A stretch of 64,000 nt of DNA from Rebecca billardiae RCC1528. Taxonomy: Eukaryota > Protista > Haptophyta. Positions 1-64,000 of the stretch are shown piece after piece; position 1 is the first letter of the stretch, and every line of letters starts with the position of its first letter. Both the position numbers and the translations under genes were made by a program. The stretch covers positions 1,302,001-1,366,000 of the forward strand of contig OZ251232.1 in assembly GCA_965240325.2 (NCBI GenBank), written 5' to 3'. The notes beneath the pieces were generated by a model. That model ran no database searches, had not been told where the DNA came from, and saw only the letters and a list, made by a program, of their open reading frames with translations.

Positions 1-1185
<1,185 letters not shown>

Positions 1186-1328
1186 TTAGATCGAGCAGTC
1201 TGAAAAAGCTCAGACCTTTTGGCTTTTCGCCCGCGAAAACATTCAATGACGAGAATAAAATGCAAGCGCGGGCGGACGCGGGCTCGCTGTGCGACGTGCA
1301 CCGCCCGGCCGGCTGGGCCTGGGCCACC

Positions 1329-2300
1329 ATGGTGGAACGGGGGAACGACCTGCGCCGCGAGAACGAGGAGCTGCGGACGCTCGTGCGGCAGCAGCAGCTC
1401 CTACTCCTCGAGGCCTCGGCGGCACGACCGCCCTCTGCCGCTCCAGCCCCCTACGCGCTCGGCGAATCTCTGGCCGTCTCGCTCACGTCGCGCCTGGGCT
1501 CGCTTGTCCCGGGCGCACAGCGCTCGCAGCTCGCGGCGGTGGAGCAGCTGCGCGAGGAGCTGCGCGCGCGCGTGGCCGTGGAGGAGCAGCTGCGAGCTGA
1601 GCTGCAGCAGCTGCGCACAGCCCTCCGCGATGCGGACCTGCGGGAGGCCAAGCTCATCGCGCTGGTGCATGAGCTGCGCGATGAGTCTGCGAGCCGCCAC
1701 GTGGCCGTGGTGCGCGCGGAGCACGTGGCCGAGCGCGCAGCGCCGCCAGCTGAGGAGGCCACGGCGGCGCGGCAGGAGCGGCTGTCAGAGTCAGTGCTCG
1801 CACACCGGGGCCCGCCCCAACCACAGCCGGCGGGATTCATGCCACCGCCTGCCGCCTTTGAGACCGCGGCCTCGGTCGACAGCGACTGCCACGACAGGCC
1901 GCGGTGCGCGACACCGCCATTCGGCGCAACGGCCGCGCAGGCGGGCTCGGTCGCTGGGTTGTTCGGGCCGGTGGCGGACGAGTTCGCGGGGCACATGGAG
2001 CTGGCGGCGGTGTCAATGCCGCTGACGATCGCAAGCGCGCGCACACGCGCGGAGCCTGCCTTCCTCTTGGCCGAAGACGCTCACCCCGCGCCCGGCAGCG
2101 CAACGCCGGCCGACGACGGCAGCGTCTCGTCCGCCGCGGCGGACTCGGTCGGCGATATCGACGAGCACTCCCTGCCGACCGCCACGGGCGCGGACGGTGC
2201 GGCCATCGGCGAGCTGCCGCCGCCGAACGATGTGGGCGGCAACGGCGCCGCTCTCCTCTCGCGCAGATTTGGCACGCTCGCGGCCGTCGCGTCCAGCTGA
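1329..2300 (+). CDS. Hypothetical coiled-coil protein
   Basis: ATG in GCCACCATGG context at 1329; E/L/R/Q-rich heptads (LREELRARVAVEEQLRAELQQLR); divergent from HSP60. Confidence 0.7.
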   Translation: MVERGNDLRRENEELRTLVRQQQLLLLEASAARPPSAAPAPYALGESLAVSLTSRLGSLVPGAQRSQLAAVEQLREELRARVAVEEQLRAELQQLRTALRDADLREAKLIALVHELRDESASRHVAVVRAEHVAERAAPPAEEATAARQERLSESVLAHRGPPQPQPAGFMPPPAAFETAASVDSDCHDRPRCATPPFGATAAQAGSVAGLFGPVADEFAGHMELAAVSMPLTIASARTRAEPAFLLAEDAHPAPGSATPADDGSVSSAAADSVGDIDEHSLPTATGADGAAIGELPPPNDVGGNGAALLSRRFGTLAAVASS

Positions 2301-2720
2301 TCGATTGGCACCTTCACTTTCAGCGCAGTGATTCCTAAGCAGGATGACGATCAGGACCGTGCGGGTCTGAGCAGGCCGAAGTGCCGCTAGTCATCCAGAG
2401 CTAACACGCCGCCCCGCGCCGGTCGCAAAAATTGTTGGCCCCGAATGGCCCCGATCACATTCGTGCTATGAGTATGATACTAGCTAGTCACTGTAGCGTC
2501 GACTCGTAGCAGACTGCAAAGCGCCTGGCTGGAGTGGCTCGTCACTGTCTACCGTGACCGTGTAGATCTTGGTGGCGAGCGGCGAGCGCAGAGCGGCGAT
2601 CCTGCCGAGGGCGGTCCGGGCTCGGGGGGCTCGGAGTCGGACCAATAAAGGACCATCAAGATTCTTAGATTCAAGACGCTCGGTCGCTGCGGCTTTGATG
2701 GCGCCAACCGCCTTAGAAGC

Positions 2721-4127
2721 ATGGCGACTCGGCGACCGTCCTCGGCGCAGCTGCTGCTTGCGGCGGTCGTCGGCTTTGCCTTGCTGACCACTCTCTACGT
2801 CAGCCCAGTGCTGCACGCACGATCGTCGCTTGTCGCCGAGCCCTCCGCCGATACCGCCCAGCCGGCCGTGCGCACGCGCAGAGCGCAGCCGGCGCAGTTT
2901 GCCGCGCCGCGCGTAGCGGCGCAGGTCACACCTGCGGCCGCAGCCGCAGGCGCAACCGGGGGCGGCGGCGAGGAATTGTGCGATGAGCGATGCACAGCGA
3001 TGGGCGCGTTCACCCCCGCCGCGACGGGCGGCGCAGCCTCTCCGCGCACGCCATCGCCGGGCTCGCTCCGGCCACCGTGCGCGCGGCGGAGAGTCTTCCT
3101 GGACCTGGGCGTGAATTGGTGCAACACCGCGCGGCTGCACGAGCGCTTCGCCCCGCTGGCTGAGCGCGGGCCGGAGGCGCACTGGGAGGTGTACGGCTTC
3201 GAGGCCTCCCCGCTCATCCAGCCGTACGTCGACGACTTCTTCGCGTACCTCAACTACGAGCGCGCCGAGCCGCTGCTCTGCCTGCCGCGCGCCGGCTCGA
3301 CCTGGGACCTGCGCGAGTACGTGAAGCGGCTGGGCTGCCCGTCGCTGGACAAGCGCGACCCGACGTTCAAGCTGTGCATCTTCGACGTGTTCCACGAGCA
3401 CCTCGCCGCGCTGCGCGCGCGCCCCGAGCTCGGCTCGATGCAGCTGGTGCAGAGGCGGCTCGCCGAGAGCTCGTGCGCACGAGCGCGCGCCGCCGAGCGC
3501 TCGGCCGCGGCTGCGGACGAGGGCCCGCAGCCGCGCGTGCGCGTGAGCTCCCGCTTCGTGCATGTGCCGGCGGCCGCGTCGGGCGAGACGGGCACCCTCC
3601 ACCTGTACTCCCCGCCCCAGCAGCTCATCCGCGGCGGCGGCCGGCCCGACGAGAGCGGCGCGTACCACGACGCGCTGTACGACGCTTACTTGCCCAACGG
3701 CTCGGAGCGGCTGTACCGCTTCGACGTGCCGACCGTCGACGTGGCCGAGTGGATGATCGCCACGCTGCGCGAGGAGGACTACGTGATCGCGAAGCTGGAC
3801 ATCGAGGGGGCGGAGCACTCGCTCTTCCGGAAGCTGCTCGACCGCGGCAAGCTCGGCCTGATCGACGTGCTTGCATACGAGTGCCACCCTGGACCTGGCG
3901 ACTGCCTGGCGCTCAAGCGCGAGATCCGACGCACGGTGCCCGAGATGCAGATCTGGGTGGAGGCTGTGAACTACACCGGCATCGACGCGTACTCGCGGAT
4001 CGGCAACCAGAGCGACGCTGACTTCGCCAAGTGGATGGCGGACTGCGGCATCAAGCGATACGACGGCACAGGTGTCGGCATCTCGCAACTACGACGGCGA
4101 TCAGGCTCGTCCGCCCTGTCGCAGTAG
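2721..4127 (+). CDS. FkbM-like SAM-dependent methyltransferase with N-terminal anchor/signal
   Basis: N-terminal hydrophobic helix; motifs VFLDLGVN, VYGFEASP and VIAKLDIEGAE typical of FkbM/Methyltransf_21. Confidence 0.8.
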   Translation: MATRRPSSAQLLLAAVVGFALLTTLYVSPVLHARSSLVAEPSADTAQPAVRTRRAQPAQFAAPRVAAQVTPAAAAAGATGGGGEELCDERCTAMGAFTPAATGGAASPRTPSPGSLRPPCARRRVFLDLGVNWCNTARLHERFAPLAERGPEAHWEVYGFEASPLIQPYVDDFFAYLNYERAEPLLCLPRAGSTWDLREYVKRLGCPSLDKRDPTFKLCIFDVFHEHLAALRARPELGSMQLVQRRLAESSCARARAAERSAAAADEGPQPRVRVSSRFVHVPAAASGETGTLHLYSPPQQLIRGGGRPDESGAYHDALYDAYLPNGSERLYRFDVPTVDVAEWMIATLREEDYVIAKLDIEGAEHSLFRKLLDRGKLGLIDVLAYECHPGPGDCLALKREIRRTVPEMQIWVEAVNYTGIDAYSRIGNQSDADFAKWMADCGIKRYDGTGVGISQLRRRSGSSALSQ

Positions 4128-4928
4128 TCAGCCGGCGTGCCGTCACTGCACAGACGCTGCACTCACCTGCTCGTCAAGGGTCGTCAGTCGCGAGCATTCG
4201 CACTCGCACAGCAGTTCTGAATACGACGTGACTTCGTCACTCAGCCATCGTCAGCATCCGATATAGTGATATAGTCAGAGACTGAGAATCCGAGATGAGA
4301 CTCGTCATTCAGAGAGACGAGTGCGAGCGCGCACAGAGCAGTCGTGATAACTTATTATTTCAGACCGCGCCGTAGCCCGTACGGCGGGCCCGGTGCCGTC
4401 CCGGAACTCCGTCCGAAGGCCGGCGGGACGAGTCATCAATGATCAATCACAGACGATGACGCGACAGGTGTCATAGTGTAGCTTGATCTGTATCCGCGGA
4501 CCGGTCTGGGCCGTCTGGCGTCTGCCGCGGACCGGACACGCCGCACACGGGCTGTTCGCCTGAATAGTCACGCGGCTCTGCAGTAGCTACTTACGCGTAT
4601 TCGTGGCTGATTATGACGAATACGTGGGCGCGTAAGTACGACGCAGCTGATGGCGGAACCGGGAAGGCGTGACGAGTGAGATCACGTAGAGTCCCGGACT
4701 GCTAGTCATCACTGCTGATAGTGCTACTAGTCGACCGGACAGTCGTCGCGAAGCCTTACTGACACTCCGAGTACCGAGTGACCGCGGGATCAATCAATCC
4801 GTCAGACCGTCTAGTCGCGGGTAGCAGAGTGAAATAAGAGCCACGTACTGGCGGGCTCAGGGCGGTCCGAGGCGCGTCGGCCGGCGCCGCCCGGATCCGG
4901 GGCCGGTGTCTGAGCAGCCCCGATGACT

Positions 4929-4976
4929 CACCGTGACCAGTAGCTTACTCGCCACCGTTACCAGTAGCTTACTCGC
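4929..4976. repeat. 24-nt tandem duplication
   Basis: CACCGT(G/T)ACCAGTAGCTTACTCGC x2. Confidence 0.85.
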
Positions 4977-5110
4977 TAGTGTGATGACAGATGAGTGATG
5001 AGTGATCAATGACGATGCGGTTCACTCTGGCTCTGCGGATCCGCCCGATCCGATCCGGGGCGGCGCCCGTCCGCAGCCATTCACTCGGGCCGCCAACTCG
5101 GTCAACGGTA

Positions 5111-5118
5111 CTCTCTCT

Positions 5119-5158
<40 letters not shown>

Positions 5159-5199
5159 ACTCTCTCTCTCAGACTCTCTCTCTCTCTCTCTCTCTCTCT
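5111..5199. repeat. Interrupted (CT)n microsatellite
   Basis: CT run broken by GG, GA and AGA. Confidence 0.95.
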
Positions 5200-5425
5200 A
5201 TTACTTACGCCCCAGTGGCCAGTCCTGCATACTCTGATACTCGACCGAGTATATATATGCAGCATGATGATATATATAGACATTATAGTCAGTACTACTC
5301 GATCAATAATGCGCCTGAATCATTATAATAATCGGCATAAGTTATACTATAGTTAGGCGGCGACGGACCGGACGTGATGCCAGTAACGCTATAGCTACAT
5401 CGCGTCCGTCGTCCGTCGTGCGGCA

Positions 5426-7541
5426 TCACCAGCTGAACAAGTCGTGCTTCTGACCGCTGGCGCCGCTGTTGCGCTGTGCCACGCGCTCCACCACGGCTGC
5501 GGTGAAGGCGCTCGCGCCGACCATGCCGGACCCCTCCGCACGCGCGTTGCCACCGAGCGCGTGGCCCACACTCTCGGCCGCACCTGGCGGCGGTTGAAAG
5601 CCAACGGTGCCCGCCGTCCCCATGCGCATGGGCGAGACCGCCCGCCCGGCGAGCGCGCGCTGCGCGTTCGCGTTCGCCACCGCCTCGTCCTCGCGCATCT
5701 GCCTGTAGCACTCGGCGCAGATGCGGACGGCCGAGCTCGGCTCGAGTGCGCACAGCAGCTGCCTGCGGGCGCGGGCGGTGCGGAGGCGGGTCGGGTCGCG
5801 CGTGAGCCTCGGCGCCGCGCCCCACGCCGCGCGCGCGTGCGCGCGCCGCGCACCTGTGCGCCGAGCACTCGTTGCAGAAGATGTGACCACAGGAGCGGCA
5901 GTGGTGCCGCCGCCTGAACAGCCAGTGGAAGTCGCGCGCGCACGCGGCGCACGCGCTCGCGTCTCGGTCGTCGAGCCAGCGCCAGCCGCCGCCGAGGGCG
6001 AAGGCGCTGCCGCCCTCATGCGCGATGGCGGCGCTGCCGGGGCTGGGCGCCGGCTCCGCGGCCGCCGACGCGGACGCGGCCGCGCTCTCCGCCGGCGCGG
6101 CGCGAGCTGGCGGCAGCAGCGAGGGCACGTGGCTCAGCCCGAGCGGCGGCGCGGCCGCGGGCGGCTCGGGCGCGGCGGCGCCGCCTTCGGCGGGCGCGGC
6201 GTCGGGCGGCATCGAGGAGAGGGTGGTCGTGAGCCGATCGATCACCTGCGAGAGCACCTCGGCCGTGCGCGCCATCCGCATCAGCTGCGACATCAGCTGC
6301 TGCAGCACGTGCTGCGGCGTCTGCCGCCGGTGCTGCACCGACAGGCACGCGAAGTACGCCACCCTCAGCTGGTGCCGCAGCTCAGCCTGACCGCGCACGA
6401 GCGCGGTGCGCGCGCACGAGAGGCCGCCCACGGCGAGCTCGAGCACCGCGCTGCGCCCGCGCTCCGCGCCGTGCTCGCGCGCGGCCCGGCTGGGCGCGTC
6501 CGCGCCCGTGGGCGAGAGCGGCGCGGCCGACGCAGCCGGCCAGTGCGCCAGCTGCAGCGCGCCCACGGCCCCGCCCTGCCGCTGCTGCGGCGGCGCCGTC
6601 GAGTGGATTGAGAGAGATGACTCGGACGCGGTGGAGAAGAGGTGCGCGGAGGAGCGCTCGTCGTTCGGCGTCCACGAGGCCGACACGGACGAGTCCGTCT
6701 CGAACGCGGTGGACGAGCACGAGCAGTTGCACAGCTGCGAGGGAGGCGGGGAGCAGGCGCGCGCACGCGCACGCGCGGATCGCGGGCGGCGGGCGCGCGA
6801 GGGCGGCGCCGCGGCGGCGAGGGTGAGCGTGCGCGCGCAGGGGACGGGCGCACGGCGCGACAGAAGGCCGGCGCTCGGTGGGCTCCACTCGGCTGCCCAC
6901 ACCACCGCGGCCGCACCCCGGCGTGCGGGCAGCGCAGGTCGCAGGGCGCCACGGCGCGGGCGCTCGCAGCTGTCGCAAGTGTGCGCGCGCGCGCGCACGC
7001 GTGCGCACACCCCGTCCTTCCGAAGCTCCGTGGCGAGCGCGCTTTCCCTGGCGCGACGCACGGTGCTCCACGCGGTCTCCTTCTCGGCGACCGCGAGCGC
7101 GAGCTGCCGCCTCGCGTGCTCGAGCTCCCGGCGCAGACCGTCCGCCGCGGCGCGCGACTCCTCCAGCTGGTCCTGCTTGGTGCTCGCCCACTTGCGCGCG
7201 CCGAGCTGCTGCGCGCTCGGCGAGGAGCCGAGCGCGAGGGCGTGCGTGAGCGCGGCGGAGAGCGAGGCGTTCTCCTCGCGCGCGGCGCCGAGCTCGGCGG
7301 CCAGGTCCGCGCGCTCCTGCTGTGCCTTCTCGTACCGCTTGGTCGTGCGCTCGAGCCGCTGCCGGAGCGTCGTCTGCTGCCGCACGAGGTGGAGCGTGAG
7401 CGAGGTCTGCACCTCGTCGCCGAAGAGGGACGCGGCGGCGCCGGCGGTCTGGTCGTTTGTGCGCGCGCGTGGCCACGAATGTCGTCGGCACAGCGCGGCG
7501 GCGTCGCCCGGCTGCGGGCGGCGGTTGCTCGCCGGGAGCAT
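5426..7541 (-). CDS. Coiled-coil + FYVE zinc-finger protein
   Basis: Exons 7541-7011, 6734-5854 and 5762-5426 (GT-AG introns). FYVE signature WLDD..CAAC...RRRHHCRSCGHIFCNECSAHR|QLLC...VRICAECY is complete only after splicing. Start codon uncertain. Confidence 0.85.
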
Positions 7542-7969
7542 CTCGGCCTGGCGGAAGAGGGGAGGGGGGGGGGGCTTTCTTGCCCTGCCAACCCGCCGCC
7601 GGGCGCCGGCCCCGCGAATGCGCACCGGTTCACGGCCGAGGGCCAGGACCACCCGCTTCAGACTGGTCGCCAGCTCTCGATCGGGCGACGCAGCGCGGCC
7701 CTTGATTCCGGTTGCAGAGTTGAAGATTCAGGCTACGCTGGCTATTTACCGGTTCAGATGAATGATGATGCGACGAGGTCATCGGGTCGTAACTCATACA
7801 GGTAGATAAAGGAGGACATCCAGAGGTATCCATCATACTTTATGATCGCATTACCGGTGAGTGATACGGGGTGCATCGGGGTAACAAGTTTGAATAAGTT
7901 TCCCGCCACCTCAGCAGTTGTTCACTCCTGGTCCGGCCGGCCCTTTCGCGTCTGTCCGGCCGTTCAAGC

Positions 7970-9776
7970 ATGGCTGCCAATGCCGCCTCGAGCGGCGGCA
8001 GCTGTTGGCTCGTCGGCGTGCTCGCCGTGGTGGTTGGCGCCATGATCGCGGCGGTGGGCACATTGTTGGGGCATGGCGGCCAGATGATTGTCTATCACGT
8101 GGCGGCAAGGCCTCCGCGAGCGGCCCCCGCGCGCTCGCCGGAGGCGGCGCGGGCGTCCGAGCAGCCCGTACGTGCAGCTGCGCGCGACCAGTCGACTTCC
8201 GCGTCGGCTGGGGCCAGCGCGGCGCCCTCGACTGCAGCTCAGCCCACACCGCGTCCAAGGGCCGCCCCCACCGCGCGCCTCGCTGCGTCCCGTGCCGCTG
8301 CCGGCGCGTGCACGACGCTCGGCGAGCGCGTGCGCGCGCTGGCCGGTGTCCCTGAGACGGCGAGCGTGCGCGGTGCAGAGGCGCGCGCAGACGTGGCCGA
8401 CAGCGCGCTGTTCCAGGCGTTCCTACAGCGCACACAGCTGCCGCCATCGTGCGCGCCCGGCAGCGAAGCCTTCGAGTACCGCTCGTGGGCCAATGGCCTC
8501 GGCTCGCAGCTGAACGTGCTCGTGCGCTCGTGGGGGACGGTGGTGGCGAGCGCGCTGCAGAGAGGCGGCGCGGCCGCGGCCGAGGGCGCGCCGCCGCCGC
8601 CGGTGCCGCCGCTGGTGCTGGCGGGGCGCGAGCCGTACGTGAACGCCGAGCTGTGCGAGCGGCGCACCGTCGAGTGCTACGTCGAGCGCTTCAGCACCTG
8701 CGCCGCCGGGGCCGACGGCCTGCGCACGCGCGCTCTCAAGCCGCAGCGCGGACTCGCCAAGTCGCTTCCGGCCGCGGCGGGTCGGGCGCTCGGCTCGCCC
8801 TCGCTCGCGTCGCGCCCGAGGAGCTGGTACCGGCGCGAGCTCTCGCGCTTCCTGCTGCGGCCGAACGCGCGGCTGCGCGCTCTCGTCCGGCGCTTCCGCG
8901 ACGAGTCCGGGCTGAGCGCCGCCCTCGCCAACGCGAGCGGCGCCGCACGTGGACCGAGGCCGTGCCGGGTGCTTGGCGTGCACGTCAGGCGCGGCGACAA
9001 GGCGGACCGCGGCGCGCGCCAGCGCGCCGAGCCGTTCCCCGACGCCATGTACGCCGCGGCTCTGGCGGCGCTCGCGCGCGAGACGTCCGCGGCGATTGTC
9101 CTGCTCGCCTCAGACGACGAGCGAGCCCGGCGCGGCCTGGAGAAGGCGCTGCACGCCGCGGGCGCGCCGGCCGCGCGCGTGCTCGAGGTGCCTCGAGCGC
9201 ACTTCCTGCGCGCGCGCGGCGCCGTGGCGATGGCGAGCGTCGTGCGCCATCGACGGCCCGAAGGGCAGGAGGACGAGGGGCTCTCGCTGCTCGCGCTCGT
9301 GCTCTTTCTCGCCGAGGCGTCGGACGCCGGCTTCGTCGGCACGATGAGCGCCAACCTCTCCGGTGCGGCCCAGCGGCGCGCGCGGCGCGGAGCGCGAGCG
9401 AGCGATGGCGGCGCGCGGCGCGCGAGCGCGCGCTCACGACCCACCGCCGCCGAATGCGCCGGCCGTCACCCCGGCGTGGCGCGCAGAGCTGATCGCCGTC
9501 ATGCAGGGCGTCTTTCACGCGTACCCGGTGTCGTTCGACCTCTCGTGCCACGGGCTGAACGAGTTCCACGGCCTGCGCGGCGCGAACACATCGACTCGGC
9601 CCGAGCACGTGTTCGGCGGGGGCAGCATGTGGCCCATGCCGCGCATGGCTGAGGTGCATCCGGCGTGCGCGCGCGTGCTGCATCTCGCGCGCGCGGCGGG
9701 CAAGAAGTCGTCCTTGCGACGCCGCCGACGGTCGTCGGCGTCATCGTTGGCGCCCTCTACGAGGCGGTCGCATTAG
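7970..9776 (+). CDS. Alpha-1,6-fucosyltransferase (GT23/NodZ)-like glycosyltransferase
   Basis: Type II anchor; motifs NGLGSQLN, VLGVHVRRGDK, IVLLASDD and FVGTMSANLS; intron 9363-9486. Confidence 0.8.
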
Positions 9777-9926
9777 ATTACTTGACGTACCCTCATACTA
9801 CGACGATCTATAGCAGCGTCGTCCGTATCATCATAGTAGTACTTACGACATAGTTCTTACGGTGTATCTACTACTGTACAATAGCTATATCTGTATGAGT
9901 ATCTGCTGCGGGTAATTGGTAGTAAA

Positions 9927-10916
9927 ATGATGGCTGCGCTGACGCGCGTGATCGTCGGCGTGATTGTGGTGCTCGCCGCCGACACGGCTGGTGGCGACGG
10001 CTGCGTCGCCGCGCGCCGGTCCACTCCGGACGAAAGGAAGCACGCATGGGAGCGGCACCACACAGTCCTCTTCTTCGCGGGCCTAGAGGGCACGGGCCAT
10101 CATTTGTGGAGGGAACACGTGCGTTACATCTGGAGGCGTGCGCCTGGCGCGTTCAAAGCTGTGGGCCTCACCCAGTGGACGGACGAGGAGCAGAGACAAG
10201 CGAGCGGACGCATCGATTCATTCCTCAAGGACCAGGAGTACCGCCCCAACAAGTCCGCCCAGCTCACCGAGGCGTCAATCGAGAGGCTGGCAGAAGACCT
10301 CTGCATCTTGACAGCTCCAAACTCATCGCAGACGCCCGAGAGGAACCCGGGCGTGCTCGCGCTCAACTGCGGCAAAACGATGCACAGCTACCCACGAGCA
10401 GCCCCCGCCCACCAACCAAAGGCCTTCTCTGTGCCCAACCTCATGCAGTTCCGCATGGCCGCCAGCAAGGCTGGAATGCGCATGCGAGTCATCGTGCTGC
10501 TCCGTGACCACGCCCAGATTCTGCGCTCCGCCGCCAGCCGCGGGTACGGCGGCTCGCTGCACAAGGAGGCGCTCACGCTCGGGCTCGCAGCATGCTTACT
10601 CGCCTACCAGCTTCGGCACATGCCTGCGCACGACGTGCTCTGCGTCAACGCGATCGACGAGCTGCCCACTGCCGGCGAGAGCGCGCTCAAGCAGCTGATG
10701 GACTTCATGCACCCGGATTTGAATACCACCGCCCGCGAGGCTCTGGCGTATAGCATCACCACGGAGCATCGCCGCGAGGCGCCCACGAGCGCACAGGCCG
10801 TGAAGCTGCCGGACGATCCCGACGAGCGCAGGAACTTCACGCAGGCGGCCGCGCACTTGGGGGAGGTGGTGCACGAGACCGTCACTCGTGCTTGCTGGGG
10901 CCGAATGCTATACTGA
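9927..10916 (+). CDS. Secretory sulfotransferase-like (P-loop) protein
   Basis: Signal/anchor peptide; FFAGLEGTGHHLW resembles the 5'-PSB loop and RVIVLLRD the 3'-PB motif; intronless. Confidence 0.55.
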   Translation: MMAALTRVIVGVIVVLAADTAGGDGCVAARRSTPDERKHAWERHHTVLFFAGLEGTGHHLWREHVRYIWRRAPGAFKAVGLTQWTDEEQRQASGRIDSFLKDQEYRPNKSAQLTEASIERLAEDLCILTAPNSSQTPERNPGVLALNCGKTMHSYPRAAPAHQPKAFSVPNLMQFRMAASKAGMRMRVIVLLRDHAQILRSAASRGYGGSLHKEALTLGLAACLLAYQLRHMPAHDVLCVNAIDELPTAGESALKQLMDFMHPDLNTTAREALAYSITTEHRREAPTSAQAVKLPDDPDERRNFTQAAAHLGEVVHETVTRACWGRMLY

Positions 10917-11316
10917 TAGTGATGAGCAACCGCCCGACGTCCGCGCCGACCGGCCCGACCGCGCGACCGCCGCGGCCGCCGCCCCTGACGACCTGGCTGG
11001 GAGTCCTGGCGGGGCTGCAAGTGCAAGCAAGCAGGCCGCCTGATGACTGACAGCTGACTGCTGTTATTCAGCTCCGATGACGATGATGACTCGACGACTC
11101 ATCGTCCTGCTACCTCTGAATTAAAATTAATATGACGGCTGACGCCGCCGTCAGTCGTGTCTCGTGAGTAGTCACGGTTGACTTATAAAATAGTAGTAAT
11201 AAACCGACCCGTTGGACTTGGATTGACGATGAATGATGACGATCTGCGGTCTGCGGAGTGCTGAGGCGGGCGGCCAAAACACGGAGGCGCCCCGGGTCGG
11301 CTGTCGGGCTCAGGCC

Positions 11317-13145
11317 TCAGGGCAGGTCCGCGAGCACAGTCATTGGTGGCTCCCCAGTCGGCTGCTGCAGGCTGGGCTGCGCGTTCCGCTGCGCGCCCGC
11401 CGCCGCGCGCAGCCGCTGCGCGTTCCGCTGCGCGGCCGCCGCGCGGAGTCGCTGCTGGACGGCGTTGTACCGCGCCCGCGCGTCCGCGGCCAAGCGCGCC
11501 TGGGCGTCACTCGGCGCGGCCGGGCTGCGCCGTGGGCGCGTCGGCACAGTGCGCGGCCGCGCTCGAGCGCCGCTCAGCGGAGGCGCCGGCCGGGCGGGCG
11601 CCGTGCCGGCCGGCGGCCCTGCCCAGGCCTCGCCCTTCACGATGGTGAAGTGATAGCGGTCCAGGTGATCAATGCCGCCAAACCACTTGACGCGACCGCC
11701 AGCCAGCAGGGCGCGCGAGGCGGCGGCACGCGTCGCGTTGCGCGTTGTGCGCGGCTCGGCTGCTGCGCTCGCGCGCGGTAGCGTGTCGCCGTGCCGCCCG
11801 GCCGCGTGCCCTCGCAGCCTGCGGCGGCGGCGCGCGTGGCCCGCGCCGAGCGGCCGCGCGCGCTCCCGCACCGCTTCCGCCTGCGGCATCTTGAGCGGCC
11901 TCAGCAGGCTGAGCGCCGCAGCCTCGCGGTGCAGAAAGGGGGCGTAGTCGCGGTCGAGCGTGTCGAAGAAGACGTGGCCGTTCTGGGCCAGCGTCGCCTT
12001 GAAGCGCGGCCCGTCGGAGATGTTGGTGTCGTCGAAGACCGCCAGCGCCACCTGCGGGGCAGCAGCGCCCGGCCGCGGGCGGGTGCGCGGTGGAGGGCGG
12101 GCAGGGCGGCAGCTGAGGAGGGCGCGGCCCGCACGAGCGCGCGCGCGCACACCGCGCAGTGCCCGCACGCGCGCTCCGCGCCCCGCTGAGCCAGGCACCA
12201 CGCATGGCAGCCGCGCGCGCCGCGTGCACACACGCACGCCCGGCGGGGCGGTGTGGGCGCTGCTGTCGGTGGGGGCACGCCGGGCTGTCGCGCTGGGCTG
12301 TCGTGTGCGCGCCGCGCGCCCCGTCCTACTGAGCCGCGGACGACGAGGCGGCGGCCGCCACAGACGCGAGCGAGCGTGGCCGCGCGCCCCGTCCTGCTAC
12401 TCACCTTGTCCTGAATCTTGACATAGGTGCCGTAAGCGCCGAGCCGCTTCTCGCCGTCGAAGATGACCATGGTGCGCGCGCGCTCGGCGGGGGTGAGCGC
12501 CGCCACGAGCTGGGGCACGAGCACCGCGCCGTCGCCCTCGAGCAGCCGGACGCCGGGCGCCATCTCGCGCAGCGCGTTGGTCGGGCCGTCAAGCGGCAAG
12601 AACTCAACTGACGTGACTCGCAGGCCGTGCAGCCAGTACATGTACGCGGAGAGGCCGCCGAAGCGGCCCTCCTCGATGATGTGGTCGACGCCGGCGAGGC
12701 GCGCGGCGGTGATCACCGCGAGGATCTTCGTCGGCCGCATGTCCGAGAAGAGGCAGCGCTGGCCCGAGAAGCAGCGGCAGGTGTTGTCGGAGCGCACGCA
12801 CGACGACTCGACCTTGGCGAGGTGCGCGCACTTCTGCCAGCCGTCGGGGTTGAGCGAGGAGGACATGTCGCCGCGGACGTGGTAGCACCAGCAGTCGAAC
12901 TTCATCTCGCACCCCTCGGTCGCGGGCACCCAGTTCCGGTGCACGTCCTTTGTGAGCTGCGAGACGCTCGGGTAGAGGTAGCGGAGGAGCGTCGCGTTCT
13001 CCGCGGACGCGCGCGCCATGAGGGAGGAGAAGGCCGCGCTGGTGGCCGGCGCGGGGGCGCGCCCGACGGGCGGCGGCTCCACCGCGCGCGTCGGGCACAA
13101 CGCCGCCAGCAGCGCGCCCACGACCACGGACGACGCGCGGAGCAT
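11317..13145 (-). CDS. Secreted Cys-rich + class I SAM methyltransferase-like protein
   Basis: Signal peptide; Cys-rich segment; IIEEGRFGGLSA..VTSVE..LLEGDG..VIFDGEK; intron 12404-12052 joins to VALAVFDD. The 3' end is uncertain. Confidence 0.65.
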
Positions 13146-13300
13146 GGCGGCCTTGTGCTCCCCCGCGGCGTTGGCGTCCCCGGAGCCCCGCTCTCGGGTC
13201 CGGCCGGGCCGGGGGCTCGAAAGGGCAAGATTTGGACTGAGAAGGCGCCAAGGCGGTGCGGTGAGCTGAGGACCAAGGCCAGGCGCTCCGCCAGGCGGCC

Positions 13301-14332
13301 ATGTTTTCTCGGTCGTCGGCGGCGCCGGGGTGGGCGCAGGACATCCTCGCCATCCGGCACGCGGACGGGAGCATCCGCTCGACCGAGTGGTACGCGTGCT
13401 GGCAGGCGGGCCTCGGCGACGTCGACGTGTACGTCCGCGCCGCGGCCGGCGGCTCGCGCCGGCTGCTCTCGAGCGCGCGGATGCGCGGCAACACCGAGGG
13501 CGAGCCCGTGCGGTTCGTGGGCGAGGGCAGCGGCGCCGAGAGGCTGCGATCGCCGCCGGGCCTCCTCGAGCGCGAGTTCCGCGCCGGCACGCTCACCACC
13601 GGCCGCTCGATCGTCGAGTTCGTGCCCGTGGTCCCCGCGGCGGCGGCGGGCGCGGGCGCGGCAGCCATGATGCCCAAGGAGGCGCCGCCGATTGTGGGCG
13701 CGCGCGCGCGCGACCCGACGCGCGACGTGCTCGAGGCGAGCCTGTACATCTGGCCGGCGAGTGCGCAGCTGTGCATCTGCGACATCGACGGCACGATCAC
13801 CAAGTCCGACATCGGCGGGCACGTCTCCTCGTTCACGCAGCTCAGCCACGCGCACCTCGGCGTGTGCGAGGTGTTGGCCGCGATCCGCGCGCGCGGCTAC
13901 TTCCTGGTGTACGTGTCGGCGCGGCCGTTCTCCGGCGCCGTGGGGATCAAGCGCACGCGCTTCCTCCTCTTCAACATCACAAAGGACCCGCTCTCGCCCT
14001 GCCGCCCGCCACTCGGCCCGATCTTTACCTCGCAGGTGAGCGCGCAGCAGCGGCGCGCGTGTGCCCGCGCGCAACGGCTCGCTCGCATGGTCCGGGCGCA
14101 AGGGCTCGCATGGTCCGGGCGCGCCGGGCGGCGCAGATGCGCCGCGCTGCAGCCTGCCCGGCTGCGTGCTCGGGCGGCGAGCGCGTGCGCCCCGAAGCGA
14201 GTGCCGCGCACCCGCCGCGCCGCCGCGCCGCTCACCCCGCGCTCCCTCTTCCCTCACACTCCCCACCGGTTGGGGCCGCGCCCTTGTCGCCGCTCTCGCT
14301 GCGTGTGTGTGCGCGTGAACGCGCGCGCGGCA

Positions 14333-14363
<31 letters not shown>

Positions 14364-16325
14364 CGGCAGCACGGGACGCTGACGGCCCTCCGGCACGAGC
14401 TGAGCGGCAGCGCGAAGGCGGGCAAGATCGCGAGGATGGAGACCATCCGAGCACTCTTCTCAGCGTCAGGCACGCCGACGGCGCCGCCGCCCGACCCGAG
14501 CGGCCTCGGCTTCGATCAGGCGGCCGCCGAGCCGGCGCACGGCTCGGCCGCCGAGCAGCCGCAGCCAGCGGACGTCGGCGGGCTGTACGCGGGCTTCGGC
14601 AATCGCATGAAGGACGTGCAGGCGTACCAGGCGGTCGGGATCCCGTCGGCGCGCATCTTCTTTGTGAGCGCACACGGGGAGGTTCGCACGGCGCACGAGC
14701 TGAGCGAGCAGCAGCAGCACTCGGGAGGGGCGGGCAGCAGCGGCTCGGGCGCGCCCAGCCCCTCCCGAGCCGCGCCCAGCCCGGCGGGGCTCTCGTCAGC
14801 GGGCTCCGGCAGCGGCCGCTTCGGCGGCGGGCGCTTCTCGCCCTCGCGCATGCGGCCGACGATGCGCGCGACGGTCGAAGGCCGCAGCGGCGCGCGCGGC
14901 TCACAGCACGCGCAGCCGCCGGAGAGTCCGGGAGGCGTGGAGCTGCTGCCGATGGGCGGCGGCGGCAGCGGCGGCTCCGCGGGCGGCGGCCATGCGTCCA
15001 CCATGCCGTTCCTGCCGCTCTTCAGGCGCGGCAACAGCGTGGGCGCCGTCTCGGTCGGCTCGGGCAACTCGAGCGGCGCGCAGAGCGGCCCGCCCAGCCA
15101 TCCAAGCAGCGGCCTCGGCAGTATCAGCACATCGCCCTCGCCCTCGCCGTGGAAGGCGACAGGGGAGGAGGAGGCAGCGGGCGGCGCGGCCGGCGCGGCC
15201 GGCGCGGCCGGCGCGGCGGACAAGCCGCCGCGCGCGCCGACGCTCTGGCGCCCAGCCTCGGGCTCGGACGCGCTCGCGCCGCCGCCGCCTCCGAGCCACG
15301 CCGGCATCCTCGGCAAGGCTCGCACACCCGAGCCGGCGCGGCCGCACGCCAGCACGATGGGCGAGCTGCCCACGGTGCCAGCGCACCCGCTGATGCTCGA
15401 AGAGGGCGCGGGCGGCGAGCACCCGCCGCCGCCGCTCGTCTCGATGCGCTCGCGATCGTCGGGCCTCACGAGCCTGAGCGACCGGAGCGACGAGCCGCCG
15501 CCGCGGCGCGAGCGAGCAATCAGACGCCCACCGCTCTCGGTCTCGCCGCCGCCGAGCTCGCGAGAGGCGTGCGCGCGCCCGGTCTCCGGCGCCGCCAGCA
15601 CGGCCGGTGCGGCCGGCGGCGGCGGCGCGCACGCCGCCGCGCCGGTCGGCCTGCGCTCGTTCCGCTCGTTCAAGCGCGAGGGCACGATGGACGCCCTCTT
15701 CCCGCTGTGCTGCGCGCTCGCCGTGCACGAGCACGCGTGCTCGCAGCTGTCCGTGCCGCCCGAGCTGCGCGCGTTCGTGCTGCCGCAGCAGCAGCTGGCG
15801 CCGGCGCCGCCGCACGGGAAGCACGACAGCGCCGCCCCCCCGGCGGCGGACCCGGCGCGAGAGCACACGCTCACCGAGCCGGCCGCCGCGGCCGGCGGCG
15901 GCACGGCCGGCACCGCGGCGGGCCGCGACGCGCCGCGCGCGCGCGCGCGGCTGGCGCCGCGCGGGCTCGATCTCGACCTGGGCGACGAGGGCGGCGCCGA
16001 CGACGAGCCGCCGCCGCCGCTGCTCCGGGTGGGCGGCAGCAGCAGCCTCCACGCATTCCCCGGTGGCAGCTCCATCTCCACCATCAGCGCGGGCGACCTG
16101 GACCACCTCGCCGTCCCGGCGGTTGGGGCAGGGGATGACCGCCCCGGCGCCATCACCCCGAGCCGGCTGCAGCGGCCGAGCCTCGAGGCGCGCGCGGGCG
16201 TGCTGCGCAAGACGCAGAGCACGCGGAACGCGCTCGCGCCCGTCGGCGTGGTCGTGCCTCCGGACCAGCCGCCCGCACCGCTGCCTGTGCCGGCGTCGTC
16301 CGCATCGGCATCATCGTCGTCCTGA
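13301..16325 (+). CDS. Lipin/Pah1-type phosphatidate phosphatase (LNS2 HAD domain)
   Basis: Lipin-N-like DILAIRHADGSIRST; catalytic CDIDGTITKSD; VYVSARP; intron 14036-14369; LYAGFGNRMKDVQAYQAVGIPSARIF; long disordered tail. Confidence 0.9.
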
Positions 16326-17086
16326 GAGGACAGAGGCACAGGCAGACGGGCTGATGAGACGGACGATGACCGCCGGACATCCGGCGGTCCGGACGACGAT
16401 GTCGATGACGGCAGACGGAGATGTCAGATGTTAACGGATGTCACGGACGCGGATGAGACAGTCTCCAGGCACTTGCGCCACTACTTGGCAAGTGACTGAG
16501 TAGTTCAATTCCGGGAGTCTAGCAGTGCTACCTTCCGTCGTCGTCGGATACTTTTTATAATTATCGAATGGCGATTACCGGGTTATTATTCTAGTCGTCA
16601 GCACTACCGCCTGATGTCGCTGCTGATATGCTGATCGCGACGATATTCAGCATGCAGCGCATCAGCCGCACTCGTCAGGTTACGCGACTTACAACGGTAG
16701 CATGCCTCAGGCTTCAGGCCCACATGTTTCGCCGCTGCCAGCAGCCAGTAATTCGGTCGGCGCCGCCTCAGCCGGCGCCGTGCCGCATTGCGCCGTCACC
16801 GGTCACCGCCAGTGCCTGACCGCCAGTGGCTGCTTGCCGCTTGAGGATGCGCCGGAGCCCCTGATGATCCGATGACGAGTGTCGCCCGTGCACTTGGCGC
16901 TGACCGACGCGTGAATACGTATCGCCAGTCCGCGCGCCGCCGGACGACATGTCTGCCGCCGCTGCCGAGGCTCCGCCCGAGGCTGCGGCGCGCTGCATCG
17001 AGAATCGCGCACTGCCGCCATGTGCCGATGAGCGGCACGTGCGGCGCATGGCCGACGGGCGCGTCGGCATCGCCCCGAGCCGCTCA

Positions 17087-17512
17087 TCACTTCGCCGAGA
17101 ACGACGTGCCGCATCCGCACGACGCCTCGGAGTTTGGGTTCTCGCTGACGACGAACGAGGAGCGGACCATCTCCTGCACGTAGTCCACGGTCGCGCCCCG
17201 CAGGAACTCGAGCGAGAGCGCGTCGACGACGACAGCCGCGCCATCCTGCTCGAAGACGCGGTCTTTCGAGCCCTCCGCCGCCGCCTGATCCACCAGCTTG
17301 AACGTGTACTGGAAGCCCGAGCAGCCGCCGCTGTCCACCGCGACCCGGAGCATCTTTGGCCCGTCCCGCTCGGAGATGTGCCGCAGCTGCTCCACGCAGC
17401 TGGGCGTGATGTGCACGGCTTCGGCGGCGGATGAGCAAAGCGCACGCCCCGCGAGCGCGGCGCGCCCGGCCATTGGCGCGCGCAGCAGGCCACCCAACCT
17501 AAGTGACATCAT
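17087..17512 (-). CDS. ISCA2: Mitochondrial A-type Fe-S cluster assembly protein (HesB/IscA family)
   Basis: Presequence; LRVAVDSGGCSGFQY; VVVDALSLEFLRGATVDY; C-terminal CGCGTSF. Confidence 0.92.
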   Translation of the reverse strand: MMSLRLGGLLRAPMAGRAALAGRALCSSAAEAVHITPSCVEQLRHISERDGPKMLRVAVDSGGCSGFQYTFKLVDQAAAEGSKDRVFEQDGAAVVVDALSLEFLRGATVDYVQEMVRSSFVVSENPNSEASCGCGTSFSAK

Positions 17513-17699
17513 GGCGGCGGATGCAGCCGGCGGAGGCCCCGCGCACAGCTCCTTCGCGTCGCGATGCACACCAATGGCTGCTGTAATAGAGCTGTTGTAC
17601 CCACTTACTACTACTTACTTATGGCAAGTGCGGGTAAACCACTTCGCGATACTCTCGTCTCACGTCCCCCGCGTACACACACGGCTCCTTGCGCACGCC

Positions 17700-18578
17700 A
17701 TGTCGGCGCCGGCCGCCGCGGACGCGTCGCTCTCGCTGGCCACGCGGCTCGCGCGCTACGTGCGCCTCTCGCCCTACTCCGTCCTCGGCAGCCAGCTCAC
17801 CACCGACCGGCGCATGGAGATGCGCGCCGAGCACCCGCCGCCGAGCTGCCTCTTCGTCGACCCTGCTGGACTGCCCTTCATCCAGGAGCTCGGCCCGAGC
17901 CTGGCCGCGGGCGCGGCCGGCGCAATCTACGACTTCCTCGGGATTCGCTCGGACGAGGCCTTCCCCGACGACGTGCGCGCGCACGTAACCGACACGGGCC
18001 GCGCGCGGTGGCACACGTACACTGTCGAGACAGAGGGCGTGGCCGTGACGCGCAACTGCTGCCACGTGGTCGGGCCCAACTTCGCGGAGCTGTACGGGCC
18101 CTCGCCGTTCCCCGACGAGGACGGCGTCGTCGACGACCCGGACATCGACGCGCAGCGCCGCGAGGCCGAGGCGCACCTGACCGCGTGCTACGCGGCCGTG
18201 CTCATCGAATTCCGGCGGAGTGGCCTCCACCACCTCCGGCTGCTGCCGATCTCCGGCGGGATCTTCGCGGGCAAGTTCCGCGGGGAGATCTACGGGCTCA
18301 CGTTCCGCGCGCTGGCGCGCGCGCTGCGCGCGCTGGACGAGGACACGGCCGCCGCGATCCTGCGCGGCGGCGGCGGCGCCGCTGCCGCCGGGGCAAGCGG
18401 CGGCGCGGCGGCGGCCACCCAGGCGCCGCCGTCGGGTCCGCTGATCGAGATGTGCGTCTTCGAGGAGGCGCAGCTCGGCGCGTTCGAGCAGGCGATGGCC
18501 GCAGAGCTCGGGCCGCTCGCCGCCGTCGCGCCCGCCGCGCCAGACCCCTCGGCGCCGGCGGGCGGCAGGGGCGGCTAG
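17700..18578 (+). CDS. Macro-domain-like (ADP-ribose binding/hydrolase) protein
   Basis: VDPAG...AAGAAGAIY, CHVVGPNF, CYAAVL and LLPISGGIFAG match macro-domain motifs. Confidence 0.7.
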   Translation: MSAPAAADASLSLATRLARYVRLSPYSVLGSQLTTDRRMEMRAEHPPPSCLFVDPAGLPFIQELGPSLAAGAAGAIYDFLGIRSDEAFPDDVRAHVTDTGRARWHTYTVETEGVAVTRNCCHVVGPNFAELYGPSPFPDEDGVVDDPDIDAQRREAEAHLTACYAAVLIEFRRSGLHHLRLLPISGGIFAGKFRGEIYGLTFRALARALRALDEDTAAAILRGGGGAAAAGASGGAAAATQAPPSGPLIEMCVFEEAQLGAFEQAMAAELGPLAAVAPAAPDPSAPAGGRGG

Positions 18579-18950
18579 GGCTCACTGCCCCGAGCAGGCT
18601 TCGATGGTTAGCATCGAGCGGCCTGCCGGCTGCACACACTGGCCCAGGCCGAGTGTGCAGTGCAGGGGCATGTGCGGCGTGACGCGGCTGATGGTAGCAG
18701 CAGCCGCTACGGCGCCGCTCCTGTCCGTCGCGGATCCCGTAATCGCGTGCGCGAGCGGCGGATGACCGTTGTGCGGTGACGAATGCGCGCGCGCGTGGTG
18801 CCGCACCGTGGTGCGCCACTGCGCGCTTCGGATATCGGTGATGATACACTGACGAGTGACTGCACTGCTATATATACGTACGATACGCCGCGTGCCGTGA
18901 TGCATTCGTCTGCGCTGCTATATCGTTCTATCATATATCGCGTCGTCAGA

Positions 18951-21900
18951 TCAATCCACCGGCCACCGCGGGCTGCCGCCAGCCACGGGCGAGGCACCGC
19001 TTGCGGAGCCACCCGACGGCGATGAGCCGCCCCCCGACTCGGAGCGCCGCCTGCGCTGCGCGCGCCGCTCCGCGAGCGCGTCCTTCTGCTGCTTGAGCCG
19101 CAGCCGCTCCATCTCGATCCAGCGCGCCGGGTCGGCCGTCGCAGCCGCCCCTCGTGCCGCGCTCGGGCGTTCGAGTGCGTCGTCCGGGCCGGGAGGCGGG
19201 TCGGAGACGGAGAGCGTGGGTGAACTGTGCGCCGTGCGCATGCGTGGCGGGCGCGCGGCCGGCGGCGCCGCGCCGCCGGCTGGGGGGTCGGGCACGGTCG
19301 GCGGCGGTGGCGCGTCAGCGCGTGCCTCGGCCGAGCGCGCGTCCGCATCGTCCGCGCGGGGCATGCCGCCACCGCCGCCGCCGTCCGCGGGCGCGCGCGG
19401 CGGCGGCTGCCGCGCCGAGCGCGGCTGGCAGTGCGCTGTGGACGACGGCGGCTGCTCGCCCGAGCGCGCCTCGCGCTCGACAAACGGCCGGACGCGCGCG
19501 CCGTCCTCCGCGGCGCTGAGCCACTCGTCTTCGTCCGAGTCCGCGCCGTCATAGCTCACCTTGAACTCCGGCGGCGCGCCCGCGCGCGCGGCGGCGCGGC
19601 GCGAGAGCACGCGCGCGTGCCGCCACGCGTCGGCGTCCTCCGCACGCGCGGCCTCGTCGTCCGCGCGGCAGACAAGCACGCGCGCGCCAGGCGCAAGCTG
19701 AGACCAGACCACAGCGCGCACACCCGCACCGCCGGCGGCGGCGGCGGCGGCGGCCTCGGGCGGCGCGGCGGTGCGCGGCGGCGCGCGTGCCGCCGCCGGC
19801 TCGCCAACGGGAGCGGCGGGGCGCGGCGGCGGCGAGGGCTCTCGCGGCGGCGGGCCGGCGCGCGCCGCCGCGTGCGGCCACGCAGGCTGCTGCGGCGCGG
19901 GCTGCGGCTGCTGCGGCGCCGGCGTCGGCGGCGTCGGCTGCGGCGGCGTCGGCGGCGTCAGCTGCTCGGCGTTGGCCGACGCAAGCGGCACCGCGGCGTC
20001 GTGCGGCGTCGGCGGCGGCGCAATCTCGGGCACAACCTCGGGCGCAATCTCGCGCGCAATCTCGCGCGCAATCTCGGGCGCAATCTCGGGCGCAATCTCG
20101 GGCTCCGACCTGGCCGCCGTGGGCTGCTGCTGCGGCGGCGCGGTGGGCAGCTCCGGCAGCGGCTCGAGGGACGCGAGGGAGATGCGACCTCTCGAAGAGG
20201 AGCGCGCGGGCGGCGCCGGCCGGCCGGCCGAGCGCGCGCCCGGCCGTCCGCCCGAGCGCGGCGGCTGCGCGGGTGGGAAGGCTGTGGGAAAGAGTCCTTC
20301 CGCGTAGGCTCCGAATGGATCGACTCCGGAAGAGTCCGGGGGGCCGCCGGCGGAGGCGCGCGCGCCGCTGCCGCGGTGGCGCGCGCCGCGTCGGCCGAGC
20401 GCGCCGCCGCCGCCGCCGCCGGCCTCCTCCTCCTCCTCCTCGTCCTCATCGCCCCCCGACTTGGCCCAGAGCAGGCTGGGCGGCGCCGCGCCGTGCGTGC
20501 CGACGGCCGGCCGCGGACGCGCCGGCGGCTGCGCGCTGCCAGGGCCGGCGGTGGCGTCGGCGTGCCTCGCGCCCTCGGCCGCGCCCGCGGCGCCGCCCGT
20601 CGGCGTTCCAACGCCACCGCCGCCCCCCGCGCCCAGCCGAAACACCGCCACCTGCGACGAGGGCGGGTGCGCGAAGCGGTGGAGGCTGGCCGCGTCGTCG
20701 GCGGCGCCGTCCGCGTCGGCGGCGGCGTGCGCGGCCGCGCGCGCGCGCTCGGCGGCGCCCGCGCCGCCGCCGCTCGACGCGAGCGCGGAGACGGTTCGGC
20801 GCTGCGCGAGCGAGCGCGACTCGGCCGCGGCCATCTCCTCCTCCGCGCGGCGCAGCTTACTCATGTGAGTATCGTCCCCGAGCGGGCGCATGCCGGCCAG
20901 CTTGAGTCGAAGTGCCTGCGCCGCCGCGTGCAGCGCCGCCGCCGAGCACGGCAGCGCAAGCCGCGCGGGCGCGGGCTCGGGCGCGGGCGGCGCGTGCGGC
21001 TGGGCTGCCGGCTCGGCGCCGTCCGCGCCGCGCGCACCGCCGCCGTGCTCGCGCGCCTGCTCCTCCTCCTCGTCCGTCGCGAACCGCCCGTACTGCGAGA
21101 GCGGCGAGTCTGAAGGCGTGACATGCACGACGCCGTAACAGCCAGCGTAACAGCCGGCGGTCGGGCGCGCGGCGGCGGCGGCGGCGGCGGCGGGGCTGCG
21201 GCCGTCTGCGGAGGCGGCGGTGCCGGCCGCGCCGAGGCCGCGCCGCGCGCGCAGCTCGTAGAGCCACACGCCCGGCGCGCGCACGGCCACGCGCACGCAC
21301 GCGCCCGGCGGCAGCAGCGCCGTGCGCACCGCCGCGGGCTGCGCGGTGTGTAGCAGCAGGGCCACCTGCGCGCGCGTGTGCGGGACTGCCGCGCGCACGC
21401 CGCCGCGCAGCTGGGTGAAGCGCACGCTCGCGACGGCGCCGCTGCCGCCGGGCGGCGGCGAGGGCGCCGCTGCCGCGCCCACGCCGGCACCCGCCATCCC
21501 TGCCTGCCACGCATCCGCCAACGCCGCGCCGCCGCCCTGCTGCTGCTGCTGCTGCTGCTGCTGCGACCGCGGCACGCCCTCGCCCCAGGAGGCGGCCTTG
21601 CTCGCCGCGCCGGCGTCGGCGGCGAAGCACAGCACGGCGGAGGAGGGTACGGTATGGAACGCCACCGCCTCCGCGCGCCTCGGCGCCGCCGCGCCCGCCG
21701 ACGCCCCCGTCGTCGACTGCGCCGCCGCGCGCGACCGGCTGGCAGCGAGCGCTCGCGCCCAACTGTCATCGTCGGCACCGCCGTCGCCGCCGCCGCCGCC
21801 GCCGTCGGCGCCGTCCGGCGCGGCGCCGTCGGCCTCGGCGGCGGCGCCGGCGGCGCGCAGCTCGGCGGTGGCGTCGATCGCGTGCGCCAGAGGCGCCGCG

Positions 21901-24900
21901 TCGCTCGCCGCGAGCGCCGAGCGCCACCTGCCCAGCGCGGCGCGCGCCTCAGCCGACAGCGGCGGCAGTTCCAGCTTGGCGAGCAGATAGTTGGCGGCGT
22001 CGCGCACGCGCGTCACGTGCGCGGCGGGGAGGCCGAAGGAGGCGGGCGGCGGCGGTGGGCGCGACGCGGCGTCGGCGCCGGCCTCTCGCGCCGCCGCGTG
22101 CGCCGCCGCGCTCTCAGCCACCGCCGCCGCCGCCGCCGCCGCCGCGTTGGCGCGCCGCGTCTCGCGGAGGTGCTTCTCGACCGCGCGCATGTCGCGCGCG
22201 GCGCACAGCCACAGCGAGGCGGGCGCGGCGGCGGCGCGGCCGGCGTGCGCGCCGGTGGGCTCGTCGGCGCTCGAGCCCCCGGCGTCGGAGTGCTCGTCCG
22301 AGCACACACTCGACGCCGCGCCCTCCTCCTCTCCGAGCAGCCCGGGCACACCCGCCGTCGGCACGGCACCGCCGCCGCCGCCTCCTCCTCCGCCCACGCC
22401 GTGCGTCGCGCCCGCCGCCTCGGCCGCCGGGATGGCCTCCTCCTTCACCGGCTCGGCGTGCGGCACGTGCGCGAGGGGCAGCGAGGTCTGCAGCAGCACG
22501 AGCTCGGGCCCGGCGCCCGGCGCCTCCGCCGCGCCGCCCTCGCCAAAGCGCAGCCCGAGCCATCGCCAGTCGAGCTCTCGCGCGCCAAGCCGGGCGCCGC
22601 CGGCCGCGTCCGCGCCGCCGTCCGCCATCGCCACGACGGCCGCGCCCGCGCCCGCGTCGGCGCGCGCAAACGCGAAGACGCAGCGCCGGAGCGAGTGCAG
22701 CTCGACCGGGAGGCCGAGCGCCAGCGCCATCGCGCGCAGCCGCGGCACCGCCGCGCGCCAGAACGAACGCACCGCAGTGGGCGGCCCCGCTCCCAGCTTG
22801 AAGTTGAGCACGTCCAGCGCGAGCGAGAGCAGCTCGATCTGCTGGTACCGGCGCACGAGCGCCGCCTCGACGGACGCGAGCATGTCCGTGCGCGCCTCGG
22901 ACGCCAGCGCCCGGTACGCCACGGCGCGTGCGTACGTCAGCAGCATCGCGCGTGACATGCCGAGCTCGGCCGCGCGCGACGCGAGCCGGGCGCGCGCGCG
23001 CTGCCGCAGCATGAGTCCCTCGCTCACAGGCGCGCCCGCCGGCACGCCGCGCCGCCCCGCCGCCGCGCGCGCGGCGGCGGCCGCCTCCGCCAAGCCCACC
23101 GCCCAGCACACGGCGGTGCGGCGCTCCGAAGCGTACACGGAAACCGGCGCGAACGGCGGCGCGCCGGGCTCTGAGATCGCGCCGAACCGCGCGCCACCCG
23201 GCTCTGGCTGGCCGCCGCCGCCGAAGCCGCCGCCGCTCGCGTCCGGCGCGGGGCACACGCAGAAGCCGAGCCACGGAGGCGGCAGCCGTCGTCGCGCGCG
23301 CTCGGCCGCGGCCGCGCCGCCGCCCGCCGTCGGCCGCGCGCGCCCGTCTCCGGGGATCATGCGCACCCACACCGCCTCCAGCGGGAGACGCGTGCCTCTG
23401 CCCGCGGCCGCGCTCGCTGCGTCGTCGCTCACGACGAGGGCGCAGCCGTCGGCGCTCAGCGCGAGCCAGCACCGGCGGAGCGCGGCCGCCGCGGGCTCGG
23501 CCGGCGGCGGCGCGCGCGCTCGCGCCTCCGCGCGCCCGCCGGCGCCGCGCCGCAGCCAGCTCGGCCGCAGGCCGAGAGCGGTGGCGAGGCAGTGCGCGAG
23601 TGCAGGCGGATCGCGCGGCGCCACGGCGCGACGACGCGACGCGCCGGCCGCGCGCGCGTACTGCGGCGGCGGCGGCGCGACCCACAGCGCCGCGCCGCGG
23701 CGGAGCGCGGCCGCGCGCGCGGGCGCGCGCACGGCGTCGCGCGCCGCGCGCAGCTGCAGCCGCAGCGTGCGCTGCGACGCGCGCTCGGAGAGCACCGCGC
23801 GCGCACCGCTCTCCAGTCGCGCCTCAAGGTGGCTCACCTGGCGCTCGAGCGAGGCGGCGCGCGCGCTCGCCGCCGCGGCCTCGGCCGCGCGCGTGCGCGC
23901 CTTGGCGCGCGCGCGCTGCGCGGCCGCCGCGAGGTCGAGCACACCCTGCCGGCGCGCGGCGTACAGGGAGGGCAGCGCGGGCGCGCGGCAGCCGCCGCCG
24001 CCGAGCAGGCCGGCGGCGACGGCGCTGCGCCGACTCGCCGGCGAAACAGCCGAGCCCAGGCCAAACACGCCACCGCCCGCGCCCAGCCCGACGCCCGCGC
24101 CGGAGCCGCGGCGCGGGCTCAGCCGGCTGTCGGCCAGCGCCGACGGCACGAGGGCCCCCGACTCAGCCGCGTGGCGCGCGCGCCGCGCCGTCGCGAGCGC
24201 GGCCGCCTCCGCCCACGCGCCGACCGCGCGGCACAGCGTCGCCACGCGCCTGCGCTCGCGCGAGACGGCGACCGAGCGCTCCGTCGCCGCGCTCGAGTGG
24301 CGCTGCTCGCCGGAGCCGCGCGCCGCGCGCGCCAGTGCGTACAGCTTGGAGCGCTGCGCCAGCAGCGGCGCCACGCGCGCCGCGCGCGCCTCGGCGCGCG
24401 AGAGCGAGATCGACGCGGCGCGCCAGCGCGACAGCAGCGCGCGTTGGCTCGACTCGTGCGCGTGTGCCATCACGCAGCGCACGGCAGCGACCGCCGCGAG
24501 CGCGCGCGCCGACTCGGCCGCGCCGCGCGCGCCCGGAGACGCCCGTGCCGCCGCCGGGCCGAGATACGAGCTCGAGATCGGCGCGAGATTCGTGCTCGAG
24601 ATCGGCGCGAGATACGAGCTCGAGATCGGCGCGAGATTCGTGCTCGCCGAGAGCTGCCGTCGCCAGTCGTCTGTGCGCTGCTGCGCGTCGCCGCGGGCAT
24701 GCGCCTCGTCGGCCGTGCGCAGCGGCACGCCGCCGAGCCCGCCGTCTGCGCCCGGCGCGGCGCCGCCGCCCGCGCCCGCCACCGCGTCCGACAGCAGCGC
24801 CCACGACAGCCCTGTATCCGCGTCGTGATAGTAGATATCACCCTCGCCTACCCACGTGGGTACGGCTACCCACGTGGGTACGGCGCCCGCGCCCGGCGAG

Positions 24901-26108
24901 CGCGGCGCGGAGGCGCGCGCGCCCGGCGCGCCGCCGGGCGAGACGCGCGGCGCGGTGCGGTTCGTCGCCGCGGACGCCACATCGGCCGACTCGGTGCCGG
25001 GCTCCGCGCCGAGCAGCCGCCGGGCGAACGAGAGCGGACCGGCGCGGCGCGGCGCGGACGCGGCGCCGGCCGCGCCGCCTCCGAGCCGCGCGCCGCTGGG
25101 CCCGTCGCGTCGTGCGCCGCCGCCGCCGCTGCCGTGCGCGCGCGCGTCGGCCGACATGCTGCTCCGCGCGGAGCCCAGCGTGGACGGCGACGGCGGCGGC
25201 ACGCGCGGCGTGTGCCCGCCAAAGTCGGGCGTGCTGGCCGAGCGCGCGCGCAGCCCCGCGCCACGCGCCTCCCGGCCAGCCACGTCCTTCGGCGCGCGCG
25301 CGGCCGGCTGCGCGCCGCCCGGCGCGGGCGCGGCGCCGTTGCCGGCGTGCGCCGGCGGCGGCGGCGCGGCGGGCAGCGCGAGCACCTCGAGCGGCTCCGT
25401 GCGCAGGTGCACGCGCTCGAAGATGTTCCGCCCCGGCAGCGCGAGCCGCGCCTGCAGCCTCGGGTGGTGCGCTCGGAGCAGCGCGGGCACCGCGCGAGAA
25501 CCGAACTCGAAGGAGCTGGTGAAGGCCTCCTCGCCCTCGGCGTCGAGCATGCTCAGGTCGCGCGCGAAGATGAGCGCCCCGTCGTCCAGGTAGAGCACGC
25601 GCCAGCCGCGCGGCAGCGCCTCCTCCGCCGCCGCCATCGTGCGTGCGGAGAGCGCGGGCGACGGCGAGGCGCTGGCCATTGCGCTGCCGCGCCCCGACGC
25701 GCCCGGGGTGGCCACGGCGAGGATCGGCGGGCTCGGGGGCGGGAGGCTGGGCGCGCGCATGCCGCCGCCGCCCGTGCCAACCGCGCCGGCGGTCGGCGGC
25801 GTGGGCCGCGAGGACGAGCCCGACGCGGCGCGCGCGGGCGGCGACGAGACAGGCGAGCGCGTGCTGGCCTCCGCGCGGCCGCCGAGCGCTCGGTACGGCG
25901 GCGAGGAGTCGTGGGCGGCGTGCACCGCGCTGCCACCGCTCATGAATGGCTCGTACGGCGCCGTGTCGCCCCACTCGGCGTACGACGACGTGGGCGCGTC
26001 CAACGGCGCGCGCTCGTCGGCGGAATGGTCGACGCCATTCGTCTCAGCCGCCGCCGCCTGCTCGGCCTTCGGCTTCGTCGGGCCGGATGCCATCGCCGAG
26101 AGGACCAT
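18951..26108 (-). CDS. Very large Ala/Pro-rich hypothetical protein with WW-like, coiled-coil, PH-like and C-terminal Tudor/chromo-barrel-like segments
   Basis: Open frame >7 kb (ATG at 26108 or 26093). LPRGWRVLYLDDG and GDIYYHDADTGLSW are WW-like; RRCWLALSADGCALVV...VCWAVGL is PH-like; WRHARVL..FKVSYDGADSDEDEWL is Tudor-knot-like. In-frame introns cannot be excluded. Confidence 0.65.
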   Translation of the reverse strand: MVLSAMASGPTKPKAEQAAAAETNGVDHSADERAPLDAPTSSYAEWGDTAPYEPFMSGGSAVHAAHDSSPPYRALGGRAEASTRSPVSSPPARAASGSSSRPTPPTAGAVGTGGGGMRAPSLPPPSPPILAVATPGASGRGSAMASASPSPALSARTMAAAEEALPRGWRVLYLDDGALIFARDLSMLDAEGEEAFTSSFEFGSRAVPALLRAHHPRLQARLALPGRNIFERVHLRTEPLEVLALPAAPPPPAHAGNGAAPAPGGAQPAARAPKDVAGREARGAGLRARSASTPDFGGHTPRVPPPSPSTLGSARSSMSADARAHGSGGGGARRDGPSGARLGGGAAGAASAPRRAGPLSFARRLLGAEPGTESADVASAATNRTAPRVSPGGAPGARASAPRSPGAGAVPTWVAVPTWVGEGDIYYHDADTGLSWALLSDAVAGAGGGAAPGADGGLGGVPLRTADEAHARGDAQQRTDDWRRQLSASTNLAPISSSYLAPISSTNLAPISSSYLGPAAARASPGARGAAESARALAAVAAVRCVMAHAHESSQRALLSRWRAASISLSRAEARAARVAPLLAQRSKLYALARAARGSGEQRHSSAATERSVAVSRERRRVATLCRAVGAWAEAAALATARRARHAAESGALVPSALADSRLSPRRGSGAGVGLGAGGGVFGLGSAVSPASRRSAVAAGLLGGGGCRAPALPSLYAARRQGVLDLAAAAQRARAKARTRAAEAAAASARAASLERQVSHLEARLESGARAVLSERASQRTLRLQLRAARDAVRAPARAAALRRGAALWVAPPPPQYARAAGASRRRAVAPRDPPALAHCLATALGLRPSWLRRGAGGRAEARARAPPPAEPAAAALRRCWLALSADGCALVVSDDAASAAAGRGTRLPLEAVWVRMIPGDGRARPTAGGGAAAAERARRRLPPPWLGFCVCPAPDASGGGFGGGGQPEPGGARFGAISEPGAPPFAPVSVYASERRTAVCWAVGLAEAAAAARAAAGRRGVPAGAPVSEGLMLRQRARARLASRAAELGMSRAMLLTYARAVAYRALASEARTDMLASVEAALVRRYQQIELLSLALDVLNFKLGAGPPTAVRSFWRAAVPRLRAMALALGLPVELHSLRRCVFAFARADAGAGAAVVAMADGGADAAGGARLGARELDWRWLGLRFGEGGAAEAPGAGPELVLLQTSLPLAHVPHAEPVKEEAIPAAEAAGATHGVGGGGGGGGGAVPTAGVPGLLGEEEGAASSVCSDEHSDAGGSSADEPTGAHAGRAAAAPASLWLCAARDMRAVEKHLRETRRANAAAAAAAAVAESAAAHAAAREAGADAASRPPPPPASFGLPAAHVTRVRDAANYLLAKLELPPLSAEARAALGRWRSALAASDAAPLAHAIDATAELRAAGAAAEADGAAPDGADGGGGGGDGGADDDSWARALAASRSRAAAQSTTGASAGAAAPRRAEAVAFHTVPSSAVLCFAADAGAASKAASWGEGVPRSQQQQQQQQQGGGAALADAWQAGMAGAGVGAAAAPSPPPGGSGAVASVRFTQLRGGVRAAVPHTRAQVALLLHTAQPAAVRTALLPPGACVRVAVRAPGVWLYELRARRGLGAAGTAASADGRSPAAAAAAAARPTAGCYAGCYGVVHVTPSDSPLSQYGRFATDEEEEQAREHGGGARGADGAEPAAQPHAPPAPEPAPARLALPCSAAALHAAAQALRLKLAGMRPLGDDTHMSKLRRAEEEMAAAESRSLAQRRTVSALASSGGGAGAAERARAAAHAAADADGAADDAASLHRFAHPPSSQVAVFRLGAGGGGGVGTPTGGAAGAAEGARHADATAGPGSAQPPARPRPAVGTHGAAPPSLLWAKSGGDEDEEEEEEAGGGGGGALGRRGARHRGSGARASAGGPPDSSGVDPFGAYAEGLFPTAFPPAQPPRSGGRPGARSAGRPAPPARSSSRGRISLASLEPLPELPTAPPQQQPTAARSEPEIAPEIAPEIAREIAREIAPEVVPEIAPPPTPHDAAVPLASANAEQLTPPTPPQPTPPTPAPQQPQPAPQQPAWPHAAARAGPPPREPSPPPRPAAPVGEPAAARAPPRTAAPPEAAAAAAAGGAGVRAVVWSQLAPGARVLVCRADDEAARAEDADAWRHARVLSRRAAARAGAPPEFKVSYDGADSDEDEWLSAAEDGARVRPFVEREARSGEQPPSSTAHCQPRSARQPPPRAPADGGGGGGMPRADDADARSAEARADAPPPPTVPDPPAGGAAPPAARPPRMRTAHSSPTLSVSDPPPGPDDALERPSAARGAAATADPARWIEMERLRLKQQKDALAERRAQRRRRSESGGGSSPSGGSASGASPVAGGSPRWPVD
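20017..20103. repeat. 12-nt coding minisatellite (EIAP/EIAR)
   Basis: About 7 units of GCGCAATCTCG(G/C). Confidence 0.85.
24560..24647. repeat. 24-nt coding minisatellite (ISSSYLAP/ISSTNLAP)
   Basis: About 3.5 units containing CTCGAGATCGGCGCGAGAT. Confidence 0.85.
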
Positions 26109-26322
26109 GGGGCGTCGAGGCCCGCAGCAGCTGCCCCTGCCGCGCGGCGGCGCGACCGGCGGCTGGGCAGCGCACGCGCGGCGCCGTGCTCGCGGCGGCG
26201 CGAAAAGAGCTGCTTGCTGATGCTTGGTCCTCGGACCGCCCGATCGAGAGCTCCACTCAGTGACCACGGTGCCTCGCCGTCCCCGCTGATCGGCGGAGGG
26301 GACTCTCACGCCCATCCCCGCG

Positions 26323-27042
26323 ATGGCGGCCGGCGCGCCGAACGCGGGCGCCGGCGAGGCGGAGGAGGCGGGCGGCGGCGGGAGGCAATGCCGCATCTGC
26401 TGCGACGACACGGACGGCGACGGCGACGAGCGCCTCTTCCGCCCGTGCCTCTGCCGCGGCTCCCTCGCCCTCGTCCACGTCGGCTGCCTGGACACGTGGC
26501 GGAAGACATCGGCCAACCCAAACTCCCGCTGGCGGTGCGACGTGTGTCGGCACGAGTACAGCTTCCGCGCGGCGTTCGGCGCGGACCGGCTGCTCCTCTC
26601 GCGCGTGCTCAGCTCGCCCTGCTTCAGCGAGCTCGCCAGCCTCGCCATCCTCGGCTGCGCCGTCTTTCTCTCCGGGTTCTGCGCCAAGGCCTTCCTCTAC
26701 CCGGACTGGCACGGGGTCTTTGTGGTGGACTGGGCGCACTGGGTGCTCGGCGCGTCGGTCACGGGCCTCGGCTCGGTGCTCGGCTGGCTCGTCGCGACGA
26801 TCGGCCCGTACCACGGCCTGCAGGTCGCCGGGCAGCAGGCGCCGTGGAACTACGTGCCGCGCGGCGCGCGCGGCAACCACAACACTGACGGCCTCTTCAC
26901 CGTCGTGGCGGCCATCGTTGTGGTGGTCGGCCTCGGCATGGCGCTCGTGTGGATACACCGCGTGGTCAAGGCGCAGACCAGGCGCGCGCTTCACCACGGG
27001 GCGCAGGTCGTGCTCGACGTCGCGCACAAGAAGCAGCAGTGA
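26323..27042 (+). CDS. Membrane-associated RING-CH (MARCH-type) E3 ubiquitin ligase
   Basis: CRICC...PCLCRGSLALVHVGCLDTW...CDVC (RINGv) followed by several transmembrane helices. Confidence 0.9.
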   Translation: MAAGAPNAGAGEAEEAGGGGRQCRICCDDTDGDGDERLFRPCLCRGSLALVHVGCLDTWRKTSANPNSRWRCDVCRHEYSFRAAFGADRLLLSRVLSSPCFSELASLAILGCAVFLSGFCAKAFLYPDWHGVFVVDWAHWVLGASVTGLGSVLGWLVATIGPYHGLQVAGQQAPWNYVPRGARGNHNTDGLFTVVAAIVVVVGLGMALVWIHRVVKAQTRRALHHGAQVVLDVAHKKQQ

Positions 27043-27463
27043 TGAGCTCGACGGCGCCACCAGTGCTGCGTAGGAATCGAAATAGCGACGCGACGCGACG
27101 GGCCAGACGCCGCGCGGCATGAGGCGCGACTCGCCCCGCTCGCGTCCGTCGCGGCGACGACAGTGGCATGTGATCGCCAGCCGCCCGCGGCATGAGCGGC
27201 CACCACGGCCCATTGGCATGGGTAAGCATCCTGGTGTCACGTTCAACAGACAGTTCAGACAGACTGAATCACTCTGACTGACATTTTCCAACTCGTTCAC
27301 TGTTGCTCCGCTGCTCAGCGTTTGACGAGGAAGCAGAGTCCGGGAGCCACCGCGAGGTCCGGCTCGGCGGTTCGCCCGACTTCCGCGTGGAGCGCGCGGC
27401 CGACCCGCGACGAAGCATCTGGGACCCTCTGCCCGCTCACGTCAGCCGCATCGCGACATCGAC

Positions 27464-28693
27464 ATGCAGCGCAGCAACGCCGCGCTCGTGGCGCTCCTTG
27501 TCGCCTTGTGCTGCGGGCTCGGGGCGGCGCTGCGCGCGCCGCTCGCGGCCCGGCCCGCATCCGCCATGGCGCCCGTACACGCCGCGCCGCTCCGCGCACG
27601 CGCGGCCGTCGTGTGCTCGATGGAGGGCGACGACGACAGCGACGACGGCATGGACTCGGCGCCCTCCGACACGGGCGAGGACGACGACGAGCCGATGATG
27701 GGCTCCTCGCCGTTCGGCGGCGCGGACGACGAGCTCTCGATCGCAAAGCAGTCGCTCCTCTCCGAGCTCGGCGACGGCCTCCGCGCCACCACGCCGAGCG
27801 CGCCGAGCTTTGGCGGCTCGTCGCAGGGCAGCGGGCGCAAGCTCGACCGCGAGCTGATCGCCGAGCTGCTGCTGACGCTGGAGAAGCTGAACCCCACGTC
27901 GGCGCCGGCCATGTCGCCGTTGCTCAACGGCAAGTGGAAGTTCGTGTACGCCGGCGGCAAGACGCCGGGGCTCGCGGCGCTGCGCTCGCTGCTCAACCTC
28001 GCGGCCCTCGTCCCAAAGTCGCCGTCGGGTGCGCCGACGGTTGACATCGGAGACGCCGTCCTCACGATCTCGCGCACGCAGCCGCGCGTGGAGGCGTCGC
28101 TGAGCACGCGCGTGCTCTCGCTTGAGAACACGCTCAAGCTCTTCGCCAGCCTCGAGACGAAGACGGGCAGCGTGATGGTCGAGGAGTACAAGGAGCTTGA
28201 GAGCTCGCTTGTGGGTGAGCGCACACGCGCGGCGCGCGCGCGCGTGTGTTTGGCGCCACCCGCGAGCGTGCGGCCGCGAGCATGCGCGTATGGCGTCCGT
28301 GCGGATGGCGCGCGCGCGGCGAGGCGTGCCGGGGAGCGCGACTCTCTCTCTTGTGGTGTGCACGGCCGGCCTCGCCGCCCGAGTGCCGCGCCCGCTCGCC
28401 TCGCCGCCCTCCACTCGAGGCACAAAACGCACACGCTGACCAACCGACCCGTCCTCTGCGGCCGGCCCTGCTGCGTGCGTGCGTGCGTGTGTGCAGGCTT
28501 CAAGCTGCCCTTCCAGTCGCCCGCGTCGTTCAAGCGCTCCCTCGTCGTGACGTACCTCGACGACGACCTGCTGGTCGTGCGCTCGCTCGGCGGCGCGCCG
28601 GACGTGCTCGTGCGCTCGGAGAAGGAGTGGACGGGCGCGGCCGCGGACGACGGCTGGGAGAGCGTGCCGGTCGACGAGCCGTCGGACCTGTAA
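27464..28693 (+). CDS. Plastid lipid-associated protein / fibrillin
   Basis: Signal + transit peptide; IAELLLTLEKLNPT..LLNGKWKFVY; LVVTYLDDDLLVVR; intron 28215-28496. Confidence 0.9.
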   Translation: MQRSNAALVALLVALCCGLGAALRAPLAARPASAMAPVHAAPLRARAAVVCSMEGDDDSDDGMDSAPSDTGEDDDEPMMGSSPFGGADDELSIAKQSLLSELGDGLRATTPSAPSFGGSSQGSGRKLDRELIAELLLTLEKLNPTSAPAMSPLLNGKWKFVYAGGKTPGLAALRSLLNLAALVPKSPSGAPTVDIGDAVLTISRTQPRVEASLSTRVLSLENTLKLFASLETKTGSVMVEEYKELESSLVGERTRAARARVCLAPPASVRPRACAYGVRADGARAARRAGERDSLSCGVHGRPRRPSAAPARLAALHSRHKTHTLTNRPVLCGRPCCVRACVCAGFKLPFQSPASFKRSLVVTYLDDDLLVVRSLGGAPDVLVRSEKEWTGAAADDGWESVPVDEPSDL

Positions 28694-29546
28694 GTAAGTA
28701 TGTTAGTCAGATGTGAGTACGCCGCGGCCGCTGCGGCCGTGCGTCTGCCGACGCGAGGTGCCACGCGTCGCACCATCTGCCATTCCAACGCCAACGTCGG
28801 GCTCACGTGCGCCCGCGGGAGTCGAAGCGGTGTCTCTAGAAGTAGAGATGGGCCGCCGGCGGCCGGCCAAGACCGCGGATGCGCGGTGCTGTGCCGGCGT
28901 GTGTGGCAACGGACACGGTGTGGCACCGCGAGCGCGCGCGCGGTGCTGCTCCGGGACCCGTACTAGCTATATATACAATGATATGATGGCGCAGCAGCGC
29001 CAGCATGCTGATCAATACGTCGTCATCGATTCATCGTCATGCAGCAGTCGATCAATATGTCATGCAGTGCTGACTGATATGCAGTCGTGAACTGGCTTAC
29101 AGGCTTACGACTAGTTACTGATGGCTGAATAACTGCGCCACCGCCGTCCGCCCGCGCCGCGCTACGACCATCTAACGACCATCGTCAAGCTGTCAGACTC
29201 ATCAGTACTGCGGCCGGCGTAACTCTGGCGTATGTAACTACGACGATCGCGTCTTATATTACGACTCGTCCCTTCTTACCCGCCGCGCGGCTGAGCGTCA
29301 GGCTGCGCGGTCGGGTACTCGTAGCAGTCGTAGGCTTTAGGCTGCTGTCGGGTCGGGCGTGGACGTGCGCACGGGCGCCCAACCATATGTGCCATCATCA
29401 CCATCGGCGTGATGGCGCCGAAGGTCGTTGGCGATTGGCGCAACGCCGGAGACGATAAGCCGCTCGCACGCCGCCGAGCGCCGCGCTGATGCCCAGCGCA
29501 GGGGCGGCCGCGGCCCGAATCATGCGGGCGCGGGCTCGGGCGCCGC

Positions 29547-31639
29547 CTAGGCGGCAGGTGCGGGCTGCGCATCGCCCTTCTGGGGCTGCGCGTTTGCCCT
29601 GCTCAGCCCGATCGCGGCGAGCAGGGCGCAGCCTGACGGGCGCGCGGCGCGCGGGCGAGGCGTCGCGGCGTCAGGGCGCGGGTGGCGGGCGCGGCTGGCC
29701 GCAGGCGACGCGCGCCGCGCGCGCGGCGTCGGCGCGCGCGCACTAAGGGCGGCGGTCGAGCAGCGCAGCGCGCCAACGGTGCCCAGTTTGCCGATCGAGA
29801 GGAAGACCACGACGACGATCAGGTTGAGCGGGATCCCGAACAGGTTCATGATGGCGCCCCGGTGCTCGTCCGGCAGCACCTTGGAGCGCAGCGTGCCGAT
29901 GCACGGGAAGTACACGCCCACGCACGCCTCGAAGGCGAAGAGGGCGAGCGTGAGCGCGCCGAGCGCGGAGCGCGAGGCGGCGACGGTGGCCGTCGCCATC
30001 GCGCCCACGCCGAGGGCGAGCATGGACACAGTCACGCTCTCCGTGCGCCTCCCCGCCTTCGCCGCGAGCGCGAACGCCGACGAGCCGAGCATGCAGCACG
30101 CCATGAAGCACGAGAAGATGGCGCCGAACGGGACGGCCGCGCCGCTCGCCGCGTCGCCGAGCGCGCCGATCGCCGCGCGGAAGGCCGGCGGCCAGACGAG
30201 CACGAAGGTGTACCTGCGCCGCGCACGAGCGCGCGCGCCGACGGGTGCGCACGGCGCGAGGGACGCGCGGCGCACGGCTCAGCTCGGCGTGCTGCCTCGG
30301 CGCGCGCGCGCGAGCGCGCGCACGCCTCGCCGGCGTGCCGCCCCTTGGCAGGGCGCGCCGCCCCTTGGCAGGGCGCGCCGCCCCTTGGCAGGGCGCGCGT
30401 TGGCAGGGCGCCCCTTGGCAGGGCGCGCGTTGGCAGGGCGCCCCTTGGCAGGGCGCGCGTTGGCAGGGCGCGTGTGTTGGCAGGGCGCGTTGTGCGCGCG
30501 CACATGGCGCCCTCAAAGAAGGCCTGGATGCCGCCGACGAGCATGACGCGCTTGTCCGAGAGCATCGCCTGCCACGCGCTGCCCACGCGGCGCACCAGCG
30601 CGTTCGAGCCCTCCCCGCCCGCCTCCCCCTTCGCACCCTCCCCGCTCCCGCCGCCACCGCTCCCGCCGCCGCCGCCAAAGTTCTCCTTCCAGGTGGTGGC
30701 GACCAGCGTGGCGCCGAGCAGCAGGAAGCCGATGGAGAGGAGGAACGGGGCGACGGGGCCGCCGTACGAGGCGACCCCGCCCGCGAGCTGCCCCGCGAGC
30801 ATCGCCACCACCGAGTCGCCCAGGTACGCCAGCCCGAACGTCTGCGAGAGCAGGCTGCCGCCCATCCCGCCCTTGGAGTGCTCGCCGATCAGCCACGCCT
30901 CGGGCGCGGAGAAGAGGAGCGAGGTGCCGACGCCGCCGCAGAAGCGGCCGGCGTAGAGGAGCGGGAGGGAGGCCGCGCTCGTGCTCAGCGCGCCGAGCGA
31001 GTACGCCGCGGCGAACGCGAGCGAGGCGCGCTTCCGCCCGAGCAGGTCCACCATGCTGCCAACAAACGGACCAATCAGCATGGTGGAGCCAAACCCGGCG
31101 AGGAAGAGGCGCGCGACGCCGTCGGCGGAGACGGGGATGCCGCCGATCAGCTTCGAGGCGTACACGTCGTAGAAGTACGGCCCCTGCAGCCAGTCCGCCA
31201 TCTTGTACAGCCAGAACACCGCGAGGAAGCGGTTGCGCAGCGAGCGCTCGGGGGCCGTGAGCGCGGCCGCCTCGCCGCCGCTCTGCTGCCTGCTGCGCAC
31301 GACGACCTGGAGCGCGAGGCAGGCGAGCGCGAGCACCCAGAAGACGGAGTTGTACAGCGTGCCCACCGACAGCGCGCCCGAGCGCAGGCTGCTCACCACG
31401 CCCTGCCCGCCGCGCAGCTGCAGCATCATGTGCGGACCGGACGACGGGCACGCGGGCGAGCGCGTGTGCGCGCCGCGCGGCAGGGCGGAGGAGCCGAGCT
31501 GGAGCGATGCGCGTGCCGAGGGCGTGCGGCCGAGGCGGACTGGCGAGGCGAACGCGCCGGCCGCGCCGATCTGCGACGCCACCGCGGCGCAAAGCAGCAC
31601 GGCCGCGCGGCAGGTGGTGAGGGCGCGCATGCCGGCCAT
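29547..31639 (-). CDS. MFS molybdate-anion transporter family (MFSD5/MOT2-like) with N-terminal presequence
   Basis: ADWLQGPYFYDVY, TSLLFSAPEAW, FFEGAM|YTFVLVW, RGAIMNLFGIPLN; introns 30503-30214 and 29743-29633. Confidence 0.9.
30341..30490. repeat. Intronic minisatellite
   Basis: Nine copies of TTGGCAGGGCG at 15-20 nt spacing. Confidence 0.9.
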
Positions 31640-31830
31640 CGACAGATGAGTCGTAAATGACGTGCGCTCTTCGGCCTCGTCGCCGGCCGCTTTGAAAGGT
31701 TTCGAGAGCGCGGGGCCGCTTTTGTGTTGCGCGCGTCCGGAGTCCGGTGCTTGCTGGGCAGCCGACCGGTGTCACAGCTCGCTCAAGCTGCAGCAAGCCG
31801 CGGCCTCATCGTGGCCGTTGGCGCGCGCGG

Positions 31831-33846
31831 ATGCGCGAGGCGCACCGGCTCCTCCTCTTCGTCGAGTCCGTCGTGCCGGAGGGCCCCGTCCTGCGCCGCC
31901 CTGTCCTCGGCTTCCGGCTGCTCCAGCTCCCGCCGCTCTTCATCGCCGCGCCGCCCGCGGCGATCGACCACGAGATTGTGAGCCTGCTGCCGGGATCGCC
32001 CATCCCGTTCGGCGTGGGCAAGGACTGCCTGTTCAGCTCGAGCGCGCCGCTGCCGGAGTACGTGACGTTGGAGCTGCGGCTGGTCGACGACGCCGACGGC
32101 CGCCACGTCGGCTCGGGCGCGCTGCGCCTGCCCGTGCGTGCGCCGGAGCTCTCGGCCGATCTGCAGTTTGCCGAGTGTCGCCTCTCGCCGCCGCCGCCGC
32201 CCGCAGCGGCGGTGAGCCTCCCCGCCCACGCCGAGCCGCAGGCGGACGCGCACGCGCACGCACCGGCGCACCCGGGCACCGCGCGCGTCCGCATCCGCTG
32301 GCGGCTGCTGCCGGAGGCGCTCGCCGCGCTGGACGATCCGTTCCGGGCGCTGGCGGCGGCCATGGCTGACGTCCCTGACTCTCGCTCCGGTGGGGAGGGC
32401 GAGGAGGAGGCGGCGGCGTCCGTGGCGGGTATGGGCGCAGGGGACGCACTCGGTGACGACGACCAAGCCCAGCCGCTCGCGAGCGCCGCGGCACACGCGC
32501 CCGCCGCGGCAGAGGGCACCGCCGCCGCACCGCCGCAGCCGCAGCCGCAGCCGGCCGCGCCCGCGCCTGTGCGCGCGCTGGCTGCGGATGTGCGAACCTC
32601 GGTGCAGCTGTGCGCGCCGTGCGTGCACGTGCACGCGGGGACGGTGGTGCTGCACGGCGCGCACGGCGTGGCGGGCGCGGGCGAGGCGGTGCTCCTGCAC
32701 GGCGCGGGCACGGCGCCGTCGGCGCAGCCCGCGCGGCCGCCACCGCTGCGCCCGACGAGCGCCGCCCACGGCGCTGCGACCACCGACGGCGGCGGCGGCG
32801 GCGGCGGTGATGGTGATGGTGCCTCGGGTGCAGGCGGCGGCGGCTTTGACGAGGCGCTGCTACGCGAGAGCCTGATCCCCGGGGCTCGCGCCGTGCACCC
32901 GTCGCGCGCCCTCCTGCGCGCGGTTGGCCTTGGCAACGCCACCGCCAGCCGCAGCGCGCAGCAGTCCGCGCCCGCCCAGCCGCCACCGATCGCCTTCTAT
33001 CGGCCCCGCGCGGCGCTCGACGCGCGCGCGGCGGCGCGCGCGGAGGAGCAGAGGCCGGTCGGTGGCGTGTACGACCTGGTGCAGCCCCCGCCGCTGCACT
33101 ACGAGGCGACGGGCGCCGCCGCCGCTCCCAGGTTTCGGCCTCGGACGGCCGCAGCGCGCGCACCCAGCTCGGCCGCCTCGGCCGCCGCGGCTGCCGAGGC
33201 GGCCGCGCGCGCGCGCGCGCACGCCGCAGCCGTGTGCGGCCCGTCGCACCCCGCGACGGCGCTGTTCGCCCACGCAGCGACGGCGCCCGAGGGCGCCGGC
33301 GCGCACGCCGCGCGCGCGATGGACGCGCTCTCACGGCGCACGAGCGGCGCGGAGGCGCTCGCCGTCCACGAGCGCCACACCGCCGCCCTCGCGCCCAGCC
33401 TGCAGCCCGCGTGGCAGGACCGGCCCATGCTGCCGACCTCGCGCGCCGCCCTCGCGCAGCTCAGCCTGGACCTCGAGTACATGGGCACGCGCGACTACGC
33501 TGCCGAGGTGCTCCGCGAGTCCGTGCTCGCAGACCACCCGGAGATCCGGCGCGCGCCGCGGCCGGCGGTCGTCGTGGGCGCCGCCTCGCCCGCGCCGAGG
33601 GCGGCCGGGCCGAGCGCTGCGCCGGGCCTCAGCCCCGCCGACCGTGCGGCGAGCCGGCGCGCCGTGCCCGCGCCGCACGATGGAGGCTCGCCCTCGCCCG
33701 CGTCGAGCCGGAGCGGGCGCATGCTGTCGCTCAGTGCGCGCGAGCTCAACCGGCTGCCGCACAACACGCGCTACGCGCACGCCCACGGGGGCGGCGCGAC
33801 GCGTCGCACTGCCGAGCAGCGCGCTGCGCTGCGAGGGCGAGCATAA
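31831..33846 (+). CDS. Hypothetical protein with MAP10-like N-terminal domain
   Basis: RPVLGFRLLQLPPLFI...FGVGKDCLF resembles the MAP10/KIAA1383 N-terminal motif (from recall); the rest is low complexity. Confidence 0.6.
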   Translation: MREAHRLLLFVESVVPEGPVLRRPVLGFRLLQLPPLFIAAPPAAIDHEIVSLLPGSPIPFGVGKDCLFSSSAPLPEYVTLELRLVDDADGRHVGSGALRLPVRAPELSADLQFAECRLSPPPPPAAAVSLPAHAEPQADAHAHAPAHPGTARVRIRWRLLPEALAALDDPFRALAAAMADVPDSRSGGEGEEEAAASVAGMGAGDALGDDDQAQPLASAAAHAPAAAEGTAAAPPQPQPQPAAPAPVRALAADVRTSVQLCAPCVHVHAGTVVLHGAHGVAGAGEAVLLHGAGTAPSAQPARPPPLRPTSAAHGAATTDGGGGGGGDGDGASGAGGGGFDEALLRESLIPGARAVHPSRALLRAVGLGNATASRSAQQSAPAQPPPIAFYRPRAALDARAAARAEEQRPVGGVYDLVQPPPLHYEATGAAAAPRFRPRTAAARAPSSAASAAAAAEAAARARAHAAAVCGPSHPATALFAHAATAPEGAGAHAARAMDALSRRTSGAEALAVHERHTAALAPSLQPAWQDRPMLPTSRAALAQLSLDLEYMGTRDYAAEVLRESVLADHPEIRRAPRPAVVVGAASPAPRAAGPSAAPGLSPADRAASRRAVPAPHDGGSPSPASSRSGRMLSLSARELNRLPHNTRYAHAHGGGATRRTAEQRAALRGRA

Positions 33847-34946
33847 CGATTGGCGGACACTACGCCCGGCACACGCGCAGCCTCACCGTGCCCACTCGGG
33901 CCGTTGCTGCGGCCTAAGCTCATTCCGGATCGCCCCTAGCTAGGCCGCCAGGCCCTGTGAGGCCGCGGTGCTCACTACCGCGGTGCTCGGCTGAGTGCTG
34001 TGCCGTAGCAGTACTAGGCCTAGCGTAAAGACAGTTTAGTAAAGTAAAGTTCCGCAAAAGTTGCGTCTCGGCGAGCTTTCGCCAGCGCCAGCCTCACAGT
34101 GACAGTCACTGCCGGGCGGCGCCACGTATACAATTATTACAGTAGACGCCTTTAGTGTCACGATGACGAACGTATGACTGCGCTGATGTCATTGGCACTG
34201 GCAGTTCGGTTTATCAGTTCCCGGAACCGATGGCCCTGACCGGCGCCCGCGCGGTGCAGGGCGGAGTGCGCAGCGTGCAGCCCGCACCGCGAGGGCCTCA
34301 CTACGCGTAGGGGTCAAACGGATCATCTTCATTCGTCGTTTGCTGATCCGAGCACCGCGCACTCGACTGGCAGTGTCACAGGCAGCACCGACCGCGCCAA
34401 AGCCACGCAACGGTTGCCCGTACCGCCGCGTCCGCTTCTGTCCGCCACAAGCGCTTGTGCTGTGCCTTGAACCAGTGCGCATTCGGCTAGCATAGATGAA
34501 GCTCCCTCTTCATAGATCCCGCGTCTGGCCCTTGCAGATGAAGCGTGAGCCGCAAGCGAACGCACTGAAGTCACGCAAACACCATTTGGGCGGATTGGGC
34601 GCTGAACGGAGGCCACTGACTGAGTGACGGAGGCGAGCCATGCGCGTCAGCCGAGGGGCCATTAGGTGCTACCAGGCCTGCCCGCCACACGCACCGTCGC
34701 AAAGCCTCCGCCTTCGCCAGCGCGGACCAGAGGCGAGGCCGCACGCCACTTCAGCCACTTTGCGGGCGTCGTGCGGGCGGTGCTGGCCAACTTGAGGTTG
34801 AGGCTTGCTTGGCCAGGTTTATAAACTGTAGATAGCTGATGAAACAAACAGCAAAGCAGGTCTGATACGACGAAACTGCTCAGTTCCAGGAATCTCGATG
34901 GCTGAACAAGTCCAATTCTGACCGGTTCGTCAATCCGTCAATACTT

Positions 34947-35674
34947 TCCCCCCCCCAAGAAGGGCTCAGCCCTCGATTTGCGCGCGGGACGCGCGCCGTC
35001 GAAGTCGCGCTTTCGCCGCTTCTGAAAAGCGCCGTGGTACCTTTCCGCGCGCTGCGCGCCAGTGGGCGCACAGTGGCGGCCGCGCGCCGCCGCGCGGGCC
35101 GCAGCCTCGCGGCCACTGGCGCCACCGCGAGGCCGCGCGCTCGGGCGGCGCGGGCTGCCAGCCGCGCGTAGGAGCCCGCCGCGCGCGCTCGGCCCGGCTC
35201 GCGGCCTGCTCGCCGCCCGTGCGCTCGGCACGCGGCCGGCGCGACCCGGGCGGCGCGGCGCGCGAGGTTCGCGCGCCCGCTCGGCGGGCGCGTGAGCGAG
35301 TCGAGCGCGTTCGGTCGGCCGCGCCTGGGCGAGCGTGTCCGCCACAGGCTGTAGCGAGCCGGGCTCCCTCGCCTCGACGCCCGAGGCGGTGCGCCGCGCG
35401 CGTTCTGTGCCGGTCTGCGGCGGCGCAGCGGCTGCGCTCGCGCACGGACGGCCGCTGGGCTTGGATGGGCGCTCTCGAGCGCGTTTGGCGGCGGATCCCG
35501 CGCGGAGGGCTGGGGCAGGCACGGCAGTCCGCTCTGTCCGCGCCAAGCCCGCCTCGTGACGGAGGCCTTGCCCATCGACCGCTCGCGCGCCTCGCCGCCG
35601 GCGCTCGACCGGAGTCGGGCGTGGGCCGCACGCGCCGCGCGCGCCGCGCGCCCGCCCGGTCGGCCCACGAAGGC
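34947..35674 (-). repeat. Left arm of long inverted repeat
   Basis: Reverse complement of 37793-38521. Confidence 0.95.
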
Positions 35675-36399
35675 AGCGCGGCATCCAGCGGCACGCGAGG
35701 GCAATGCAGTTGCAGCAGCCTACTGTTCAGCTGGCATCTCTGCTCAGCCGGTCGCACTCGTTCCTCGCCTTGCTCAGCGCTCATGCGGGGTCTGGACCGT
35801 CCACTGGCTGCGGCCCTTTGAGTGCCCGAACTGGCAGCGGTCACAGACATGAGACGCGCGGCGCGTGCTGCTGTCCGCGCCCAATGGGCCCACCACTGTG
35901 CTGACCTTGGCGCAGCGCCAGCAGGCGGGGCCGGCAGGGCACAAAGCGCTATTGCCCATTGCAGTGACTGTGCCGAGCCGACTGAGCGCCGGCAGCGCAT
36001 GAACACAAGCTGAGCTAGCAGGCCCAGCTAGAGTGTTGGCGAGCGACGGGGGCAGTTGATGCAGCCTGGGCCGCCCCAGCGCACCCGTGCCCGCCCGTCT
36101 CACGGCCGTGCTAGGCATACCGTGCCCATGGCTGTGCGCGTGCTGTTCACTCAGCAGTGCTGCACTTAGTCTGCTACTGTGTGCGCGAGCCCGCGCGTGT
36201 GCACGCGCGAGCCCGCGCGTGTGCAGTGCCGACAGGTCTGCCAGACTCGCCAGAGCCCGAGCAGCAGCATGGATGTAGGGAACGTACACCTGCTGAGCGG
36301 ACGACATTGCTTGACATCCGTTGCCATGCGCACCTGGGATCGCCATCCGGCCCGCTGATGTAGCAGTGTCGTTGAACTTGAATACTGCACGACGACCGC

Positions 36400-36900
36400 G
36401 CGATGACGGCTGCGTGTACCCTGAGACTGGCTGGGCAGCGGCGATGGTGGCAGAGACGATGGCGGCGACGACGCTCTGGGCTCGGCGGCGGACTGGGCGG
36501 TGATGATGACGGTAATGACGGCGGCGGACTAGGTGGTGACGACGCAGGCGGTGATGGTGGTAGCGATGGTGGTAGTGGGATCTGCGGTGGGCTCGGCGGC
36601 GGATTGGGAGGAGGGGGCGACGGTGGCGGTGATGGCTGCGGGCTCGGCTGCGAGCTCGGTGGCGGGCGTGGCGGCGGCGACGGCCGCGTTCTACGCGGCG
36701 GGCTTAGCGGCGGAGACGGTGGCGGTAATGGTGGCGGGCATGCCAGCGGCGATAGTGGTGGCGACAGCGGTTGGCCGGCCGGTGGGCTGGGTGGCACCTG
36801 CAGCCAGCCCTTCCTGCAAGCAACGCTGACAATACAGGCAGCAGTGTCAATCGGGCATGATTCTCAACCGCACTCGCTACCTGCAGCGCCGCCTCGGCGT
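36400..36900 (-). pseudogene. Decayed Cys-rich + (SPPP)n stalk fragment of an extracellular-protein gene
   Basis: ...SECG*ESCPIDTAACIVSVACRKGWLQVPPSPP...PPSPPP with an in-frame stop; boundaries approximate. Confidence 0.45.
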
Positions 36901-37792
36901 GCTCTTTCGCACTGCGACGTCCGCGTGTGACACGGGGCACAGCCTCTACCGCCTGACCACCAGCATTTCGCCCCACTTAAGTGCACTCTGGATGGCACGG
37001 CTACACGAGCAGTCACCAATGATGCCTCTGTCTGACAGACGGTCACACAGGCTGGCTAGCGCCCTCAGCGCGCCTCTGCAGCGGCAGCAGATGGCGGGGT
37101 GCTTGCGCTTGGCGATTGAGGCAAGGTTGGCCGGCGCGCACGGTCGGTGGCCCACCGCGATCTCGCCCTCGGGAGGCAGCGCCTGATGGGCCGAGCGAAC
37201 TTGCGAGCACACTATGGGCCACGCGAGTGCCTCTGCTCGGCCAGCGGCTGCTGTCCTGCGGTGCCGAGCCCGAGATGATGTCGGCCAGCATGGTGGGCTG
37301 CCTCGGACCTGCCTCGGGCACACCGTGATGGCGCATGTTCGCTCGGTGATGTGCCTAGCCGCACCGGAGCGGGCACGGCATCGGTGATGGCGGCTCTGAC
37401 CTGTCAGCCAGAGAGTCTCAGCTGGCGTGTGCACCACGGGCTCGGCCGTCGTTGTTGTCAGGTACTCGGGTCGCCGCCTCAAGTTGTTAGACTCACCCGA
37501 CCTTCCGCCTAGACGTGTTGGACGCAGCCACGTGCTATCTACTGGCGCACACCTGGATGTGTGTGGCACAGCCTCTCGCGCGCCCAGCGATTAAATCAGG
37601 CACGGGGCGAGCTGCGTGCAGCCCACGGGCTAAGCTCCGCTCACGATTGCAACACTTCTGACCTGTGTCCACGGCGTGCACAGCGACACACGCGCGCATG
37701 CTGGAGCGAGGCGCGCCAAAGGCGACGTCCAGGAAGGCGTGCGACCAGCCAGCGCACGCGGGAGCCAGGCAATGTGAAGAGCACATCGCATC

Positions 37793-38521
37793 GCCTTCAT
37801 GGGCCGACCGGGCGGGCGCGCGGCGCGCGCGGCGCGTGCGGCCCACGCCCGACTCCGGTCGAGCGCCGGCGGCGAGGCGCGCGAGCGGTCGATGGGCAAG
37901 GCCTCCGTCACGAGGCGGGCCGGGCGCGGACAGAGCGGACTGCCGTGCCTGCCCCAGCCCTCCGCGCGGGATCCGCCGCCAAACGCGCTCGAGAGCGCCC
38001 ATCCAAGCCCAGCGGCCGTCCGTGCGCGAGCGCAGCCGCTGCGCCGCCGCAGACCGGCACAGAACGCGCGCGGCGCACCGCCTCGGGCGTCGAGGCGAGG
38101 GAGCCCGGCTCGCTACAGCCTGTGGCGGACACGCTCGCCCAGGCGCGGCCGACCGAACGCGCTCGACTCGCTCACGCGCCCGCCGAGCGGGCGCGCGAAC
38201 CTCGCGCGCCGCGCCGCCCGGGTCGCGCCGGCCGCGTGCCGAGCGCACGGGCGGCGAGCAGGCCGCGAGCCGGGCCGAGCGCGCGCGGCGGGCTCCTACG
38301 CGCGGCTGGCAGCCCGCGCCGCCCGAGCGCGCGGCCTCGCGGTGGCGCCAGTGGCCGCGAGGCTGCGGCCCGCGCGGCGGCGCGCGGCCGCCACTGTGCG
38401 CCCACTGGCGCGGCAGCGCGCGGAAAGGTACCACGGCGCTTTTCAGAAGCGGCGAAAGCGCGACTTCGACGGCGCGCGTCCCGCGCGCAAATCGAGGGCT
38501 GAGCCCTTCTTGGGGGGGGGA
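37793..38521 (+). repeat. Right arm of long inverted repeat
   Basis: Reverse complement of 34947-35674; ends about 106 nt before the SAM-LRR ATG. Confidence 0.95.
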
Positions 38522-38627
38522 GATTAGGTTCATCAACCAAATCGCGCGTGACGCATTCCCACTTCGAGGTGCCGGCGAGGACGCGCACCATCTGCTCGAG
38601 CTGGGAGCGCGGAAGGTGGGCGCGAGC

Positions 38628-41600
38628 ATGCAACACGCCGCGTCACCTTCGTCACCCGCCGACGCCTCATCGTCAGAGCCGCCTGCAGCCAACGTGAGCC
38701 TGGACGCAGTGGACAACGAGGGCGTGTGTGCCCTGATCGCCTCGCTCCATTTCGACGAGCTTGTGCGGATTGCGCGGCGCAAGAATTTCCGCGGCAAGGA
38801 TCTGCGCGAACTCGAGGTGAACGATCTGAAGCAGTTCGAGCTCAGCTCGGGCGTGCGTGGCCACCGCTTCTTGGAGGAGGTGAAGGAGCTGAGCCTCTCG
38901 GGCGTGCCGCCATGGCGGCTCAAAGCCAAGCAGGCGTCGCCGCAGCAGCAGCCATCCAAGAGCGGCGACACTCGCGAGGGGCCTGGGCCGGAACCGGCGA
39001 CAGGGCAGGCCCCGGCGCCATCGTCGAAACAGGTCGAATCCGAGGTCCCGCCACAGACCAGCGAAGCCACCGGCGCCGCCGAGCTGCAAACGGCGCCGCC
39101 GCCGATCCACGCCTCTGCAGAGCAGCTCGAGGCGCTCGCGAGCGCTGTGGGCGTGGACTCAGCAGATGCGCTGATGGGGCTGAAGCAGGCGATGTGGAGG
39201 AAGAGGATGGCGGTGGCGGCGCACGCGCAGGCGATCGCGCACCTCGCCGCGCACTCTGCCAAGCTAACGAAGCTCGATCTCGACCTGACGGGCGTGGGCG
39301 ACGAGTGCGTGCGGCTGCTGTCGCAGGCGCTGCGGGCGGGCAGCTGCCGCCTGAAAAGGCTCTACCTGCGGTGCGCGCACGCACTGCGCGGTGAGGGGGC
39401 CAGCTGGCGGCGCGTGCGGTGGAGGGGAGGGGGGGGGGGGGGGGGCAGCGCGTGCCTCCACGCGCCGCGCCGCAGCAGCACCGTTGCGCGAGGCTGCGTC
39501 CGCGCCCGGCGCGCACAACGTGCCGTGCGCGCCGCCCGGCGCGCGCGGCCGGTGCGGCAGCGCGTGCGCAGCGTTGCGGTGCGCTGCAGTGGGCGGCGCG
39601 TGGTGCGCAGCGGCGTGGGCTGACACTGTCCATCCCACCCCGCGCGACCACCGCGCTCGCCTCTCCGCGCTTCCCCTCCCCTGTGCGTGCCTCCGCTGTG
39701 CACACAGCTCCAACGACCTGACGGACGTCTCCGGCACAGCGCTGGCGGAGGCGCTCCTCACCAACACCTCGCTGCATACGCTCGACCTGGAGTACGCGCA
39801 CGCACGGCGCCGCGAGGCGCGTGGCGGGCGGCGCAGGCGGCGGAGAGTAAGGGGGAGAGGACGGTTCGCGCGCCGTGTGCAACGCGTGCACCCGCGCGTG
39901 CACCCGCGCACGGTGCCACAGTAGCACCGTTGCGCGAGGCTGCGGCCGCGCCCAGCGCGCGCCCCACATCGCGCGTCACCCCAGGGCGGGCGGCGCGCGC
40001 GTCCGGTGCGGTGGCGCGTGCGCAGCGTGGCGGTGCGGTGCGGTGGGCGGTGCGGTGCACAGCGGTGTGGGCTGACACTGCCCACCTCACCCCGCGCGAC
40101 CACCGCGCTCGCCTCTCCGCGCTTCCCCTCCCCTGCGCGTGCCCCCGCTGTGCACACAGCTACAACGACCTGACGGACGTCTCCGGCACAGCGCTGGCGG
40201 AGGCGCTCCGCACCAACACCTCGCTGCATACGCTCGACCTGGAGTACGCGCACGCACGGCGCCGCGAGGCGCGTGGCGGGCGGCGCAGGCGGCGGAGAGG
40301 AAGGGGGAGAGGACGGGTCGCGCGCCGTGTGCAACGCGTGCACCCGCGCGTGCACCCGCGCACTGTGCCACAGTAGCACCGTTGCGCGAGGCTGCGGCCG
40401 CGCCCAGTGCGCGCCCCACATCGCGCGTCACCCCAGGGCGGGCGGCGCGCGCGTCCGGTGCGGTGGCGCGTGCGCAGCGTGGCGGTGCGGTGCGGTGGGC
40501 GGTGCGGTGCACAGCGGTGTGGGCTGACACTGCCCACCTCACCCCGCGCGACCACCGCGCTCACCTCTCCGCGCGCGCCCTTCCCTCGGCGTGCCCCCGC
40601 TGTGCACACAGCCGCAACCAGCTGACGGACGTCTCCGGCACAGCGCTGATGGAGGCGCTCCGCACCAACATCTCGCTGCAGCAGCTCCACCTGGAGTACG
40701 CGCACGCGCGGCGCGGCGATGGGGGGGGCGCGCGGTGCGTGCATTGAAGTGGTGGGAGGATGGTTCGCGCACCGTTTGCAGCGCGTGCACCCGCGCGCCG
40801 CGCCGCAGCAGCGCCGTCGCGCGAGGCTGCGGCAGCACCCGGCGCTAGCGCTGCGCCACGCGCGCCGCCCCACTGCGGGCGGCGGGCGCGGCAGTTTTGG
40901 CGGCGAGCGTGCAGCGTGGCGGTGCGGTGCGTTGGGCGGCGCGTGGTGCCCAGCGGCGTTGGCTGACACTGCCCACCCCACCCACGCACCCGCCGCGCTC
41001 GCCTCTTCGCACGCGCCTTTACCTCGGCGTGCCTCCGCTCGGCACACAGGGGCAACCAGCTGAGCTTTAGTGTCCGCGCCGGAGCGGAGAAGCTCAAGGC
41101 GCTCGCGCGCGCTGTCGGCGTGGGCTCTGCACAGGCGTTGATGGGGCTGGAGGAGGCGGAGTGGAGCGAGAAGACGGCGGTGGCGGCGTACACGCAGGCG
41201 ATCGCGCACCTCGCCGCGCACAGTGCCAAGCTAATGGAGCTCGATCTCGACATGACGGGCGTGGGCGACAAGTGCGCGCGGCTGCTGTCGCAGGCGCTGC
41301 GGGCGGACAGCTGCCGCCTGAAAAGGCTCTACCTGCGGTGCGCGCACGCACTGCGCGGTGAGGGGGCCAGCTGGCGGCGCGTGCGGTGGAGGGGAAGAGG
41401 GGTGGGGGGGGGGGGGGGGGGCTCCACGCGCCGCGCCGCAGCAGCGCCGTTTCACGAGGCTGCGTCGGCGCCCGGCGCGCACAACGTGCCGTGCGCGCCG
41501 CCCGGCGCGCGCGCCCGGTGCGGCGGCGAGTGCGGTGCGGTGGGCGGTGCGTGGTGCGCGGCGGCGTTGGCTGACAGCACCCCTCCCACCCGCGCACCCG

Positions 41601-44600
41601 CCGCGCGTGCCTCTGCGCTCCCCCTTCCCTCGGCGTGCCTCCGCTGTGCACACAGCTGGAACCAGCTGACGGACGTCTCCGGCACAGCGCTGGCGGAGGC
41701 GCTCCGCACCAACACCAAGCTGCAGCACCTCTGGCTGAGGTACGCGCATGCACGGGGCGGCGAGGGGGGCGGTGCGCGGCGCGGGCGGCGGAGGGGGGGG
41801 AGGGGGCTCGCGCGCCGTGCGCATCGCGCGCACGTGCGAGCACCCGCGCACGGCGCCGCAGCAGCGCCGTCGCGCGAGGCTGCGGCCGCGCCCGACGCAC
41901 TCGCCGCGGGGCGCGCGCGCCGCCCCTCGGCGTGCGGTGGCGCGTGGGCAGCGGTGCGGTGCGGTGCGGTGCGCGGCGCGTGGTGCGGTGCGGCGTGGGC
42001 TGACACTGCCCCTCCCACCCCGCGCGACCGCGGCGCTCGCCTCTCCGCGCTTCCCCTCCCCTCGGCGTGCCTCCGCTGTGCACACAGCAACAACCAGCTG
42101 ACGGACGTCTCCGGCACAGCGCTGGCGGAGGCGCTCCGCACCAACACCAAGCTGCAGGAGCTCTACGTGAGGTACGCGCACGCACGGCGCGGCGAGGGGG
42201 TCGGCGCGCGGCGCGGGCGGCGGAGAGGGGGAGGGGGTCGCGCGCCGTGTGTATCGCGCGCACGTGCGAGCACCCGCGCACGGCGCCGCAGCAGCGCCGT
42301 CGCGCGAGGCTGCGGCCGCGGCCGGCGCCCTTGCCGCGCGGCGCGCGCGCCGCCCCTCGGCGTGTGGCGGCGCGTGCGGTGCGGTGCGGTGCCGTGCGGT
42401 GCGCGGCGCGTGGTGCGCAGCGGCGTGGGCTGACACTGCCTATCCCACCCCGCGCGACCACCGCGCTCGCCTCTCCGCGCTTCCCCTCCCCTCGGCGTGC
42501 CTCCGCTGTGCACACAGCCGCAACCAGCTGACGGACGTCTCCGGCACAGCGCTGGCGGAGGCGCTCCGCACCAACACCAAGCTGCAGGGGCTCTTCCTGG
42601 AGTACGCGCACGCACGGCGCCGCGACGGGGGCGGTGCGCGGCGCGGGCGGTGGAGGGGGGGGGCGGGGGTCGTGCGCCGTGCGCATCGTGCGCACATGCG
42701 AGCACCCGCGCACGGCGCCGCAGCAGCGCCGTCGCGCGAGGCTGCGGCAGCGCCCAGCGCACTCGCCGCGCGGCGCGCGCGCCGCCCCTCGGCGTGTGGC
42801 GGCGCGTGCGGTGCGGTGCGGTGCCGTGCGGTGCGCGGCGCGTGGTGCGCAGCGGCGTGGGCTGACACTGCCTATCCCACCCCGCGTGACCGCCGCGCTC
42901 GCCCCTTCGCGCTTCCCCTCCCCTCGGCGTGCCTCCGCTGTGCACACAGCGGCAACCAGCTGACGGACGTCTCCGGCACAGCGCTGGCGGAGGCGCTCCG
43001 CACCAACACCGAGCTGGAGTACCTCAGCCTGGAGTACGCGCACGCACGGCGCCGCGACGGGGGCGGTGCGCGGCGCGGGCGGTGGAGGGGGGGGGCGGGG
43101 GTCGTGCGCCGTGCGCATCGTGCGCACATGCGAGCACCCGCGCACGGCGCCGCAGCAGCGCCGTCGCGCGAGGCTGCGGCAGCGCCCAGCGCACTCGCCG
43201 CGCGGCGCGCGCGCCGCCCCTCGGCGTGTGGCGGCGCGTGCGGTGCGGTGCGGTGCCGTGCGGTGCGCGGCGCGTGGTGCGCAGCGGCGTGGGCTGACAC
43301 TGCCCATCCCACCCCACGTGACCGCCGCGCTCGCCCCTTCGCGCTTCCCCTCCCCTCGGCGTGCCTCCACTGTGCACACAGCGGCAACCAGCTGACGGAC
43401 GTCTCCGGCACAGCGCTGGCGGAGGCGCTCCGCACCAACACCAAGCTGTGGTTGCTCGACCTGGGGTACGCGCACGCACGGCGCGGCGAGGGGGTCGGCG
43501 CGCGGCGCGGGCGGAAAGGGAAGGGGGAGGGCGCGCATCGCGTGCATCGCGCGCACGTGCGAGCACACGCGCACGGCGCCGCAGAAGCGCCGTCGCGCGA
43601 GGCTGCGGCCGCGGCCGGCACACTCGCCGCGCGGCGCGCGCGCCGCCCCTCGGCGTGCGGCGGCGCGTGCGCAGCGTAGCTGTGCAGTGCGGTGCGCAGC
43701 GCGCGGTGCGCAGCGGCATGGGCTAACACCACCGCTCCCACCCCGCGCGACCACCGCGCTCGCCTCTCCGCGCTTCCCCTCCCCTCGGCGTGCCTCCGCT
43801 GTGCACACAGCTTCAACAAGCTGACGGACGTCTCCGGCACAGCGCTGGCGGAGGCGCTCCGCACCAACACCTCGCTGCAGGATCTCAACCTGGAGTATGC
43901 GCACGCACGGTGGGGCGAGGGGGGCGGCGCGCGGCGCGTGCGGTGGAGGGGGAGGGAGGGAGGTTCGTGTGCCGTGTGCAGCGTGGGCAGCCGCGCGCCG
44001 CGCCGCAGCAGCGCCGTTGCGCGAGGCTGCGGCCGCGCCCGGCGCGCGCCCCACATCGCGCGTCACCCCACGGCGGGCAGCGCGCGCGGCCGGCGCGGCG
44101 GCGCGTGTGCAGCGGTGCGGTGCGGTGCGGTGGGCGGAGCGATGCGCAGCGGTGTGGGCTGACACTGCCCACTCCACCCCGCGCGTCCGCGGCGCTCGTA
44201 TCTTCGCGCTTCCCCTCCCCTCGGCGTGCCTTCGCTGTGCACACAGGGACAACAAGCTGACGGACGTCTCCGGCACAGCGCTGGCGGAGGCGCTCCGCAC
44301 CAACACCAAGCTGCAGGAGCTCAGCCTGGGGTACGCGCACGCACGGTGGGGCGAGGGGGGCGGCGCGCGGCGCGTGCGGTGGAGTGGTGAAAGGGTGATT
44401 CGCGCGCCGTGTGCAGCGTGGGCACCCGCGCGCCGCGCCGCAGCAGCGCCGTCCCGCGAGGCTGCGGCCGTGCCCGGCGCACGCCCCACATCGCGCGTCA
44501 CCCCACGGCGGGCAGCGCGCGCGGCCGGCGCGGCGGCGCGTGTGCAGCGGTGCGGTGCGGTGCGGTGGGCGGAGCGATGCGCAGCGGTGTGGGCTGACAC

Positions 44601-44769
44601 TGCCCACTCCACCCCGCGCGTCCGCGGCGCTCGTATCTTCGCGCTTCCCCTCCCCTTGGCGTGCCTTCGCTGTGCACACAGGGACAACAAGCTGAGCGAT
44701 GCTCAGATAGCCGCCGTCGAACAGGCCTGGGAAGGCAGTGGCCGCAGCGGCGGGAACCTCTACATCTAG
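38628..44769 (+). CDS. SAM-domain + ribonuclease-inhibitor-type LRR protein, 13 exons, ~652 aa
   Basis: Exons 38628-39370, 39708-39791, 40160-40243, 40612-40695, 41050-41337, 41656-41739, 42088-42171, 42518-42601, 42950-43033, 43382-43465, 43811-43894, 44247-44330, 44682-44769. All introns are GT-AG, phase 2; the spliced frame is open to TAG. SAM-like VCALIASLHFDELVRIARRKNFRGKDLRELEVNDLKQFELSSGVRGHRFLEEVKEL; 28-aa repeats xNxLTDVSGTALAEALRTNTxLxxLxL. Confidence 0.9.
39371..44681 (+). repeat. Tandem exon+intron array (period ~430-452 nt)
   Basis: Twelve related 318-368 nt introns sharing a GT(A/G)(C/T)GCGCA donor, a GGCT(G/A)ACA branch-point-like motif and a GCACACAG acceptor, alternating with LRR exons. 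Confidence 0.95.
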
Positions 44770-45613
44770 AGAGGCCTGGAGGATGGCGCGCGTGTGGGCA
44801 GTGTGGGCGCGTGAAGCCCCGGCCTGCATGCCCGCTCCCGGCGCCGACTGCGCCGCCAGCCGCCGCTTCGGCATCCGCAGGCAGTCCGGCCCCAGCCTGT
44901 GCCTGCACGCGGCGCCGTCAGCTGATGCCGCGGTCGGGCGGCAGATGACAGCAGTCAGCAGTCGTGCCGACGTGCGCACAGCGCAGCCGTGCCTCGATGA
45001 TGAACCAGCAGTGCCGGCGCACGGGGCTAGCATATTATACATATAACGACGTGGCATGCAACGGGCAAGCGTCAGGCTCAGAGTGCAGCAGATTACTGGT
45101 ACATGAGCGCCATTCGATCTTATTCGTCATCAAAGCCGCCTCCGTCTAGCGACCCGTTGCATCACCCCCGGGGCCATCCGCCAAGTGAATGTGAGGCGGC
45201 GCCGGTCCTTGTGCCGGCCGTGCGCCGTGCCACGGCCGGCGGCTGCCACGCCAGCCACGCGCCCCGCCGTTGGCGCCGCCAACCGTCCGCATCGTCCGCC
45301 GAGCAAGCGACGCGGGGGGGGCGGCATGAGTGACAGACGAAGGGGCCATGCATGCGCATTGGGTGCTATACCGCCAGACCTGCGCGCCCGCCTCGCGCAC
45401 CGTCGCCCAGCCATCGCCTTCGCCAGCGCGCAACCGGCGACCGCCGCCCACCCGGGCCGGCGGCCGCGCCGGCATGCCGGACGGCGCATCCCCGGCCTGC
45501 CCGGTGCGGCCAGTACGTCCGGGAGACTGCGCTGTCTCAAGACACCCGGTCGTCGGGCGTCACTGGATGCGTCCGCTGCCGCCGCTTCCCGCGTCGCCCG
45601 CGCACACGACACG

Positions 45614-46792
45614 ATGAAGTACGTCACGCTCGGCGAGGGCACGCCGCACCCGCTCACGGTGAGCGAGTGCTGCCTGGGCACGATGACGTTTGGCGAGCAG
45701 GCGGACGAGGCCACCTCCTTCGCCATCATGTCGGCGGCGCTCGAGGCGGGCTGCAACTTCTTCGACGTCGCCGAGCTGTACCCGGTGCCGCCGCGCGCGG
45801 AGACGTACGGCGCCTCGGAGGTCATCGTGGGCAAGTGGCTCAAGGAGGAGCCGAGCCGGCGCGAGAAGGTGGTGATCGCGTCGAAGGTGGCCTCGCGCAG
45901 CCCGGGCGCCCGCCTCGCGCACATCGTCGGCGGGCGCAAGTACCCGCCGGGCGAGCAGCCGCCGACCGTTCTGGAGATGAGCCGGCAGCAGGTGCTCGCG
46001 GCGTGCGACGGCTCGCTGGAGCGGCTCGGCGTGCGCTGCATCGACCTGTACCAGCTGCACTGGCCCGACCGGTACAGCGCCATCTTCGACCAGCGCAACT
46101 ACGTGCGCGGCAAGGAGTTCGAGGGCTTCGTCCCGTTCGACGAGACGGTCGGCGCGGTCGGCGAGCTGCTCGCGGCCGGCAAGATCAAGCAGTGGGGCGT
46201 GAGCAACGAGAACGCGCTCGGCGTGGCCAAGCTGCTCGAGTCGTGCGCGCGGCTGGGCGTGCAGAAGCCCGTCACCATCCAGAACGACTTCAGCGTGCTG
46301 CACCGCAAGTTCGAGGAGGACGCGACCGTCGAGGCGTGCGGCCCCGTCCACTCCGGACTCAAACCGCATGGCGTCCTGCTGCTGGCGTACGGCGCGCTCG
46401 CCGGCGGCACGCTCTCGGGCAAGTACACGCTGGGCGCGGACGGGACGCTGCAGTGCAAGGAGAAGCGCGCGCGGCACACGCTCTTCCCCGGCTTCCAGCC
46501 GCGCTACTGGTCGGGCGCCGCCTTCGAGACGACGCAGCGGCTGGTGGCTCTCGCGCGCGAGTGGGGCATGAGCCCGACGTCGCTCGCGCTGCTGTGGTGC
46601 CGCTCCAAGGAGTACCTGGGCGCGGTGATCATCGGCGCGACGAGCGTGGAGCAGACGAAGGAGTGCTGCGCCGCGTTCGAGATGGCGCCGCTCACCGAGG
46701 AGCAGCTGCGCCGAATCGACGAGGCGTGCACCGCCATGTTCACGCCGTACTACTCGCGCGTGGGCGAGATCAAGCCGCCGCCTGCGGCGTGA
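45614..46792 (+). CDS. NADPH-dependent aldo-keto reductase (Tas-like)
   Basis: CLGTMTFGEQ, NFFDVAELYPVPP, IDLYQLHWPDR, GKIKQWGVSNE, AYGALAGGTLSGKY, IIGATSVEQ. Confidence 0.95.
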   Translation: MKYVTLGEGTPHPLTVSECCLGTMTFGEQADEATSFAIMSAALEAGCNFFDVAELYPVPPRAETYGASEVIVGKWLKEEPSRREKVVIASKVASRSPGARLAHIVGGRKYPPGEQPPTVLEMSRQQVLAACDGSLERLGVRCIDLYQLHWPDRYSAIFDQRNYVRGKEFEGFVPFDETVGAVGELLAAGKIKQWGVSNENALGVAKLLESCARLGVQKPVTIQNDFSVLHRKFEEDATVEACGPVHSGLKPHGVLLLAYGALAGGTLSGKYTLGADGTLQCKEKRARHTLFPGFQPRYWSGAAFETTQRLVALAREWGMSPTSLALLWCRSKEYLGAVIIGATSVEQTKECCAAFEMAPLTEEQLRRIDEACTAMFTPYYSRVGEIKPPPAA

Positions 46793-47158
46793 GCCGCGCG
46801 CACAGCCTGCGCGCTCGAGGGTGCGCGTGCACTTGAGCGACATCGGAGCATCGCGCCCGGTGGCGGCAACGTCGCAGAGCGCGGCAAGGGAGGGCACTCG
46901 CCGCGCTGCGGAGGCAGATTGCCTCCGCCGCGTGCCGCCGCCGGCACCCGAGTGTAGGCGTTGTGGCCGCGGGGCCGGCGGCACGGCCTGACTATCCGGC
47001 TCATGTCTGCCATATTTCATCTTTATTATCTGGCCGGCGACCAAGGCCTACTGGTCAGATCACAGATCCGGCAGCCCGCCGACGCAGCATGCCGTCGGAC
47101 CGCATGCACTGGCCTGACAACGGACGATATAGGACGACACTACTACGCGACACGCTGC

Positions 47159-47233
47159 TATATATATATATAATATATATATATATAATATAATATATAT
47201 ATATATATATATATGTATATGTATATATATATA
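47159..47233. repeat. Interrupted (TA)n microsatellite
   Basis: Seen directly. Confidence 0.95.
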
Positions 47234-47535
47234 ACTACAATAAGTCGTAACCTACTTAGGGATTGTCGCAGGCATCCGCGATTAAGACTATAATATAATA
47301 TAATAAGTGCCACGCTACGACATCATTGACGATGATGATATAGCACGCTGCACGGCCCGGAGCGCGCCGACTCATGAGCATGCATATCACGAGCCGGCAA
47401 GGCACGGCGACGGTGACTCCGGACGACGGAGTCCGCGGTCCCCCAACTCCGTCGAGAGACCGTCGACTACAGCAGTCGTCTCATCGTCAGCATATCGAGT
47501 CTTAGTATCGTCGTCAGTCGTCGTCATCAAGATCA

Positions 47536-48672
47536 TCACGAGATCAGGTGCGGCACGTTGGCGAAAATGTTCGCGGCGGGGCAGCCGTTGTGCATCGGGT
47601 GCACCTCGGGCGCGGCGACGAGGAGCGCCACGCCCGCCACGCCCTTGCCCCCGGCCGCCGTGCCCTGCGGCTGCGCGGGCAGCACGCGCCCGCCCGCGCG
47701 CAGCTCGCACTGCTCGGCGTCACAGCCGACCAGCTCGGCGGCGCGGGCCCGCACATCGGCGAGCGAGCATGTGCGCGCGTCGAGGCCGTCGAGGCAGAAG
47801 GCGCAGCTGCCCGGCCCGAGCGTGCGCACGATCACGCGCGCGCCGCCGTCGCCGCCTCCGCCCGCCTCGGCCGCGCTGGGCGGCGGGTCGGAGCGGGCAG
47901 GCAGCTCGCACGCGCCGGCGTCGGGCGTGTGGGCAAGCCGCACGGCCTCGCCGCAGCCCTCGTCGAGCTGGATGGCCACGCGCAGCTGCGTGCCGGCGGG
48001 CGGCGGCGGCAGCTCGAGCGGTGCACCGAGCCACTCGAACGCGTCTGCGCCCGCGCTGCCCTGCTGCTCTCGGGGCACGCCCAAGCTGAGCGCACGCTGC
48101 GCTGCGCTGTACACGACGCGCACGCGCGCGCCCTGCCCGACAGCTGTGCCGTACGCCCGTGGGACGAGGGCGCCACGCTCGTGGGTGAGCAGCCTGCCGG
48201 CGCAGTCGATCCACGTCAGCCACTCCGCCCCGCCCTCATCCGCGCGCTTCCCCGCCGCGTGCGCGACCACGCCCACGCGCATCTCACACGAGCGCGCGCA
48301 CACTCGCTCAATGTCAAAGAACCACCCACTCGCGCCGAGCGGCGCGTCGAGCACGACGCACGGCGTGCCGTAGCGCGCGCCCTTGGTGAGCGTGCGCTTG
48401 GTACCGTCCCATCGCGCCACCGCGGCAAGGCACGACGCCTCCACGATCGGTGCTGGGCTGATCGGCAGCGCCGCGCTCGCCGCAGGGCCGACAACCTCGG
48501 CTGTGCACGCGCGCGCGCCGCGGCTGGCGGAGGCGAGGCTGACGGCGTCAGCGGCACGGCCCGTGTGCGCGAGAATCCGGTGGATCACGCACGTCGGCAA
48601 GTCGAGCAGCGCGATGACGGCGTCCGCGCCGGCGTCGGCGCCCTGACCCCCGTCATCCCGCGGCGGGGGCAT
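47536..48672 (-). CDS. F-box-like + SPRY-like + ubiquitin-like protein
   Basis: LLDLPTCVIHRILAH (F-box-like); GWFFDIE..MRVGVV..YGTAVGQGARVRVVYS (SPRY-like); RVIVRTLG..SLADVRARAAELVGCDAEQCELRAGGRVL (UBL-like). Confidence 0.6.
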   Translation of the reverse strand: MPPPRDDGGQGADAGADAVIALLDLPTCVIHRILAHTGRAADAVSLASASRGARACTAEVVGPAASAALPISPAPIVEASCLAAVARWDGTKRTLTKGARYGTPCVVLDAPLGASGWFFDIERVCARSCEMRVGVVAHAAGKRADEGGAEWLTWIDCAGRLLTHERGALVPRAYGTAVGQGARVRVVYSAAQRALSLGVPREQQGSAGADAFEWLGAPLELPPPPAGTQLRVAIQLDEGCGEAVRLAHTPDAGACELPARSDPPPSAAEAGGGGDGGARVIVRTLGPGSCAFCLDGLDARTCSLADVRARAAELVGCDAEQCELRAGGRVLPAQPQGTAAGGKGVAGVALLVAAPEVHPMHNGCPAANIFANVPHLIS

Positions 48673-49728
48673 CCGTGCGCCGATCCTGCCGACACCGGTC
48701 CCGCGCTTGATTCCTCGTCGGCAATTGTACCGGACGGCGCAGTCTGAACTCTGAATCGCCATCAAGATCGGTGCATAGCCGATGACAGTAGTATACTACT
48801 GTTTCCCACGCCCCCGCTGCTGCGAAGGCGGCGGGGGTGCGCTGCTGTCTGCTTGCCTCTGCGGGCGAGCAGCGCGCAGTTTACGCCGGGCATGTGGACC
48901 TGCCCACCCTTCATCTTCCAGTTCTTCCCTTATTCGGCTGGGGCTCGATCAGTCGACGCGGCGTCGCTCACAGCGCAGGCAGGTGTTTGGCGCGGAGCAG
49001 CCTGCACTCTCGCTAAGGTGGCTGGGAATTGGGATACGACATCTGACAGGTACGTGCAGCAGCAGCTGCAGCACCCTCCCCGTGTGCCCGCGCCCGTCAC
49101 CGTGTCAGTGTGGTGTCAGAGCGCGCTCTCGAGCGCGTGCCTCCGAGCGCGGGGCGGCCGCTTGCTGCAATGGCCGCCTCGATGAGGCCTGCGGAGTGCG
49201 GCAACGCGGCCCGCGGGCCCTCTGACCTGGCGCCGGCGGCCCCTGCGAACGTGCGGCGCCTGCGCCGGTCTGTTTAATTTGTGGCGGTGTCTTTGTGCGG
49301 TACGTGTTGGATGGCGTCAATCACGCCTTAACCAAGTGTGCACGGTAAAACATAGTAAAGCGTATGCCCAATGGGTCGCGACTGTCGCGATTTCGCGAGG
49401 ACGGCCGTCGTGCACTCGCCTGAGAGCGTGCGTCGCAGCATAGTCTCACGTGACACGCTCGAGCCCTCGGGTCTGGTCAGCACACGCGTCAGGCACATGT
49501 GCCGTGCTGGTCGAGTGGTCGGCGCCCGGCTCGCAAGCGCGCTGCGCAGCGGCAGCCAGCGGCAGCGGCTGCGTGCGGCAGAGCCCCGAGCCCGCACTGC
49601 GGTCATAGTGGCCAGCTGAAGCTCGCACAGGGCCAGGGAGGAGACGCGCTCGGGGCATGCGACAGCGCCGCTCGCCCACACGCCGTGGCGCCTCGCCCGA
49701 CGCAGCGCGAGCGCCGCGCACGCGCCGG

Positions 49729-50515
49729 CTAGGACAGCACGGCGCCCTTGAGCGTCGCGTTCGCCGCCTCGAGCTTCCCCTGCGCGTACTTGAGCCCGCG
49801 CGCGTCCACCTTGCCTCCTGGCAGCAGCACCGGCAGCAGCTCGTAGCCGGACAGCCGGCCGGCGGCCGTGCGGTTGGCGAGCGACACGTAGTTCTCGCGC
49901 GCCCACACGCCGCCGCCCCGCTTCTCCAGCGTCTCGCCCAGGGCCGCGTTGTACGCCCACGAGAGCGGCGACCAGCAGCCGCCGATGCACGAGTGGATGG
50001 TCGCGACCTTGTTCGCCTCGTCAAAGGTGAACTGCACGCGGTAGCGCAGCAGCGCGAACTGCTTGATGATGTACCAGCCTGGCAGGTACTTGGGCGACGG
50101 CGCGGTCGCCGCGTACTTCCCGCGCGCGACCTCGCCCTCGAAGGCCGAGCCCGTCGCCTCCGCGGCGACCGTGACCGACTGCGGCGTGAAGTCAAGCCAG
50201 AAGGAGCGCGCCTCCTTGTCGTACGCGTACGCGTACGACATGTCCACCGTCATCGGCGGGTTGAGGCCCGAGAACGCATACACGCCCATGCACGGAATGG
50301 GCAGGTCCTTTCCCGGGCCTGGTGCGGGCGGCGCGGCAGGCGTGCGCGCGCGTGAGCGGCGACCACAGCGCAGGCGTACGCCGCCGCGCGCTGCGCGCAC
50401 CCTGCAGGCCCCACGACTTGATGTCGTTGAGTGATCGTGCCTGCAGTGGCACGAACAACGGGTAGATGAGGTACGCGACGAGCGTGGCCCCCAGGAACTG
50501 CTGCACGCGCTCCAT
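49729..50515 (-). CDS. Hypothetical protein with N-terminal membrane anchor
   Basis: Exons 50515-50401 and 50318-49729; a GT-AG intron joins two frames; typical codon usage. Confidence 0.7.
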
Positions 50516-51040
50516 CGCTGCGCACGCGGAAACGAAGAGCGTGCGGCTCGTCGTGGCGACCAACCGCTCTTGCCGCGCAGTCTCGGCGATGCCGAATTAC
50601 GAGCGCTAAAATGCAAAACTCGAATAAACTTTCTCGCCTTCGAAAATCGATTTGATGGGGCAACGCAGCCGCTCTGCTGAAAGAAAACAGGCCGCGTCAC
50701 GCGTGCCACGAATGATTCATGCCGGGCGGTGCTGATTCGCAGGCCCGCAATCTGGCATCAACCATTTGGTTACGTCAATGGCCGATGAATATCACGCCCC
50801 TTGTCAATTCGTGTATCATCATCGGAATTCTCAACAGCAGGTACTTGGTGCGCGAAGTTTGTCGAAAAATCGAAATGAGCGCTGTCTGCGGTGAAAGCTG
50901 GATGATGATTGGTCTCGGAGGCTGCGGAGGCGGACTTTGGGTACGGGAAAATTAAGTTATTCGTGGGCGGATGTCCGGCCGACCACGCCCGCGCCCCGTG
51001 CGCAACAGCAAAACGCGCGCGTCGTTGGCCGATTGGCAAT

Positions 51041-51601
51041 ATGCTCGGGCGGGCTCGTGCGCTCGCGCTCGCGGTGGCGCTCGCGATCGCGTCTGTGGAT
51101 GCACGCAAGCCGGTGAGTGGCAGCTCCACGGGCAGCTCGCGCATCAAGCCGCTGAACCGCCGCGGCTTGCTCGGCGCATTCCTCCCGGTCCTTGCGATGC
51201 GCCCGCTCGCGACGCTCGCGGTGTCGGAGTACTTGCCACCGGGCTCAGAGACGGAGGAGTTCAAGGCGCTCGACTCTCGCGCGACCGAGTTTGAGCGGAA
51301 GCAGCTCGCCTATCGCAAGGAGTGGCAGCAGCGCGTCGAGGCGCTCACCTCCTCGACGACGGACGAGCAGGTGCTCGCCGCGCTCGAAGGGCTGCGCCAG
51401 TCCTTCCGCAAGACTGGCGACGGCAACCTGCCCGAGGGCGTGAGCCGGGACGCGTTCCTCCGGACGGTCAGGCGCAAGCAGCGCGACATGGAGGCGGCGG
51501 GCCTGTGGGGCAAGGACGTGCGCCTCAGCGTCCTCGACCTGAAGACGTGCATCGACTCTGCGCGCGCCCCCAAGAGGATGGGCGAGGTCGCGTTTGGATG
51601 A
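51041..51601 (+). CDS. Hypothetical plastid protein, possibly thylakoid lumen
   Basis: Signal peptide, Ser-rich transit-like segment, twin-Arg motif LNRRGLLG + hydrophobic stretch + A-x-A-like site. Confidence 0.65.
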   Translation: MLGRARALALAVALAIASVDARKPVSGSSTGSSRIKPLNRRGLLGAFLPVLAMRPLATLAVSEYLPPGSETEEFKALDSRATEFERKQLAYRKEWQQRVEALTSSTTDEQVLAALEGLRQSFRKTGDGNLPEGVSRDAFLRTVRRKQRDMEAAGLWGKDVRLSVLDLKTCIDSARAPKRMGEVAFG

Positions 51602-52258
51602 GCAGCGCCGCGTCACGGCGGTGCGGCGCACCTGCGCACGCGCGCGGCGGTGTGGGCTCCCCTCGCCGTCTCGCCGCTGCTGCGCCGCCCACGAGCTGCG
51701 CCCTTAGGAACGCCTCCGTGGACGGCGTGGATAACGACGGCAGCCCCCCCCCGTCTCCCCGCTGTGCACAGCGAGGGAGGCAGTGGTGCCAGCAGCGATG
51801 GCCGTCTGCTGAGCTGAGTGGAGTGCGTGTGGGTGGCTCGTTCTCGCACCGGGCACTGGCTGGCGGATGGAGTGCACGATATGGTCCGTTGCGCACCGGC
51901 AACATCTGGATGGCCTGTGGGCGCCCGTCAACAGCGCACGGTCCGCTTCGCCTTCGGGGGCAAGCTGCCGGATGACTGGCAGCAGGCCGCCCGCGCGTGA
52001 CAAGCACTGAAGCAGCCCCGGACGTGAGCGGACTTGACCTTCAAGGGGACTGGTTCGCGGTGACATGTACATTGTACCTCGGATGAATCCGCCTGTAGCA
52101 GTAAGAATGACAGTACGTATAGGCTTAGCAACATTTTGATGTCAGCGGACTGTGATCCGGTAGTCACATCACACGGCATGATGTTCCGAGTGTGAAGAAA
52201 ATTAATCAGGAATAGTCCGCCCGCCGGACCCGGTCCGGGAGAAGCGACTGATCTCACA

Positions 52259-53149
52259 ATGGCGGCCGCTCGCGCCCAGCGACTCACGGCGGCCGCGGCT
52301 CGGCGTGTGCTTGCAGCTGACGTCGAATGGCTCAGCGATGCGAGAAACCGGGCGCTCTTTGCACCGAAACAGCTCGAACCCCGACCCGAGGCGCCCCAGG
52401 GCGCCAGCTGGGCCAGCTATTGGCTCGCGCGAGGCTGGCGTGACGTGACCGAAGGGCTGCCCTGCCCACCGCTGGAGCGGCAGCTCTCGGCGATGCTGAC
52501 GTACCCAATGACGATCGCCCATGCGCTCACAGCGCATCGTCGGCGTCTCCTCCCTGTACGCGACGGGGCTGGCGACATGGTCATCCTTTGCGTGGGAGCG
52601 CGTGCTGAGGCCATGCTGCCCCCTTCGGTGTGGCAGGAGCTCTGCCATGCACACCCGGCACAGCGCTTCGCACTGCACATGGTGGGGCCTGGTGTGGGCG
52701 AGGCGCCGAGCTGGGCCGAGGGGGACATCTCCGTCACCTGCCATCGCGGCTTCTACCACGAGCTCGCCCGCGTGGACCCACCGGCAGGCCCGCCCTCTGA
52801 TGCCGATCTTGTTGTCTGCTTCAATCCAGGGTTCGCAGCGGCCGGGTGGGCAAGAGCGTGGGAGCCGACCGTGCGCGCACTGCTGAGCAGCCGCGCGCCC
52901 ATGGTGTGCACGGGCCTGGACGACCGAGACACCGAAGCGTGCCGCGGCTTCGTGCACGGAATCTGCGCTGAGATGCTCGGCCAAGCCAGCGTTCCGCGCC
53001 GCTCGACGATCAACCCGTTTGCGTCGCTGCGGCCGACGGTCTCGGATGACTCCAGCCCAGATTGCGCCGTCCTCTGGAGCAATCACAGCCTCTTCACTGT
53101 GCACCATGAGCGCGGGGCCGGCCCAGACGGCAGGGAAAGCTCCCTTTGA
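52259..53149 (+). CDS. MSS51/ZMYND15 C-terminal-domain-like protein
   Basis: LTYPMTIAHAL, CVGARAEAMLP..WQEL, LHMVGP, RGFYHE, DLVVCFNPGF, WEPTV, NPFASL. Confidence 0.8.
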   Translation: MAAARAQRLTAAAARRVLAADVEWLSDARNRALFAPKQLEPRPEAPQGASWASYWLARGWRDVTEGLPCPPLERQLSAMLTYPMTIAHALTAHRRRLLPVRDGAGDMVILCVGARAEAMLPPSVWQELCHAHPAQRFALHMVGPGVGEAPSWAEGDISVTCHRGFYHELARVDPPAGPPSDADLVVCFNPGFAAAGWARAWEPTVRALLSSRAPMVCTGLDDRDTEACRGFVHGICAEMLGQASVPRRSTINPFASLRPTVSDDSSPDCAVLWSNHSLFTVHHERGAGPDGRESSL

Positions 53150-53417
53150 CTCTCTGCCTCCACGGCGCGCTTGCTTGGCCGCGTGCTTCAGCACGGCGCC
53201 GAGTCGGCCGGAGGCTTGCGGGACTGGCCCGCCACCAGAATCTGGCGGCGGAGCGCTCGCGCCAGTGCCGGTCCGCGGTCGCCCGGACCCCGGTGCGGCA
53301 GTGGCGGGCGGCGGCGTCGCCGCCGGCGCCGCGTCGTCCACGCGGGCGATGTTCGCGACGTCCGATTAGCGCGCGTCGATAGTGACGCCGAGCTAAGTAG
53401 ACATCATTTTTCAGCTA

Positions 53418-53697
<280 letters not shown>

Positions 53698-56388
53698 GAC
53701 GGCTGACGACGCGTGGCACCGCGACCACCGCGGTGGCGCGCGCGCGTCGACGCCAGACGGTGCGTCGAGCTTCCGCTCGGCGATGGAGTGATGGGCGACT
53801 ACGAGGGGGGGGGGACGACGGCGAGGAGCGCTGATCCTGGTGTTTGTCTCTGCTGCTCGATCTGCCGCTACAGCTTGCTGACTCTTCGGACGCCTGCCCG
53901 TTGCATACCACGTCGTTAATATATATATATACTGCTTCATTTTATTAATAATTAATATATGCATCACTGCTGGAGAGTGGAGGTGGAATAATTAAGCCAC
54001 CTGCGTCAGGAAAGTGGCAGCGGAATCCAGCGGATGGCGGCCGCTGCGGCGCCGATGACAGGCGACAGCCAGACTCGGCGCTTCGTCGGGCACGTCATCC
54101 AGCTCAGCCCGGCGGTGGACCGTGGAGCAGCGCTCTGTCGGAGAATCGTGCGTGAGTCCCGGGGCGCCATGCCCGCACTCCGTTGGCCGTATGTTGACGT
54201 CGATGTCCGCTCGGCAATGAACATTGCACTTCGCAAGCTCTGTCTGTCAATCAGACTTGACGTGGGGCTTGCTCCGGCACGCGCGAACATACTGCCAACG
54301 CGAGATGCACAGAGCCGGAACGAAAGGCGTGCACACGATCCACCAGCCGTCGATAGCGGGGACGCCTGCACGTTGCATGCCGTATAAGAGAGCGCAGCAG
54401 AGGCAGCCGATCATGTGCATCCTACTCACGCACAAAAAGAACACATCGCGCTCCTCCAGGGCAATGTCCGCGGCGTCGTCTTTGCGTGCACCCGGCACTG
54501 GATCGCCCGCTTGACCCGCTCGGCTCTTGCCGAACTCGTCGACACCGAGCCCCTCCTGCTGCTCCCCCATGCCCTTCTCTCCCTCCGGGCGCTCGATCTC
54601 GCTTTCCCGTGCCGCCATTGCCGCGCGTGCCCCTTTGCGTCTCCTTCTGGACCAAAACAATGTCCGGGCGAACGGCCGATCGCCCGATCCGTGCATGACC
54701 CGACACATGCCGGCCCGAGAACGATGGCACCTTCGCATACGTGTGCCTTGAAGGCACCTGGGTGCCGAGGAGGCGCGCGAGCGGATTGATGCATTCCTCG
54801 TCAACCGTGCGCTCGCCTCTGCGCTGATGGCCACCATCATCATGCCATACATGTTCGAACCTAGTTCTGGCCACTCTTTCTTGATTCTTCCGTCCTGTTT
54901 GTCGTGGACGTGACACTGAGGCTCCGGATTGTCTGGCAACTCAGCCACTATCTGCTTGCACGTCACGTGTCGCTGGTGACCACGCCACGCTCCGCTTTAT
55001 CAGCGGATGTGGCCTAATATTTACATCGGATCGTCATCTGACCGAACTATTTGCATTTTTGCTTCTTGTCGCCGCTGCATGTGCGTCCATAGATCCGAGT
55101 CGGCGGCGCCCGCGCCGAGCCCGAAGCCGCGGCGATCGAATCACAGCATTCGCGTGCGGTGACGCAGAGTTTTGTGCCTGTGGTGCCGTGTGGAGTGTCA
55201 GTGAGCATTGTTGGCACCGTCCGTGATAGTCCGTGATTCCCCATTTCCCGTCCGACGCCCGCCCGGGTCCGACTAAGCCGCCACTAAGCGGGCCAGTGAC
55301 CGGTGTCAGAGTCGGCCGCCAGCGACCCGGCCCGGGGGCGCTCGACGCGGTCTAGCGCAGAGCCGTTGGCCGAGTAGCTATAGCAATACTCGGAGAGGCA
55401 GTAGTATATCGTCGGACAGAAGTATCAATTGACATAGCACGCACCGTCGTCACTTGATCAATTGACTGCAGCTAGTCATGCGGCAGTCGCGGGCGGCTTA
55501 TTGGCAGAGTCAAGAGTCGGACTGCCTGATCGATGACCACCCGGCGGGCATTCCGACTGACTATTCGCCGCCGCGGATGGTACAGTCCGAGCCAGTGCGG
55601 CTCGGCACCGCACGTCGACAACGCCCTTAGCACTCAGGGCTGCAGCCTGGCGGCGCGGGCCATGCGGCCGGCGTGCGGCCGCGCCACGGACTGCCGTAGT
55701 GAGTGACTCAGTGAGACTACGGTCCGGATGCAAGTGGTGGCGGCGCCTGGCCGAGCGGCGGCGCGCCCGGCCAGCGCGGCCCGCGGCGCCGGGACGCCCG
55801 CGCCGGCCCGGGGCCGGCGCCCGCCCACGGGCCCGAGGCGCCGCGCGCCGCCGCGCGCCGCCGACGGGCCCGCGGACCCGCGCCGCGGCCGCGGGCCGCC
55901 GGGCCGTTGATTGCTGGACACGACCGGGCGGCCGTCCGCAGTACGCGGGCGCCAGACCGACCGGCACGGTCGGTCTGCGGGCTCTGCCGGGCTGCCGGCG
56001 GCCCGGCAGTGCGCGGCAGCGAGTACTGACGGTCCGCGCGGGCCTCGGACTTCAGTCGGCTGCCGGCGCGGCGGCGGGGCGACGCATGCAGGCGCGCGGT
56101 CCCCGGGGCCGCGGGCCCGGTGCCACGCGGACACGGGGATTCCACCAGTCTGCAGGCCTCAGACAAAGACATGCTATGACGTACACGCGCCCTGTACATC
56201 ATGGTATGCTAGCAACATCGTCCGTCGGATCCAATCGGTGGCTGACGGCCCCGGTCGCAGCCCTGAGCCGCCAGTCCGCGTGCGGACCGCGTCCTAAGCC
56301 GGGCAGGCTTCGGTCAGCCAATCATCAAGAGTCACGGTCCCGACGGATGCGCTGCCGTCTGTGGCTGGCGTCGTAGGATGTCGACTCG

Positions 56389-56631
56389 TTAGTTCGCAAA
56401 CTGCGTCACCTCGAGCATCGTGCTGCCCTCGTCGTCATCCCAGTTCGGGTCGCGCGAGTCGAGAGCGACTGAGTACGTCTCCATCGTGTACTCGCTCCCG
56501 GGCGTGCCCCAGACGGTTTTCGAGCCCGCGCCGTTCTTCTTCACGTCTTTGCGGTGGCCCGTCGCCGTCGAGACGCGATCCTTGCGGCGGTCGTCCGGCC
56601 GGAGATGCGCCTTCTTGTAGTAGGCCTCCAT
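56389..56631 (-). CDS. 80-aa protein made of the PDCD4-like N-terminal ribosome-binding motif, without MA3 domains
   Basis: DRVSTATGHRKDVKKNGAGSKTVWGTPG...LDSRDPNWDDDE parallels PDCD4 DRRSRSG..PKKGGAGGKGVWGTPG..DVKDPNYDDD (from recall). Confidence 0.75.
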   Translation of the reverse strand: MEAYYKKAHLRPDDRRKDRVSTATGHRKDVKKNGAGSKTVWGTPGSEYTMETYSVALDSRDPNWDDDEGSTMLEVTQFAN

Positions 56632-56940
56632 GCTTCGCGGGCGAGGTCGGGCGGACGCTGGCCAGGGGCGGCGGCGGCGGCTTGGTGGTTGAGATGACTG
56701 GGTCAAGCCGTGAAGGGGCGCAAGCCGTCCACGCCGAAAGGGCGCCGGGTGGGCAACGGCGGGAGTAGAGCTGAGCAGAATCGAGGCGACGCGTGCGATT
56801 CCGTAGGCGAAACTCGCAGCGCGGCGCCTCATATGTATTGTGGTGCTGCTTGGAGACCCTTCACCAACGGGCGCGGTGAAGGTTTGCAGGCGACGAATCA
56901 CCGCGCACACGGACGCGATTCCAGACGCCACTCGCCAGCC

Positions 56941-57397
56941 ATGGCTGCGCAGGCGCCACCGGTTCCGCAACTGACGCTGGAGCAGGCGAAAGGTGCGCAA
57001 AGCGCGTGTCGGCCCTGCCGTTAAGCCGGCTGGCCCCAGCGCGCCGTCACATCACCCCTCTTTGCGCACTCAGACGCGCGTCCTACACTTGCCCGCACAC
57101 ATCGCGAGCGTTCGCGCAGATGCCTTGCGCGCAGCCATCGCTGCCTTTGAGCTCCCAGAGAACATTCAGCGTATCAAGGACGCTGCCATGGCGGTGCCCG
57201 AGGAGCAGAGGGCGATGGCTGTGCTCCCGATCGTCCAGCAGATCCAGGCGGTGGTTCTCGCAAAGCATGGATTCGAAGGACCACAGGGAGTGTTCCAGGG
57301 CATCATGGCGATCCGCATGCACGCCGCCGATCCAGAGGTCGCGGAGGGGATCCAAAAGATCACGCAGGGGTTCATGGAGTACGTGAAAAATGCATGA
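56941..57397 (+). CDS. C12orf57: Protein C10 (C12orf57) homolog
   Basis: Exons 56941-56992 and 57120-57397; LTLEQAK|DALRAAIAAFELPEN...VLPIVQQIQAVVLAKHGF...DPEVA. Confidence 0.8.
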
Positions 57398-57633
57398 ATG
57401 GCCCAAGTGGCGCGTCAGCAGGGCCGATCGCGAGTGCTGGTCACGCCGTCCTCGGACTCAGAACGGCGATTCACTGTCACGGACCTCGCGAGTCGCAGAC
57501 GGTGCCGCAGCGGATCGGATAACGGATTCGGAGCCGCCAGCGCCCCAGCCGTCTGCGCAGGCCTGTGCCTCGGACTCATCCGAGCTCCGTGGCCGAGTCT
57601 TCCGTACGACTATATACTACGACTGACACTATA

Positions 57634-58151
57634 CAGGCAATCGCGGGCAATAAGAAGTCAGAGATCTCACGCAGCTAGCCTCGGTTTGACTTAGCCGTTC
57701 GGTAGCCCGAGCGCCTACGGAGTCTCAGTTTCTTAGCTAGGTCCGCCCGCCGCGCAGGCGCGGGGGGCGCAGGGGGGCAGAGCCCCCCGCTGAGTCTTTA
57801 GGCCCGGCCGGCGAGGCCGACGAAAATTTTGGGCCTTTTTGGAGCAAATCTGGCATGATGTTGCATGGATGCTGCGGTGCACTGGCCAGGAGTCAGTCAT
57901 CAGGAGAAGTCGGGACTTGGCCTGTACTCGTAGTCGGGCCGCGCGCCGCGTCCCCGACGGGCCGACTGCGCCTCGCCGCCCTCGCCCCTCGGCGGACCAC
58001 TCGTCAGCCGGGACGACGTAGTCCCGGTTTCTTAGTGTGACTATGCGTATAGCGAACCAGCCAATCGCTAGCCTCAGTTTCTAGGCCAGATCCGCAGATA
58101 GCAAGCCCCAGTTTCTTAACGTGACAGCTCCTTATTGCCCGCGATTGCCTG
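57634..58151 (+). mobile_element. MITE copy 1 (518 bp), Tc1/mariner-type ends
   Basis: 21-bp TIR CAGGCAATCGCGGGCAATAAG at both ends, TA on both sides, no coding capacity. Confidence 0.9.
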
Positions 58152-58215
58152 TACTACAGGTCACATCATAGTGATTCTAAAGTCAGTAGACGTAGACTCA
58201 CGTAGAGTAAGAGTA

Positions 58216-58729
58216 CAGGCAATCGCGGGCAATAAGGAGCTGTCACGTTAAGAAACTGGGGCTTGCTATCTGCGGATCTGGCCTAGAAACTGAGGCTAGC
58301 GATTGGCTGGTTCGCTATACGCATAGTCACACTAAGAAACCGGGACTACGTCGTCCCGGCTGACGAGTGGTCCGCCGAGGGGCGAGGGCGGCGAGGCGCA
58401 GTCGGCCCGTCGGGGACGCGGCGCGCGGCCCGACTACGAGTACAGGCCAAGTCCCGACTTCTCCTGATGACTGACTCCTGGCCAGTGCACCGCAGCATCC
58501 ATGCAACATCATGCCAGATTTGCTCCAAAAAGGCCCAAAATTTTCGTCGGCCTCGCCGGCCGGGCCTAAAGACTCAGCGGGGGGCTCTGCCCCCCTGCGC
58601 CCCCCGCGCCTGCGCGGCGGGCGGACCTAGCTAAGAAGCTGAGACTCCGTAGGCGCTCGGGCTACCGAACGGCTAAGAAACCGAGGCTAGCCGTGAGATC
58701 TCTGACTTCTTATTGCCCGCGATTGCCTG
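58216..58729 (-). mobile_element. MITE copy 2 (514 bp), inverted relative to copy 1
   Basis: Same TIRs and TA flanks; differs from copy 1 by two 2-nt indels and one substitution. Confidence 0.9.
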
Positions 58730-59183
58730 TAGTCGTCGGATACTTTGTCAGACAGTTATATTATTGCTACGCCATACAGTACGCGGCCGATACTCATACC
58801 GGGCCGGCCTGTCACTGTCATCGGAGGCGGACCCCAACTCACCCCATACGCGACGCCTGACCGGAGTGACGGTTCACGGTAACGATATATATATATATAT
58901 AAATATATATAACGAACGAACTACGGGTCCGAACTAGACCTGGCACGGTTACGGATGAGAATTTACTTCGTCACAGTGAGCAGAGCTTTGGGAATCGGAA
59001 TTCGGGTCAGTCAGAGTCTCGCCACGCCGCCGCCGGCCGCGCCCACGGCGCCGGCCACCTCCGAAGACCGAATCCTCAGTGTGAGTCTGTGACCGAGTAC
59101 GCGGGCGGCAGCAGTCCGGTGCAACGCGAAGGATGCGCATGCCGCCGATTACCCCGCGGCGACGCAGGAAGAGTTGCCACGAC

Positions 59184-60420
59184 TCACGTCGCCCGGAAGT
59201 GCTCGTCGTCGATCGTCGCGAAGATGTGGCCCGAGTTGACGAGGCTGGCAATCCCCGCTTGCACGGCGTCGGCGCTCGGGGCACTCGTGTCCGGCCAGTG
59301 CGCGACAATCTGCGACTTGGACGTCCCGGCGACACCGTCGCCCTCGTCCTGAAAGCGGTTCACCACCTGGAGAACCTGTCCGTGCGGCGTGGCGGCAGAC
59401 AAGGCAGGGGCGCTCGGCCAATCAGCCAGGTTGGCGGTCAGCCGCGCAAGGTGCCGCCCAGTCTCAGCGCACATACATCACTGTGAGCGTGCGAGGGCAG
59501 CGGGCGCGGCGCGGGGCGAGGCGGGTGGTGGTGCAGCGGATCACCTTGCTCGCTGCCGCCACGACGACCGCGCCGCTCACGGGTGGCGCTCCGACCTCGG
59601 CTGCCTTGCGCTTCTCCCCCACGACGGGAGCGGCTGCAGGCGGCGGCGGCTGCGGCGGCTGCGGCTGCGGCTGCGGCTGCGGGACAGCGCCGGCCGGCGC
59701 AGCCCGCTGATCGGCCGCCGCGCTGCCGGCGGCGGCGGGTGGGCCGAGGACGGCGCCGCCCGCCGAGGGGGCAGACGCCGCGGCGGCCTCCGCCTTCGGC
59801 GCCTCGATGGTGACCACGCGTGTCTCCACGCCGGCGACGATCTCATACGGGCTCGACGTCGTGTTGTACTGGCGGTTCGCCTCCTTGATCCGGCCGTTCT
59901 CGACGTGCAGCAGCGCGCCCGCGAGGACGAGCGGCTCGAGGCGGGTGGCGTCGTCGTTGAACGCGACGACCTTCACCTGCGAGCCCTGCGCATCGTCCGA
60001 GAGCACGAAGGAGAAGACCTTGCCCGGGCCGCGCGCGCTGTTGAAGTCGCGCAGCTCCGCCTTCTGTGCGACGCGGGCGCGGACGGCCCAGCGGTTGATA
60101 TACGGATTGAGCGCCGAGATCTTCACGGGCTGGACGAGTGGGGCTGGGGCCGCGGCGCCCTTCGCGCCGCCGCCGAGGCCACGCGAGCCGAGCACGCGCT
60201 CCTGCGAGGCGCGGTCCAGCGAGCCCCAGCCAAAGTAGCTGCTCGGGTGGCCGCGCGTGTAGCAGCGCGCGTGGTGGTACTTGTCCACCATCTGCGTTCT
60301 GCTGCCGTGCCAGCCGCCACTCGCGTTGCGCACGGAGACCCTCACGTCGCCGCGGCTGATGGCCCCGCAGCACGTCTGGCACCGCGCGCGCCCGTTCGGC
60401 GAGACCTCGATCCCGGGCAT
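59184..60420 (-). CDS. PARP-type zinc finger + RPA1-like OB fold + RPA2-like C-terminal winged helix, ~355 aa
   Basis: Exons 60420-59545 and 59375-59184 (phase-0 GT-AG intron). EVSPNGRARCQTC..YHHARC; ISALNPYINRWAVRARV..GKVFSFVLSD..IKEANRQYN..YEI; IASLVNSGHIFATIDDEHFRAT. Confidence 0.85.
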
Positions 60421-60806
60421 GTTTGAAGCGGGCTCGTCCTGCCGCGGTGGTTCCTGAGCGACCAACCGCCGAGTCGGGACTCCGGTCGAGCTCGGGGAAA
60501 CCGGAACCTATCATACCAGTAATACGTGCTACTACGCCACTTACTCATACCTATCGCAATTCATCACCCGCATCAATTGCCGATTAATACGGTGCGGGTG
60601 CGGCGCGTGGGAAAATGGTCCGGTTGAGCAGTCCGGCTCGCTAAACTCGGCGGGTGATCAAAGTCGCGAGCTCGCCGCTCGCCCGGCCGCTGTGCCGCGC
60701 GAAAGGCGGTCAGGTAGCCGCAGCACGCGGCTTTGCCAGCGACCAGTGCGCGCGCCAGGCGCCGAACTCGGGAGCGCCTGCTAGAGCGCCGGCGGAGAGA
60801 GGGAGG

Positions 60807-63800
60807 ATGCGCTCTTCGAGCGCGGCCGCGCTTCGCGCAGCCGTGGCGGGCGCGCTGGTCGCGCTCGCCTCGGGCTTCACCGAGGTGGGGCACCCGGAGG
60901 AGTGCACGTGCCCCATGTTCAAGCCGCCCGCGTACACGGTCGACCCGGGATGGGCGACGCACACGTGCGTGCGCTCGGCCAAGTATGGCACGGCGATGTG
61001 CGCGCCGGTGGAGGGGGACCCCATGAACGGGCTGTACGCGGCGGACGCCGTGGCCCACCGCCAGGCCATCATGGCCGAGCCGCAGTTCGCGAGCCAGTTT
61101 GCCGCGGGCGCGACGCACCCGTCGGCGCTCGGCATCCCTCTGCAGGCGGCGCCGTGCGACCGCACGTCGCCGCCGCCGCACCCGGACCCGCCGCCGCCGC
61201 CGAGCCCGCCACCGCCGCTCCCGCCGGCCCCGCCGCCGCCCAGCCCGAGCCCGCTCCCGCCGCCGCCCTCGCCGCCGCCGCCCACGCCGTCGCGCCGCGG
61301 CGGCGCGCGGCGCGAGCTCTCGCCCGCCGAGATTGAGAAGGCTGAGGAGGCGTTCGTGGACGAGTGGCTGTCGGACGAGGCGGTCGAGCGCGCGCGCGCG
61401 TTCGCGCCGATGGACGGCGTCGCGCCCGCCCACCACGCCGACGCGGCGCACGCCGCCGCCGACGCCGCCGCGTACTTTGGCCGCATCGGCCGCGAGGCGG
61501 TCGCGGGCGCGCGCGCGGGCGCGCGCGAGGCGGACGCGTGGGAGTCTGACCTCGAGAAGGCGGCGTTCGAGGCGATCGAGAAGTACGGCGGCGGCGAGTC
61601 GGGCGACGCGTCGATCAACATCACGCGCGCGCTCCGCCTCCCCGACGGCACCGAGCCCAACGACCGCGTCCCCGACCCTTACTTCGAGGTGTCCATCCGT
61701 CACACGACCGGCGTGGACACGCTCTGCTTCCTTCACAACTATGTCGACAACGCGCACGTGGCCAAGGTGCACGTGAACGAGGAGTACCCGATCTTCCACC
61801 CGGACCTCGAGTACTTCTGCGACAAGACGTTCGCGCCGGGCGACACGATCGTCTTCAAGGTCTTCGACCACGACTTCACCAAGGACAAGAGCGACGACGA
61901 CCTGCTGATCGAGCTGTCCAACTGCCCTGCGATGGAGGGCAAGCACGAGCGCACGGGGCTGATCACGTGCTCGGCGCCGCGGCCGCACGGGAAGAACGGC
62001 GAGCAGACGGTGATCCAGTACAAGGTGGGCCACCACCCGCACCTCAAGTCGCCCTCGCCGCCGCCGCCCGCGCCCTCGCCGCCGCCGCCCTCGCCCTCGC
62101 CGCCGCCGCCGCCGGGCGGCAAGCAGTACGAGGGACCCGAGCTGTGCATCGGCAGCTACAAGCCGGACGAGCCGCCGCGCTTCGACGCGGCGCAGGTCGG
62201 CGTGGGGTTCAACTTCACGTGCGCGCTCACGACCAAGGAGGCGCGCGTCAAGTGCTTCGGCGCCAACCCCTTCGGCCAGCTCGGCGGCGGCCACGCCGAC
62301 GAGTGGGCGGCGATCGGCGACCACTTTGTCGACCTCGGGACGGTGCACGTGGGCGAGCACTTCCACATGGGCGACGCGGCGCACCCGAACCACATCGCGC
62401 CGGGCTTCCACATCCCGCTCAAGGTGCAGATGGTCACGGCGGGCCACTCGCACGCGTGCGCCCTCACCTGCGGCGGCCTCGTCAAGTGCTGGTGCGCGCC
62501 TCGCGCGCGCGCGCGCGCCGCGCGCCGCGCGCGCAGCTTGGCCGCGCCGCGCCGCGCCGCGCCGCGCCGCGCCGCGCGCGCGCCGCGCGCTCACCCGCCC
62601 GCCCGCCCGCCGTGCCCTCGCCGACCGCGCGGCGCGGCCACCGCGCGTGCGCAGGGGCTCGAACGCGCTCGGCCAGCTCGGGTACGGCGACACGATCAAC
62701 CGCGGCTTCTTCCCCTCGGACATGGGCAACAACCTGCCGTACATCCAGCTGGGCCACGAGAAGGGGCGCCACCCGCCAATGGGCGAGCACCACCGGCACG
62801 CGGCGATCAAGCAGATCGTGGCGGGCGGCGGCTCGTGCTCGCCGCACGAGTTCCCGATCGAGCCGCAGGGCCGCACGTGCGCCGTCGACACGGCCAACGA
62901 GCTGCGCTGCTGGGGCGACAACACGTGCGGCTACCTGCCGCACTCGAAGGACTCGGGCCACTGCATGCAGCACGGCCGCGCGCACGACGCGATCGCCGCG
63001 GGCGGGCACCACCCGTGCGCGGCGATCGGCGACGAGAGCTTCGAGATGGGCAACCACCTGCCGGTAATCAGCCTGCACCACGACACCAAGTTCACCTACG
63101 CCGTCTCCGTCGGCGTCACCTTTGCGTGCGCCATCTCGGCGCCCGACGAGTCTCCGGACGCGCAGTGGTCGCCGCAGGAGAACGCCGAGAAGGGCGGCGG
63201 CAAGCTCAAGTGCTGGGGCGACAACTCGTTCGGCCAGCTGGGGCAGGGGAACCACGAGTCGGTGAAGTACCGCCTCGACGCGCCGCCGGGCGACCCCGAC
63301 TTCGTGCCGTGGGTCGACCTCCCCGGCCCCGCGCTGCAGGTCTCTGCCGGGTTTGCGCACGCGTGCGCCGCGGTGCAGCCGCGCGGCTCGGGCGAGGTCA
63401 AGCTCTACTGCTGGGGCGAGAACGGCGCGGGGCAGCTGTACCTCGCGCCCGACCCGACGTCCGACCTCACGTTCGTCGGCGACGACCCCGACGAGATGGG
63501 CGCGGGCATGAAGGCCGTGCCCGTCGCCGTGCGCACGCTGCGCGAGCCGGAGGACTCGGCGATGGGCCGCGAGGCGTCGTACGACGCGCCGTTCATCATC
63601 GCGGGCAAGAAGAACCCGTCCTACTGCCCGGACCTGGGCTCGGCGACGTGCGTGATGGGGCCGGACGACGTGGTCGACGCGAAGTGCGTGGGCGCGCACC
63701 ACGCGATGGACACGCTGCAGATCCCCTCCGTGATGGGCAGCGCCGTCCACCTGCGCAAGATCAGCGGCGAGGGCGGTGAGACCAAGTGCGTCTCTGCCGA

Positions 63801-64000
63801 GCGCGGCACCGCCAACCGGCGCGCGGTCGTCTCGCGCGCGTGCGACGTGGACGACCTGCGGCAGAAGTGGACGTTCGACTACGACGAGGGCGTGTACGTC
63901 TCGCTCTTCCACACCGACGAGCGCCTCTGCCTCTCCACGCAGCGCGACGGCGGCACCGGCGCCGACGAGCTCGTGCTCGAGCCGTGCGAGGCGGCGGCGC
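60807..64000 (+). CDS. Secreted multidomain protein: Cys-rich, poly-Pro, C2-like, RCC1-like repeats, ricin-B-like lectin; runs off the window end
   Basis: Signal peptide; PDPYFEVSI..FKVFDHD (C2); VKCFGANPFGQLG, VKCW|GSNALGQLG, LKCWGDNSFGQLG (RCC1-like); intron 62492-62654; KCVSAE..ACDVDDLRQKWTF..LCLST (ricin QxW). Confidence 0.85.

What the first reader, a model, noticed from the sequence alone, without database searches (positions are those of the whole stretch)
38628..44769. SAM-LRR gene built from interchangeable one-repeat-per-exon cassettes: candidate algal diversifying immune-receptor system
Seen: ten exons of exactly 84 nt (28 codons), each one RI-type LRR. All are flanked by phase-2 introns from one repeat family, between an N-terminal SAM-like domain and a capping exon. 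Any cassette can be skipped, duplicated or swapped without a frameshift. The intron splits the concave strand (LxxLxLx|xN), so a new exon neighbour creates a new binding surface. Established: SAM domains oligomerise; vertebrate NLR LRR exons and brown-algal ROCO LRR genes use repeat-per-exon designs, the latter with exon shuffling. Inference: a cytosolic receptor (no signal peptide or TM seen) diversified by recombination and/or alternative splicing. I do not know of a described SAM+LRR cassette gene lacking a NACHT/ROC domain in such an alga.
Basis: partly seen in the sequence, partly recalled or inferred. Interest (0 to 1): 0.92.

Follow-up and report, generated by a model that had tools for sequence, protein, structure and literature searches.

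The report
Algal SAM-like LRR gene, one repeat per exon
An intact gene of a very GC-rich, probably haptophyte, alga encodes a soluble leucine-rich-repeat protein whose ten repeats each sit on their own 84-base exon and differ almost only at the predicted ligand-facing residues; the design is already known from brown algae and vertebrate NLR genes, and no available data could test whether the exons are shuffled or alternatively spliced.

Summary
The gene (38628-44769, + strand) has 13 exons and encodes 652 aa. Ten 84-nt exons each encode one RI-type LRR. All 12 introns are phase 2, GT..AG, and belong to one family (76-99% identical). The N-terminal SAM call is probable but below Pfam's threshold. 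No signal peptide or membrane segment was found.

Cassettes differ almost only at the x positions of LxxLxLxxNxL: pN 0.53 there, against 0.155 in introns and zero synonymous change in the framework. So selection keeps the predicted ligand face diverse.

Alternative splicing, exon shuffling between strains and an immune role remain untested: no RNA run was listed, and both metagenome scans were empty.

The design is published for brown-algal ROCO genes (72-nt phase-2 LRR exons) and for NLRP3. This scan's own notes list at least 14 one-LRR-per-exon genes elsewhere in the same genome, so the scan has found this kind before on other DNA. Verdict: a real gene and a new variant of a known kind, of moderate interest.

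The parts
38628..39370 (+). Exon 1 (743 nt, residues 1-247): SAM-like domain, P/Q/S/A-rich linker, helical N-cap and first LRR
   Evidence: ATG and donor GTGCGC at 39371. The in-frame upstream stretch lacks a coding GC signature.
38709..38891 (+). SAM-like domain (residues 28-88)
   Evidence: Pfam SAM_2 E 0.003, 18.1 bits (cut-off 20.5), profile positions 4-65 of 66. DGK-delta SAM 3bq7 E 0.37. 57 of 100 ESM-Atlas feature hits are SAM clusters, score 0.87. Helices 30-40, 42-51, 64-74 and 78-89 in a low-confidence model.
39106..39370 (+). N-cap plus first LRR module, copy 1 (AEQLEALASAVGV...ALMGL...AIAHLAAHSAKLTKLDLD...LKRLYL)
   Evidence: 36-47% identical to the same module in P0021 and P0023. 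The relative's model shows it as helices plus degenerate LRR turns at the start of the horseshoe.
39708..39791 (+). LRR cassette exon 2 (84 nt)
40160..40243 (+). LRR cassette exon 3 (84 nt); differs from exon 2 at 2 nt
40612..40695 (+). LRR cassette exon 4 (84 nt)
41050..41337 (+). Exon 5 (288 nt): starts like the last exon (GNQLS), then a second copy of the N-cap plus first LRR.
   Evidence: Local alignment 39106-39707 against 41073-41655: exon part 88% identical, intron part 91%. Phase-2 introns on both sides.
41656..41739 (+). LRR cassette exon 6 (84 nt)
42088..42171 (+). LRR cassette exon 7 (84 nt)
42518..42601 (+). LRR cassette exon 8 (84 nt)
42950..43033 (+). LRR cassette exon 9 (84 nt). 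Its flanking introns 8 and 9 differ at 3 of 348 nt, yet it differs from exons 8 and 10 at 8 nt each, all in hypervariable codons.
43382..43465 (+). LRR cassette exon 10 (84 nt)
43811..43894 (+). LRR cassette exon 11 (84 nt)
44247..44330 (+). LRR cassette exon 12 (84 nt)
44682..44769 (+). Exon 13 (88 nt including the stop): C-terminal cap DNKLSDAQIAAVEQAWEGSGRSGGNLYI
   Evidence: Same C-cap motif (N.LS[DE].....[AV]..AWG) in P0021 and P0023.
39371..44681 (+). Span holding the twelve homologous phase-2 introns: 39371-39707, 39792-40159, 40244-40611, 40696-41049, 41338-41655, 41740-42087, 42172-42517, 42602-42949, 43034-43381, 43466-43810, 43895-44246, 44331-44681
   Evidence: MAFFT identity matrix 0.76-0.99. 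41% of ungapped columns vary. TRF periods 452 and 432.

Best explanation
This is an intact, germline-encoded gene for a soluble protein with three parts: a probable SAM-fold domain at the N-terminus, a disordered linker, and two RI-type LRR blocks. Each block opens with a lineage-specific helical N-cap, and the protein ends in a conserved C-cap.

The LRR region grew by tandem duplication of a ~432-bp unit of one 84-nt exon plus one ~350-nt intron. A larger internal duplication also copied the N-cap/first-LRR segment into what is now exon 5. The exon cores are identical and the introns homologous, so unequal crossing-over and gene conversion keep framework and introns similar. Selection keeps, or drives, differences at the six to seven solvent-exposed x positions of LxxLxLxxNxL that line the concave face.

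The protein most likely binds a protein ligand on that face and signals or assembles through the N-terminal domain.

Shown: gene structure, repeat family, RI-type fold, and the site-specific excess of replacement change. Inferred: the recombination mechanism, ligand binding, SAM-mediated assembly, and any role in defence.
For: - Gene model with a full open frame, canonical splice sites and coding-type GC3.
- Intron family and nested identity groups: I2~I3 97%, I8~I9 99%, I11~I12 96%, I1~I5 89%.
- Site classes among the ten cassettes: pN 0.527 and pS 0.108 at six hypervariable codons. The 21 framework codons give pN 0.023 and pS 0/877.5. Introns give p 0.155.
- 0 of 17 framework fourfold sites vary, against 41% of intron columns; P about 1e-4.
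- Introns 8 and 9 differ at 3 of 348 nt, while exon 9 differs from each neighbour at 8 nt, all in hypervariable codons.
- RI-type LRR: local phmmer of the spliced protein against LRR_6 proteins gives E down to 1e-66. The AF2 model of the relative's cap-LRR module (pLDDT 86) matches ribonuclease inhibitor, NOD2 and NLRP3.
- The same cap-LRR-cap module follows other N-terminal domains in transcript-derived relatives, with cassettes contiguous, i.e. spliced.
- No TM or signal peptide.
Against: - There are no expression data for this gene. No RNA run was listed, and the listed runs carried only one 151-nt piece plus poly-G noise.
- Hypervariable-patch distance does not track flanking-intron distance (rho 0.07-0.21, Mantel p 0.10-0.32). 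Steady point-substitution selection therefore cannot be told apart from old differences preserved amid homogenisation, or from short patches imported from paralogues elsewhere in the genome.
- The SAM call is below Pfam's threshold, and the single-sequence model of exon 1 is poor (pLDDT 43).
- The full spliced protein was neither folded nor scanned as one chain, because it has no reference.
Confidence: 0.7

Rival explanations
1. Combinatorial isoform repertoire: the symmetric cassettes are skipped or chosen in different combinations during splicing. One gene would then yield many LRR surfaces, as reported for Ectocarpus ROCO genes and for NLRP3.
For: All cassettes are 84 nt with phase-2 introns on both sides, and exon 5 is 288 nt, so any skip keeps the frame. 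Splice sites and the 3' ends of the introns are near-identical, so the sites are equivalent. There is a published precedent (PMC11378527; PMC11352923).
Against: No transcript data could be obtained. No docking/selector-type complementarity was seen among the introns, only GC-palindromic low-complexity matches. Frame symmetry follows automatically from tandem duplication of an exon-intron unit, so it is not evidence of use.
Confidence: 0.15
2. Ordinary fixed-ligand scaffold: an old LRR array that binds one conserved partner. RI-type LRRs also occur in axonemal and cytoplasmic-lattice proteins. Concerted evolution erases neutral differences while purifying selection merely preserves each repeat's specific contact residues. 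There would be no arms race and no immune role.
For: Structural neighbours include axonemal doublet-microtubule LRR proteins and oocyte-lattice NLRPs as well as immune NLRs. Hypervariable distance is decoupled from intron distance. Zero synonymous change in the framework points to homogenisation or nucleotide-level constraint rather than a simple young array. The youngest pair, exons 2 and 3, shows almost no hypervariable change: 1 of 21 nt against 3% in the intron.
Against: No detectable orthologue of the N-terminal half exists among 1.84 billion cluster representatives, so the gene is not a conserved housekeeping protein. By this scan's unchecked notes the genome holds many cassette-LRR genes with different partner domains, a pattern typical of expanding receptor families.
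Confidence: 0.25
3. Somatic, VLR-like assembly: the hypervariable patches are copied in from donor cassettes by gene conversion within a cell lineage.
For: Identical ~50-nt exon cores flanked by short patches with ~38% divergence inside units that are otherwise 99% identical are the kind of substrate copy-choice would use.
Against: The gene is complete and in frame in the germline. No orphan or reverse-oriented cassettes, and no extra intron copies, occur anywhere else in the 64-kb window. No read data were available to show mosaicism.
Confidence: 0.02
4. Assembly artefact: the cassette number or order is wrong because a ~432-bp tandem repeat was collapsed or expanded.
For: Units 2/3 and introns 8/9 are 97-99% identical. 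No independent reads spanning the array could be laid.
Against: Nine of the ten cassettes carry unique hypervariable patches, and most introns differ by 8-24%, which anchors the order. The reading frame and every splice site are intact across 6.1 kb.
Confidence: 0.05

Closest known systems
Brown-algal ROCO (LRR-ROC-COR) genes with one LRR per exon (Zambounis et al. 2012, PMC3341825; Teng et al. 2024, PMC11378527)
   Same: One repeat per exon, all introns phase 2, tandem exon duplication and shuffling, and positive selection at concave-face residues in a photosynthetic protist. They are proposed as candidate immune receptors.
   Different: Those exons are 72 nt (24-residue LRRs) and are joined to a ROC-COR GTPase. 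Orphan and antisense LRR exons lie in their introns, and alternative splicing is documented. Here the exons are 84 nt (RI-type, 28 residues), there is no GTPase, the N-terminus is SAM-like, no orphan cassettes were found, and splicing is untested. The host is probably a haptophyte rather than a stramenopile.
Vertebrate NLR and ribonuclease-inhibitor LRR exons (NLRP3: 171-bp exons of two RI-type repeats with frame-preserving borders and alternative splicing; PMC11352923)
   Same: RI-type 28/29-residue repeats. They are the best sequence hits and structural hits. Exon borders fall at the same place in every repeat, so exons can be dropped in frame.
   Different: No NACHT/NB-ARC domain here. There is one repeat per exon rather than two. 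The N-cap and C-cap are lineage-specific.
LRSAM1 (animal LRR + SAM + RING E3 ligase that recognises intracellular bacteria; PMC11863841, PMC8567218)
   Same: It combines an LRR recognition domain with a SAM domain in a cytosolic protein.
   Different: The domain order is reversed, LRSAM1 carries a RING and coiled coils, and no RING was found here. No sequence relationship was detected.
Cap-LRR-cap relatives P0021 (U-box/RING-kinase-LRR; JGI sample 3300016802) and P0023 (MMETSP transcript)
   Same: They share the helical N-cap, the first LRR, 28-residue cassettes and the C-cap (36-47% identity). GC content and GC3 are similar.
   Different: Their N-terminal domains differ: a kinase with U-box/RING, and a hydrophobic N-terminus. 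P0021's cassettes are identical to each other, even at the variable positions.

Membership tests
RI-type (ribonuclease-inhibitor-like, Pfam LRR_6) leucine-rich repeats | 28-29-residue repeat with LxxLxLxxN/CxL followed by an alpha-helix | tested here: met
   The ten cassettes plus the exon 1 and exon 5 repeats fit the motif. Local phmmer of the spliced protein against LRR_6-rich proteins gives E 1e-66 to 1e-36.
RI-type (ribonuclease-inhibitor-like, Pfam LRR_6) leucine-rich repeats | Horseshoe fold like ribonuclease inhibitor | tested here: met
   Tested on the relative's module aligned with the window's two cap copies: pLDDT 86. Foldseek top hits are RI 4peq/2bex (TM 0.68-0.72), NOD2 and NLRP3. 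The window's full spliced protein was not folded.
SAM domain (Pfam SAM_2/SAM_1) | Score at or above Pfam's gathering threshold | tested here: not met
   18.1 bits against 20.5, E 0.003, but end to end over profile positions 4-65 of 66.
SAM domain (Pfam SAM_2/SAM_1) | Five-helix bundle of about 65 residues | tested here: inconclusive
   Four helices of at least 4 residues, plus a short turn at 59-61, are predicted in residues 30-89, but model pLDDT is 43. A weak DGK-delta SAM match and SAM-dominated Atlas feature hits at 0.87 are leads only.
NLR / STAND receptors | Central NACHT or NB-ARC NTPase domain | tested here: not met
   No such Pfam hit in exon 1 or exon 5. The remaining exons are LRR cassettes and the cap.
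Brown-algal ROCO cassette-LRR genes | ROC-COR GTPase tandem | tested here: not met
   No ROC/COR hit.
Brown-algal ROCO cassette-LRR genes | One LRR per phase-2 exon of constant length, with positive selection on the concave face | tested here: met
   84-nt (not 72-nt) exons, all phase 2. pN 0.53 at x positions against 0.155 in introns.
Brown-algal ROCO cassette-LRR genes | Alternative splicing of LRR exons; orphan or antisense LRR exons in introns | tested here: inconclusive
   Orphan or antisense cassettes are absent from the window. Splicing could not be tested: no RNA run was listed.
LRSAM1-type E3 ligases | C-terminal RING finger with LRR-coiled coil-SAM order | tested here: not met
   No RING hit, and the SAM-like domain is N-terminal.
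VLR-like somatically assembled LRR receptors | Incomplete germline gene flanked by donor LRR cassettes | tested here: not met
   The germline gene is complete. No donor cassettes lie within 38 kb upstream or 19 kb downstream.
Dscam-like mutually exclusive exon arrays | Docking and selector RNA pairing between introns | tested here: inconclusive
   Only 70-85% GC-palindromic matches typical of this composition were found. There are no transcript data.

The most novel reading that the evidence does not exclude
This gene is one member of a haptophyte-wide repertoire of cassette-LRR receptors. In it, the same cap-LRR-cap recognition module is joined to different signalling heads: SAM-like here, and U-box-kinase, EDR1-type kinase and XK-like membrane domains elsewhere in the genome by the scan's unchecked notes. 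Recombination between identical exon cores, and perhaps exon skipping, would generate new binding surfaces against viruses or bacteria. That would be an innate immune system that arose independently of NLRs and of brown-algal ROCOs.
Probability: 0.15. Interest if true: 0.75.

Novelty: new variant of a known kind. Interest (0 to 1): 0.4.

Why it matters
Haptophytes are major ocean primary producers that suffer heavy viral mortality, yet I know of no described pathogen-receptor family in them, and my paper searches returned none. A cassette-built, fast-diversifying RI-type LRR gene with a probable oligomerisation domain is a reasonable candidate for such a receptor. It also shows that the one-repeat-per-exon, same-phase design recurs in a third distant lineage. 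The locus gives a clean natural experiment: identical exon cores, 15%-diverged introns and saturated binding-face codons. That makes it useful for separating gene conversion from positive selection in repeat proteins. As a single gene with no expression or population data, its immediate weight is moderate.

Tried and rejected
1. RNA evidence. The look-up of sequencing runs (rna) listed nothing. With kind 'any', three coded runs of one sample came back. Laid on 38800-44790, they gave one 151-nt contig at 39000-39150 and poly-G artefacts at 39424-39452 and 41399-41426. The 'joints' there are poly-G cross-matches, not splicing.

2. Public relatives. A 26-nt cassette-core pattern had 0 exact matches in metagenome contigs. 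A profile scan with the cap-LRR alignment confirmed no relative. phmmer of exon 1 against 1.84 billion representatives found only LRR-level hits, plus two proteins that share the cap module. Nothing matched the N-terminal 100 residues.

3. Single-sequence AF2 of exon 1 was too poor to use (pLDDT 43), so no fold search was run on it.

4. The 1198-codon ORF on the minus strand across the array (41094-44690) was rejected as coding. Its GC is flat at 0.79/0.78/0.76 and its product is Ala/Arg/Pro-rich.

5. An upstream extension of the reading frame (37665-38627) was rejected for the same reason.

6. ORFs inside and on the arms of the upstream inverted repeat have no Pfam hit.

It was analysed only inside scripts.

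8. The scan's findings index, queried by sequence, returned nothing.
Full report
**Observation**

The region is a tandem array. TRF reports periods of 452 bp (39448-41010) and 432 bp (41433-44695). Searching for the recurring acceptor ...CACACAG| and donor |GT(A/G)(C/T)GCGCA motifs, then joining the pieces, gives one uninterrupted CDS:

- 1959 nt, 652 aa, ATG at 38628, stop ending at 44769, 13 exons.
- Ten exons of exactly 84 nt.
- Exon 1 of 743 nt, exon 5 of 288 nt, and a last exon of 88 nt.
- Every one of the 12 introns splits a codon after its second base. Exons 2-12 are all multiples of three, so each could be removed or repeated in frame.

GC at codon positions 1/2/3 is 0.68/0.46/0.89, the signature of real coding sequence in this 72%-GC genome. 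A 1198-codon ORF on the opposite strand is flat (0.79/0.78/0.76) and is a by-product of composition. The in-frame stretch upstream of the ATG is equally flat.

A 39-nt cassette core occurs ten times within 3 mismatches (eight copies exact), against zero in shuffles, and nowhere else in the window.

Exon 5 splits the cassettes into blocks of three and seven.

**Protein**

Each cassette encodes xN(Q/K/D)LTDVSGTALAEALRTNTxLxxLxL.

Several results confirm the RI-type LRR assignment:

- phmmer of exon 1 against 1.84 billion cluster representatives found only LRR-level matches. These are mostly vertebrate NLRP/NLRC and ribonuclease-inhibitor-like proteins rich in Pfam LRR_6.
- The spliced protein, compared locally with those hits, scores E 1e-66 to 1e-36.

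Two hits extend further: P0021 and P0023.

- P0021 has a U-box/RING, a kinase and an LRR region. It comes from an intron-less, transcript-like 2.8-kb JGI contig.
- P0023 is an MMETSP transcript.
- Both share a helical module just before the first LRR (..QLEALA..VGV....ALM.L..A.W.....A.AIAHL.AHS..L..LDLD) and the C-terminal cap (N.LS......AW.) at 36-47% identity.

An AlphaFold model of that module from P0021, aligned with the window's two copies, is confident (pLDDT 86, pTM 0.81). It matches ribonuclease inhibitor, axonemal LRR proteins, NOD2 and NLRP3. In the model the 'cap' is a helix followed by degenerate LRR turns.

The evidence for the N-terminal SAM-like domain is suggestive but sub-threshold:

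- Residues 28-88 match Pfam SAM_2 end to end, but below threshold: E 0.003, 18.1 bits against 20.5.
- They weakly match the DGK-delta SAM structure (E 0.37).
- SAM clusters dominate the ESM-Atlas feature hits at score 0.87, which is a lead only.
- The single-sequence model is poor (pLDDT 43) but helical in the right places.

I rate a SAM fold at about 75%.

There is no hydrophobic segment: the maximum Kyte-Doolittle 19-residue mean is 1.14, and the N-terminus is polar. No NACHT, ROC, RING or kinase domain was found.

**History of the locus**

All 12 introns are homologous at 76-99% identity. Some pairs are young: I2/I3 97%, I8/I9 99%, I11/I12 96%.

Exon 5 begins like the terminal exon (GNQLS against DNKLS). 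It then continues as a copy of 39106-39370 at 88% identity, followed by an intron 91% identical to intron 1. This fits an internal tandem duplication whose breakpoints lay in exon 1, just upstream of the cap, and just inside the terminal exon. That reading is an inference.

**Site-specific divergence among the ten cassettes**

| Site class | Measure |
|---|---|
| Six hypervariable codons (x8, x10, x28, x2, x3, x5 of the repeat) | pN 0.527, pS 0.108 |
| 21 framework codons | pN 0.023, pS 0 of 877.5 pairwise synonymous sites |
| Introns | p 0.155 |
| 17 framework fourfold sites | none vary |
| Ungapped intron columns | 41% vary |

The probability that all 17 fourfold sites stay invariant, given the intron rate, is about 1e-4.

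The sharpest case is exon 9. Introns 8 and 9 differ at 3 of 348 nt, and the first 60 nt of exons 9 and 10 are identical. Yet exon 9 differs from exons 8 and 10 at 8 nt each, all in hypervariable codons.

In contrast, the young pair of exons 2 and 3 differs at one hypervariable and one framework nucleotide. Across all pairs, hypervariable-patch distance does not follow flanking-intron distance (rho 0.07-0.21; Mantel p 0.10 and 0.32).

Relaxed constraint cannot explain replacement change three to five times the neutral level, so selection for different residues on the predicted binding face is required. The data cannot separate three routes:

- repeated adaptive substitution;
- old differences shielded from an ongoing homogenisation that also freezes the exon cores;
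- short patches imported from paralogous cassettes elsewhere in the genome.

**What could not be shown**

- No RNA run was listed.
- The three runs of one sample that were listed hold one 151-nt piece and poly-G noise.
- The cassette core and the cap profile found nothing in metagenome contigs.
- The window holds no orphan, antisense or paralogous cassettes.
- The introns show no docking/selector-type complementarity beyond GC palindromes.

Alternative splicing, strain-to-strain shuffling, somatic change and an immune role all stay open.

**Context**

- A neighbouring single-exon molybdate-transporter-like ORF is 61% identical to its Diacronema lutheri homologue, the best named hit.
- That genome is 73.25% GC (PMC8379373). 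The window probably comes from a Pavlovales-like haptophyte, though this rests on one gene.
- Other neighbours are ordinary: FYVE, lipin LNS2, PAP-fibrillin and RCC1.
- The scan's own unchecked notes list at least 14 one-LRR-per-exon genes elsewhere in this genome. Several have 84-nt phase-2 exons and other partner domains: U-box-kinase, EDR1-type kinase and an XK-like membrane protein.
- P0021 shows that the U-box-kinase version exists as a transcript in a related GC-rich organism.

**Comparison with the literature**

- Brown-algal ROCO genes carry one 72-nt LRR per phase-2 exon. Exon shuffling, positive selection on the concave face and alternative splicing are all documented for them (PMC3341825, PMC11378527).
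- NLRP3 has frame-preserving 171-bp exons of RI-type repeats that are alternatively spliced (PMC11352923).
- LRSAM1 joins LRR and SAM in animals.
- My searches found no description of a SAM-like/RI-LRR cassette gene in a haptophyte or other microalga. The absence from an open-access library is weak evidence.

**Verdict**

The diversifying-selection signature is strong. The 'diversifying immune-receptor system' reading is permitted but unsupported by any functional or transcript evidence. The design principle is already known, and it recurs in this genome.

Noticed in passing
window 34942-35674 and 37793-38526: A ~733-nt inverted repeat: 620 nt at 100% plus 114 nt at 98% complementarity. Its right arm ends about 100 nt upstream of the gene's ATG. 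The 2.1-kb spacer (67% GC) and the arm ORFs have no Pfam hit. Beyond the left arm lies AT-richer sequence with no similar gene.
   Followed up: partly
window 41094-44690, minus strand: A 1198-codon open frame runs antisense through the whole second cassette block. It has flat codon-position GC and an Ala/Arg/Pro-rich product, so it is a by-product of 77% GC and tandem repetition, not a gene.
   Followed up: yes
window, nt 28-32 of every cassette (e.g. 42545-42549): Each 84-nt exon contains ...TCTCCGGCACAG|CG, which resembles the introns' own acceptor ...GTGCACACAG|. It includes an ACA Thr codon that is conserved in all ten copies even though GC3 is 0.89. Use as a cryptic acceptor would shift the frame. 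Its meaning is unknown.
   Followed up: no
window 39424-39446 and 41399-41426: Poly-G tracts at the same place in introns 1 and 5 attract unrelated contigs from sequencing runs. They produce false 'joints' that skip about 1.95 kb.
   Followed up: yes
window 30032-31639, minus strand: A single-exon MFS_5 (molybdate-transporter-like) ORF. Its best named relative is Diacronema lutheri at 61% identity. Together with 72% GC, this suggests a Pavlovales-like haptophyte.
   Followed up: partly
L001 18-2117 (protein P0021): A transcript-like JGI contig encodes U-box/RING, a kinase and the same cap-LRR-cap module. Its three to four cassettes are identical in protein, and the two copies checked are also identical in nucleotides. 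This reflects either very recent duplication or an assembly collapse.
   Followed up: partly
window 18951-26687, minus strand: A 2578-codon open frame lies in an 80%-GC stretch. I did not examine whether it is a real giant low-complexity gene or a compositional artefact.
   Followed up: no

Follow-up and report, generated by a model that had tools for sequence, protein, structure and literature searches.

A locus on the minus strand of Rebecca billardiae RCC1528, a Pavlovales haptophyte, is, judged from its sequence, a real two-exon nuclear gene with a predicted splice, encoding a protein of ~355 aa (~38 kDa). The protein appears to join, in this order, a PARP-type zinc finger, an OB fold of the RPA70 DBD-A type, a disordered linker of ~85 aa and an RPA32C-type winged helix. 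The domains themselves are known; their arrangement would be new and limited to one lineage. Break sensing normally goes through PARP or ligase III, and in RPA the DNA-binding and partner-recruiting functions are normally divided among subunits. We consider, with modest confidence, that the product probably acts as a single-chain gap or break adaptor alongside canonical RPA, and that it arose by domain shuffling in the Pavlova lineage.

All positions are those of the window, the whole stretch of 64,000 nucleotides that was analyzed (Table 1). The features recorded here in a first-pass annotation are present where it had placed them. Homology searches and folding were run exon by exon, by reference. 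The minus-strand ORF opens with an ATG at 60420, a start that is backed by homology: three of three zinc-finger relatives begin with MP.IE at or near the N-terminus. GC content at the first, second and third codon positions of exon 1 is 0.73/0.58/0.92, and GC3 of exon 2 is 0.89. The exon-2 frame terminates in ...GHIFATIDDEHFRAT, with the stop codon directly after the winged helix. Because both start and stop are fixed by homology, we rejected the possibility that the locus is a fragment of a larger gene.

The region between the start codon and the divergent plus-strand gene has a GC content of 0.65, as compared to >0.72 in the adjoining coding DNA, and in-frame GC3 climbs only from ~60440. We presume that this region serves as a bidirectional promoter and contains the 5' UTR. 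The divergent ORF begins with a signal-peptide-like MRSSSAAALRAAVAG. On the other side of the gene, the 3' flank past the stop has a lower GC content (0.61) and contains a TA microsatellite.

Table 1. Positions of the gene, its exons and its predicted domains in the window.
Feature	Position	Strand	Extent	Remarks
Gene	60420-59545 + 59375-59184	-	exon 1 + exon 2	Source: Rebecca billardiae RCC1528, Pavlovales haptophyte
Exon 1	59545..60420	-	292 codons	Zinc finger, OB fold, low-complexity linker
PARP-type zinc finger	60181..60408	-	aa 5-80	Ligands C14, C17, H50, C53
OB fold, RPA70 DBD-A type	59803..60129	-	aa 98-206	
Linker	59545..59802	-	aa 207-292	Ala/Pro/Gln-rich, low complexity, one basic patch GEKRKAAE
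Predicted intron	59376..59544	-	169 nt	GT..AG, phase 0
Exon 2, coding part	59187..59375	-	63 codons	RPA32C-like winged helix, net charge -5
Stop codon TGA	59184..59186	-		
Intergenic region	60421..60806	.	386 bp	Between the gene and the divergent plus-strand gene (ATG at 60807)

Domain content of the predicted protein

The N-terminal finger matched the Pfam family PF00645 (zf-PARP) with an E-value of 3.1e-6 and 28.3 bits, under the gathering cut-off of 39.3 bits. Its relatives P0117, P0151 and P0143 score 27.6-31.6 bits against the same family. Against PARP1 in the PDB, the finger reached E 7e-4, and A3, a profile of four sequences, reached E 8.5e-12 with the two-finger chain and ~1e-5 (1.2e-5) with Zn1 alone, in an alignment spanning 78 of 84 positions (profile positions 3-80). 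The CX2C...HX2C ligands (C14-x2-C17, H50-x2-C53) as well as R11 and W37 do not vary among the four members of the subfamily. R11 aligns with R18 of PARP1 and W37 with F44, which contact DNA in PARP1 as the grip and in the stacking loop, respectively (PMC8150716). With the fingers of PARP1, LIG3 and ZDP, the finger thus has in common the ligand pattern, the grip Arg and the stacking-loop aromatic, together with a G[FW]..L...Q helix (PMC8150716). The finger is predicted to bind zinc and to recognize a nick, gap or end. In contrast to PARP1, the protein has one finger only, which no catalytic domain follows; the inter-ligand loop is ~4 residues longer than in Zn1, and D45, which is required for PARP activation (PMC8150716), is not conserved. 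The fingers of ZDP and LIG3 are likewise joined to a non-PARP effector, likely as nick or gap sensors (PMC10573277; PMC4333375).

The OB fold matched RPA70 in the PDB (phmmer) with an E-value of 1.2e-16 to 1jmc and of 4.7e-16 to full-length RPA70, in the latter case at residues 185-290 only. Other OB families (RPA32 DBD-D, STN1 and others) produced no PDB match with this segment up to E 10. Its score against Pfam PF01336 was 27.0 bits, equal to the cut-off. At E <=1e-10, 453 library proteins match, and those inspected are RPA70s or RPA70 fragments. Alignment with DBD-A of RPA70 from human, yeast and Ustilago extends over the whole segment and shows both stacking aromatics: F154 and Y185 fall on F238 and F269 of human RPA70 (full-length alignment), the aromatic residues that stack on the bases of ssDNA. 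A lone DBD-A binds ssDNA weakly. The linker that follows has a GC content of 0.76-0.79, matched no Pfam family, and has a pLDDT mostly <50 in a single-sequence model. AlphaFold without an alignment gave a pLDDT of 40 for exon 1 (single sequence), and an Atlas feature search with finger and OB fold returned weak OB leads only (scores <=0.79).

Exon 2 matched Pfam PF08784 (RPA_C) with E 4.7e-4 and 21.3 bits, just under the cut-off of 22.6 bits, the match being limited to model positions 55-106 of 106, which make up the winged-helix half. The best six matches in the PDB are all RPA32 (E 8e-4 to 2e-3; the next >1). These alignments run to the C-terminus of both proteins, the C-terminal 63 aa matching RPA32C to the last residue, and the exon ends in the wing motif GHIFATIDDEHF, which is near-identical to that of human RPA32C. 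The protein-language-model neighbours of exon 2 (Atlas) are RPA_C and MCM winged-helix clusters at 0.93-0.95, with the RPA_C cluster scoring 0.94 and sharing 201 features with the exon. AlphaFold modelled exon 2 (single sequence) with a pLDDT of 68 and an atypical secondary structure, and a Foldseek search of the PDB with this low-confidence model returned no match at E <=0.001. The partner surface of RPA32C is acidic, like the exon-2 domain, and the winged helix of RPA32 is likewise carried on a long flexible linker (PMC9407234).

All three domains named in the first-pass annotation were detected beyond chance, with two of the three Pfam hits under their thresholds. Its DBD-A-like OB fold is borne out by E-values of 1e-15 to 1e-16 against human RPA70 DBD-A, with other OB types absent. 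The PARP/ligase-III-type finger holds on homology and on the retention of ligands and contact residues, and an RPA32C-like tail is borne out by the RPA32-only PDB matches and the wing motif; the Pfam score of each falls below the family's own cut-off.

Compared to RPA, both RPA parts lie on one chain instead of two subunits and a PARP-type finger is added. There is one OB fold only, and DBD-F, B, C, D and E, the zinc ribbon of DBD-C and the N-terminal phosphorylation region of RPA32 are absent. Canonical RPA1 was rejected as an identification, with no hits to REPA_OB_2 or Rep_fac-A_C, one OB fold and a length of ~355 aa as compared to ~600-660 aa for RPA70s. Canonical RPA2 was rejected as well, the OB fold being DBD-A-like without an RPA32 match and the N-terminus being a zinc finger.

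The domain order bears on a further reading, in which the protein is a subunit: a paralogue of the RPA2 or STN1 kind that gained a finger and, with RPA1-like and RPA3-like partners, makes up an alternative complex of the RPA or CST type that might work, for instance, at telomeres or forks. The succession of OB fold, flexible linker and C-terminal winged helix is indeed that of RPA32, and is common to RPA2, STN1 and the protein described here. In addition, the Pfam RPA_C match reaches the C-terminus, as it does in RPA32, and other eukaryotes do have alternative RPA complexes. However, the OB fold matches RPA70 DBD-A and is not of the DBD-D/STN1 type, RPA32 DBD-D, STN1 and other OB chains being absent to E 10. 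DBD-A has no part in RPA trimerisation, and no amphipathic helix of the trimer-core type is evident after the OB fold, where the Ala/Pro-rich linker starts at once; the N-terminal finger is extra with respect to RPA2 and STN1. We consider a role as such a subunit unlikely.

Predicted intron

The two coding pieces lie in different frames, so that only splicing could join them. The donor GT is at 59544-59543 (AAG/GTGATC) and the acceptor AG at 59377-59376 (GGACAG/GTT). GC content by codon position is flat in the intron (0.68/0.71/0.77), and the high-GC3 frame changes over between ~59540 and ~59400. Within the intron, the exon-1 frame meets a stop at 59466-59464, and the exon-2 frame has one a short way upstream of 59477. 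Support for the predicted splice consists of the codon-bias frame switch and the canonical sites. The intron proposed in the first-pass annotation has both canonical, in-phase GT..AG bounds and a frame switch in codon bias. Further in-frame donors at 59580 and 59481 and an acceptor at 59367 are present; their use would alter linker residues only.

An ORF of 96 aa covering the winged helix was found on a single Logan contig, which matches the genome colinearly at 100% identity, intron included. This is the sole public contig found to carry DNA of the locus, and as it is colinear with the genome it is uninformative on splicing. An exact-product look-up with the unspliced ORF of 318 aa gave no match.

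Retention of the intron would yield a product consisting of finger and OB fold only, ending at the stop at 59466-59464, with the winged-helix ORF either untranslated or expressed as a separate 96-aa microprotein from an ATG at 59474. The exon-1 frame does stay open for 26 codons beyond the donor, with GC3 still at 0.90 in the first 60 nt there, and the ATG-started 96-aa ORF exists and was predicted by the gene caller on the Logan contig. On the other hand, the first 33 codons of this ORF are without coding bias (intron GC3 of 0.68 in frame), and winged-helix homology starts exactly at the acceptor (residue 3 of exon 2 being residue 33 of the ORF). It is unlikely that the ~90 nt from the stop at 59464 to the acceptor could house a promoter of its own, and canonical in-phase GT..AG sites exist. 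We thus regard the truncated product as distinctly unlikely.

Proposed function

If the spliced product is a single-chain gap or break adaptor, the finger would cap the duplex end at a nick, a gap edge or an ss/ds junction via its Arg grip and Trp stacking loop, and the OB fold would hold the adjoining few nucleotides of ssDNA through F154 and Y185. As two weak binders, finger and OB fold may jointly yield avidity specific for junctions or gaps. Flexibly tethered, the acidic winged helix would then recruit factors bearing basic RPA32C-binding helices. In other eukaryotes, such factors are of the UNG2, XPA, RAD52, SMARCAL1 and TIPIN class. We infer these DNA-binding and recruitment steps from the domain content and the conservation of the DNA-contact residues, which can be read from the gene itself.

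A bolder version, which we hold to be possible but doubtful, is a self-sufficient single-chain 'mini-RPA'. Here finger and DBD-A would read gap edges or ss/ds junctions, and the winged helix would link the site to RPA32C partners (with UNG-, XPA-, RAD52-, SMARCAL1- or TIPIN-type motifs) without the RPA heterotrimer or poly(ADP-ribose) signalling. If true, break sensing would be connected to the recruitment of repair factors by a third route, one not seen before. BRCA2 is reported to combine a putative zf-PARP-like N-terminal DNA-binding region with C-terminal ssDNA-binding OB folds (PMC5027613), but this protein is huge and unrelated, with OB folds unlike RPA70-A and no RPA32C domain; the likeness is in logic only.

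The same domains would also be expected if the protein were a decoy or regulator, competing with RPA32C for partners, or with PARP or ligase fingers for breaks, and thereby damping recruitment. The near-identical wing motif would permit titration of RPA32C ligands, and a precedent is offered by CSB and SMARCAL1, which one report indicates compete for RPA32 (PMC11109976). However, the DNA-contact residues are kept in both DNA-binding modules, which points to action on DNA rather than to titration in solution, and we consider a decoy very improbable.

Should the adaptor reading be correct, the combination of a break-sensing finger, an RPA barrel and RPA32C would show that these modules are portable, minimally sufficient and evolutionarily recombinable. 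At ~38 kDa, the protein would provide a compact model for how weak DNA readers combine at gaps and junctions and for what recruitment via RPA32C accomplishes in isolation from the heterotrimer. Use as a small probe for ss/ds junctions would also be conceivable. The apparent restriction to one little-studied algal order limits how far these implications reach.

Relatives and distribution

No complete three-domain relative was found by HMMER against 1.84 billion protein representatives, by word searches, or in scans of metagenome and viral contigs; the architecture, which the first-pass annotation had not recognized, is not catalogued in any collection searched. Word-index protein searches with the whole of exon 1 and with residues 1-210 gave no match, and with the four-sequence profile returned its own input sequences and P0151 only. 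When the best 150 HMMER hits were scanned by pattern, the finger was present in P0117 and P0143 only and the wing in none. In the JGI metagenome scan, the hits were all canonical RPA70 genes (L002, L003). The viral-contig scan returned no match, and there is therefore no sign of a giant-virus origin.

The single relative found is a truncated gene fragment from Pavlovales sp. CCMP2436, with 47% identity over finger tail and OB fold. This fragment is interrupted by introns at places that are intronless in the R. billardiae gene; since the intron structures differ, the pair is not a recent copy. Upstream of the fragment, the zinc-binding half was not found within 6 kb by tblastn, Cys/His pattern or six-frame profile search, and only the finger tail is present. 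As the CCMP2436 orthologue is cut off by the end of its contig, with its 3' part missing, a single genome shows all three domains together.

Least probable of all is a young lineage-specific chimera with no selected function, or one in decay: the occurrence of the full architecture in a single genome, the long OB branches (0.87 for R. billardiae and 1.59 for the CCMP2436 orthologue, as compared to a median of 0.42) and the apparent lack of the zinc-binding half in the orthologue would fit, but the frames are intact with very strong codon bias, every zinc ligand and DNA-contact residue is conserved, and a second Pavlovales species has kept the gene with another intron structure.

The fingers closest to that of the adaptor candidate are found in P0117 and P0151, uncharacterized metagenome proteins with zf-PARP, SAP and HIRAN domains, which have 48-51% identity to it and the same MP.IE start. 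These proteins, too, join the finger to DNA-end or DNA-binding modules, but SAP and HIRAN domains stand where the adaptor candidate has its OB fold and winged helix. P0143 is known from its finger part alone, its contig ending 42 nt past a likely intron donor. The finger may belong to a wider algal toolkit with interchangeable DNA-end readers (OB fold and winged helix; SAP and HIRAN), and the fusion of its subfamily to other such readers (SAP and HIRAN) fits a targeting module that can be moved between proteins, as plant ZDP exemplifies (PMC10573277).

Gene model and predicted intron

The minus-strand frame opened by an ATG is closed by a stop codon within the predicted intron (see table). A second minus-strand frame, offset by one base, is open from window position 59477 and ends in ...GHIFATIDDEHFRAT. 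Canonical splice sites delimit a predicted 169-nt phase-0 intron, and its removal links 292 to 63 codons, precisely the exon joining that the first-pass annotation had proposed. The coordinates, predicted intron and three domain resemblances it described were all confirmed.

Features of the gene and its surroundings (window coordinates)
Feature	Position	Strand	Remarks
Start codon (ATG)	60420	minus	opens exon 1 frame
Exon 1	60420-59545	minus	292 codons
Donor	GT 59544-59543	minus	AAG/GTGATC; canonical
Predicted intron	59544-59376	minus	169 nt, phase 0
Acceptor	AG 59377-59376	minus	GGACAG/GTT; canonical
Exon 2	59375-59184	minus	63 codons + stop
Stop of exon 1 frame	59466-59464	minus	
Stop of exon 2 frame	59186-59184	minus	TGA
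Alternative donors	59580, 59481	minus	in-frame GT
Alternative acceptor	59367	minus	AG
Divergent neighbor gene	60807-63779	plus	ATG at 60807
TA-rich imperfect microsatellite	58886-58925		~260 nt past stop codon
Match to Logan contig ERR14847148_40016	58709-59668		100% identity

Both exons are supported by codon-position bias, with GC1/2/3 of 0.73/0.58/0.92 in exon 1 and 0.67/0.46/0.89 in exon 2, while GC by codon position is flat in the predicted intron (0.68-0.77). In a sliding 20-codon profile, the high-GC3 frame moves from that of exon 1 to that of exon 2 between ~59540 and ~59400. Two alternative in-frame donors and one alternative acceptor are present, and GC3 in the exon 1 frame is still 0.90 over the first 60 nt past the proposed donor. 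The splice point could thus shift by a few linker residues; the predicted domain content is unaffected by any alternative choice of splice site.

A rival reading takes the product to be an unspliced finger-plus-OB protein. A public Logan contig (L007; run ERR14847148) is colinear with the locus and includes the predicted intron; it looks like genomic DNA, without bearing on splicing. Its complete identity indicates that the same or a very close strain has been sequenced publicly. A gene caller divided the locus on this contig into ORFs of 67 and 96 aa.

Like the predicted protein, the finger's three nearest relatives open with MP.IE, either N-terminally or from the first plausible Met, which fixes the start at 60420. 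Upstream, a 386-bp gap of lower GC (0.65) leads to the divergent gene, whose product has a signal-peptide-like N-terminus, PPPSPPPP-type proline-rich runs and RCC1-like GQLG motifs. At the other end, the stop codon lies within a few residues of where RPA32 itself terminates in the PDB alignment, followed by a GC-poorer 3' flank carrying the microsatellite.

Three domains of the predicted protein

The proposed PARP-type finger (aa 5-80) matched Pfam zf-PARP at E 3.1e-6, scoring 28.3 bits where Pfam's gathering threshold is 39.3, and a single-sequence PDB search returned PARP1 chains at E 7e-4. Exhaustive HMMER and profile word searches identified three relatives at 44-51% identity (P0117, P0143 and P0151). 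Almost the entire length of a profile built from these and the query finger (A3) aligned with PARP1; E was 8.5e-12 with the Zn1+Zn2 chain as target and ~1e-5 with Zn1 alone. The ligands C14, C17, H50 and C53 are invariant in all four sequences, as are R11 and W37, which align with the PARP1 DNA-contact residues R18 and F44 (PMC8150716). On these grounds the domain was assigned to the PARP-type fingers as a divergent yet genuine member, though under the strict Pfam threshold. PARP1 D45, required solely to activate the PARP catalytic domain (PMC8150716), is not conserved.

The OB fold (aa 98-206) had been likened to RPA70 DBD-A, and PDB phmmer bore this out, with E values of 1e-15 to 1e-16 to human RPA70 DBD-A (1jmc, 1fgu, 8rk2), Ustilago RPA70 and yeast Rfa1 DBD-A. 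The alignment to full-length human RPA70 pairs query residues 99-206 with its residues 185-290 and has one two-residue gap, placing F154 on position 238 and Y185 on 269. In DBD-A, F238 and F269 are the base-stacking aromatics. The general Pfam OB model scored 27.0 bits, exactly its threshold. In another rival reading, the product would be one component of a CST-like or alternative RPA complex; up to E 10, the OB search returned nothing beyond RPA70/Rfa1 DBD-A, with no RPA32 and no STN1. Identity as an RPA1 or RPA2 family member was rejected.

A linker of ~85 residues, rich in Ala, Pro and Gln with one basic patch, joins the OB fold to the putative winged helix and had no Pfam family match. Exon 2 matched Pfam RPA_C at E 4.7e-4, below the cut-off (21.3 versus 22.6 bits) and restricted to the winged-helix half (model positions 55-106 of 106), beginning at exon 2 residue 3. 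Its best six PDB matches were all RPA32 C-terminal domain chains (E 8e-4 to 2e-3), aligned to the C-terminus of both proteins; no other PDB match reached E <1, the next lying above 1. Language-model neighbors were RPA_C and MCM winged-helix clusters (0.93-0.95). An AlphaFold model built from the single sequence reached a mediocre pLDDT of 68, and a Foldseek search with it was uninformative, so the winged-helix fold is putative. The net charge of -5 fits the acidic surface through which RPA32C binds its partners (PMC9407234). The three-domain reading of the first-pass annotation stood, with finger and RPA_C scores short of Pfam thresholds; its interpretation as a whole was supported in part.

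Relatives and distribution

An HMMER search of 1.84 billion cluster representatives with residues 1-210 returned 1752 matches, nearly all of those inspected being RPA70s matched through DBD-A. A protein with finger and OB fold would be expected at the top of this ranking. Among the best 150, only P0117 and P0143 had the finger pattern and none the wing motif. The top match of the exhaustive search (P0001; 4022 aa) has 26 tandem RPA-type OB domains (REPA_OB_2, 26 stretches, 1464 bits); it may be a genuine giant with many OB folds, or else an assembly error in a repeat.

The sole match bridging the finger-OB boundary was P0002 (KAJ1617747.1; 47% identity), annotated in Pavlovales sp. CCMP2436 as a 'hypothetical protein' of 145 aa, with a GWGSLD...Q..VL finger tail followed by an OB fold. 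Its gene, with at least two introns within the OB fold, lies at the extreme end of a 53-kb contig (L001:5935-6860, MU631998.1), which truncates the model. The annotated 3' end likely runs into a third donor (GAG/GTGCTT) right before the contig end, the last four residues apparently being read-through. The zinc-binding Cys/His half of the finger was not detected up to 6 kb upstream. When DBD-A domains were placed in a quick maximum-likelihood tree, query and P0002 came out as sisters (SH-aLRT only 85), both long-branched. In a further rival reading, the query gene may be a young chimera without function.

Scans of JGI metagenome contigs gave canonical RPA70 only, and viral contigs no match. Thus, the full architecture has a single occurrence, and a second Pavlovales species joins two of its parts; none of these searches gave a complete, already catalogued relative. 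In the literature library searched, no publication combined PARP-type finger, RPA70-type OB and RPA32C, the nearest parallel being BRCA2, which pairs a putative zf-PARP-like region with OB folds (PMC5027613). The predicted protein arranges three known domains in a new way and seems restricted to the Pavlova lineage. Resting on one gene model and one truncated orthologue, it offers a neat natural experiment on how modular RPA and PARP are.

Proposed mechanism

A lone DBD-A is a weak binder of a few ssDNA nucleotides. With finger and OB fold ~20 residues apart on one chain, the two would be expected to read duplex ends abutting ssDNA, with gap edges, resected ends and primer-template junctions as candidate sites. 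PARP-type fingers bind exposed duplex ends, whatever their sequence, where DNA is nicked, gapped or broken (PMC8150716; PMC3094755) and serve as targeting modules of the non-PARP enzymes LIG3 (PMC4333375) and plant ZDP (PMC10573277). RPA32C binds basic helical motifs of XPA, UNG2, RAD52, SMARCAL1 and TIPIN (PMC9407234), and the tethered acidic winged helix, its wing nearly unchanged, would bind such motifs of RPA32C partners. We infer that the finger would dock, the OB fold hold and the winged helix recruit. The remaining rival reading makes the product a decoy for RPA32C ligands.

P0143 (L004:696-989), on a lower-GC metagenome scaffold, has the same finger, starting MPAIEV, and its contig ends 42 nt past the called stop. 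CAG/GTATAT after the finger is likely an intron donor, and the called 204-aa product probably includes ~120 spurious upstream residues. The closest finger relatives, the uncharacterised metagenome proteins P0117 and P0151 (293-326 aa; P0151 at L005:176-1156 and L006:133-1113), combine an N-terminal PARP-type finger with SAP and a partial HIRAN in place of OB fold and winged helix (Pfam E 1e-6 to 1e-7 for finger and SAP, 4e-4 to 6e-3 for HIRAN), an architecture on which no publication was found. SAP and HIRAN domains read DNA and 3' ends, and their presence in these relatives fits the view that the finger is a portable module for targeting breaks.
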